Source of the DNA: Candidatus Scalindua sp.
Lineage (GTDB): Bacteria; Planctomycetota; Brocadiia; Brocadiales; Scalinduaceae
Length of the DNA stretch: 32,000 bases
Direction: 5' to 3'
Assembly: GCA_031316235.1 (NCBI GenBank)
Contig: JALDRA010000001.1
Location: 1,440,001 to 1,472,000 of the forward strand
The notes beneath the pieces were generated by a model, which had not been told where the DNA came from, did not search any database, and saw only the letters and a program-made list of their open reading frames with translations. The number at the start of each line of letters is the position of its first letter. Within the stretch, counting starts at the first letter, position 1. The position numbers and the translations under genes were made by a program. Positions 1 to 32,000 of this stretch are shown one piece after another.

Positions 1-884
1 GCAATTCTGATGAGCTCCACCACAAAGACCTTTAAAGAGCCTGAAACCTCAGCAATAGATGCATTGCTTTGCATAGCCTCAAAACGATTTGACGCACCTC
101 TTACCGGGATTTTTGTCATTTTCTGAAGTTCACGAATAATCCTTACCGCATACTCGGGATGGGTATTGAGCCCTGTTCCGACTGCGGTTCCCCCGATCCC
201 CAGTTCATACAACGAAGCACTTGAGTTTTCAATTCTCTCAGCAGACTTCGAAACAGCATCTGCATAGCCTGAAAACTCCTGACCAAGTCTGACAGGCGAA
301 GCGTCTTGTAGATGGGTCCTTCCAGACTTAATAATTGTACTGAATTCCTCGGCCTTCCTGTTAAGAACATCTACTAACTCGTCCATTACAGGAATGAGCT
401 CCTTCAGTACCAGCAATGCTGCAATTCTCATCGCAGTGGGAAACACGTCATTTGTTGATTGCCCGCAGTTAACATGGTCATTCGGATGAACAATAGAGTA
501 GTCTCCCTTCTTTCCACCCAGACCTTCAATTGCAATATTGGCTATCACCTCATTTACATTCATGTTAAATGAAGTTCCAGCACCTGCCTGATAAACATCC
601 ACCACAAATTGATCCTGAAATTCCCCCTTCAAGATCCTGTCGGCAGCCTGGATGATCATTTCACTTCTTGCCTTATTCAAACACCCAAGCTCGTTATTTA
701 CCTTTGCCGCGGCCTTTTTTATATAGACCATAGACTCCGTAAATTTGGGGTGAGGCCTTATACCGCTTATTGGAAAGTTTTCCAACGCCCTCACTGTCTG
801 AGCGCCATAATAAGAGTCTTTTGGGACCCTTATTTCTCCTAAAGTATCGTGCTCTATACGAAACTGGTTGTCTGTTGTTTCCAT
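1..884 (-). CDS. Class II fumarase/aspartase superfamily lyase, aspartate ammonia-lyase-like (N-terminal ~294 codons; 3' end runs off the window)
   Basis: Absent from the ORF track because it is open to the window edge. My translation from ATG at 884-882 (minus) reads without stops: METTDNQFRIEHDTLGEIRVPKDSYYGAQTVRALENF...DVYQAGAGTSFNMNVNEVIANI...HPNDHVNCGQSTNDVFPTA...GRTHLQDASPVRLGQEF...GGTAVGTGLNTHPEY. These are the conserved blocks of the FumC/AspA family. The N-terminal blocks resemble AspA more than FumC. Confidence 0.85.
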   Translation of the reverse strand, partial: METTDNQFRIEHDTLGEIRVPKDSYYGAQTVRALENFPISGIRPHPKFTESMVYIKKAAAKVNNELGCLNKARSEMIIQAADRILKGEFQDQFVVDVYQAGAGTSFNMNVNEVIANIAIEGLGGKKGDYSIVHPNDHVNCGQSTNDVFPTAMRIAALLVLKELIPVMDELVDVLNRKAEEFSTIIKSGRTHLQDASPVRLGQEFSGYADAVSKSAERIENSSASLYELGIGGTAVGTGLNTHPEYAVRIIRELQKMTKIPVRGASNRFEAMQSNASIAEVSGSLKVFVVELIRI

Positions 885-916
885 AAGGATTTCACATTAT
901 GCAATTCAGGCATACT

Positions 917-1291
917 TTAATCACTCTTTATCCGAGCAGTGCCCTCCCAGAGACCATGGAGATTGCAGCGGCTTACGGCCCTCAACGTTGAATCAAGACC
1001 GTGATGACTCAGTTTGAGAGGTATCGTAATCTTAGGTTTCGTCATCACCGGTACAAAATCAAACCTGCCGAGATAGACCGATCCGATATAAAATTCTATC
1101 CATTGAATAAAGTGTTCGTTTTCGTTTGAATGCTCGGTCTCACCGACCGTAATTGTAACGTCAAAAAACTCTCCTGTTTTTACTACTTCAGGTACATCAA
1201 TTACCGGTACGTGTTTTTTGGCCAATGGGGAATCCTTCTCCGCATCAGCAGGGATATTAACCTTACAAAATAGCGCTTTTTCGTTTATCAC
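917..1291 (-). CDS. Superoxide reductase (neelaredoxin / desulfoferrodoxin ferrous-iron-binding domain, single-domain type)
   Basis: 124 aa. Shows KHVPVI, EH..IQWIEF and CNLHGLW motifs (His and Cys ligands of the SOR centre II). GTG start preceded by AGGAG at a 6-nt spacing. Confidence 0.85.
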   Translation of the reverse strand: MINEKALFCKVNIPADAEKDSPLAKKHVPVIDVPEVVKTGEFFDVTITVGETEHSNENEHFIQWIEFYIGSVYLGRFDFVPVMTKPKITIPLKLSHHGLDSTLRAVSRCNLHGLWEGTARIKSD

Positions 1292-1924
1292 ATTTTTCTC
1301 CTAATCTTTCATACAGTAAATTAAATTTGACAATTTCTCTTTTTTTGCTTCTACCTGATACAGCACAATTAACGTGCCAAAACATGAGGAATCATTGAAC
1401 AACACTCTGTTTGGAGATAGCATTTCCACGTTACCTTGAATTACGATAACATTGTATCCCCTTTATACTCCCTGATGCTCATAGGCCCGCAGAGGATACA
1501 ACATTGGTTCGACGCAGTGAGATTTGCCGTGATTGGTTGCTGGATGAAGTGCCTGGGCCCCTTCACTCTCTTCAGGTTTTCTTAAAAATTACTGGAATAC
1601 CGTCTAATAATCTGGATTTTACTCTTCAGGATATTATGGTATTTTCTGAGTATGTTTTACGGTAGAGTCAAACATCTACCCTTCAAAAAAAGATAGGGCA
1701 GCTTCATGAAAAACCAGGCAGAGACGTTAAATCGTTAAATCTTACACCTCAGGCTGCCAGGTTCATTTCGTCGCTTTCCCTCCTATACCTTCTCTCCTGA
1801 CAACTTGACGTCGGCAGTCTTTACCCTGATTCCAGACTTTATGCCTGCAGCACATATGGTTTTTTCTGCTTAAAACTCTCAAATCCCCCACTTCTCCTGT
1901 CAGAGGGACTGATACAAAAGTTCA

Positions 1925-3946
1925 TTATTCAAACTCATTTCCTGCAGCCTCAATCATTCTCTTCATGGTATTTACGGCGTTATATTGTGTCCCTTTCCAG
2001 AAGAAATCCCCATCTGGTTTCAGTATAACGAAAAACGGCAGCCCCCTTTTCAGCTCAGCATATAAGGGATCTTCCCTGAAAATTTCATATTGTTTATCGG
2101 TATCATACACCTTCAGAAGAACCGCCTTTTTAAGAGCCTTGTTAAGAACGGCGTTTCTTAAGGAAAGCTTTTTAAATGCGACACAATTTGCGCACCAGTC
2201 TGCATAAAAATCAATAAAAACTGGCTTGTTATCCTTTCTGGCCATGGCTAAGGCATTCTCAAAATTTCGTTGCCAGATGAGGTCTCCCTGTTTTTCCGTT
2301 AATTCTTCATCCGCTGCCTCTCCTATGTGTACACGAGAAATATTTGATTCGAGAAGAAGTCCCGACTGACCAAGCCCATTGTAAAAAAAATGGATACCAG
2401 AAATTAACAATAGTAACGAAAATGCCTTCTTCAGTTTTTCTCCCGGCATCATATTTTCGCTCCACCCCTTAAATAGCCCGAGATAGACTGAAACAAAAAT
2501 AGACACAAGGCCCAACACGATTGCATACGCTACTCCCGTTTTTACCTGGGAGACACCCATACCCTTCATATAGTAAGAAAATGCAAAGTACATAATAACC
2601 AATCCAAGGGCATATTTCACAAAAACCATCCATGATCCGGCCTTTGGCATCCTGTTACTGAAAAGACCCACAATAAGGAATGGAAGGCCTATACCGATAC
2701 CAAACCCTCCCATCAAGATCCCACCCCTTCCTGAAATTAGCGTTTTTTGAAGAAATGAAATATTCCGGCCGTTTGCCATATATTGGGAACTCAATTCAGC
2801 AATCTGATTCGTTATCTGCAAAAGAAGGGCAAAAACTACAGGCCCCACACAGGGAGATACCACCAGTCCGGCAACCATCCCAATGAGAAAGGTCCCTGAG
2901 TATCCTGCATGCGTTTTTGCTGATGTATCGATCTTCGCTTTGAATCCCTGACCAAATGAAAGATCATAAAACCCAAGCATGGAAAGAGCAAGAAGGGCAA
3001 AAAATAGTGACAAGGCGATATTAACTACCGCACTCTTCATAATTACGTTCAGTGCACCTCCCGTCATTCCTGCAACATACCCCATGATAATATAGACTGA
3101 AATGATTCCGACAAAGTAAATGAGCGCGTGCCTTATCCCCTTCTCTCTGGAACCACCACCCCTTTGGATAAGGAATGCGGTTGTAATGGGAAGCATAGGA
3201 TAAACGCAGGGGGTTGCAGCAGCCAATATTCCCGCAATAACCATAAAGAAAAAGGAAATAACTATGTTTTTTGAATATGCATGGTATTTCTCCAAAAGCC
3301 AACCGGTTAGACCTTCACCTCTCTGATTATTATAAGCATCTGAAAATGAATCTCTCTGGGATTGCCTGATGAACCTGTCTTCAGGAAACAGTTGTTTTGA
3401 TTTTTTTTTTACGGATGGGGCCTGGTCTCCGATGTCCCCGTAACTTAAGGTCAGCGGAAATGAAATAGTGTCCGGCAGGTAGCAGACGTTATTTATATCG
3501 TTACATATTTGATACCTGAGATTTATTTGAAAAGTACTTTTTAAAGGAAGGGTCTCAGGGGCCTCGATAGAAAATCGGTATGTATTCTCCCCGCGGAGAA
3601 CCGTCGCCCCGGCTTTTTCTTCACGCTCACCCCCGGGCCTTTCATCAACGTCAACACGGAAACCGCTATTACCTAGATCGTTGAATTCAAATTCAAGAGG
3701 AATAAAGAGACCTTCATCTCCCTGATCAAGATATGCATGGTGGTCACTCGGTACAGCTACCCGCACTGAAAAGTATCCCTTTGAACGCGGTCCCAGCTTG
3801 ATTTCTGGCTCAACCGCTGACACTTCAATTTCCGGTGCAGAGGCCTTACATAGCCCGGGATAACACCAGAAATACAGAAACAACGGGGCTAACAGACAAG
3901 TTAATCCATAACTAAGGCATTTCTCAGATATCATCTTAATTTTCAT
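1925..3946 (-). CDS. dsbD: Thiol:disulfide interchange protein DsbD (N-terminal alpha domain, TM core, C-terminal thioredoxin domain)
   Basis: 673 aa. Signal/TM N-terminus. CNDINNVC (C-x6-C) in the periplasmic N-domain. Membrane-core Cys motifs ATPCVYPMLP and SPCVGPV. C-terminal FIDFYADWCANC thioredoxin motif. Confidence 0.9.
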   Translation of the reverse strand: MKIKMISEKCLSYGLTCLLAPLFLYFWCYPGLCKASAPEIEVSAVEPEIKLGPRSKGYFSVRVAVPSDHHAYLDQGDEGLFIPLEFEFNDLGNSGFRVDVDERPGGEREEKAGATVLRGENTYRFSIEAPETLPLKSTFQINLRYQICNDINNVCYLPDTISFPLTLSYGDIGDQAPSVKKKSKQLFPEDRFIRQSQRDSFSDAYNNQRGEGLTGWLLEKYHAYSKNIVISFFFMVIAGILAAATPCVYPMLPITTAFLIQRGGGSREKGIRHALIYFVGIISVYIIMGYVAGMTGGALNVIMKSAVVNIALSLFFALLALSMLGFYDLSFGQGFKAKIDTSAKTHAGYSGTFLIGMVAGLVVSPCVGPVVFALLLQITNQIAELSSQYMANGRNISFLQKTLISGRGGILMGGFGIGIGLPFLIVGLFSNRMPKAGSWMVFVKYALGLVIMYFAFSYYMKGMGVSQVKTGVAYAIVLGLVSIFVSVYLGLFKGWSENMMPGEKLKKAFSLLLLISGIHFFYNGLGQSGLLLESNISRVHIGEAADEELTEKQGDLIWQRNFENALAMARKDNKPVFIDFYADWCANCVAFKKLSLRNAVLNKALKKAVLLKVYDTDKQYEIFREDPLYAELKRGLPFFVILKPDGDFFWKGTQYNAVNTMKRMIEAAGNEFE

Positions 3947-3986
3947 TTACAGACGAATGCTTATCAGTGTAACAGCATAAGCTTCT

Positions 3987-4316
3987 TTACAGGACTGTCT
4001 CAATTTTTTTTTCAAGTACACTTTTACTCACCACGCCTACCACTGTATCCTTGATTTCTCCATTTTTAAAAATGATAAGTGTTGGTACAGACATCACCCC
4101 ATATTTCGTTGCAAGTGCCTGATTCTCCTCAACATCAATGTCCACCTTCACAATTTTAACTTTCCCGTCATATATTTCTGACAGTTCTATTAAAATCGGT
4201 GTCTGTCTCTTGCAGGGGCCGCACCAATCTGCATAAAAATCAACTAATACAGGCATCTCAGACTCTAAAACAATCTGGTCAAAATCGCTATTTATTGCCG
4301 CCACTATACCAGCCAT
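3987..4316 (-). CDS. trxA: Thioredoxin
   Basis: 109 aa with VLVDFYADWCGPCK active site and typical thioredoxin length. GAGGGG Shine-Dalgarno upstream. Confidence 0.93.
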   Translation of the reverse strand: MAGIVAAINSDFDQIVLESEMPVLVDFYADWCGPCKRQTPILIELSEIYDGKVKIVKVDIDVEENQALATKYGVMSVPTLIIFKNGEIKDTVVGVVSKSVLEKKIETVL

Positions 4317-4556
4317 TTTCCCCTCACTTCCGTAAAAGAGATTTTAGGAATAAGTAAACATCTTCCAGGTCTGCGCCCTGAACGCTTATTATACCCTTTC
4401 TCTTGATTTTAGCAAACGGCTTTTCTCAGGATTCCCTCAGAATTAATGAAATTTTGCTTGATCACTATGGAAAAATTCATTACGGTTATAATCAAATTCA
4501 CTATCATATTTGTTCCCTTATACCGAAAAAAAAGAACCCCATTTTCAGAATTTTCC

Positions 4557-5054
4557 ATGGATGAGTTAACAATAAGAAATGTTACGGAACAGGATCTCAA
4601 CGATTGCCATGCAGTTGAATCTGCAGGGTATAACACTGAGGGAGCAACAAGGAAAAAGATCCAGGCACGAATCAAGTTGTTCCCGGAGGGATTTATCGTT
4701 GCCGATTTGAGGGGCTGTATTATCGGCATTGTCAATAGCGGATCCACAAACAGTAACGATTTAACGAAAGAAGAATTTAAAGAGATGATCGGTCATGATA
4801 ACAACGGCAAAAACATGGTTATTTTTTCACTTGCCGTATTACCTCAATTTCGGGGACAAGGTGTTTCCCGAAAGTTGATGGAAAAGTTTGTTGAAGTATC
4901 GAAGAAATTAAAAAAGGAAAAGATATTACTTATCTGCAAGCCAGAACTCATCCCCTATTATCAGAAATTCGGTTTTATCTATGCCGGGAAATCACGATCG
5001 AAACATGGCGGGTTTACCTGGCATGAGATGTATGTACGGCTCAGGACTGAATAG
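4557..5054 (+). CDS. GNAT-family N-acetyltransferase
   Basis: Acetyl-CoA binding motif A (LAVLPQFRGQGVSRKLMEKF) and typical GNAT length from the internal in-frame ATG at 4557 (MDELTIRNVTEQDL...). The ORF-track start at 4446 adds a hydrophobic, low-complexity 37-aa leader that I consider unlikely. Confidence 0.8.
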   Translation: MDELTIRNVTEQDLNDCHAVESAGYNTEGATRKKIQARIKLFPEGFIVADLRGCIIGIVNSGSTNSNDLTKEEFKEMIGHDNNGKNMVIFSLAVLPQFRGQGVSRKLMEKFVEVSKKLKKEKILLICKPELIPYYQKFGFIYAGKSRSKHGGFTWHEMYVRLRTE

Positions 5055-5145
5055 ATATGACTCAAAGGACAAAAAACACTGAAGCACCAGATACGCAAAA
5101 AAACATGCCCAGTTGCACCCATGGAACCTCATAGAATTTCACTAC

Positions 5146-7782
5146 TCATTCCTTCTCCTCTTTCGAACCAAATATGCTGTTTATATGACTTGAAAGCACT
5201 GAAAACTCAAAAGGTTTCTTGATAATAAAGTCCACATTGAGCACCGCATTATCAGAGGACCCTATCTTCTCAGACCAACCCGTAATTAGCCCGACCTTTG
5301 GCTTTCTGTCCAGAGTCTCTATCAATTTTATGATATCTTTTCCACCGACCTCCGGCATGACGAGATCACAGAGCACGAGATCATAGCACTCTTCTTTTAA
5401 GAGTTTGACTGCATCACTCCCTCTACAGACACTCGTAACCTTTTGCCCCTCATCAGTGAGAAATTCACTCAGGAATTCACATACATAAGGCTCATCATCG
5501 ACAACCAGAATACGTAAACCCCTGAAAGTAAATTCCTGTTTCTCTCTGGAATCAACACCGAGACTACGAACTTTCTTACTCACAGGCAACCAGAGGGTAA
5601 TCGTCGTGCCTTTTCCCACTTCGCTTTCTACCTCTATCCTGCCTCCATGTCTTTTTATGATACCGTAGCTGACGCTCATGCCTAAACCGGTCCCCTTGGG
5701 CACCTTGGTAGTCAGAAAAGGATCAAATATGTTCCTGCGTACATCTTCATACATACCCTCTCCTGTGTCTGTGATACTTATACATACCATATCACCGCTC
5801 TTCCATGTGCGAAAGGAGAGACATCCTCCCTCCGGCATTGCATCTAAAGAGTTATTGATTATATTTAACAGCACCTCTCTCAGCTCAGTACTATTCCCCC
5901 TCACCATGGGTATTTCTTGCAGACCGTGCTCCTCTATTTGATAATCTATCCCGTTTGCCTGTGAAACAGTCTTCCATCTCGGCCTTGCGAAATCAATAAC
6001 CTCTTTTAACAGTTCCCCAACTTCTAAGGACGTAAAATGGGATTCGTCTGTTTCACTCCTCGTAAACTTCATCATCCTGCTCACTATCTCAGTGCCATCG
6101 GCGACACTTTTCAAAATCACATTCAGTTTATTGTTTATCTCTTCATGGTCTCTATATTTATCCTCCAGCAAAAGGGCATACCCTTTGATTATGGCAAGTA
6201 TGTTATTAAACTCATGTGAAATGCCTGAGGTCATCACCCCCATAGCCTTCAATTTCTCTGACTGCAGCAAGGCCTCCTCCATTTGATTGCGTTCAGTGAT
6301 GTCTTCTGCAATACCCTCAACAGAAATGACTTTATTCTGATTGTCAAAGACCGGCACTTCCTGGACTTTCAACGTCCGTATCGAACCGTTCTTGTGATAA
6401 ATTTCCACTTTATAGGGAGGCTGCTTGATACCTTTTGTACTGAGTTCTCTGTGATGCACCACTTCGGTATTTATGGGATCATCAGTCATGTATTCAGCAT
6501 AGTGGGTGAGAAACTCCTTTGGTGTATAGCCAAGTATGTTGGTTATTGAAGTGCTGATGTAGGTAAAGATACCTTCAGTATTGTGCGAGTAGAAAAAGTA
6601 ATTATCCTGGAGATTTTCGATAAGTCTTCTATATTTTGTCTCAGATTTTTCCAGCTCATTCTCCCCGCGTCTGCGTTTGATGAAGACCCCTATTTGGCTG
6701 CCGATTGCCGACATCATAGCAAGCAGTTCCCTGTCGGGCTGCCTTATCTCGTGGCTAAAGAAACTGATTGTTCCAAGTACCTCCTTACCACTCAGAATAG
6801 GAAAGCCAAAGGCCCCATGGAGCCCCTCTCTGGATGCAATTTTTGCCCGTGGGAAATTTGAGTCTCTGACTACATCCTCAATCCAGATAGGCTGAACACT
6901 CGATAAAACTCTCCCCGGTAATCCAATACCCGGGGGAAAGGTTCTTTGCCTGGTAATGGTTGCAAATTCCGAAACTTCAAGGGACGGAAGATGCCAGAGT
7001 TCGCAGCAATGTAACAGGCATTCCTTCTTATCCAGCAACCATATTTCCCCAAGATCCCATTCAAGAGCCTTGCATACAGCTTGAAGAATTTTTGAGAACG
7101 CCTCTCTTATTGTAGCGGCCTCTGCTAATACCTTTGTCACAATGTGTTGAGCTCTTAACCTGCTTTCCGCACTTTTTCGTTCGGTAATATCTTCCTTGAC
7201 CGCAATAAAATGGGTAATAATACCTTCACTGTTCCTGACTGGTGAGATAGATGCGGATTCCCAATAGTTTTTACCGTTCTTTTTCGTATTACAAAATGTT
7301 CCATGCCATTCTCTGCCAGACGTAATAGCCTCCCACAAGTTTTTGTGAACCTGAGAAGGTGTTTTCTGCGATTTCAGAATGCTGGGATTTCTCCCTATAA
7401 CCTCTCCTGAATCATAACCGGTTATCTGGGTAAATTTTGGATTGACATATTCAATGATACCGTCTTTATCAGTAATCACAATTGAGCTGGAGCTTTGCTC
7501 GATAGCTTGTGATAAACGGCATCTTTTTTCTTCCGTTCTTTTATGTTCGGCTATTTCCGACTTCAATATTTCGTTTGTTTCCGCCAGCTCTCTGTTGCAT
7601 TCGTCTAAGCGTTTCTCCAGAACCTCGATACGTATTCTTGACTCCTCTTCAACTTTTTCCTGATCTCGCTGCTCAGAGATCCGTGATCTTTCCCTGCTTC
7701 TTCTGGACACAAAAATTTTCTCTTTCAGACAATTATACTGCTGTAAGATGAGCGCTCCAATTCCCTTATTTTCTGATGACAT
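5146..7782 (-). CDS. Cytoplasmic hybrid sensor histidine kinase (coiled coil, PAS, GAF, PAS, HisKA, HATPase_c, C-terminal receiver)
   Basis: 878 aa with no TM segments. PAS-like blocks (IVITDKDGIIEYVNPKF..., FFYSHNTEGIFTYIS...). GAF-like block (EWDLGEIWLLD...GLPGRV...). H-box GISHEFNNILAII. N/G boxes (LLNIINNSLDAM, DTGEGM, GTGLGMS). Receiver domain (ILVVDDEP...VLCDLVMPE...KPF). Confidence 0.9.
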   Translation of the reverse strand: MSSENKGIGALILQQYNCLKEKIFVSRRSRERSRISEQRDQEKVEEESRIRIEVLEKRLDECNRELAETNEILKSEIAEHKRTEEKRCRLSQAIEQSSSSIVITDKDGIIEYVNPKFTQITGYDSGEVIGRNPSILKSQKTPSQVHKNLWEAITSGREWHGTFCNTKKNGKNYWESASISPVRNSEGIITHFIAVKEDITERKSAESRLRAQHIVTKVLAEAATIREAFSKILQAVCKALEWDLGEIWLLDKKECLLHCCELWHLPSLEVSEFATITRQRTFPPGIGLPGRVLSSVQPIWIEDVVRDSNFPRAKIASREGLHGAFGFPILSGKEVLGTISFFSHEIRQPDRELLAMMSAIGSQIGVFIKRRRGENELEKSETKYRRLIENLQDNYFFYSHNTEGIFTYISTSITNILGYTPKEFLTHYAEYMTDDPINTEVVHHRELSTKGIKQPPYKVEIYHKNGSIRTLKVQEVPVFDNQNKVISVEGIAEDITERNQMEEALLQSEKLKAMGVMTSGISHEFNNILAIIKGYALLLEDKYRDHEEINNKLNVILKSVADGTEIVSRMMKFTRSETDESHFTSLEVGELLKEVIDFARPRWKTVSQANGIDYQIEEHGLQEIPMVRGNSTELREVLLNIINNSLDAMPEGGCLSFRTWKSGDMVCISITDTGEGMYEDVRRNIFDPFLTTKVPKGTGLGMSVSYGIIKRHGGRIEVESEVGKGTTITLWLPVSKKVRSLGVDSREKQEFTFRGLRILVVDDEPYVCEFLSEFLTDEGQKVTSVCRGSDAVKLLKEECYDLVLCDLVMPEVGGKDIIKLIETLDRKPKVGLITGWSEKIGSSDNAVLNVDFIIKKPFEFSVLSSHINSIFGSKEEKE

Positions 7783-7886
7783 TCTGTATCCTTACAATGA
7801 AGAACAGCAAACTGGAAAAATAAAGAGGTTGCATATGGGTCGGTACTTCACTGATACCTGTTCCGTGGTTAAACCAAAATCATCAT

Positions 7887-8420
7887 TCAGGTCTTCAACA
7901 ATATCAATACCTGATCAAGAGATGACTTTTCATCTCCGTGCAGTTCCCTTTGTACAAACTCATATTGAGCACGCTCATGATCCAATACACTTTCGGCGAA
8001 TTCTTTCTCATCCGATGGCGCTCTGTTTACAAACCGATCAAGAGTCTTTAAACCGGTACAGACGATCAATTCAAGGAACTTTAATGATAGACGCCATGGA
8101 AGTATTGCAGCGAACATACCAACAGCACAGCCGAGAAATTTATACCGTGTTTGTTCATTCGCTCCCCAGCCATTCTGAAAAAGGACTGCGTGTAACTGTA
8201 TCTTTGTCTGCGTTTCAAGTTTTCGTAATGTATCCCATTTATGCCGACGTTGCGGGCAGCCGGTACAGCGCGCCGCCATTAAGTATGCTGCCTCGCCAAA
8301 AACTTCTCCTTGAAACAGACGATTCAGTCTTTTTCGATATGCCTGATTTGTCATGTTCATTAGTTCTTTCATCGCATATGCCGCAAGGGTACCCACCGCA
8401 TATAATAGCTGATGCAACAT
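7887..8420 (-). CDS. Hypothetical helical protein, co-directional with and 104 nt upstream of the hybrid kinase
   Basis: 177-aa ORF with helix-rich, protein-like composition (FGEAAYLMAARCTGCPQRRHKWDTLRKLETQTK..., EKEFAESVLDHERAQYEFVQRELHG). I recognise no family. A 225-aa ORF on the opposite strand overlaps it completely, so the coding-strand choice is a judgement. Confidence 0.5.
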   Translation of the reverse strand: MLHQLLYAVGTLAAYAMKELMNMTNQAYRKRLNRLFQGEVFGEAAYLMAARCTGCPQRRHKWDTLRKLETQTKIQLHAVLFQNGWGANEQTRYKFLGCAVGMFAAILPWRLSLKFLELIVCTGLKTLDRFVNRAPSDEKEFAESVLDHERAQYEFVQRELHGDEKSSLDQVLILLKT

Positions 8421-8950
8421 GGTGAGCGCTCCAGCAAAAATGTACCTGTTTACGGTTTGGTTGACAGATTTCCTTTCATACAGTCGATGAGAGGAATCAG
8501 CGCCATTATAAGCAAAAACGGCACAAATACAATTATTTCTTCACCTTAATCTCGTGTAATCTCAAAAAACTTTGTATCTAATTTCACGTATTTTCAACTT
8601 CCTGAAACCTTTAATACCCCTCTCGTTACTCTATTAGTCTGAGGCTGCCGCATAAAAGTTAAACGTCACAAAAGCTTAAAGTGGGATGAAGTGAAACAAG
8701 TTTCACGAAAAGCTAGTGGAAAAATACTTTTTTACCCTCAGCACATGAGGTATACTAAAACCGATTTGGTGAAGGTATACCCGCTCAATTTTATCTCGGA
8801 TTTTATCCGAAATCCAGTATGAGATGAGTATAATTCAGATAATTGTACTCTTACTTAAGGCTCTCCAAATCTGGTCACATACCCCAATTTACCATTCATG
8901 CAAACGGTTATGGCGCGCCATCCAATTCAATTTATGAGATAATTTTTTGA

Positions 8951-8978
8951 TTGACAACAATTTTTATTCCTATATATT
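8951..8978 (+). promoter_or_regulatory. Sigma70-like promoter for the cbiM riboswitch leader
   Basis: TTGACA at 8951-8956, a 16-nt spacer, and TATATT at 8973-8978, about 20 nt upstream of the repeated leader. The second riboswitch copy has the same architecture (21750-21777). Confidence 0.45.
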
Positions 8979-8999
8979 TTTCTATAAGCTATTTGAACG

Positions 9000-9262
9000 G
9001 TACTTTGAAAATTTAAATCCATTTATGGGTGTTCGCTAACAACAACTGCTGTTAGCGGCATAATAGGGAAGTCCCTTAAAGGGCACGGACCCGCCGCTGT
9101 AATCGGCTACTAAGACTGCATTTCACGATTTGTTTCGTGATAACAGGCCACTTCTCCCGGCTTTGACCGGGGTGGGAAGGCGCAGTCATCAGGATGACCC
9201 GATAGTCAGAAGACCTGCCTGTAACTGCTTCACATGATCTCCGATGGTAAAGAAGGTGAAGG
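9000..9262 (+). promoter_or_regulatory. Cobalamin riboswitch (copy A1) upstream of cbiMNQO
   Basis: Conserved core elements are visible: AATAGGGAAG...CCCGCCGCTGTAATCGG, GCCACT, GGGAAGGCGCAG, and the B12 box AGTCAGAAGACCTGCC at 9204-9219. Supporting helices include GACTGC/GCAGTC, CCCGG/CCGGG and TCACGA/TCGTGA. The segment 9249-9257 (AAAGAAGGT) is complementary to 9318-9326 in the terminator 5' arm, a candidate antiterminator. Confidence 0.88.
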
Positions 9263-9310
9263 TGTATATGGTAATAAACAGTTTATGCATTCGTATGCAG
9301 ACTTGCTAAA

Positions 9311-9348
9311 AGCCCGTACCTTCTTTGTAAAAAGGTACGGGCTTTTTT
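9311..9348 (+). terminator. Intrinsic terminator forming the expression platform of riboswitch A1
   Basis: Perfect 12-bp stem AGCCCGTACCTT / AAGGTACGGGCT, a 9-nt loop, then T6. Confidence 0.85.
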
Positions 9349-9369
9349 AATATATATTTTTTACAGTAG

Positions 9370-9545
9370 TGTCCGGTTAGGTTTTTGCAAAAGCGGCCTT
9401 TGTCATACCCGACGTTTTTATCGGGTATCCAGAGGTTTGTGGGTCCTGTATTCCCGCTAAAAACAAGCCTGCCCGAATAGGTACAGACGGGCGGGAATGA
9501 CAGCTTTGAGGCAATTAATTAAACATGCAAAAACCTAACCGGACA
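9370..9545. repeat. 176-nt structured element closed by a perfect 20-bp inverted repeat (MITE-like or leader RNA structure)
   Basis: TGTCCGGTTAGGTTTTTGCA at 9370-9389 is the exact reverse complement of 9526-9545. The interior contains further hairpins (ATACCCGA/TCGGGTAT; TGT-ATTCCCGC/GCGGGAAT-G-ACA). It lies between the riboswitch terminator and the cbiM ATG. Confidence 0.7.
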
Positions 9546-9578
9546 ATGTTGATATTTTTGTAGCTATATACGATTGAA

Positions 9579-10364
9579 ATGAAAAAAATACTATTAGGCA
9601 TGTCTGTTGTTTGTGCGCTTTTGCTGTTACCACATGTCGCGCATGCAATGCATATTACTGAAGGAATATTACCTCTAAAATGGTCTATATTCTGGTTTCT
9701 TTTTATTTTACCTTTTGTTGTCATTGGTACGCTCAGGCTGAAGAAAAAGAAAAGGGATTTACCGGGCTTCCTGCCTTTAGTAGGATTAGTCGGGGCTGCT
9801 GTATTTGTTTTTTCCTGTTTTCCAATTCCGGTGGTAGGCTTGAATGGAATGGCAACCGCACACCCGGCAGGAACAGGAATGAGTGCGATACTGTTAGGGC
9901 CGTTCATAAGTGTTGTTATTGCAGGAATTGCTCTTTTCATACAGGCACTTTTTCTTGCACATGGAGGGCTTACGACTCTGGGAGCTAACATCTTTTCGAT
10001 GGGAGTACTCGGTTCTTTTTCAGGGTATTTTGCGTTCAGGCTGGCTCAGAAAATGGGCCTTAAGCTTTTCTGGTGTGGTTTCTTAGCCGGTGTGATTTCT
10101 GACATATGTACTTATCTGGGGTCATCTATAGGATTAGGACTTCTGGTATTCAAAGAGGGAGAGACGTTTTCTGTTGCCATGATGCACAGCGCAAAGGCAA
10201 TGCTTGAGATCTTTGTTGTGTTCATGGCTACTTCTCAGGGTCCCTTATGTATTGCCGAAGGTATTGTAGTCGGCTTTGCTCTATCCTATGTATATAAAGT
10301 TCGCCCAGGTATTTTATATAACCTTAGAGTTGTAAAGGAAGAGGGAGAGGCAATACCTGTTTAG
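9579..10364 (+). CDS. cbiM: Cobalt ECF transporter substrate-capture component CbiM
   Basis: 261 aa. Signal peptide ending AHA, followed by the MHITEGILP N-terminus typical of CbiM/NikM. Polytopic membrane protein, first gene after a B12 riboswitch and followed by cbiN/Q/O. Confidence 0.9.
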   Translation: MKKILLGMSVVCALLLLPHVAHAMHITEGILPLKWSIFWFLFILPFVVIGTLRLKKKKRDLPGFLPLVGLVGAAVFVFSCFPIPVVGLNGMATAHPAGTGMSAILLGPFISVVIAGIALFIQALFLAHGGLTTLGANIFSMGVLGSFSGYFAFRLAQKMGLKLFWCGFLAGVISDICTYLGSSIGLGLLVFKEGETFSVAMMHSAKAMLEIFVVFMATSQGPLCIAEGIVVGFALSYVYKVRPGILYNLRVVKEEGEAIPV

Positions 10365-10388
10365 AGATAGTCGGGTTGAGGAATTATA

Positions 10389-10730
10389 GTGCTAAAATAT
10401 TTTACTGTTTTCGTATTCATATTATTGCTCACCCAATCGCATGTTTTGTATGCGAAAGGGCCGGACATGCCTGAACCAATAGAAGGCATTGAAGAGAAGG
10501 AAACAGTAGCATCTGAAGAAGATGTGAAATGGACAGGAATTGATGTAAGTATTGTAGGGAAATATGCCGAGAAATACGGCCGTCCACCAAGAGAACCTTA
10601 TATAAACACAGACCAGGGAGATCTTCTGCTTTTTGTTTTTACCTTTTTTGGCCTTGTCGGCGGTATTGTCATCGGCTACAACTTCAGGAAATTATTTGTT
10701 GAAGAAAAAGATCAAGGAATTTACCGCTAA
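10389..10730 (+). CDS. cbiN: Cobalt transport protein CbiN-like (small two-TM partner of CbiM)
   Basis: 113 aa with a GTG start. N-terminal TM plus C-terminal TM (DLLLFVFTFFGLVGGIVIGY), with a W.G.D...Y..P...P layout resembling CbiN. Position between cbiM and cbiQ. Confidence 0.7.
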   Translation: MLKYFTVFVFILLLTQSHVLYAKGPDMPEPIEGIEEKETVASEEDVKWTGIDVSIVGKYAEKYGRPPREPYINTDQGDLLLFVFTFFGLVGGIVIGYNFRKLFVEEKDQGIYR

Positions 10731-10751
10731 GTACGTAAAGAAAAATTAACT

Positions 10752-11534
10752 ATGGAAATATTAAAGCATGTTGTCATGGACCATTTTGCGCAAAGGAGCA
10801 ACTGGCTCACCAATATGGAAGTAAGGGTAAAACTATTTTATATTGGTACAGGTTTGATCCTTAATATTTTATCTGATGAAATTACAGTTCCATTACTATT
10901 TTTTGTCACATCCTTGATATTGTTAATGACCATAATGGTGCCGTTTGTCACATTAGGTCTCCGAATGATGATGCCCTTTTTATTCGGGATATTCATCCTG
11001 TTTATCATGGGATTGCATCATGGTGAGACAGTAATATTTTCCGGAACACTTTTCGGCTATGAACTTTCTTTAAAAAAAGAAGGATTACAGATTGGTCTGT
11101 TGTTATTCACAAAGGTGGCAGGGGGGGTAATGCTCCTGCTTTTATTATCCTTTACTACAACAATTACGAATATATGCATGGCTGCCCACTGGATGAAGAT
11201 ACCGGAGACCCTGATTGAAGTATTGTCATTTATATATAGATATCTGTTTTTACTAATTGAAGAAATGGAGACAATGATGTCTTCGCAAAGATGCAGACTG
11301 GGCTATGTTACATGGTTTAAGAGAATAAAATCATTTGGAAATCTTGCAGGTACACTGATTATCAGATCAATTATAAGAGCTGAAAATGCCCATGTTGCAA
11401 TGGTCTCCAGGGGTTATGTTGGCGGGAGGGTGCTGACCGCTCAACTTACTCCAATAGCAGGAAAAGATTATACAATACTTTTATTATGTGGAATCTTACT
11501 GGCCTTTTTATCCTATTTGGAGTTTTTCTGGTAA
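10752..11534 (+). CDS. cbiQ: ECF transporter transmembrane (T) component CbiQ
   Basis: 260-aa polytopic membrane protein with the C-terminal ..RS..RAE....AM.SRGY coupling-helix region typical of CbiQ/EcfT. Operon context. Confidence 0.85.
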   Translation: MEILKHVVMDHFAQRSNWLTNMEVRVKLFYIGTGLILNILSDEITVPLLFFVTSLILLMTIMVPFVTLGLRMMMPFLFGIFILFIMGLHHGETVIFSGTLFGYELSLKKEGLQIGLLLFTKVAGGVMLLLLLSFTTTITNICMAAHWMKIPETLIEVLSFIYRYLFLLIEEMETMMSSQRCRLGYVTWFKRIKSFGNLAGTLIIRSIIRAENAHVAMVSRGYVGGRVLTAQLTPIAGKDYTILLLCGILLAFLSYLEFFW

Positions 11535-11609
11535 GATATTAATGGGTGAAGAAAAGCTTGTAAGCATTTAACTGCAAGTATCTGTAAAAAATAACGTCCT
11601 ATTTGAATT

Positions 11610-12485
11610 GTGATGATTAAAATAAAAGCCGAAGAGTTAACTCATAAATACCCTGATGGTACACAGGCACTGAATGGTGCTAGCCTTGATGTTCGGGAGG
11701 GAGAATTTCTTGCAATTCTTGGCGCAAACGGTTCAGGGAAGACAACACTTCTTAAACATCTGAATGGCCTTTTAAAGCCGGTATCAGGTTCTGTAATATT
11801 AGATAATAAAGCATTGAGCGTGTTTAAGGCAGGTGAAGTTTTCAGGAAAGTAGGAATGGTTTTTCAAGATCCTAATGACCAGCTCATTGCCCCTACGGTT
11901 GAGGAGGATGTTGTCTTTGGACCGACAAATCTGGGTCTTGGCTATGATGAAATTATGAGCAGAGTTAATACTGCACTCGAACTGGTTAAAATGAAAGAGT
12001 TTGCCAAGAAGGCAATTCACGCGCTCAGTTATGGTCAGAGCAAACGAATATGTATAGCAGGAATTCTTGCCATGTGTCCGGAAATAATCATTTTAGATGA
12101 ACCAACTAGTGGACTTGATCCTGATGGTGTAAAAACCGTGATGAAAATACTGAATGCTCTAAATAAAAAACAGGGCATTACCATAATACTTGCCACAAAC
12201 TCTGTTGACCTTGTGCCTGTTCATATGGACAGGGTTGCTATTATGGATAAAGGTATCGTAGTGCAGGAGGGTACCCCGGAAAGTGTTTTTACAGACTCTA
12301 AGAAGCTTAATGGACTTAAGCTGGAGCTGCCGCAGATAGCACAATTAATGGAAGTATTGAGAGACAAGGAAAAGATGCCAATGAATCTACTCCCTCTGAC
12401 AATTGGCCAAGCTAGACAGGAACTCGCACATCTATTCAGCAGAGAAGATAATGTCCAGCATGCCGGTTCAATCTTACCTGCCTGA
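11610..12485 (+). CDS. cbiO: ECF transporter ATPase CbiO
   Basis: Walker A GANGSGKTT, Q-loop, signature LSYGQSKR, Walker B IIILDEPTSGLD. Last gene of the cbiMNQO set. Confidence 0.9.
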   Translation: MMIKIKAEELTHKYPDGTQALNGASLDVREGEFLAILGANGSGKTTLLKHLNGLLKPVSGSVILDNKALSVFKAGEVFRKVGMVFQDPNDQLIAPTVEEDVVFGPTNLGLGYDEIMSRVNTALELVKMKEFAKKAIHALSYGQSKRICIAGILAMCPEIIILDEPTSGLDPDGVKTVMKILNALNKKQGITIILATNSVDLVPVHMDRVAIMDKGIVVQEGTPESVFTDSKKLNGLKLELPQIAQLMEVLRDKEKMPMNLLPLTIGQARQELAHLFSREDNVQHAGSILPA

Positions 12486-12741
12486 ATGAAATTGCTTGCC
12501 TTGAGACTTCCCATCTGACGAACGGCAAGAATTACAGATACCCAAGCATTTTGTTGCTGCATGTTCATCAAATCCACGACCATCTTCCGGTACTCCCATA
12601 TGAGAATCTATAGTGTTACTATATTTTATTTATAAATGGTAAGTGGGTAGAAAATATTAAAAATAAATTTCATGGTGAATGAAAATCTACAATCTCGCCA
12701 AAAATCAAGCCATAACTATGAAAGTTATTTTGAGAACCCAC

Positions 12742-13491
12742 CTATGGTCTAAATCCGTGTGTGAATTCCGGAGAATAAAGCTTGGAATCGACAAAATCCG
12801 TGGATGTTAATACACGGCCAACAATAATAATAGCAGTTGATTTAATTTTTGTCTGTTTTATCTTATCAGCAATATCATTTAACGTTCCACGTACAATCAA
12901 TTGGTTCGGCCATGTTGCACGGTGCACAACCGCCACCGGACAGTCTTTCCCATAATGCGGTGATAACTCATCAACGACCTTATGTATCAGGGTAGCACTT
13001 AAGAATAAAACCAGTGTGGATTGATGTTTGGCCAGCATACTTAACTTTTCTTTTTCCGGGACAGAAGTGCGGCCCTCACATCGCGAGATTATGACCGTTT
13101 GTGATAATTCGGGCAAAGTCAATTCCTTACCCAAAACAGCTGCGCTGGCTACAAATGATGATACTCCAGGAATAATTTCATAGTCAATGCCCTCTTCCTG
13201 CATACGACGCATTTGTTCTGCTGTCGAACCGAATATAGACGGATCTCCTGTGTGGACGCGTGCCACATCATGGTTATCAGCCTTTGCCTTTATAAAAACA
13301 TCCATGATTTCATCTAAATTCATGGACGCTGAATTCAAAACCTTGGCGTTCTTATCCGCACGCGCAATTACGGCCTTAGAGACTAAAGAACCAGTATACA
13401 ACACAACCGGACATTGTTCAATAAGTTCTGCTCCGCGTACGGTAATCAGTTTTGGATCTCCCGGGCCGGCACCGATGATATACACCTTCAT
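12742..13491 (-). CDS. cbiF: Cobalt-precorrin-4 C11-methyltransferase CbiF
   Basis: 249 aa. Colinear similarity to CbiF/CobM: IIGAGPGDPKLITVRG, VHTGDPSIFGS, IPGVSSF, EGRT.VPE, ATWP.Q..VRGTL.DIA. Confidence 0.9.
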   Translation of the reverse strand: MKVYIIGAGPGDPKLITVRGAELIEQCPVVLYTGSLVSKAVIARADKNAKVLNSASMNLDEIMDVFIKAKADNHDVARVHTGDPSIFGSTAEQMRRMQEEGIDYEIIPGVSSFVASAAVLGKELTLPELSQTVIISRCEGRTSVPEKEKLSMLAKHQSTLVLFLSATLIHKVVDELSPHYGKDCPVAVVHRATWPNQLIVRGTLNDIADKIKQTKIKSTAIIIVGRVLTSTDFVDSKLYSPEFTHGFRP

Positions 13492-14321
13492 GACGTTACC
13501 TCATCAACAACCAATGAATGGGCCTTAGATTGTCCTTTAATAATCTGACCATCCCATTGATATTTATTGGTATACCCGCGCGGGGTAACCATATAATTTT
13601 CAAATAAAAATGTGTAACTATTTCCGATAATTACGGTGGTTAACATGCCGATCTCTTCCTCAAGTAAATGTTCTAAATCTGTAATCACTATATGTTCTTT
13701 TTTTCGGTAAGCGTTCTTGACAAGGGCGACTGGTGTCTGGGGGGTACGGTATCCGCTGATAATTTTCTGTGCCTTCGTGATTTGCTCTGTACGGTGTTTG
13801 CTTTTAGGATTATAAAGTCCAACAACAAAGTCCGCCATAGCTGCCGCCTTGATACGTTTTTCGATCACTGACCAGGGTGTCAATAAATCTGAGAGAGAAA
13901 TACAGCAATAATCGTGTGTCAATGGAGACCCGACGAGTGACGCACATGCGTTCATAGAAGTAATACCTGGAACTAAATGGATATCAGGAGAGTCTCCCTT
14001 CTTCCACCCTGTTTCTTTAAGGATTTCAAATACGAGCCCCGACATGCCGTAAACGCCTGCATCCCCGGAAGAGATAAGTGTGACAGATTGTCCTTGTTTA
14101 GCCAGTTCAATCGCGTTTGTGGCTCTGTCTATTTCTTCAGCCATACCGGCGCTAATAACCTCTTTATCATCAAGCAGATGTTTGACCAGCTTGATATACG
14201 TCGCATAACCGATCACCAGATCAGATTGTTTGATAGCATTCAACGCGGCAGGTGTCATATGGTCCTCATACCCCGGCCCGATGCCAACAATAAATAATTG
14301 CCCTTTGTTTTTGCTCATCAT
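13488..14321 (-). CDS. cbiH: Cobalt-precorrin-3B C17-methyltransferase CbiH
   Basis: 277 aa. Shows LFIVGIGPGYEDHMTPAALNAIKQSDLVIGYATYIKLV and SSGDAGVYGM motifs of CbiH/CobJ. Its stop overlaps the cbiF start (ATGA). Confidence 0.88.
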   Translation of the reverse strand: MMSKNKGQLFIVGIGPGYEDHMTPAALNAIKQSDLVIGYATYIKLVKHLLDDKEVISAGMAEEIDRATNAIELAKQGQSVTLISSGDAGVYGMSGLVFEILKETGWKKGDSPDIHLVPGITSMNACASLVGSPLTHDYCCISLSDLLTPWSVIEKRIKAAAMADFVVGLYNPKSKHRTEQITKAQKIISGYRTPQTPVALVKNAYRKKEHIVITDLEHLLEEEIGMLTTVIIGNSYTFLFENYMVTPRGYTNKYQWDGQIIKGQSKAHSLVVDEVTS

Positions 14322-14327
14322 TTTCTC

Positions 14328-15491
14328 CTATACAACCATCTGTATCTCACGAGAGGCCCTTACAGGAAAAGGTATTCGTGCGATTGCGATTGTTACGTTT
14401 TTTTTGTAGCCATCTTCTTTATAAACTTGCTTTGGTACAATTAACTCATTGGTACCGGCAGATAACATCGCACTTGGTTCAGCTACCCCGTGTGTGCCCA
14501 CATGCTTTTTTACCGTAACTGACGGCGTGGGAATGTTTTTAACAGTATCTAATTCATCCGCACGGTAAGAAGTAAATTCCCATGCATATTTCTCTTTTAA
14601 CTGCAAAAAGGCTTCTTCATCAGCTTTGATATCGATTGTTGCAAATCCCTTGATACATCTAAACTCCAGATGATTCTCTTCTAACACCTTGCTGACACCA
14701 CGTTCGACCATTTCCACCGGTGTGTCCCGGTCGCATCCCATACCGAGGATCAAACTTTTAGGTCGGTAAATAACCGCATGTTCATAGATATCCGGAAAAA
14801 GCCTTTTTATATCCCGATCGGTTGCTATCAGGATAACAGAAAAATCTTCAAAGGAAATACCATCTAAACTTGTTGCATATTCAATTCCCCAGGGTAATCC
14901 ATTTTCCTCCGGCCAGAAATTCTTCTCCCCCGTCTCTTGAACAAATAAAACATTCTCCTGGTTGACAACAGCCGCACATGCTCTGGTCACATTTCGGTCA
15001 GTGTCATCTAATATCCAACCCAACTCACGCCCGAGAATATCCAACGGGAATGTCTGACCCACATCGGATGCAGTGGTAATAACAGGTGTATTTTCTAAAA
15101 TATTTGATACTTTATTCGCATATTCATTCCCGCGACCGACATGGCCGGACAAAACAGGTATTGTAAATTGTGCTTTATCATCCACGCAAATAATCGCTGG
15201 ATCATTTTTTTTGTTTCTTAATAAAGGTGCAATCATACGCACCACAACACCAATACTCATGATATGAATATGCGCGTTATATTGATTGAATGTAGCATGA
15301 ATTGTTTCTCTCATGGGCATACTTAAAAGGTAAACACGGTCCATCTGTAGTTGGTTCTCAAACTTATGTGTCACATAGATGTCGGCATCATCCAGTTGGT
15401 CACGCAGCTTGCGGGCAATTTCCACTCCGTGTTTAGTGATTACATAAATCGCCCAGGATTTACGGTTTGCCTTAACCTTTTTATTCACCAT
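14328..15491 (-). CDS. cbiG: Cobalt-precorrin-5A hydrolase CbiG
   Basis: CbiG-like N-, middle and C-terminal regions (AIYVITKHGVEIARKL..., SGHVGRGNEYA, ...GVAEPSAML). I prefer the ATG at 15491 over the TTG at 15527 given in the track. Confidence 0.85.
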   Translation of the reverse strand: MVNKKVKANRKSWAIYVITKHGVEIARKLRDQLDDADIYVTHKFENQLQMDRVYLLSMPMRETIHATFNQYNAHIHIMSIGVVVRMIAPLLRNKKNDPAIICVDDKAQFTIPVLSGHVGRGNEYANKVSNILENTPVITTASDVGQTFPLDILGRELGWILDDTDRNVTRACAAVVNQENVLFVQETGEKNFWPEENGLPWGIEYATSLDGISFEDFSVILIATDRDIKRLFPDIYEHAVIYRPKSLILGMGCDRDTPVEMVERGVSKVLEENHLEFRCIKGFATIDIKADEEAFLQLKEKYAWEFTSYRADELDTVKNIPTPSVTVKKHVGTHGVAEPSAMLSAGTNELIVPKQVYKEDGYKKNVTIAIARIPFPVRASREIQMVV

Positions 15492-16227
15492 TCCCAAATA
15501 GTACCCCGCTGTGATTTTTTTTGGCAATCACAACCATGGAAAAATAAATACCGCGTTTGCCCTTTATGGTGCGCATATCTGTAACGATCTGTTCCTTGTC
15601 CATGGTAGCATTGGCCACATAAACAGATCTGTCCAGGAGCCCCTCGGATTCGATGACCTCGACAATCTCCGTAATTACGGGAGAAGCCTTCATCAATATG
15701 ATAGTGTCAAACATGCGGATGATCGTGCGCAAATCATCCTTGTTATAAGCCGCTGGTATAATGGCTATCTTTTCTTGTCCATCAGCAACAGGGATACCGG
15801 CGGCAATAGGCGCAGCTGTAATGGAAGAAACCCCGGGGATTACCTTGATCTCAATTTCTGGCCATGATTTTTGTGCGTGTTCATAAAGGTAAATAAACGA
15901 GCTATAAATAAATGGATCTCCGACGGATATAAAGGCAACACTTTTTCCAGCAAAAATCCGATCTTTAATTTCTTTGACAGCTATATTCCATGCGCAAGTT
16001 GTGATCTTCGGATCACGGGACATGGGGAAACTGAGAAATAGCCTTTCCTGTCCCTGTACCGAACCTACCGTTTCCTCGGCGATGACCCATGAGACAGATG
16101 TGCTCTTTTCATCCTTTCGTGGAAGAATAATGCAGTCTACTTTTCTTAAACAATCTAATGCCCTCAACGTCATCAAATCCGCAGCTCCCGGCCCAAGACC
16201 AACACCATATAAAATTCCATGCCTCAT
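15481..16227 (-). CDS. cbiL: Cobalt-precorrin-2 C20-methyltransferase CbiL
   Basis: 248 aa. Shows LYGVGLGPGAADLMTLRAL, SVGDPFIYSS and IPGVSSITAA, typical of CbiL/CobI. Confidence 0.88.
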   Translation of the reverse strand: MRHGILYGVGLGPGAADLMTLRALDCLRKVDCIILPRKDEKSTSVSWVIAEETVGSVQGQERLFLSFPMSRDPKITTCAWNIAVKEIKDRIFAGKSVAFISVGDPFIYSSFIYLYEHAQKSWPEIEIKVIPGVSSITAAPIAAGIPVADGQEKIAIIPAAYNKDDLRTIIRMFDTIILMKASPVITEIVEVIESEGLLDRSVYVANATMDKEQIVTDMRTIKGKRGIYFSMVVIAKKNHSGVLFGNGE

Positions 16228-17505
16228 TCAGTTCCTCTCGACTTTTGTGACTGTAAATATATGAATCGGACTTAAGGCTTCATAACGGTGGTACTGTGCC
16301 AGCGGTACGCTTCTTGCAATATTCACGACAAGCATCTCAGCATACCATCCATAATCTTTAAAGTATTGATATGTTTCTTGTACGGTTTCCAAGGCGATTG
16401 CAGTGACAACGCATCGTCCATGCAGTGTTAATTTCTCTAAACTCACATCCAGAATTTCTCTTATGTTTCCCTTGCTACCTCCGATAAAAACAGCATCTGG
16501 CGCTGGCCAGTCCATGATAGCACCAGGGGCCAAACCTTCGGCAATATCAATATTGTCTACTTTATGCTTGATTGCATTCTCCCTGGCAATTTCAATACAC
16601 TCAGAGTCAAAATCAACAGCATAGACGTGTCCTTCATAAGCAATTTTGGCAGCCTCAATTGCCACCGAACCTGATGCCGTTCCGATATCCCAGACGATAG
16701 ATTTTCTATTCAAGCCTAGAGAGGCAATGGATAGTGTACGTATTTCGCGTTTGGTAATCAGCCCTTTGTGTGGTATTCGTTTAGCAAATGCATCTTCGTG
16801 TAAATTAGCAATCGTGGGAGGCAGTGACTTGTCTTCATCTTTACGAAGCAGAATTAAAACGTTAAGTGAAGCAGTATCATCTACTCGAGATAATTCCTCA
16901 ATCGAAAAACAGCGGATCCGTTCGTCCACACCGCCTAAATTCTCGCAAACCCAAGCTTGCCAGCCGGTTTCGTTATAGGTAATCATGTGTTTAGCTATCA
17001 CTTGAGGCGACTGTTCCGGGTCCGTTAAGATCCCTACCTTTGAAGATGTCTGTATTTTAGTTATAAACCCTGTTCTGGAACGTTCATGCAGACTGATGAT
17101 CATAGCGTCATTCCACGTAATCCCTATGCGGGAAAAGGCTATCTGGATGGAACTGGGATGCGTAATCACATCAACGTGATCCAATCCAAACTTTTTAACA
17201 ATCAATCCACCGACTCCATAAAACATGGGATCTCCTGATGCCAGGACGACAATATTATTTTCATAAGAAAGTTCCTCCAACCGATCTATCACGTCAGAGA
17301 GCTTACCTTGAAACGGAATTTTCAGACCTTCAAATTCGGCAAAGAATTCAAGATGTCGTGCACCACCGACAAGGACCTGCCCCTTGCTGATCGCATGCAT
17401 TGCTTTGGATGTTAAGCTCAAACACCCATCATCACTCATGCCGATAACCGTGATCGTTTTGGTACGCTTCAAAACCGGTCGACTTTTCTTTACTAATGGA
17501 ATCAT
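16228..17505 (-). CDS. cbiET: Fused cobalt-precorrin-6B/7 methyltransferase-decarboxylase CbiE-CbiT (CobL-like)
   Basis: N-terminal tetrapyrrole-methylase domain (VIGMSDDG..., LASGDPMFYGVG) plus a C-terminal SAM-MTase domain (VWDIGTASGSVAIEAA). The ATG at 17505 forms an ATGA overlap with the cbiC stop. The track start at 17511 is a TTG. Confidence 0.88.
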   Translation of the reverse strand: MIPLVKKSRPVLKRTKTITVIGMSDDGCLSLTSKAMHAISKGQVLVGGARHLEFFAEFEGLKIPFQGKLSDVIDRLEELSYENNIVVLASGDPMFYGVGGLIVKKFGLDHVDVITHPSSIQIAFSRIGITWNDAMIISLHERSRTGFITKIQTSSKVGILTDPEQSPQVIAKHMITYNETGWQAWVCENLGGVDERIRCFSIEELSRVDDTASLNVLILLRKDEDKSLPPTIANLHEDAFAKRIPHKGLITKREIRTLSIASLGLNRKSIVWDIGTASGSVAIEAAKIAYEGHVYAVDFDSECIEIARENAIKHKVDNIDIAEGLAPGAIMDWPAPDAVFIGGSKGNIREILDVSLEKLTLHGRCVVTAIALETVQETYQYFKDYGWYAEMLVVNIARSVPLAQYHRYEALSPIHIFTVTKVERN

Positions 17506-18182
17506 ACGCAAGACTCTTCCTTTTTGCGTGATAATAAAAGGAGTGCGTGGATTATAGAGACGACAATAGTCGTCCCTCCCTTACGACCCTGACTGATAAT
17601 ATAAGGGACATCCAGAGACAATAACTGCTCTTTAGATTCAACTGCATTAACAAATCCGACAGGGACGCCGATAACCAATGCCGGCTTTGCACCTTCTTCT
17701 TTGATCAACCTGACTATTTCAATAAGTGCCGTAGGCGCATTACCAATGGCAACCACTGACCCGTTAAGTTTCCCTAAACGCATCGCTTTTTGCATAGACA
17801 TTATTGCACGTGTTGAATTATTGATCTTGGCCGCATCAACCACGTCGGCATCAGAGATATAAGATTCTACCCGGCAGCCGTAAGAATCCAGTCTTTTTTG
17901 ATTCAATCCGGCAGTAATCATCTTAACATCAACGATAATGGAGCAACCGTTTTCAAGCGCGGTAATCCCGACTTCAATAGCGCGGCCATGGAACTTAAGG
18001 ATATCCTTAAACTCAAAGTCTGCTGTTGTGTGGATCACCCTTCGGATGACTTCCCACTGATCTGTACTAAAATTATGCGGACCTGCCTCGTGGTCAATAA
18101 TGAAAAAACTTTCATCTTCAACTTGACGACCCATAGTCGTCATTTGTCTCATATCACTATCAAGTAACGTATGATCTGACAT
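17502..18182 (-). CDS. cbiC: Cobalt-precorrin-8 methylmutase CbiC
   Basis: 226 aa. Shows VIHTTADFEF, GNAPTAL and GFVNAVESKE motifs of CbiC/CobH. Confidence 0.9.
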   Translation of the reverse strand: MSDHTLLDSDMRQMTTMGRQVEDESFFIIDHEAGPHNFSTDQWEVIRRVIHTTADFEFKDILKFHGRAIEVGITALENGCSIIVDVKMITAGLNQKRLDSYGCRVESYISDADVVDAAKINNSTRAIMSMQKAMRLGKLNGSVVAIGNAPTALIEIVRLIKEEGAKPALVIGVPVGFVNAVESKEQLLSLDVPYIISQGRKGGTTIVVSIIHALLLLSRKKEESCV

Positions 18183-19285
18183 TAACGGTTCTCCTTTTCT
18201 GAAAACTGCGCTAATAAGTGCCCCTTAAAATCAAACAGATAAACAAAGACCCTGCATTGTTCTTGAATATAGTTTTCAGTTACCCTGGCCACTAATCGGC
18301 AAAGATTTGTTCCAAACTCCTTAATATTTGCTTCCTGAATCAACTCTATGACATGCCTGGCTGTATTGGCCCCTTTGATCTGTTCGCATGTACCTGAATC
18401 AGCCCCACCCTCTTCGGCAAGTTTTGCTAATAAATCCATATTCACTTCTGAACCGGCCACATGCGTCTGCATCTTTCCGTCCGCCATTTTTGACAATTTG
18501 CCAATCATCCCGACAATGTAGATGAGTTTAATAGATGTACGCGCAGCACTTTTTAAAGCGGTTCCAATAAAATCTCCGGCTTGAATAAAACTCTCTTCCT
18601 TGAAAACAGGAAAAAAATCCATGGCAAATTTTTCAGTCCTGCTCCCCGTTGTAAAGACAAGTTCTCGGATCCCCTGTGCGTGCGCCACATTAATTTCCTG
18701 AACTAAACTGGCCTTGTAGGCAGCTGTAGAATAAGGTTTTACGATTCCGGTTGTTCCCAGTATGGATATTCCATTAATAATTCCCAATCGTTCGTTAATT
18801 GTTTTCTTAGCTCGCTTTGCCCCATCGGGAACACTGATAATGACCTGAGCCCCTTTGTATTGTTTAACAGAAAGCTCTTCTAAGACCATCTCATAGATGT
18901 TTTTACGCGGTATAGGTGTAATTGAAGGAGCACCAATATCCAAACCTAACCCCGGCTTCGTAACCTTACCTACACCCTCTCCATTGATTAAAGTAATTCC
19001 CTCTTCTTCTGTTAAATTAACTGTTGTCGTAATTTCAGCGCCATGTGTGCAATCAGGATCATCCCCCGCATCTTTAATAATACTGGTGATAACTACACCA
19101 TCTCTTTTTTCACAGCGCTTTAAAGGAAATGTAACCTTTTTGCGATTTGGCAATGTGGTTTTTATTTCCGATAATTTTTTCCCTGTCACCAGATAGCGTG
19201 TCGCCGCCTTTGCACTTGCTGCTGCACAGGCTCCCGTGGTAAATCCGGTTCTACGCCCTCTCTTATTCCGTGCCGGCAGCGTCAT
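18182..19285 (-). CDS. cbiD: Cobalt-precorrin-5B C1-methyltransferase CbiD
   Basis: 367 aa. Shows RRTGFTTGACAAASAKAA, DAGDDPD.THG and ILGTTGIVKPYS motifs of CbiD. Confidence 0.9.
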   Translation of the reverse strand: MTLPARNKRGRRTGFTTGACAAASAKAATRYLVTGKKLSEIKTTLPNRKKVTFPLKRCEKRDGVVITSIIKDAGDDPDCTHGAEITTTVNLTEEEGITLINGEGVGKVTKPGLGLDIGAPSITPIPRKNIYEMVLEELSVKQYKGAQVIISVPDGAKRAKKTINERLGIINGISILGTTGIVKPYSTAAYKASLVQEINVAHAQGIRELVFTTGSRTEKFAMDFFPVFKEESFIQAGDFIGTALKSAARTSIKLIYIVGMIGKLSKMADGKMQTHVAGSEVNMDLLAKLAEEGGADSGTCEQIKGANTARHVIELIQEANIKEFGTNLCRLVARVTENYIQEQCRVFVYLFDFKGHLLAQFSEKENR

Positions 19286-20030
19286 ATGATTTTTCTCTCA
19301 AGCGATGTTCAAAAAGATCAAAAAACAAAGGATCTTCTCCCAGTGTAGTCGCCAGTTTAATGGTTAGATCAGGGAAATTCTGTGCATAGCGATTGACGAG
19401 CACGCCAAGTCGTTGAAACAATAAACCGTTAAAAATCAAATAAGGTTCCAATAAAATAGACCTGTAACCTTCTTTAATAAGGTGATTAAGAGTTTCTTCA
19501 ACAGACGGTTTTGCCATGGCAATAAAACCGTGACCCACTCGCTTGTAATCTGCCTTTTCTGTAACCAGTCGTACTAATTTACAAAAATCACTGGTTGCAT
19601 CTGGATCACTGGATCCGCGGCCTATCATCAAAACAGCAGCATCTGATGTGTCGATTGCATGCACAGCACATACTTGGACAATTCTTTTGTTCACTAAATC
19701 CACCATTTTATGATCTACCCCCATGGCTTGGGATAAATAAATTTTTTTATCTCTAAAAGTGTCCATGGTCTCGTTTACAACATCCACAATATCATGCTTG
19801 ATATGTTCTGCCGTTAATAAGAATAAGGGCAGTACCGAAACCTCTTCGGCACAAGCTAATGCATCATGGAGCGCATCCCTCAAACCTGGTTTTGCCAACT
19901 CAACAAAAGCGGTTCTAAAATCATAATCGGGAGCCCTCCTGGCAAATTGTTCTACAAAATGTTCAAAGGCATCATTGGATTTCTGAACACGGCTGCCGTG
20001 TCCCACAACAATAACAATATTTTTAGGCAT
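19263..20030 (-). CDS. cbiX: Sirohydrochlorin cobaltochelatase, CbiX type (two-lobe long form)
   Basis: From ATG 20030: MPKNIVIVVGHGSRVQKSNDAFEHF... plus a second-lobe LMIGRGSSDPDA motif. The 65-codon N-terminal extension in the track would overlap cbiA and starts inside it, so I rejected it. Confidence 0.82.
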   Translation of the reverse strand: MPKNIVIVVGHGSRVQKSNDAFEHFVEQFARRAPDYDFRTAFVELAKPGLRDALHDALACAEEVSVLPLFLLTAEHIKHDIVDVVNETMDTFRDKKIYLSQAMGVDHKMVDLVNKRIVQVCAVHAIDTSDAAVLMIGRGSSDPDATSDFCKLVRLVTEKADYKRVGHGFIAMAKPSVEETLNHLIKEGYRSILLEPYLIFNGLLFQRLGVLVNRYAQNFPDLTIKLATTLGEDPLFFDLFEHRLREKSYDAAGTE

Positions 20031-20034
20031 AAAT

Positions 20035-21435
20035 CTACCCCTCGTTTTTTTGTAATTTGTAAAAGTCTTGTGCTTTTGCAAGAAAATGCCTTGCTCTTTG
20101 AGGGTACGAAAGGAAGTGACAGTGTACATAACTAGCCAGAACATTATTAAAACAATATCCTTCGTCCCGCTCTTGTCCCTTTCTTTTTTTGACTGATCGA
20201 TGGATGGCAGCAACACCTTCACCACTCCATTGTGAATAGTGAAATTCGTGTCCGCGAAATTGTTCTCCCTTACGACCTAAGAAACAATCATCAAGCATTT
20301 CATTTTCACAATATCCAAAGTTCACAAGTTTTTTGTTCATTTCAATTTGTCCGGGAATTATCCCAAGCATGGGGAAGACTTGGCCGTCTAAAGATTTTAT
20401 GGATTCAGCCAGGTAGATAAGCCCTCCGCATTCGGCATACGTGGGAATGCCATCTTTAATGGCCTGTTTAATTATAACACACATGTCCTGGTTTTCTTCA
20501 ATTTCTTTAGCATAAACTTCCGGAAAACCACCGCAAAAATAAAACCCATGTATATTTTCTGGTAATGTCGTATCCTCAAGCGGACTAAACGCGATGAGTT
20601 CGGCGCCACAATCTTTTAAAAAATCCAGATTTGCCTGATAATAAAATTGAAATGCACGGTCATAAGCATAGGCAATACGAATGGGTTCCTGGGGTAATGT
20701 TGCTTCAGGTATAATATTGAATGGCTTAACAGATAATGATTCCTTTTGTGCTGTTTTTGCATGGATCATGATTTGATCGAGGTCAATATTTTGGCAGCAC
20801 CCTTCCAGTCGTGTTAAACAATCATGCAGTTCTTCATTTTCAGAGGCTGTTTTCAGGCCAAGATGACGTTCCGGGATCATAATGTCTTCATTCTTAAAGA
20901 GGGCACCCAATACCGGAATATGATTATATGCTTCAACCGCCTCAGTTAATAAAGCCAAATGACTCTCCCCGGCAACTTTATTTAGAATCACACCGCAAAT
21001 ATGGATATCCGGATCCAGTGTTTGATAGCCCTTGATCATGGCTGCTATTGAGCGTGCCATTTTACCAGCATCCACGACAAGAATAACAGGCGTCTTTAGC
21101 AATTTGGCTATGGCAGCGCTGCTACCCTCATCGGTTGTTGGTGATACACCGTCAAACAGACCCATAACACCCTCGATAACGGCGATGTTACAATCCTGGG
21201 ACGTCTTCTCAAACAACCACTGACATGCGTCTTTACCCATCATCCAGTCATCCAGGTTATGCGATACTCGGTTAGTCGCAACCGTGTGATAACTCGGATC
21301 AATATAATCAGGACCTACTTTATAAGCCCCGACACGTAAGCCGGCCCTGATTAATCCAGCCATGATCGCCAGTGTGACTGATGTTTTTCCGACGCCGCTG
21401 TGCGTTCCGCCAATCATGATTCGAGGTATACTCAT
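20035..21435 (-). CDS. cbiA: Cobyrinate a,c-diamide synthase CbiA
   Basis: 466 aa. N-terminal ATP-binding GTHSGVGKTSVTLAIMAGL, a C-terminal glutamine amidotransferase region (AECGGLIYL, GHEFHYS). First gene of the minus-strand cbi operon. Confidence 0.9.
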   Translation of the reverse strand: MSIPRIMIGGTHSGVGKTSVTLAIMAGLIRAGLRVGAYKVGPDYIDPSYHTVATNRVSHNLDDWMMGKDACQWLFEKTSQDCNIAVIEGVMGLFDGVSPTTDEGSSAAIAKLLKTPVILVVDAGKMARSIAAMIKGYQTLDPDIHICGVILNKVAGESHLALLTEAVEAYNHIPVLGALFKNEDIMIPERHLGLKTASENEELHDCLTRLEGCCQNIDLDQIMIHAKTAQKESLSVKPFNIIPEATLPQEPIRIAYAYDRAFQFYYQANLDFLKDCGAELIAFSPLEDTTLPENIHGFYFCGGFPEVYAKEIEENQDMCVIIKQAIKDGIPTYAECGGLIYLAESIKSLDGQVFPMLGIIPGQIEMNKKLVNFGYCENEMLDDCFLGRKGEQFRGHEFHYSQWSGEGVAAIHRSVKKRKGQERDEGYCFNNVLASYVHCHFLSYPQRARHFLAKAQDFYKLQKNEG

Positions 21436-21490
21436 ATTCTGCTTTTATCTGAGAATTTATGAAAATGAATTTATATCTTTATCGGCTTCA

Positions 21491-21519
21491 AAGATATAAC
21501 GATGGGCACACCGTGTCAA
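21491..21519 (-). promoter_or_regulatory. Candidate sigma70-like promoter of the cbiA-cbiF operon
   Basis: On the minus strand, TTGACA (21519-21514) is followed after 15-17 nt by TATATC/TATCTT (21498-21491), about 55-85 nt upstream of the cbiA ATG. Sequence pattern only. Confidence 0.3.
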
Positions 21520-21749
21520 CCCATTTTTTATGGAGTGTCAGATCATGGGTTTTTTCTCCATATCTATACAGGTGACAAATGGAAAGGTGTAAGTTTATGT
21601 CAGACTTAAGATTCTCGATTCCAATGACAATTACCTGATTTCATTGTCTGATATTCTTGCTATTTAAAGTACGCTGATAAAACCCTAGTTAAATAGTTAT
21701 TCGAAAATCACATAAGGAATTTGCTGAAAAGTGTTTAAATAGTTTCTAC

Positions 21750-21777
21750 TTGACAATAATTCTCCTGTCATTATATT
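21750..21777 (+). promoter_or_regulatory. Sigma70-like promoter for the btuB leader (riboswitch copy A2)
   Basis: TTGACA 21750-21755, a 16-nt spacer, TATATT 21772-21777. Same architecture and partial sequence similarity (TTGACAAYAATT) to the promoter at 8951. Confidence 0.45.
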
Positions 21778-21802
21778 AAATGTAAATTTTGTACTGATTG
21801 CT

Positions 21803-22067
21803 GTACTTTGAAAATTTAAATCCATTTACGGGTGTTCGCTAACAACAACTGCTGTTAGCGGCATAATAGGGAAGTCCCTTAAAGGGCACGGACCCGCCGC
21901 TGTAATCGGCTACTAAGACTGCATTTCACGATTTGTTTCGTGATAACAGGCCACTTCTCCCGGCTTTGACCGGGGTGGGAAGGCGCAGTCATCAGGATGA
22001 CCCGATAGTCAGAAGACCTACCCGTAGATGCTTCACGTTGACTCTTCGAAGGTAAAGAAGGTGAAGG
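21803..22067 (+). promoter_or_regulatory. Cobalamin riboswitch (copy A2), near-identical duplicate of A1
   Basis: 21803-22019 equals 9000-9216 with one mismatch (C at 21829 vs T at 9026). The B12 box reads AGTCAGAAGACCTACC (G to A at 22020). Similarity decays until the shared GGTAAAGAAGGTGAAGG at 22051-22067. Confidence 0.85.
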
Positions 22068-22100
22068 AAAGAGACGTCTTTTATTATTTAACCAATATAG

Positions 22101-22137
22101 AACCCGAATCTTCCCATCGAAGATTCGGGTTTTTTTA
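22101..22137 (+). terminator. Intrinsic terminator following riboswitch A2
   Basis: Perfect 12-bp stem AACCCGAATCTT / AAGATTCGGGTT, a 7-nt loop, and a T7 tract. The sequence is unrelated to the A1 terminator. Confidence 0.85.
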
Positions 22138-22254
22138 TTGGTGAAACAAATCACCCCGTAAAACCCGCAAAAGACACAAAAAATATTTCCATAGCATTTC
22201 GTGGATAATGAAGGCAATCATTTGAGTTAACATTTTAATAAAACTTTTATTTTA

Positions 22255-22445
22255 TGTGAGATATAAGGGAATCCCTGCCGAGTTAAAACTCGGTTAACGG
22301 GAGCTGCCCCGCAACTGTAATCGGTGACGAAATCTGCAAAATGCCACTGGATATCAGCCGTTTAAGCGTTTTAAACTGTTTATACGGCTTCCCGGGAAGG
22401 TGCAGATACCAGGATGATCCGAAAGCCAGGAGACCTGTCTTACAC
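22255..22445 (+). promoter_or_regulatory. Cobalamin riboswitch (B), second and sequence-distinct aptamer immediately upstream of btuB
   Basis: Shows AAGGGAATCCC...GCTGCCCCGCAACTGTAATCGG, GCCACTGG, CCGGGAAGGTGCAGA and the B12 box AGCCAGGAGACCTGTC. ATCTGCA/TGCAGAT helix. It ends about 35 nt before the btuB ATG, with a GAGGGG Shine-Dalgarno in between. Confidence 0.9.
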
Positions 22446-22480
22446 GTTTTTTAATTTTTTTCCGAGGGGAAAGATGTTTT

Positions 22481-24415
22481 ATGAAAAATTGTTTAATCGT
22501 AGCATTTGCAGCACTGATTGCACTCCTGCCAGTTATCGGCTATTCAGAGAGTAATACTCTTACCAGAGAAAATAGTGAGAGTGGAAAAACAGGAAAGGAT
22601 AAAAATGCTCCCGTAGAACCTGAGACAGATGATATCCAGGAAATCGTAGTAACAGCAACAAGGACGGAAACACCCACGAGTCAGTTGATAGATTCAGTTA
22701 CCACGATTACCGAGAAACAGATTGAACAACAGAAGGCGAGAACCGTTTTTGAAACCCTTCGCAGTGTACCGGGATTGAGCATACAAAAGTCCGGAGGCAT
22801 CGGGAGAACAACAAGTGTATCATTACGTGGTTCCAGTGCTGATCAGGTTCTGGTCATGATTGATGGTGTCCAGGTGAACAGCCCCACCACAGGATCTTTC
22901 GATTTTGCAAACCTGACCACTGACAACCTGGAAAGCATAGAGGTCGTAAGGGGCCCGCAAAGTACTCTGTACGGCTCCGATGCAATGGGTGGTGTAATAA
23001 ACATCATTACGAAAAAAGGGAAGGGAAAACCACAGTTCAGTATACGATCAGAAATTGGGACACCGGAGAGAACTTTTAATGAAGCAATCAGCTCAAGCGG
23101 CAGTATCGAAGACTTTCATTATTCCGTAGATATGGCAAGGATTGACAGCGATGGCCGCGGTGCTGACGACGATTATGACAAGTGGAACATGTCCGCAAGA
23201 CTTGGATACAAACTCAACGACAAGTTACAGTTTGATACAAGCTTACGATACAATTACTCCAAGGTGGGTATCGACGACGGACCTTTCATGCAGGACCCCA
23301 ACAGGTTATCCAAAAATCAGGACATGGTAATTACTTCTCTCCTGACCCATTCGATAACAAACTGGTGGAGCCATAAACTGAAATTTTCCTATACCGCTTC
23401 AAACCTGAAAAGCAGGGACAAGCCGAATTCCGCTGCTTCAGACCCATTTGGCACTTCGAGATTCCGGCTCGATACCCAGATCTATACCGGAGATTATCAG
23501 CACACCCTGAGGTATAAGGAGATCAACACCTTCATATTTGGCTTTGAATTTGAAGACCAGGAGGCAGACAATCGAAGCGTTGATCCAGCCCTGGTCAACA
23601 GAGGCTGGTACGTTCAGAATCAATTGAAACTATGGGATAGATTCTTCTTCAATGCCGGAGTGAGAGTTGATGACAACAACACCTATGGAAAGGCCGTGAA
23701 TCCCAAATTTTCCGTTGCCTATCATCTCAAGGAAACAGATACAAAATTCAAGGCCAATTACGGGAAAGGGTTCAGGGGACCGACTCTCAATGAGTTGTTT
23801 TTCCCCGATTTCGGTGACCCGACTCTGGATCCGGAGGAGAGTGAGAGCTATGATTTTGGTTTTGAGCAATACCTGCTTGAGGACAGGCTCTTTTTTGGCG
23901 TAACCTATTTTAATAACAGATATTCAAACCTTATTCAGGCAGTCGATACCGGCGGATTTATCTTCAGGGCACGAAATATCGGTATGGTCAGGACCGAAGG
24001 TGTAGAGGCAGAAATCGTAATTAAACCCTTTGAGGGGCTAACCATGAGGGGTACGTTTACGAGGTTACATACCAGAGATGAGTTGAAAAAGGAGTTGATC
24101 AGGCAGCCAAGCAAGCAGGGTTCCGTTACTATTAATTATAGCTTTTTAGATAAATTTAACCTTAACATTGATAATACCATTGTCGGAAATTCAAGAGAGG
24201 GGAGAAACGGTGGAGGCATCAAACCACCTGGAAGGCCTGTTATCAGGACTAACGACGGCTATTTCAAACTTGACGTAGCATTTACTTATCAGCATTCAAG
24301 ACATTTTCAATTATATTCCAGGATTGAAAACATGGCGAATCAGAAATTCGATGAGGTATTAGGCTTCAGGTCACCAGGGGCAAGGTTCTTTCTTGGAGTA
24401 AAACTTAGCCTATAA
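22481..24415 (+). CDS. btuB: TonB-dependent outer-membrane corrinoid receptor (BtuB-like)
   Basis: 644 aa. Signal peptide, TonB box (IQEIVVTATR), plug domain (RGS...VLV.IDGV..N, RGPQSTLYGSDAMGGVINIITK), and a beta-barrel ending in a terminal aromatic-rich strand. Directly downstream of B12 riboswitches. Confidence 0.9.
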   Translation: MKNCLIVAFAALIALLPVIGYSESNTLTRENSESGKTGKDKNAPVEPETDDIQEIVVTATRTETPTSQLIDSVTTITEKQIEQQKARTVFETLRSVPGLSIQKSGGIGRTTSVSLRGSSADQVLVMIDGVQVNSPTTGSFDFANLTTDNLESIEVVRGPQSTLYGSDAMGGVINIITKKGKGKPQFSIRSEIGTPERTFNEAISSSGSIEDFHYSVDMARIDSDGRGADDDYDKWNMSARLGYKLNDKLQFDTSLRYNYSKVGIDDGPFMQDPNRLSKNQDMVITSLLTHSITNWWSHKLKFSYTASNLKSRDKPNSAASDPFGTSRFRLDTQIYTGDYQHTLRYKEINTFIFGFEFEDQEADNRSVDPALVNRGWYVQNQLKLWDRFFFNAGVRVDDNNTYGKAVNPKFSVAYHLKETDTKFKANYGKGFRGPTLNELFFPDFGDPTLDPEESESYDFGFEQYLLEDRLFFGVTYFNNRYSNLIQAVDTGGFIFRARNIGMVRTEGVEAEIVIKPFEGLTMRGTFTRLHTRDELKKELIRQPSKQGSVTINYSFLDKFNLNIDNTIVGNSREGRNGGGIKPPGRPVIRTNDGYFKLDVAFTYQHSRHFQLYSRIENMANQKFDEVLGFRSPGARFFLGVKLSL

Positions 24416-24433
24416 AGCAGGAGATGAGTTGTT

Positions 24434-25417
24434 ATGCAAAATGAATCCTTCAACAATACAATTATGAATCAAAATACTCACATTACGCTGTTCTTTGTTT
24501 TCTGGTTTATTCTGACACAATGCAGTCTGATTGCGCATGCAGGGCCTGTAAATTCAGGAAAAACAAAAACCTTTATGGACGATACTTCCTTTTCTCTACA
24601 GTTTGATAATCCGCCTCAGCGAATTATTTCTGTTTCCCCGAGTGCAACAGAAATGTTAGGAGTTATTGATGCGGATTCAATGCTGGTAGGAGTTTCGCTG
24701 TATTCTTATTATCCTCCTTCTGTCAAAAACCTTCCAAAGGTGGGCAGTTATGTTAATCCCAATATTGAACAAATCATCTCCTTAACTCCTGATCTGGTTG
24801 TCATGTCCTTTGAGGGAGCGCCGAGGAGTGATGTAAATCATCTACGGAGGCTGAATATAAATGTCGCAGTCTTACGCAGTGAAAAATTTTCTGATATTAT
24901 AAAAAACATTAACTGGCTCGGAGAGGTCTTAGCACATCAGAAAGAAGCAAAAGAAGCGGTGGATAATTTAGAGACCCGTTATGAACGAATTCGATCCCTG
25001 GTTCAGGGAATACCAAAGCCCCGTGCTTTTTATTCAATCGCCCTGAATCCCATAACATCCGTTGGGGCCAAAAGCTTTATTAACAGTCTGATTCATGATG
25101 CAGGAGGAATTAACATTACCGGGGATATCGATCAGGCATATCCCCGGTTAACCATAGAAAGTGTTATTGCCATGTCGCCGGATGTTCTGCTGTTTTCAAG
25201 CGGTATGGGCAATGAGCTTGACATGGAAAATCAGATGCCTTTCTGGAAGCGTTGGAATAATATCCCTGCCGTACGCGACCAGAGGTTCGTTGAAGTCAAT
25301 CATGACATCATCAATCGTCCTGGTCCAAGAGTTGTCGAGGCACTGGCTTCAATAGCTCAACAATTTCATCCTGAAAAAGCAGAGTCGATTCAAAGGATTA
25401 TGGATTGTGGAAAATGA
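24434..25417 (+). CDS. btuF: Periplasmic corrinoid-binding protein of ABC importer (BtuF-like)
   Basis: 327 aa. N-terminal signal/anchor, RIISVSPSATEML and PDLVV motifs of cluster A-II (BtuF/FhuD-type) binding proteins. AGGAG Shine-Dalgarno 10 nt upstream. Confidence 0.85.
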   Translation: MQNESFNNTIMNQNTHITLFFVFWFILTQCSLIAHAGPVNSGKTKTFMDDTSFSLQFDNPPQRIISVSPSATEMLGVIDADSMLVGVSLYSYYPPSVKNLPKVGSYVNPNIEQIISLTPDLVVMSFEGAPRSDVNHLRRLNINVAVLRSEKFSDIIKNINWLGEVLAHQKEAKEAVDNLETRYERIRSLVQGIPKPRAFYSIALNPITSVGAKSFINSLIHDAGGINITGDIDQAYPRLTIESVIAMSPDVLLFSSGMGNELDMENQMPFWKRWNNIPAVRDQRFVEVNHDIINRPGPRVVEALASIAQQFHPEKAESIQRIMDCGK

Positions 25418-26421
25418 AAAACCGTAAAATATTGTTGTTCACGATTCCGTTTTGCTGGATCTTTATTTTTTTACTCTGTTGGAAATCCGGCACGGTAATA
25501 ATTACCTGGGCACAACTGAAAAACACGCTCTTTGGAGCGGCGCCTGCTGAACAGACTAACATTATATTATTGAAGGTGCGGTTGCCCAGACTGCTTCTGG
25601 CTGCACTTACCGGCGCTGCTCTGTCTTTAACCGGAGCCGTTTTTCAGGCATTACTGCGAAACCCGCTTGCTGATCCCTATATCCTCGGGATTTCCGGCGG
25701 CTCGGCACTGGGTGCGGTGATCGCCATGGGCTTTGGTTTACATTTGATGATTATCGGTTTTCAAATTGTCCCGATTTTTTCCATATGCGGTGCACTTTTA
25801 ACCATACTGTTTGTATATAATTTTTCCCGAATCGGCAATTATTTACCGACGCAGACGATGCTGCTGGCCGGTATTTCATTACAGGCGATGCTCTCCGCAT
25901 TAATTTTGTTTCTGCAAACACTGATGGACCCCTTACAATTGATGCAGGTTTTTACCTGGTTAATGGGAAACATACCAACTCCGGAATACGGAAATTTATT
26001 ATGGATTTTTCTCTATTCTGTTCTGGCAATCGGAGTGATCCTCCCGCAGGCTCGGAATCTCAACGCACTTACTCTGGGAGAACTGGATGCCAAAATTGTT
26101 GGTATTGATGCGGAACGATTAAAAAAGACTCTTTTTTTCGCCTGCTCGCTTTTAACCGGAAGCATAGTCGCTTTAACCGGGCTAATCGGATTTGTAGGGA
26201 TCATCATCCCACATTTATTACGATTGTTAGTTGGGCCTGATCACAGGCGTTTATTGCCCGCCTGTGTTGTTGCCGGCAGTATTTTTATGGTTGTTGCCGA
26301 TACCCTGGCACGTTCACTGCTTTCACCAACTGAAATTCCTGTTGGTGTTATCACCGCTCTTGTCGGTGGGCCGTTTTTTTTGTTTTTACTATGGAAAAAT
26401 AAGCGTAAGGGAATGCGATGA
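25414..26421 (+). CDS. btuC: ABC importer permease, FecCD/BtuC family
   Basis: Polytopic protein with RLPRLLLAALTGAALSLTGAVFQALLRNPLADPYILGISGG and GIIIPHLLRLLVG. The ATG at 25414 makes an ATGA overlap with the btuF stop. The track start at 25405 is a TTG. Confidence 0.88.
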   Translation: MKNRKILLFTIPFCWIFIFLLCWKSGTVIITWAQLKNTLFGAAPAEQTNIILLKVRLPRLLLAALTGAALSLTGAVFQALLRNPLADPYILGISGGSALGAVIAMGFGLHLMIIGFQIVPIFSICGALLTILFVYNFSRIGNYLPTQTMLLAGISLQAMLSALILFLQTLMDPLQLMQVFTWLMGNIPTPEYGNLLWIFLYSVLAIGVILPQARNLNALTLGELDAKIVGIDAERLKKTLFFACSLLTGSIVALTGLIGFVGIIIPHLLRLLVGPDHRRLLPACVVAGSIFMVVADTLARSLLSPTEIPVGVITALVGGPFFLFLLWKNKRKGMR

Positions 26422-27254
26422 ACGAACAATATAAAAACGTAACGGTTGAGCAGCTTTCTTATTCGTATACAGAAACTCCCTTTATTCATGATCTGTCTTT
26501 TGACTTTAAGGCAGGAGAATTGTTCAATGTTGTCGGTCCTAACGGAGCCGGTAAATCCACACTGTTATATCTGCTTGGCGGGATTATCAAACCACAGGCT
26601 GGACAGGTTTTACTGGGTGGCATACCGTTATCCTCTTTTAAACGTCAGGCACTTGCCAGAATAATGACTATCATTCCGGCTGAGTCAAATATTGCATTTG
26701 ACTTCACTGTGTATGATATCGTATCCATGGGGCGTTATCCTTATCATAGTCCACTCGATTCTCTAACCGTTAACGACCGTGAAATAATAAGGGAAGTTAT
26801 CGAAAGGACCGGATTAACGAAATATACAGATAAGATTTTTAACCGGCTTTCAAGCGGTGAAAGACAGCGGGTCTTAATTGCCCGGGCTTTGGCACAGAAA
26901 ACATCTATTTTATTGATGGACGAACCGACTGTCCACCTGGACATTCATTATCAATTGGATATTTACCGGCTCGCACAATCCCTTGCACATGATAAGAATC
27001 TATCTGTTTTCATGATCTCGCATGATTTAAATTATGCATCGATATATAGTGACCGTATTATGTTAATGAATGAAGGACGTATCGTCAAAACCGGCACTCC
27101 TGATGATATTTTCCAGCCGGAACTGCTCAGTGATGTTTACGGTACCGCATTGTCTGTTTATCCCCACCCTGAAACAGGCCAGCCTACTATCTGGCCCCGG
27201 GTAATAAGCGGCAGTATCATAAACAAGATGACAACCCCCGGTGAACTTTTGTGA
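26418..27254 (+). CDS. btuD: ABC importer ATPase (BtuD/FepC-like)
   Basis: Walker A GPNGAGKST, signature LSSGERQR, Walker B ILLMDEPTVHLD. ATGA overlap with the btuC stop. Confidence 0.88.
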   Translation: MNEQYKNVTVEQLSYSYTETPFIHDLSFDFKAGELFNVVGPNGAGKSTLLYLLGGIIKPQAGQVLLGGIPLSSFKRQALARIMTIIPAESNIAFDFTVYDIVSMGRYPYHSPLDSLTVNDREIIREVIERTGLTKYTDKIFNRLSSGERQRVLIARALAQKTSILLMDEPTVHLDIHYQLDIYRLAQSLAHDKNLSVFMISHDLNYASIYSDRIMLMNEGRIVKTGTPDDIFQPELLSDVYGTALSVYPHPETGQPTIWPRVISGSIINKMTTPGELL

Positions 27255-27315
27255 TTATTAATTTCCGCTATACACCAGAAAAAACGTGAGTTACTATCAA
27301 AGTAAAAAAGGACAC

Positions 27316-28464
27316 ATGGCAATGTTAATAGGAATACATGACGGGTTTGAAATACACCGCAAAGAAAAAATTATCTGTGTCAACTTTCTTGTTCAACACA
27401 GGGTGATTTCTACGTGCGGAGTAAACGGAGGATTACGTGACGATCTGGAGGGTATCGCTAATCATCAATTATGCGAGCCTCTGGGGCACGATAGAAAAGG
27501 ATTGAAGGTTATAGCCGAAAGTCCTTTTGATTATTTAAGGTCGGTTTGTGAAAAATACGGACTCTCTCCTGAAAAAAGGGCGCTCCTTGGCACTGCTGCA
27601 AACATGAACTTCGCTGCAGTGGAACCGCTGGAATATCGAGGCCTTAAGGTAGTGGCGATAAGTACGGGAGGTGTGAAAACAAACGCCGGCAGAGCCGGTG
27701 ACCCTGCAAATAGGTATGAAAAGGACGGTAAATTTATTAGTACACAAGGTGAAGTTGATGAACCTCGTGGGACAATAAACACAATAGTTATTATGAATAA
27801 AGAACTCACGCATGGAGCTATGGTCGGGTCGCTTGTTACCGCCTCCGAGGCAAAAGCCGCAGCTCTTCAGGAACTTGCTGTTAATTCCCGTTATTCATCC
27901 AGGCTAGCTACCGGAACGGGAACCGATCAGATTGGCATTGCGTCAAGGCTGACCGGAGAAATTCCCCTGACCAGCGCAGGTAAGCACACGAAGTTAGGTG
28001 AACTCCTGGGTTTGACGGTACAAAAGTCCATAAAAAAAACCCTGGCATTACAGGATTCTCTCACCCCTCAGAGTCAGCGCTCAGCCAAAATTCATCTAGA
28101 ACGATTCGGAATTGATACAAAATCAATGAAGGAAAAAATCTGCACTCTTCTGAATGAAGAAAAGTCTAAACTGCTTGAAAAGAATTTTGCAACTATTAAC
28201 CGTGATCCCGTTACTGTCGCCGCAACTTCCGCACTTGTTCACTTGCGTGATAAAATAGAGTGGGGAATCTTACCGGAAAACTGTCTACCCGAAATCTTTT
28301 CGTCCTATGGGGCACAGCTCAGTGCATCCATTTCAGGAAAGTTTGAGAGGATAGACTATTATCGGGAACGTCTTTCTCATGAACACATGGGAATCAGCAG
28401 TCATACGTTCACTAACTTCATTTGTAAATCATTCGCTCTGGGGTTTAATGAAAAATGGGAATAA
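27316..28464 (+). CDS. cbiZ: Adenosylcobinamide amidohydrolase CbiZ with a ~140-aa C-terminal extension
   Basis: CbiZ-like blocks VISTCGVNGGL, TAANMNFAAV, GTINTIVIMNKELTHGAMVGSLVTASEAKAAALQEL and TGTGTDQIGIA in the first ~250 residues. The remaining ~140 residues are not recognised. Start is ambiguous (GTG 27286 in the track, ATG 27316 or 27322). Confidence 0.8.
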   Translation: MAMLIGIHDGFEIHRKEKIICVNFLVQHRVISTCGVNGGLRDDLEGIANHQLCEPLGHDRKGLKVIAESPFDYLRSVCEKYGLSPEKRALLGTAANMNFAAVEPLEYRGLKVVAISTGGVKTNAGRAGDPANRYEKDGKFISTQGEVDEPRGTINTIVIMNKELTHGAMVGSLVTASEAKAAALQELAVNSRYSSRLATGTGTDQIGIASRLTGEIPLTSAGKHTKLGELLGLTVQKSIKKTLALQDSLTPQSQRSAKIHLERFGIDTKSMKEKICTLLNEEKSKLLEKNFATINRDPVTVAATSALVHLRDKIEWGILPENCLPEIFSSYGAQLSASISGKFERIDYYRERLSHEHMGISSHTFTNFICKSFALGFNEKWE

Positions 28465-28512
28465 GAGCATTGGAACAAAATTTTGCAGGGAAGATTCAGA
28501 ACCGGGAAACAC

Positions 28513-29214
28513 ATGAATAATCAAAAATTTTCTTTTGCCTGTTCATTTAGCGGCGGTAAAGATTCATGTCTTGCCATATACCGTGCTATACAGGCTGGGG
28601 GTGACGCAAAAAAACTCATTACAATGTTTGCTGAGGGTGGCGAGCGTAGTCGTTCTCATGGTTTACCCCTCTCTGTAGTGACTGCGCAATCACAAGCCAT
28701 GAACATACCTTTGCTCACACAGGCAACATCGTGGAATGATTACGAAAAGCACTTCACCGCCGCTTTAACATCTGTAAAGAAAGAAGGCGTAAAGCACATT
28801 GTTTTCGGTGATATCGATTTACCGGAACACCGCGATTGGGAAGAACGTACCTGTTGTGGAGTAGGGCTGCACCCTTTTCTTCCCTTGTGGCGAGAAGAGA
28901 GAAGATCACTCCTGAGAGAATTTATTGAACTTGGGTTTTGTGCCATGATCATTGCCGTTAAAGAGAATATTTTGCCGGCATCTTTACTTGGTAAAACACT
29001 CTCGCGCACAGTGATTGAAGAAATTGAACGCCAGGGTGTGGATGCATGTGGCGAAGAAGGAGAGTACCATACGCTTGTATATGACGGTCCCCTTTTTCAG
29101 TCAACACTGCAGTTTACACAGGGAGAAGTGGTGCTTCGAGATGGTTATTGGTTTTTGGATCTCCACGTACACAATAAACATATAACCCCTCCGCGAATAT
29201 CGTGGAATTGTTAA
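28513..29214 (+). CDS. Dph6/MJ0570-type N-type ATP pyrophosphatase (PP-loop ATPase, diphthine-ammonia-ligase-like domain)
   Basis: PP-loop SFSGGKDS at residues ~13-20 from ATG 28513. FGDI and the C-terminal GEEGEYHTLVYDGPLF motif are characteristic of this family as I recall it. The track start at 28483 is a TTG. Confidence 0.72.
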   Translation: MNNQKFSFACSFSGGKDSCLAIYRAIQAGGDAKKLITMFAEGGERSRSHGLPLSVVTAQSQAMNIPLLTQATSWNDYEKHFTAALTSVKKEGVKHIVFGDIDLPEHRDWEERTCCGVGLHPFLPLWREERRSLLREFIELGFCAMIIAVKENILPASLLGKTLSRTVIEEIERQGVDACGEEGEYHTLVYDGPLFQSTLQFTQGEVVLRDGYWFLDLHVHNKHITPPRISWNC

Positions 29215-29226
29215 GAAGGGGATAAA

Positions 29227-29346
29227 ATGGAAATACAGGGTACGGAAAAAGGCATACGTGTATCACGCTCATCCTGGATAACTATTGCCGTAACTTTAAT
29301 AGGTAAAGAACTATTCTACTATAGATGGAGAAAGGGGAGGAAATAA
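29227..29346 (+). CDS. Candidate 39-aa small membrane protein, translationally coupled to exbB
   Basis: Below the track's size cutoff. My translation is MEIQGTEKGIRVSRSSWITIAVTLIGKELFYYRWRKGRK. AAGGGG Shine-Dalgarno 6 nt upstream. Its TAA (29344-29346) overlaps the exbB ATG (29346) as TAATG. Confidence 0.3.
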   Translation: MEIQGTEKGIRVSRSSWITIAVTLIGKELFYYRWRKGRK

Positions 29347-29960
29347 TGCTGAATCTCATTCTAAAAGGTGGCCCGGTAATGTACCCGCTGCTGATTTGTT
29401 CACTTATCTCTCTTACAATCACTATTGAGCGAATTATCTTCTGGTCGAATGAAACAAGAAGGACAGACCGTAAACTGCTGGATCAGGTATTCGGTGAGAT
29501 TGAAAAGGGGTTTTATGATAAAGCCATTGCTCTGGGTAATACATCAAAAGATTATATGATAAAAATAGTGTGTTATGCGCTTACACATCATAAATCTTCC
29601 AGGATAAACATGCTGGAAATGGCGGCAGAAGATGAGATAGACAGGATGAAACGGGGCATGGCAATCCTGGATACCATAATAACCATGGCACCCCTGCTCG
29701 GGATTCTGGGTACCGTTACCGGAATAATAGTGTCATTTGATTTTCTCGGAAAGGCCGGTGTAGAAGATCCGAAGGCCGTTACCGGAGGGATAGCCCAGGC
29801 ACTGATTACTACCGCGGCTGGCCTGACTATAGCCCTTGCTACCATAATCCCATACAACTATTTTGTTGTCAAGCTGGAACGGGCTGCACGAAATATAGAA
29901 AAGTGTACAACAAGTTTCGAAATATATCATAAAGAGGGCAGAGATGAAGATAAATCTTAA
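29346..29960 (+). CDS. exbB: MotA/TolQ/ExbB proton-channel protein ExbB
   Basis: From ATG 29346: MLNLILKGGPVMYPLLICSLISL..., three TM segments, and the conserved LGILGTVTGII...GIAQALITTAAGLTIA region. Confidence 0.88.
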   Translation: MLNLILKGGPVMYPLLICSLISLTITIERIIFWSNETRRTDRKLLDQVFGEIEKGFYDKAIALGNTSKDYMIKIVCYALTHHKSSRINMLEMAAEDEIDRMKRGMAILDTIITMAPLLGILGTVTGIIVSFDFLGKAGVEDPKAVTGGIAQALITTAAGLTIALATIIPYNYFVVKLERAARNIEKCTTSFEIYHKEGRDEDKS

Positions 29961-30351
29961 TCTGAGAAGAAAGGGGCCCAGGATAGAGATGATACCACTG
30001 ATTGATGTCGTCTTTCTCCTACTGGTCTTTTTTATCTATGCAATGCTTTCCATGGTAGTGCATCGCGGATTTAAAGTGGATCTTCCGCAGGCGACAACGG
30101 CGGAGATAGACAAGGAAGATTATGCTTCAATTACCGTAGATAAGGATAACAGGGTACTTCTTGACAAGGAAGAGATCCTGATCGAGAACCTTTCTGAAGA
30201 AGTAAAGACAAAGATTAAGAAGGGTGTTAAGATATTTATTAATGGTGATAAAGAAGCCGACCTCGGAGTCGTAATAAACGTACTTGATATCTTGAGAAGG
30301 GACGAGATACAGGAAGTGTACTTTGAGACACAAGCTGTTGAGTATAAATAA
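29944..30351 (+). CDS. exbD: Biopolymer transport protein ExbD/TolR
   Basis: 135 aa with the IEMIPLIDVVFLLLVFFI N-terminal TM and a periplasmic domain. Overlaps the exbB 3' end by 17 nt. Confidence 0.88.
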   Translation: MKINLNLRRKGPRIEMIPLIDVVFLLLVFFIYAMLSMVVHRGFKVDLPQATTAEIDKEDYASITVDKDNRVLLDKEEILIENLSEEVKTKIKKGVKIFINGDKEADLGVVINVLDILRRDEIQEVYFETQAVEYK

Positions 30352-30444
30352 TTGAGGAATTGAAGGATTAGGGAGTTGACACACAGATGGACCGTCTTTA
30401 CTTGATCCCCCGGTTCTTCAACTTCTCAATCTCATAATTTAACT

Positions 30445-31251
30445 ATGTTTAAGAAAAATTTAATTATAGCCGGATCGATAGCTTTGTCGCTGCACGCAGC
30501 ATTAATTTTGATGTCGCCAGATATCACATCTGAACCGAAGGTGATGTTCCGAAAGGGTGAATCCAGTCTTAAGATAACCCTCGTACCGTCAGCAGCATCA
30601 ACTGCCTCCCCAAAACCTATAAATAATACACAAAAAAATGTCCTGAAGGTGGAAGACAAAAAACTAAAGGGACCCATGCCTTTACAAAAACCAGAACCCG
30701 TTACCGTAACAAAACCTGTTAACAAAAGAGAAAAACATGTCCTCAGGATGGAAGAAAAAACACTCGACAGCCCGAAACCCGTGAAAAATCCGAAAATACC
30801 GATAGAGAAGCAGGTAAAAGTTGAAGACGATATTGTGCGAAAAACGAAAGAGACAGCCTATAGTACTCAATACTTTAAATCTGAAACCAAGATCAAGGAT
30901 CAACAGAGACAAAAACAGAAGATGACCACTGATAATTCCAAAGAGATAATAGCGGATGTTAAGGCAAAAGGTGTAACAACGGGAGCTATGGTTGAAAACG
31001 TCTTTAAACCATCTTACCCCTCTCGCTGCAAAAGGCAAGGTCATGAAGGATCGACTCTGTTGGAAGTGACAATTCTCAGTAATGGTAAGCGCGGAAACAT
31101 AGAGATAATACAATCCGCTGGCTGTGAATCACTTGATAAAGCCGCCATTAACGCTTTAAAGAAAGCAAAATATATACCTGCAAAACGGATAGGTGTTCCT
31201 TTTACTGCCAAAAAGAAGATCGTGTTTAATTTTAAACTGGAGGATTCCTGA
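30445..31251 (+). CDS. tonB: Energy transducer TonB
   Basis: 268 aa. N-terminal TM with SxxxH (SLHAALILM). Lys/Pro-rich spacer with an internal repeat (QKNVLKVEDKKLKGP / EKHVLRMEEKTLDSP). C-terminal TonB domain (YPSRCKRQGHEGSTLLEVTILSNGK...AAINALKKAKYIPA). Confidence 0.88.
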   Translation: MFKKNLIIAGSIALSLHAALILMSPDITSEPKVMFRKGESSLKITLVPSAASTASPKPINNTQKNVLKVEDKKLKGPMPLQKPEPVTVTKPVNKREKHVLRMEEKTLDSPKPVKNPKIPIEKQVKVEDDIVRKTKETAYSTQYFKSETKIKDQQRQKQKMTTDNSKEIIADVKAKGVTTGAMVENVFKPSYPSRCKRQGHEGSTLLEVTILSNGKRGNIEIIQSAGCESLDKAAINALKKAKYIPAKRIGVPFTAKKKIVFNFKLEDS

Positions 31252-31262
31252 CAGGAAAATCA

Positions 31263-31598
31263 ATGGACAGAATACAGAATAACGTACCTTCAAACACTTC
31301 TCTCTACGATCTCATCAGTTCTGATATATCCGGTAATGATTTATTGTTAATCGCCCTGCTCGTGATGCTGATCATTACGATGAGAAGATTCCCCGGACAA
31401 TACCTCGAAAGAAGAAAACATCAGGCCATGCATACTATTAAAATTTTAATAGACAAGAGTAACGATAGCAAACTTACCGTGTTTACAAAACGTGTTGATG
31501 CGCTGAGCATGGGATTGCCGTTTCACAGAGAAAATTATTTTACAGCCATCGTCCAGGGTCTGAAAGACGGTAAGGCAGCGCATATCCCTGATGATTGA
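31263..31598 (+). CDS. Hypothetical single-pass membrane protein, last gene of the btuB-tonB operon
   Basis: 111-aa ORF 11 nt after tonB, with AGGAAA upstream. One TM (DLLLIALLVMLIITM) followed by a charged cytoplasmic tail. No family recognised. Confidence 0.45.
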   Translation: MDRIQNNVPSNTSLYDLISSDISGNDLLLIALLVMLIITMRRFPGQYLERRKHQAMHTIKILIDKSNDSKLTVFTKRVDALSMGLPFHRENYFTAIVQGLKDGKAAHIPDD

Positions 31599-31736
31599 TA
31601 CCATTCCCGGGCTTCGTATTTACATGAGGTAAAAATATCCTTTTTTATACTGAGGCAAGATGCATGATTAATAAGTGCTTAGGTTTGCCTAAAAACCAAA
31701 TCCTGGTTGCTGGTATCCCCGGACAAAAAAATGCCG

Positions 31737-31760
31737 AGGAGTTTGCCCGCTCCTTTTTTT
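31737..31760 (+). terminator. Weak candidate intrinsic terminator after the btuB-tonB operon
   Basis: AGGAG/CTCCT 5-bp stem with an 8-nt loop, followed by T7 and preceded by A7 (bidirectional shape). The short stem keeps confidence low. Confidence 0.3.
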
Positions 31761-32000
31761 CTCGGATTTTATCAGAAAACCCTTATAAGATGAGTATAAG
31801 AGCGGAACCAACCCTTGGTCCTGAATGCGGTACACACTACATGTTGAGCAACATCTTATGAATAAGTCGTTTACAAGAGGGCAGTTAGTTCCAGCCATTC
31901 AATCCCAGCACGTATGTTCCGTAAAATTTAATTCTCATAAAAATCACCACAAAATCCTAGCTTGACAAAGCAGGTAAAGTAAAGTAAGGTTTATGCCGGC

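Follow-up and report, generated by a model that had tools for sequence, protein, structure and literature searches.

Two cobalamin riboswitches in series before btuB in Scalinduaceae: a predicted pairing of transcriptional and translational control

The btuB leader of Candidatus Scalindua sp. carries two cobalamin aptamers in series, here called A2 (distal) and B (proximal), and this locus raises the question of whether both act on one and the same btuB transcript. The DNA analysed, hereafter the window, is a stretch of 32,000 nucleotides from contig JALDRA010000001.1. A first-pass annotation of this DNA had left two readings side by side: a single transcript with two checkpoints, in which A2 controls termination and B works close to the Shine-Dalgarno sequence, or an orphan riboswitch, in which A2 and its terminator produce a small RNA of their own. 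The features on which the question turns are the following.

21750..21777, + strand: sigma70-like promoter TTGACA-N16-TATATT, 11/12 consensus matches
21813..22039, + strand: distal cobalamin aptamer A2 (Rfam, RF00174), with P1 formed by 21823-21834 and 22019-22030
22030..22067, + strand: P13-like bipartite helix of the consensus structure, GCUUCAC/GUGAAGG plus CUUC/GAAG, with the purine box GGTAAAGAAGGTGAAGG (22051-22067) inside
22099..22136, + strand: intrinsic terminator of A2, with a 15-bp stem (22099-22133), loop CCAUC and T7 (22130-22136)
22137..22209, + strand: variable spacer with no credible ORF in the ORF list and no significant structure (fold z 0.07)
22210..22254, + strand: pre-B motif GAAGGCAATCATTTGAGTTAACATTTT...TTTTAT, conserved in 8 loci
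22233..22456, + strand: proximal cobalamin aptamer B (Rfam, RF00174), with P1 at about 22255-22261 and 22438-22444
22457..22474, + strand: U-rich/Shine-Dalgarno hairpin UUUUUUCC-GAGG-GGAAAGA over the btuB ribosome-binding site, from folding; predicted expression platform of B
22481..31251, + strand: operon btuB, btuF, btuC, btuD, cbiZ, PP-loop ATPase, exbB, exbD, tonB, from family searches
8940..9348, + strand: twin unit A1, a chimera upstream of cbiMNQO (btuB-type promoter 8951-8978, tract 9000-9216, P1 3' strand and P13 9217-9263, terminator 9308-9348)

Across all 32,000 nucleotides, Rfam gave exactly three matches above threshold, all to RF00174 and all on the + strand. A2 scored 70.8 bits (E 9.5e-16), B 74.8 bits (E 6.9e-17) and A1, at 9010-9236, 72.3 bits, each over model positions 1-189 of 189. 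The gathering score of the family is 31.5 bits, which A2 and B each exceed more than twofold over the full model, and the conserved core (B12 box, GGGAA and GCCACU) is present in both alignments; the two cobalamin aptamers proposed before btuB are thus borne out. The promoter-like site was found as described, and the range proposed for B (22255-22445) agrees with the Rfam match. The range given for A2 (21803-22067) does hold the aptamer and takes in, besides, leader sequence and the P13-like helix, and the terminator reported after A2 is present with its T7, its stem having 15 pairs within 22099-22136 and not 12 bp within 22101-22137. A2 and B share 64% global identity, compared to 58 +/- 2% for a shuffled B control, with a longest common word of 10 nt, and are therefore distinct in sequence, as had been suggested.

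The A2 and B matches are separated by 193 nt, within the limit of 300 nt set for a tandem arrangement. In agreement with the earlier description of the spacer, the interval contains no credible ORF: only short, unsupported ones were found on the minus strand, one of 32 aa and one of 112 aa that overlaps an aptamer and has no family match. A2 with its terminator and B with its Shine-Dalgarno hairpin thus make two complete riboswitches before one ORF. That ORF, whose ATG lies at 22481 as annotated, encodes a TonB-dependent receptor with Plug and beta-barrel domains, and its best family is the B12 receptor TIGR01779, at a score below the curated cut-off. The cbiZ gene that had been noticed in the operon is likewise supported (PF01955, 189 bits).

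The tandem is not peculiar to the window. BtuB-based retrieval placed the window in Candidatus Scalindua, an anammox planctomycete, with a nearest BtuB 87% identical to that of the window. Both A and B are present in 16/17 btuB leaders of Scalinduaceae (the window, L001-L005, L007-L011, L030, L138, L150, L172 and L177), in the conserved order promoter, A, terminator, B, btuB. Two aptamers were detected by Rfam in L001-L004, L007, L008, L010, L011 and L030; the tandem loci L138, L150, L172 and L177, together with seven cbiM leaders, were recovered from metagenomes by local blastn. A metagenome scan with the 17-mer GGTAAAGAAGGTGRAGG gave mostly random hits among the matches listed. In L005 and L009, B is present in two parts, with an insertion of 185 nt between them; the insertion folds as one long hairpin (z about -8) and matched no Rfam family in an E-value scan. 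In L006, B is truly absent and the A unit is the sole riboswitch before btuB. Every outgroup btuB leader has a single aptamer by Rfam.

Both aptamers show compensatory changes across orthologues, at 15 of the 55 consensus pairs of A (14 orthologues) and at 9 of the 47 consensus pairs of B (11 orthologues). The distal terminator, AACCCGRAUCUUCCCAUCGAAGAUYCGGG followed by a U-run, is found in 13/13 leaders read directly, with two stem pairs that vary on both sides (A-U to G-C). In all 17 loci btuB lies directly downstream of the A unit and in the same orientation. On its upstream side, A has different neighbours in different lineages: cbiA, divergently oriented, in the window, and in L138 and L150 a gene on the + strand. 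This difference ties the A unit to btuB.

Do A2 and B share a transcript? A promoter with 10-12/12 matches precedes the distal aptamer by about 35-60 nt in 13/13 loci examined. In the same 13 loci, the spacer between terminator and B contains no comparable or positionally conserved promoter; its best sigma70 matches reach 7.5-10.5/12 and lie at non-homologous positions. The best spacer candidate of the window lacks the -10 A at position 2, and its start would fall within P1 of B. Among orthologues the spacer can be as short as about 11 nt and as long as about 300 nt. In L008, about 11 nt separate the terminator from an intact B, and the spacer of L004 is 53 nt; in these two loci, B could be reached solely by read-through of the distal terminator. 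These comparisons favour the reading in which A2 and B stand on a single transcript, with a first checkpoint on transcription and a second on translation, and we consider it probable on the strength of the sequence comparison.

A modified version of this scheme would add a second promoter. Upstream of B, a motif of about 45 nt is conserved in 8 loci, and in the lineages that carry it this motif could be a weak or alternative-sigma promoter from which B and btuB would also receive transcripts that bypass A. The motif is retained although the content of the spacer upstream of it differs, and it offers TTGAGT or TTGCAA with a T-rich hexamer about 17 nt further downstream, at 8-9.5/12 matches. However, the copy of the window is a poor sigma70 match (9/12), the -10 candidates are devoid of the critical A at position 2, the start would lie within or at the 5' strand of P1 of B, and in L150 the TTG is replaced by TTA. 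Moreover, the motif is missing in L001, L002, L004, L008 and L010, where B is intact. We therefore regard a dual promoter as unlikely, and retain the single transcript starting at the promoter upstream of A2.

In the single-transcript reading, the second checkpoint is B. Directly after the 3' strand of its P1, a hairpin of 8 bp, U6CC-GAGG-GGAAA(A)GG, is nearly invariant in 13 loci and overlaps the Shine-Dalgarno sequence. The hairpin lies 7-15 nt from the start codon, B lies at most 25 nt from it, and no terminator was found after B. Since the platform hairpin covers the Shine-Dalgarno sequence, B is predicted to gate translation. By structure prediction, all loci have a terminator after A and lack one after B, the pattern expected of a tandem that combines the two mechanisms.

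The first checkpoint is A2. The only terminator-like site on the + strand in 21400-22600 is that at 22099-22136, and the termination arm of A2 is solid. Upstream of it, a purine box with the consensus GGUAAAGAAGGUGRAGG is enclosed by the helix GCUUCAC/GUGRAGG plus CUUC/GAAG, directly 3' of P1. This P13-like element is nearly invariant in the btuB-distal units and in seven cbiMNQO leaders of related genomes, which points to one shared design (promoter, aptamer, P13, terminator) for the whole A family. In the cbiM-type units, the purine box pairs with the 5' arm of the terminator over 9-10 bp at -14 to -17 kcal/mol (z about -2 compared to shuffled boxes; scored in 5/8 cbiM units, namely A1, L059, L063, L135 and L140), and in these folding models it is a classical antiterminator. 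The corresponding duplex of the btuB-distal units, at -8 to -12 kcal/mol, is not better than shuffled controls. In folds of truncated transcripts, the tail of the box and a conserved GAUACG were chosen in about half of the loci and other partners elsewhere, and the minimum-free-energy partner of the terminator arm differs between btuB-distal loci. The purine box was therefore rejected as the antiterminator of A2, and regulated antitermination at A2 is presumed.

Two further candidates for this region were considered. A possible kissing loop between L5 and L13 found no support from covariation, L5 varying freely and P13/L13 being invariant. A leader peptide after the Shine-Dalgarno-like purine box, suggested by a 13-codon ORF in A1, was rejected, since A2 and the cbiM orthologues have no start codon there.

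The lack of an evident antiterminator bears on the second of the two original readings, according to which A2, with its promoter and terminator, would be the gene of a B12-responsive, trans-acting small RNA of about 350 nt, leaving the control of btuB to B alone. The strength of the A2 promoter and terminator, an antiterminator that is not evident, the unusual sequence conservation of the platform including the terminator loop (CUUCCC), and a divergent cbi biosynthesis operon for which the whole-window Rfam scan showed no riboswitch of its own would all suit such an RNA. Against this, the co-oriented linkage to btuB in 17/17 loci beside a varying upstream neighbour, the lack of room for a promoter of B in L008, and L006, where no riboswitch other than that of the A unit precedes btuB, all argue for a role in cis. 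The homologous platform at cbiMNQO serves ordinary cis control, no trans-target module was identified, and neither an ANTAR regulator nor eut genes were seen among the ORFs of the window. It should also be noted that RNAs of the EutX/Rli55 type stand alone, with no ORF under their control in cis further along the strand, whereas btuB follows A2-type units at every locus. An orphan small RNA is hence an improbable and unneeded explanation, and the comparative evidence supports the single transcript with termination at A2 and control near the Shine-Dalgarno sequence at B.

The twin unit A1 was used by the first-pass annotation to argue that A2 is weakened. The twin is real: within 9000-9233, A1 and A2 differ at five positions and are 98% identical. 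The G to A change at 22020, however, replaces U.G by U-A at the inner end of P1, and it is A2 that has a continuous P1 of 12 bp at -17.7 kcal/mol, compared to an interrupted helix at -8.3 kcal/mol in A1. Across orthologues this pair is U.G in 8, U-A in 4 and C-A in 2; six orthologues share the A found at 22020, paired as U-A in three and standing opposite C in L005 and L150. The claims that the change weakens P1 and that A2 may be decaying were consequently rejected.

The differences have another origin. Across 24 units of the A family, P1 shows clean, type-specific covariation: CAUUUACGGGU pairs with RCCCGUARAUG in the btuB type, and GGUUACAGGUA with UGCCUGUAAUUG in the cbiM type. A1 joins a btuB-type 5' strand to a cbiM-type 3' strand, and its P1 is the weakest of the 24. 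The remainder of the unit is likewise a mosaic. Its promoter region (8940-8999) is 80% identical to the btuB promoter of L002 and 28% to the cbiM type; the tract 9000-9216 is 98-100% identical to A2; the segment 9217-9263 is 96% identical to the cbiM type and 79% to A2; and the terminator is of the cbiM type. In a neighbour-joining tree, A1 falls beside A2 inside the btuB-distal clade, and its identity to true cbiM aptamers is 55-69%. CbiM of the window is 82% identical to CbiM of L059 and L140, which makes the leaders of these two loci orthologous to the cbiM leader of the window. From this segment-wise mosaic of btuB-type and cbiM-type sequence, A1 is the derived copy, in which a btuB-type promoter and aptamer were recombined onto a native cbiM platform. 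The 3' junction lies at the boundary between B12 box and P1, and the positions at 22020-22028 where A1 departs from A2 mark where the recombination tract of A1 has its 3' edge. Drift after duplication, or compensatory substitution, was rejected as the source of the differences, because the four 3' ones are native cbiM sequence past the breakpoint.

A1 is thus a datable, natural swap of an aptamer domain. Its junction falls exactly where the aptamer meets the expression platform, which is direct evidence for an exchange of riboswitch modules through recombination. A1 also offers a natural P1-weakened variant for studies of the set-point.

Could the two aptamers read different corrinoids? In such a two-input gate, A2 and B would stand on one transcript and prefer different ligands, for example a complete cobamide in one case and cobinamide or another lower-ligand variant in the other. 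Uptake and salvage by CbiZ would then depend on both the quality and the amount of corrinoid. The sequence distance between A2 and B (64% compared to 58% for the shuffled controls), their differences in P5/L5 and in peripheral insertions, and the presence of cbiZ in the operon are compatible with this. The aptamers also come from different riboswitch lineages, the A family being common to the cbiM leaders. Yet one and the same RF00174 model fits both over its full length, B12 box and P6 extension included, and no sequence feature of A2 or B was tied to selectivity. Corrinoid selectivity is known to vary among cobalamin riboswitches, and most of those tested are broadly responsive (PMC9600662). 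We give this two-input gate little credence. A still broader proposal, in which A2 and B would sense complete cobamides versus incomplete or non-cognate corrinoids and so gate import and remodelling through BtuB, BtuFCD and CbiZ, with the A-family promoter and aptamer being a portable, recombining cassette, is likewise a long shot. A portable A-family cassette, if true, would allow rapid rewiring of B12 regulons, of which the A1 chimera would be an example.

Taken together, the evidence for the single-transcript reading suggests the following working model. The single promoter at 21750-21777 would drive the operon btuB-btuFCD-cbiZ-exbBD-tonB through a leader with two independently evolved switches. 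A2 would work as a transcriptional OFF switch, in which the P13-like helix would sequester the purine box. With corrinoid bound, P1 and P13 would form, the terminator would form in turn, and an RNA of about 350 nt would end at 22136. Transcripts that read through would carry B, whose U-rich hairpin over the Shine-Dalgarno sequence would gate the initiation of btuB translation. Ligand binding by A2 and B and their OFF polarity are assumed from the behaviour of the family; read-through of the A2 terminator and translational control by B are likewise postulated. The two switches would then make up a same-ligand, bi-mechanism or pseudo-cooperative tandem, and repression of uptake and salvage would be tighter and steeper when B12 is replete. 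Anammox bacteria rely on corrinoid enzymes and live in communities that exchange corrinoids. A family-wide, two-checkpoint control of the operon for corrinoid import and salvage suggests that uptake may be under unusually tight control.

Tandem AdoCbl riboswitches have reportedly been known since the work of Sudarsan et al. in 2006. The first-pass annotation called tandem arrangements rare, and this is fair, as tandem AdoCbl riboswitches account for <1% of AdoCbl-regulated UTRs (PMC2258182); pairs of two AdoCbl riboswitches are, however, already catalogued, the survey of Sherlock (2022) listing 26 AdoCbl doublets filed as pseudo-cooperative (PMC9481103). Our literature search brought up no paper that treats cobalamin riboswitches of Scalindua or of any other anammox bacterium.

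Three known systems resemble parts of the locus. The leader of btuB in E. coli and Salmonella is like B in placing a cobalamin aptamer, with a platform that sequesters the ribosome-binding site, before a TonB-dependent B12 receptor; unlike the Scalindua leader, it has one aptamer and no terminator switch upstream. EutX of Enterococcus and Rli55 of Listeria are like A2 in that an AdoCbl aptamer, placed between a promoter and a terminator of its own, gives a short RNA in the presence of B12. These RNAs have no ORF in cis, and when read through they contain ANTAR-binding hairpins by which EutV is sequestered, whereas the read-through product of A2 would be the btuB mRNA and no trans module was seen. 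In the SAM-II/SAM-V tandem, the first riboswitch terminates transcription and the second governs how accessible the ribosome-binding site is, both respond to the same ligand, and their structures are related and their sequences distinct, as predicted here; there the ligand is SAM and the two belong to separate Rfam classes, whereas in Scalindua the ligand would be a corrinoid and both A2 and B are RF00174. Such a bi-mechanism, transcriptional and then translational, is documented for SAM-II/SAM-V and related SAM pairs and not for AdoCbl (PMC9481103). The locus could thus serve as a natural test case for two switches of the same ligand class that join transcriptional and translational control, a combination so far known mainly for SAM.

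The closest relatives are the published AdoCbl doublets, which likewise consist of two complete riboswitches with platforms of their own, no ORF between them, a gap of <300 nt and an intervening terminator, and which were listed as pseudo-cooperative without mechanism or phylogeny (PMC9481103). The Scalindua tandem differs from them in its predicted pairing of a terminator switch with a switch at the ribosome-binding site, in having aptamers of two lineages and no local duplication, and in its presence throughout the family Scalinduaceae. The mixture of mechanisms, the two-lineage aptamers and the family-wide conservation are somewhat unusual; the tandem itself is a well-conserved case of an already known architecture.

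The riboswitch A1, which lies upstream of cbiMNQO (window 8940-9348), is a recombinant. Its promoter is of the btuB type, with 80% identity to that of the related btuB leader L002, as is its aptamer, 9000-9216 being 98-100% identical to A2, the distal cobalamin aptamer of the window btuB leader. Joined onto this btuB-type part are the native cbiM-type 3' strand of P1 (the closing helix), P13 and terminator. The combination of a btuB-type aptamer with a cbiM-type P1 3' strand thus creates a hybrid P1 of -8.3 kcal/mol, the weakest among the 24 units compared in the A family (btuB-distal and cbiM-type units).

Within this family, the P13-like element, a helix 3' of P1 carrying an SD-like purine box AAAGAAGGUGA (window 22030-22067), is near-invariant and was also found in 23 other units, whereas the aptamer loops (L5, P2 and P6 insertions) are widely divergent. 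The CUUCCC that starts the terminator loop is likewise conserved. Conservation of both exceeds the needs of a plain terminator/antiterminator. One leader carries a hairpin in the loop of the element:
L011, about 2010-2050: ~27-nt hairpin insert (CTCCGTTAGAATTTGTTTCTTTACGGGG)
This insert duplicates GGTAAA, and its position within the P13-like loop indicates that the loop tolerates insertions.

Between the distal terminator and B, the proximal aptamer, the following elements were observed:
Window 22210-22254: motif just 5' of the P1 of B, conserved in 8 loci (alignment A5)
L005, about 1995-2065, and L011, about 2170-2245: palindromic insertion (GACAAGATAACAGGAT ... ATCCTGTTRATCCTGTC)
The motif contains an SD-like GGAGGYRAT, which reads GAAGGCAAT in the window and is a perfect SD, GGAGGTGAT, in L003 and L011. 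It is followed at typical spacing by TTG-NNN-TAA and then by an A/T-rich stretch. TTG-NNN-TAA may be a two-codon mini-ORF or a -35-like hexamer, both being candidate readings. The motif is missing in L001, L002, L004, L008 and L010. The palindrome was seen in two loci, and in L005 it includes the best sigma70-like match of all spacers (TTGACA-N18-GATATT).

Aptamer B itself is split in two leaders:
L005, 2196-2380, and L009, 2160-2345: 185-nt insertion
The insertion point is the position of a short extra hairpin in A-type aptamers. The inserted sequence, 85-90% conserved between L005 and L009, folds as a single long hairpin (z about -8), and it lowers the Rfam score of B to a sub-threshold value of about 23 bits. 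In L006, also from Scalinduaceae, B is absent (2053-2500), either lost or never present. There, GC-rich repeats spanning ~440 nt separate the distal switch and its terminator from btuB, leaving the A unit as the sole riboswitch upstream of this gene.

Repeats were also found at other sites:
Window 9370-9389 and 9526-9545: perfect 20-nt inverted repeat (GTCCGGTTAGGTTTTTGCA...)
Window 8775-8833 and 31741-31799: two copies of a ~58-nt repeat, 83-90% identity
The inverted repeat brackets ~135 nt, from the A1 terminator side to the cbiM side. The interior of this element (~9468-9493) matches the reverse complement of a GC-rich repeat in L006 (2122-2147). By sequence, the 9370-9545 element looks like a MITE-like element landing in riboswitch leaders. 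The ~58-nt repeat, which contains a small hairpin (TCGGATTTTATCCGA), is also present as a single inverted copy immediately 3' of the distal terminator in L001 (2112-2169) and is probably a dispersed intergenic repeat in Scalindua genomes.

The neighbouring operons include:
Window 12742-21435, minus strand: anaerobic cobalamin biosynthesis operon of nine genes (cbiA, cbiK/X-like chelatase, cbiD, cbiC, cbiET, cbiL, cbiG, cbiH and cbiF)
Window 28483-29214: PP-loop ATPase assigned to PF01902 (160.9 bits), the diphthamide-synthase/Dph6-like family
No riboswitch was found on the strand of the biosynthesis operon, the short leader of which lies 3' of a TTGACA-N17-TATCTT site at 21519-21491. Riboswitch control in the window cluster appears limited to cobalt uptake and corrinoid uptake. 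The PP-loop ATPase gene is located between cbiZ and exbB, within the corrinoid uptake operon, and such an ATPase is an unusual partner of B12 salvage genes.

Follow-up and report, generated by a model that had tools for sequence, protein, structure and literature searches.

The window analysed here, the whole 32-kb stretch of DNA from Candidatus Scalindua sp., carries a ten-gene operon encoding a TonB-dependent receptor, BtuFCD, CbiZ, a protein of the DUF71-B12 subgroup, a small ORF, ExbBD and TonB, with two tandem riboswitches on its 5' side (Table 1). Both aptamers scored well above the RF00174 gathering score of 31.5. The hairpin that follows riboswitch 1 is probably its expression platform. 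Riboswitch 1 is a 98% copy of a riboswitch at 9010-9236, as part of a 234-nt direct repeat (98% identity). GC content is uniform over the operon (0.39-0.47).

Table 1. Features of the operon and of the region 5' of it (positions are those of the window)
Feature	Position	Strand	Remarks
Sigma-70-like promoter match, TTGACA-16-TATATT, 11/12	21750-21777	+	Consensus match only; directly 5' of riboswitch 1
Cobalamin riboswitch 1 (RF00174)	21813-22039	+	70.8 bits
Terminator-like hairpin, 15-bp stem and T-run	22099-22133	+	
Cobalamin riboswitch 2 (RF00174)	22233-22456	+	74.8 bits; ends 24 nt 5' of the receptor start codon
TonB-dependent outer-membrane receptor, BtuB-like	22481-24415	+	Plug and TonB_dep_Rec_b-barrel
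BtuF-like periplasmic binding protein	24434-25417	+	PF01497, E 8.7e-31
BtuC-like permease	25405-26421	+	PF01032 FecCD, E 1.4e-86
BtuD-like ABC ATPase	26418-27254	+	PF00005, E 2.9e-29
CbiZ, adenosylcobinamide amidohydrolase	27286-28464	+	PF01955, E 1.1e-55
Predicted DUF71-B12 subgroup PP-loop ATP pyrophosphatase, 233 aa	28513-29214	+	PF01902 profile match, fold, motifs
PP-loop SGGKDS, residues 13-18 (ATP alpha/beta-phosphate binding)	28549-28566	+	
GEEGEYHT motif, residues 180-187	29050-29073	+	His186 at the position of Glu188 in PF0828/Dph6
Small ORF, 39 aa	29227-29346	+	Conserved peptide in relatives L081, L083, L086
ExbB	29346-29960	+	PF01618; ORF opens at 29325
ExbD	29944-30351	+	PF02472
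TonB	30445-31251	+	PF03544
First T-run terminator-like hairpin 3' of the operon	31736-31755	+	

An earlier reading of this DNA, made from the sequence alone, had placed the DUF71-B12 gene in a B12-riboswitch operon. This was borne out by the tandem RF00174 elements and by the terminator search: no strong terminator-like site was seen between the riboswitches and position 31736, and only weak terminator-like matches lie within the operon. The families proposed for the remaining operon genes were all matched by Pfam. The spacings that it gave around the gene (49 and 13 nt) were each off by one, with 48 nt measured between the cbiZ stop and the DUF71-B12 ORF, and 12 nt from there to the ATG of the small ORF. 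The DUF71-B12 gene is therefore best described, at the level of sequence, as predicted to be co-transcribed with CbiZ and with a corrinoid import system that is complete for both membranes, outer and inner, under the control of tandem riboswitches.

The CbiZ domain occupies residues 36-248. The C-terminal part beyond it, an extension of some 140 aa, had no Pfam match and is not conserved in the CbiZ of a deltaproteobacterial MAG (L048). The true CbiZ start is possibly ATG 27322, because the CbiZ of relatives is 380 aa long, and for ExbB we preferred ATG 29346 because it fits the length in relatives (199-204 aa). No relative of CbiZ was found in the PDB. The 39-aa ORF encodes a single hydrophobic segment and, towards the C-terminus, the motif LFYY-WRKGR, and its stop codon overlaps the exbB ATG (TAATG). 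The order receptor-BtuFCD-CbiZ-DUF71-ExbBD-TonB is kept in Scalindua relatives with 80-83% identity in the DUF71 protein, and the tandem riboswitch arrangement is conserved in relatives L081-L087. CbiA is also encoded in the window.

The DUF71-B12 ORF starts with ATG, with an alternative TTG at 28483. Its product matched Pfam PF01902 (Diphthami_syn_2) with an E-value of 3.6e-47 and 161.1 bits (gathering score 23.2), a match far beyond chance that covers profile positions 5-215 of 219; precomputed annotation of relatives contains both split models, PF01902_N and PF28410_C. The family is broad, with 2,965 protein clusters at E <= 1e-10. Residues S13, G14, G15, K16, D17 and S18 were unchanged across 25 aligned homologs, and the His of GEEGEYHT was invariant both in these (25/25) and in the homologs of the fetched loci (97/97). 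An AlphaFold2 model (mean pLDDT 93.2) has a Rossmann-like alpha/beta ATP-binding fold, for which the best PDB matches in Foldseek were PH1257 (2D13) and PF0828 (3RK1/3RJZ), with a TM score of about 0.8. A PDB sequence search for a closer solved structure gave these two proteins only. Lower-ranked Foldseek matches included QueC, GMP synthetase, the nitrile synthetase ArtA and argininosuccinate synthase, and enzymes of these kinds work by adenylating a substrate oxygen. Both motifs lie where the sequence-only reading had put them, in the N-terminal (SGGKDS) and C-terminal (GEEGEYHT) parts, and the profile search confirmed the family. As judged from motifs, profile and model, the product is predicted to be a PP-loop ATP pyrophosphatase that works in the cytoplasm and belongs, within the Dph6/MJ0570 family, to the bacterial DUF71-B12 branch.

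The sequence-only reading had called the protein Dph6/MJ0570-type. Membership of the DUF71/COG2102/MJ0570 family stood, as shown by PF01902 and by the fold, but identity with Dph6 in the strict sense, the diphthine-ammonia ligase (EC 6.3.1.14) that amidates diphthine on elongation factor 2, did not. The name is given to homologs by NCBI and JGI pipelines, and TIGR03679 (Dph6_archaeal) was indeed the best NCBIfam match of the protein; however, its 119.3 bits fall below the trusted cut-off of 197.3. The models for archaeal second-copy DUF71 proteins, PAB0415_fam and TTX_0299, gave 86.1 and 65.6 bits, under their 250-bit cut-offs. In the alignment GEGGEFET of PF0828 pairs with GEEGEYHT, so that Glu188 of Dph6 is replaced by His. 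A His at this position belongs to the signature motif ENGE[F/Y]H given for the DUF71-B12 subgroup in the available text of an earlier study (PMC3541065), which the Scalindua protein carries as EEGEYH, a variant with N to E at the second position. The same text states that the residues predicted for EF-2 binding also differ in the subgroup, and that bacteria make no diphthamide and are without known diphthamide biosynthesis genes (PMC3541065). The homologs found here are bacterial, the closest being from Ca. Scalindua/Brocadiales, and the gene itself lies within an operon for B12. With a score below cut-off, His in place of Glu188 and a bacterial host, a true Dph6 is effectively refuted, and our survey confirms that bacterial members labelled 'diphthine--ammonia ligase' are misannotated. 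What the protein has in common with Dph6 (yeast YLR143W; PF0828, 3RJZ/3RK0/3RK1; PH1257, 2D13; MJ0570) is the Pfam family, the fold, the PP-loop, the G-E-x-G-E core of the C-terminal motif and, as expected for both, a reaction that would start with adenylation of the substrate; identity to the Dph6-type structures is only 25-28% in structural alignments.

A role for exactly this subgroup in B12 salvage was predicted in 2012 (de Crecy-Lagard, Forouhar, Brochier-Armanet, Tong and Hunt, Biol Direct 7:32; PMC3541065). According to the available text of that paper, DUF71-B12 genes are found clustered with those for BtuFCD-type transport and salvage of B12, 18 of 102 members adjoin cbiB, genomes that encode CbiB carry, with few exceptions, either CbiZ or DUF71-B12, and these two are strictly anticorrelated in bacteria (PMC3541065). 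The authors also held that His replacing Glu188 argues for a different chemistry (PMC3541065). A 2016 listing still gave the subgroup as 'function unknown, B12 salvage', and a search for an experimental function, biochemical or genetic, in searchable full texts (which leave subscription-only papers outside) returned only the 2012 prediction and papers citing it. The core idea of the sequence-only reading is therefore a rediscovery, and its statement that no such salvage step had been assigned to the family no longer holds. The Scalindua member shares with the published subgroup, as far as the available text describes it, a bacterial host, the PP-loop, His for Glu188 and clustering with B12 genes; it differs in a Glu at the Asn position of the published logo, and in lying directly after a bacterial CbiZ (PMC3541065). 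The Scalindua instance is not new in itself, its B12 link having been published in 2012. The word 'riboswitch' has 0 occurrences in the text of the 2012 paper, and neither an AsnB-like partner in B12 operons nor a BtuF-like fusion was found described in the part of it available (PMC3541065).

Our gene-neighbourhood survey covered 80 species-level DUF71-B12 loci, with 10 kb on either side of each match. A locus was counted as having B12 context if a B12 riboswitch or cob/cbi genes lay no more than 10 kb away, which was so in 26 of the 80. A riboswitch was found in at least 19/80, a lower bound because the model used (R1) was derived from nine aptamers roughly aligned with MAFFT. Neighbours were taken from crude longest-ORF gene calls, with high-GC loci (e.g. 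L024, L049 and L066) poorly resolved. They included BtuC (16 loci), CobS (15), BtuF (15, plus 8 of a second BtuF-like cluster), TonB-dependent receptors (14), CobU (14), CobT (12), CbiP (7), CobD (6), CbiB (5) and CobC (5). The usual partners are thus BtuFCD/TonB-dependent receptors, CobU/S/T/C and CbiB/CobD. B12 context is scattered over the entire DUF71-B12 protein tree and occurs in many phyla; none was found within 10 kb in the Bacillales, Acinetobacter, Janthinobacterium and Deinococcus clades, where the His motif is kept. Extra DUF71 paralogs occur in five loci (L041, L061, L075, L072 and L010). The B12 link, which the sequence-only reading had expected to recur in other genomes, does so.

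The specific tie that it drew to CbiZ chemistry is not general. CbiZ lies near DUF71-B12 in only 2/80 loci, L048 (as BtuF::CbiZ) and L053 (as BtuD::CbiZ), and we rejected it as a general partner. CbiZ and DUF71 do share one locus in three bacterial lineages, namely Scalindua (the window and L081-L088), the deltaproteobacterial MAG L048 and Alkalihalophilus (L053), and a strict anticorrelation of the two in bacteria therefore does not hold. In Scalindua they probably do different jobs, because their genes adjoin. Like DUF71-B12, CbiZ is encoded by a B12-regulated gene of a salvage locus, and it works on corrinoids that have been imported, ahead of reassembly of the nucleotide loop. In contrast to the predicted PP-loop ATP pyrophosphatase, it is a hydrolase of unrelated fold with no ATP requirement. 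The other known cobamide-remodelling hydrolase, CbiR of Akkermansia, is likewise encoded in a B12-regulated salvage locus and acts at the same stage; it also works without ATP and has an unrelated fold.

Fusions and conserved partners came from elsewhere in the family. An AsnB-like PP-loop protein of about 308 aa, which lacks a glutaminase domain, adjoins DUF71 in nine lineages (L033, L048, L037, L093, L095, L096, L097, L038 and, as a fusion, L090) and is fused to it in proteins P0135 and P0257. A CobQ synthetase half, again without a glutaminase domain, precedes DUF71 in L076. In P0121, DUF71 is fused to a BtuF-like domain through an 8-residue linker, with no signal peptide. A second DUF71::BtuF fusion, P0122 from Elusimicrobiota, was not counted as clean evidence because of its signal-like hydrophobic segment between the domains; either two neighbouring genes read through as one or a form anchored in the membrane may account for it. 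BtuF-like proteins without a signal are not always beside DUF71, since L092 has one with no DUF71 within 6 kb. The Scalindua operon has neither the AsnB-like partner nor the BtuF-like fusion; both were seen in a different branch of the family.

Formation of an amide is what the AsnB-like and CobQ-half partners suggest. The C-terminal domain family of asparagine synthetase B (PF00733) comprises amide synthetases that form acyl-adenylates and belong to a different PP-loop family from DUF71; its glutaminase-less member is the conserved neighbour or fusion partner in one DUF71-B12 branch, and no such gene lies in the window. CbiP/CobQ and CbiA/CobB, of which CbiP is a frequent neighbour, amidate corrin carboxylates at the expense of ATP, the same net reaction as the one we favour for DUF71-B12. 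They differ in having an unrelated fold, that of the CobQ/CobB/MinD/ParA family (PF01656), and in carrying a glutaminase domain, which DUF71 is without. Their reaction passes through a phosphoryl intermediate (ADP + Pi), not an adenylate.

What might a PP-loop enzyme do in corrinoid salvage? The substrate is likely to be a corrinoid, given the recurrent B12 neighbours, the riboswitch loci, the tree-wide context and the P0121 fusion. We tentatively favour, at somewhat less than an even chance, a reading in which DUF71-B12 activates, by adenylation, a side-chain carboxylate on a corrinoid taken up by the cell and turns it into an amide, as a 'corrinoid repair' by re-amidation with NH3. The enzyme would bind an imported corrinoid that is incomplete or damaged and, with ATP, would convert one of its side-chain carboxylates to an acyl-AMP with release of PPi, from which ammonia or an amine would displace AMP to give the amide. 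In the favoured form, an acetate or propionate side chain would be re-amidated with NH3 before assembly of the nucleotide loop. The enzyme would complement CbiZ; that it is not redundant with CbiZ is suggested by their presence in one locus in Scalindua, L048 and L053. The chemistry proposed by the sequence-only reading, carboxylate adenylation followed by amidation or re-ligation, is plausible, and there is now some indirect support for it.

Several points count against repair by re-amidation. The invariant His in place of Glu188 may mean a different chemistry. B12 context within 10 kb was found in no more than roughly one in three species-level loci, and entire clades (Bacillales, Acinetobacter and Janthinobacterium among them) are without it. 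The AsnB-like partner and the BtuF-like fusion are absent from the Scalindua operon itself, and the P0122 fusion is ambiguous. In addition, organisms that make B12 de novo already have CbiP and CbiA (the latter also encoded in the window) for amidating corrin side chains, so that a separate DUF71-B12 amidase needs a substrate closed to those two.

The hypothesis of 2012 is that DUF71-B12 is an alternative to bacterial CbiZ, with ATP-dependent removal or replacement of the lower-ligand loop on pseudo-B12 or other cobamide analogues, for example by adenylation of the f-side-chain amide oxygen and subsequent hydrolysis to cobyric acid for CbiB. We consider both this role and this route unlikely. 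PP-loop enzymes can adenylate an amide oxygen, as QueC does, and QueC and ArtA were among the Foldseek matches of our model. DUF71 often has CbiB and CobD as neighbours in loci that lack CbiZ (L037, L089, L090, L093 and L097), CbiZ is rare near DUF71, and the distribution of the two among CbiB genomes, in the available text, agrees (PMC3541065). However, amide cleavage has no precedent in the DUF71 family, the AsnB-like and CobQ-half partners point the other way, and the two genes share loci in the three lineages named above. This co-occurrence could be explained if Scalindua CbiZ were cobinamide-specific, as the authors argued for archaea in the text available.

A further alternative is re-ligation, in which DUF71-B12 would adenylate the free f-propionate of (adenosyl)cobyric acid, whether imported or left by CbiZ, and couple it to 1-amino-2-propanol or its phosphate, thereby helping or bypassing the membrane enzyme CbiB. 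Acyl-adenylate plus amine chemistry fits the family, and the gene follows CbiZ directly in the window. The five loci with CbiB and CobD and the published cbiB neighbours also speak for it, and so do flavobacterial loci, in which DUF71-B12 lies within CobU-DUF71-BluB::CobT-CobS-CobC operons and no CbiB was found within 10 kb. We nonetheless regard both the reaction and its proposed substrate as rather improbable. Adjacency to CbiZ is rare, a bypass of CbiB seems needless where DUF71 adjoins CbiB, and the paralogs and the second, AsnB-like PP-loop partner are left unexplained. Salmonella makes cobinamide phosphate with CbiB and without DUF71, which also counts against re-ligation.

Finally, the gene could be a passenger or act on a non-corrinoid substrate, performing some other adenylation (possible substrates are a peptide, an RNA, or a precursor of the lower ligand or the linker) and owing its place in the operon to regulatory convenience or chance. 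This agrees with the two thirds or so of species-level loci in which neither a B12 gene nor a riboswitch lies within 10 kb, and with the four clades that keep the same His motif outside B12 context. It is very unlikely in view of the conserved gene order with a closely similar DUF71 protein in relatives, the tight placement between cbiZ and exbB, the recurrence of B12 context across the tree and in many phyla, and the fusion to a BtuF-like domain. A recent insertion or passenger gene is likewise unlikely, given the uniform GC content and the synteny in relatives.

Re-amidation of corrinoids remains our preferred reading, and the DUF71 paralogs fit several related sites on one substrate. A broader statement, which we put forward as no better than doubtful, is that DUF71-B12 proteins are ATP-dependent amide ligases for corrinoid side chains in an unrecognised repair or re-amidation step, working alone in Scalindua and elsewhere as a module with an AsnB-like PP-loop enzyme that lacks a glutaminase domain and a BtuF-like corrinoid carrier that lacks a signal. 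As such ligases they would turn imported corrinoids that are deamidated or incompletely amidated into substrates for nucleotide-loop assembly, acting alongside CbiZ and not replacing it. The shared CbiZ locus, the AsnB-like partner and fusion and the BtuF-like fusion narrow the hypotheses, and can guide the choice of proteins and substrates.

Microbes trade B12 and its analogues with one another, and import and rebuilding are obligatory for most of the bacteria that depend on these compounds. DUF71-B12 is a widespread family whose link to B12 was predicted in 2012. If its members do re-amidate or re-ligate corrinoid carboxylates, this would be a new enzymatic step in cobamide salvage. It would explain how organisms exploit degraded corrinoid pools, and would bear on anammox reactors, sediments and gut communities, as well as on calls of 'B12 auxotrophy' made from genomes.

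The PP-loop gene directly after cbiZ encodes a 233-residue protein in which both motifs named in the sequence-only reading are present, SGGKDS (residues 13-18) and GEEGEYHT (residues 180-187). The protein matched Pfam PF01902 (Diphthami_syn_2) over approximately the whole model (E = 3.6e-47; 161 bits, gathering score 23.2). Its AlphaFold2 model, with 25 homologs as input, had a mean pLDDT of 93.2 and a pTM of 0.89; the top solved-structure matches were PH1257 (2D13) and PF0828 (3RK1/3RJZ/3RK0; TM ~0.8), followed by other PP-loop enzymes (QueC, GMP synthetase, the nitrile synthetase ArtA and argininosuccinate synthase). The gene lies 48 nt from cbiZ and 12 nt from the small ORF that follows; the adjacency read earlier holds, and each gap is one base shorter than first counted (49 and 13 nt).

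The earlier family call held for DUF71/COG2102 and not for Dph6 proper. The protein scored 119 bits with the NCBIfam Dph6 equivalog model (cut-off 197), and was far below the cut-offs of both NCBIfam models for archaeal second-copy DUF71 proteins. In an alignment to PF0828, Dph6 GEGGEFET lies opposite GEEGEYHT, and Dph6 Glu188 therefore corresponds to His. On this substitution and the equivalog score Dph6 identity was rejected, and the protein is assigned from its sequence to DUF71/COG2102. The His was invariant among 25 aligned homologs and occurred in 97/97 homologs of the fetched loci, including second copies not picked by motif. The same substitution, within ENGE[F/Y]H, has been described as the signature of the DUF71-B12 subgroup (PMC3541065). 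The name 'diphthine--ammonia ligase', given to bacterial members by the NCBI and JGI pipelines, is a propagated misannotation, as bacteria do not make diphthamide (PMC3541065) and the scores of these proteins do not reach the Dph6 cut-off. The UniRef name 'Dph6-related ATP pyrophosphatase' is safer.

The inferred link of the gene to B12 salvage is correct, but it is a rediscovery, as the prediction was published in 2012 (PMC3541065). De Crecy-Lagard et al. (2012) divided DUF71 into Dph6 and a bacterial/second-archaeal group, in which 75/102 members adjoined B12 transporter genes and 18/102 adjoined cbiB, and proposed a B12-salvage role for that group (PMC3541065). From a 'strict anti-correlation' of DUF71-B12 and CbiZ in bacteria, they suggested that DUF71-B12 either fills the pseudo-B12 amidohydrolase role that CbiZ has in bacteria, or offers another route to it (PMC3541065). 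In a 2016 review the same group still gave 'function unknown, B12 salvage', and we found no experimental follow-up in the full-text-searchable literature. PMC3541065 gave no text match to 'riboswitch', and in the sections consulted we found no bacterial CbiZ co-locus, ~308-residue AsnB-like partner, BtuF-like fusion, CobQ half as in locus L076, or DUF71 paralogs.

Rfam identified three cobalamin riboswitches in the window, two of them in tandem before the operon. The operon, all on the + strand and with its genes closely spaced or overlapping, runs in the order TonB-dependent receptor, BtuF-, BtuC- and BtuD-like, CbiZ, PP-loop gene, 39-residue ORF, ExbB, ExbD and TonB; it has even GC content and no strong terminator-like site before 31736. 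The cobalt-uptake riboswitch and the first tandem copy form a 234-nt direct repeat (98% identity), and the tandem arrangement looks like the product of a recent whole-aptamer duplication. Upstream on the opposite strand lies an anaerobic-type corrin pathway (CbiA/CobB, CbiX, CbiD, CbiC, CbiE/T-like, CbiG and several corrin methylases), so the organism both makes and imports corrinoids. The nearest homologs are from Candidatus Scalindua/Brocadiales (anammox Planctomycetota), and the full gene order and tandem riboswitch are kept in relatives with 80-83% identity in the DUF71 protein. The tandem layout occurs in the Scalindua-type loci L081-L087 and in a Desulfobacterales locus. The Scalindua-type relatives L083 and L086 carry an extra DUF4430 gene (PF14478) that is absent from the window.

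The 39-residue ORF had no Pfam match, but is conserved in L081, L083 and L086; its stop overlaps the exbB start (TAATG), and it may encode a small ExbBD membrane subunit. The C-terminal extension of CbiZ had no family match and no PDB relative. CbiZ is of similar total length in Scalindua relatives (380 residues), but the CbiZ of L048, a deltaproteobacterial MAG locus, does not share the extension.

Features of the window and of DUF71 loci in other genomes (L-numbers)
Locus	Feature	Position	Remarks
Window	Cobalamin riboswitch	9010-9236	Rfam; upstream of cbiM/cbiQ/ABC-ATPase cobalt-uptake genes
Window	Direct repeat	9000-9233, 21803-22036	
Window	Promoter-like site	21750-21777	Near-consensus; before first tandem riboswitch
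Window	Tandem cobalamin riboswitches	21813-22039, 22233-22456	Rfam; upstream of receptor gene
Window	Strong terminator hairpin	22099-22133	15-bp stem and T-run; between tandem copies
Window	CbiZ C-terminal extension	28036-28464	Residues about 250-392; ~140 aa past Pfam domain
Window	PP-loop gene	28513-29214 (+)	
Window	39-aa ORF	29227-29346	Between PP-loop gene and exbB; one hydrophobic segment, C-terminal LFYY-WRKGR motif
L033	Tandem riboswitches	5106-5871	Desulfobacterales
L083, L086	DUF4430 gene	3354-3737, 3406-3795	Between receptor and btuF
L048	BtuF-like::CbiZ fusion	5214-7277	687 aa; deltaproteobacterial MAG
L053	BtuD::CbiZ fusion	5229-6698	489 aa; Alkalihalophilus marmarensis, DUF71 locus
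L033, L048	AsnB-like genes	7997-8929, 7219-8196	
L037, L093	AsnB-like genes	3977-4927, 4417-5343	
L095, L096, L097	AsnB-like genes	6001-6924, 6001-6984, 5102-6025	
L090	AsnB-like gene	8001-9581	Fusion
L096	IS200/Y1 transposase	7010-7651	Actinomycetota MAG
L010, L047	DUF6580 gene	392-973, 802-1380	Adjoins DUF71
L039	Nitroreductase(BluB-like)::CobT fusion	10660-12345	561 aa; Flavobacterium, after DUF71

A scan of one genome per species gave 586 confirmed relatives, of which the best 80 loci, each with 10 kb of flank on both sides, were retained; ORFs were called, all neighbours clustered and cluster representatives annotated. Among these best 80 of 586, the recurrent neighbours, with the number of loci, were a BtuC-type permease (16), CobS (15), BtuF (15, and a second BtuF-like cluster in 8), a TonB-dependent receptor (14), CobU (14), CobT (12), CbiP/CobQ (7), a CobD-type aminotransferase (6), and CbiB, CobC and DUF6580 (5 each). 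With a covariance model derived from nine RF00174 hits, a cobalamin riboswitch was found in 19/80. It leads a same-strand gene run that includes DUF71 in at least eight (L027, L033, L041, L048, L062, L072, L076 and L077), and in L072 is directly 5' of the DUF71 gene. Cob/cbi genes or a riboswitch lay within 10 kb in 26/80 loci, or 29/80 with transport-only contexts. These loci are scattered over the entire neighbour-joining tree and many phyla. Bacillales, Acinetobacter/Paenibacillus and beta/gamma-proteobacterial clades keep the His motif without B12 context. Thus the association with B12 genes and riboswitches recurs in other genomes, and the lack of recurrence that would have spoken against the sequence-only reading was not seen.

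The membrane protein DUF6580 (PF20221) also adjoins DUF71 in L025, L032 and L044; its loci are Chitinophagaceae-type and Pirellulaceae with otherwise little B12 context, and it may represent a corrinoid transporter component that has gone unrecognised. Proteins of similar length to the CobT fusion of L039 (558-562 residues) lie in its position after DUF71 in L054, L063 and L065.

CbiZ adjoins DUF71 in the window and in the Scalindua-type relatives L081-L088. L048 combines a riboswitch, receptor, CobA, BtuF::CbiZ fusion, AsnB-like gene and DUF71, and in L053 (Alkalihalophilus marmarensis) a BtuD::CbiZ fusion shares the locus with DUF71. In contrast to the published 'strict anti-correlation' (PMC3541065), CbiZ and DUF71-B12 are therefore not mutually exclusive in bacteria. 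CbiZ is nonetheless not a typical partner, sharing a locus with DUF71 in only 2 of the best 80 of 586.

One family branch has an AsnB-like partner of ~308 residues, consisting of the asparagine-synthetase PP-loop domain alone (PF00733). This partner carries an SGGLDS loop of its own and ends in a zinc ribbon, but has no glutaminase domain. The gene adjoins DUF71 in Desulfobacterales, a deltaproteobacterial MAG, Omnitrophota, Hydrogenedentota, Actinomycetota, Thermodesulfovibrionales, a MAG labelled Patescibacteria group and a Nitrososphaerales archaeon; the two are fused in metagenome contigs L090/L091 and in proteins P0135 and P0257. The AsnB-like family is large and well conserved (54-71% identical to the query across phyla). 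Three of three arbitrarily picked members adjoined DUF71, and in every inspected context the gene lay in a B12 salvage locus with DUF71-B12 next to it. In L096 a transposase splits the pair. Databases name these proteins only 'hypothetical protein', 'asparagine synthase-related protein' or 'asparagine synthase (glutamine-hydrolysing)'. By contrast, the AsnB::DUF71 fusions of the 2012 paper were from a few archaea only, had a glutaminase domain and were read as ammonia supply for Dph6 (PMC3541065).

In protein P0121 (Omnitrophota, L037) a linker of 8 residues connects DUF71 with a BtuF-like domain that has no signal peptide, which is Rosetta-stone-type evidence for corrinoid handling by the DUF71 enzyme. 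A second such fusion, P0122, is ambiguous because a signal-like hydrophobic stretch remains between the domains. Free-standing signal-less BtuF-like relatives (262-270 residues) exist, as in L093 (CobU-CobT-CobS-CbiB-CobD-AsnB-like-DUF71-BtuF-like-BtuF-BtuC-BtuD-receptor). In L076 the gene before DUF71 matches only the synthetase half of cobyric acid synthase (241 bits, positions 2-237 of 480) and lacks the glutaminase domain. L041 (in tandem), L061, L075, L072 and L010 carry extra DUF71 paralogs, and every one of these has the His motif.

What could the enzyme do? Dph6 amidates a carboxylate through an adenylate, and in asparagine synthetase, QueC, GMP synthetase and argininosuccinate synthetase a substrate oxygen is adenylated and then displaced by a nitrogen nucleophile. 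Established for the PP-loop gene are an adenylating-type fold, a subgroup-specific His in the active-site motif, membership of a riboswitch operon and a recurrent salvage context. By analogy with the family chemistry, the substrate of DUF71-B12 would be an imported corrinoid, adenylated at one of its oxygens; AMP would then give way to a nitrogen nucleophile. We tentatively favour, at somewhat under even confidence, re-amidation of side-chain carboxylates as a repair step before loop assembly, because the partners (AsnB-like synthetase domain, CobQ synthetase half, paralogs and BtuF-like domain) are all amide-forming or corrinoid-binding, and corrinoids offer several equivalent carboxylate or amide positions. 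The 2012 proposal of CbiZ-like or alternative remodelling fits the frequent CbiB/CobD neighbourhoods without CbiZ, but is doubtful given the co-localisation with CbiZ and the amide-forming partners. Re-ligation of the f-carboxylate to aminopropanol(-phosphate), the other outcome in the sequence-only reading, is quite doubtful. A role outside corrinoid metabolism, to which the many loci without B12 context would point, is unlikely.

The window adds one DUF71-B12 member, from an anammox bacterium, in an unusually complete setting that comprises the tandem riboswitch, a full TonB system and CbiZ. Taken with the survey, this member corrects the anticorrelation with CbiZ claimed in PMC3541065; a second, conserved PP-loop partner and a fusion to a corrinoid-binding domain also come to light. 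The new member is ordinary in itself, yet its enzyme family has become easier to test.
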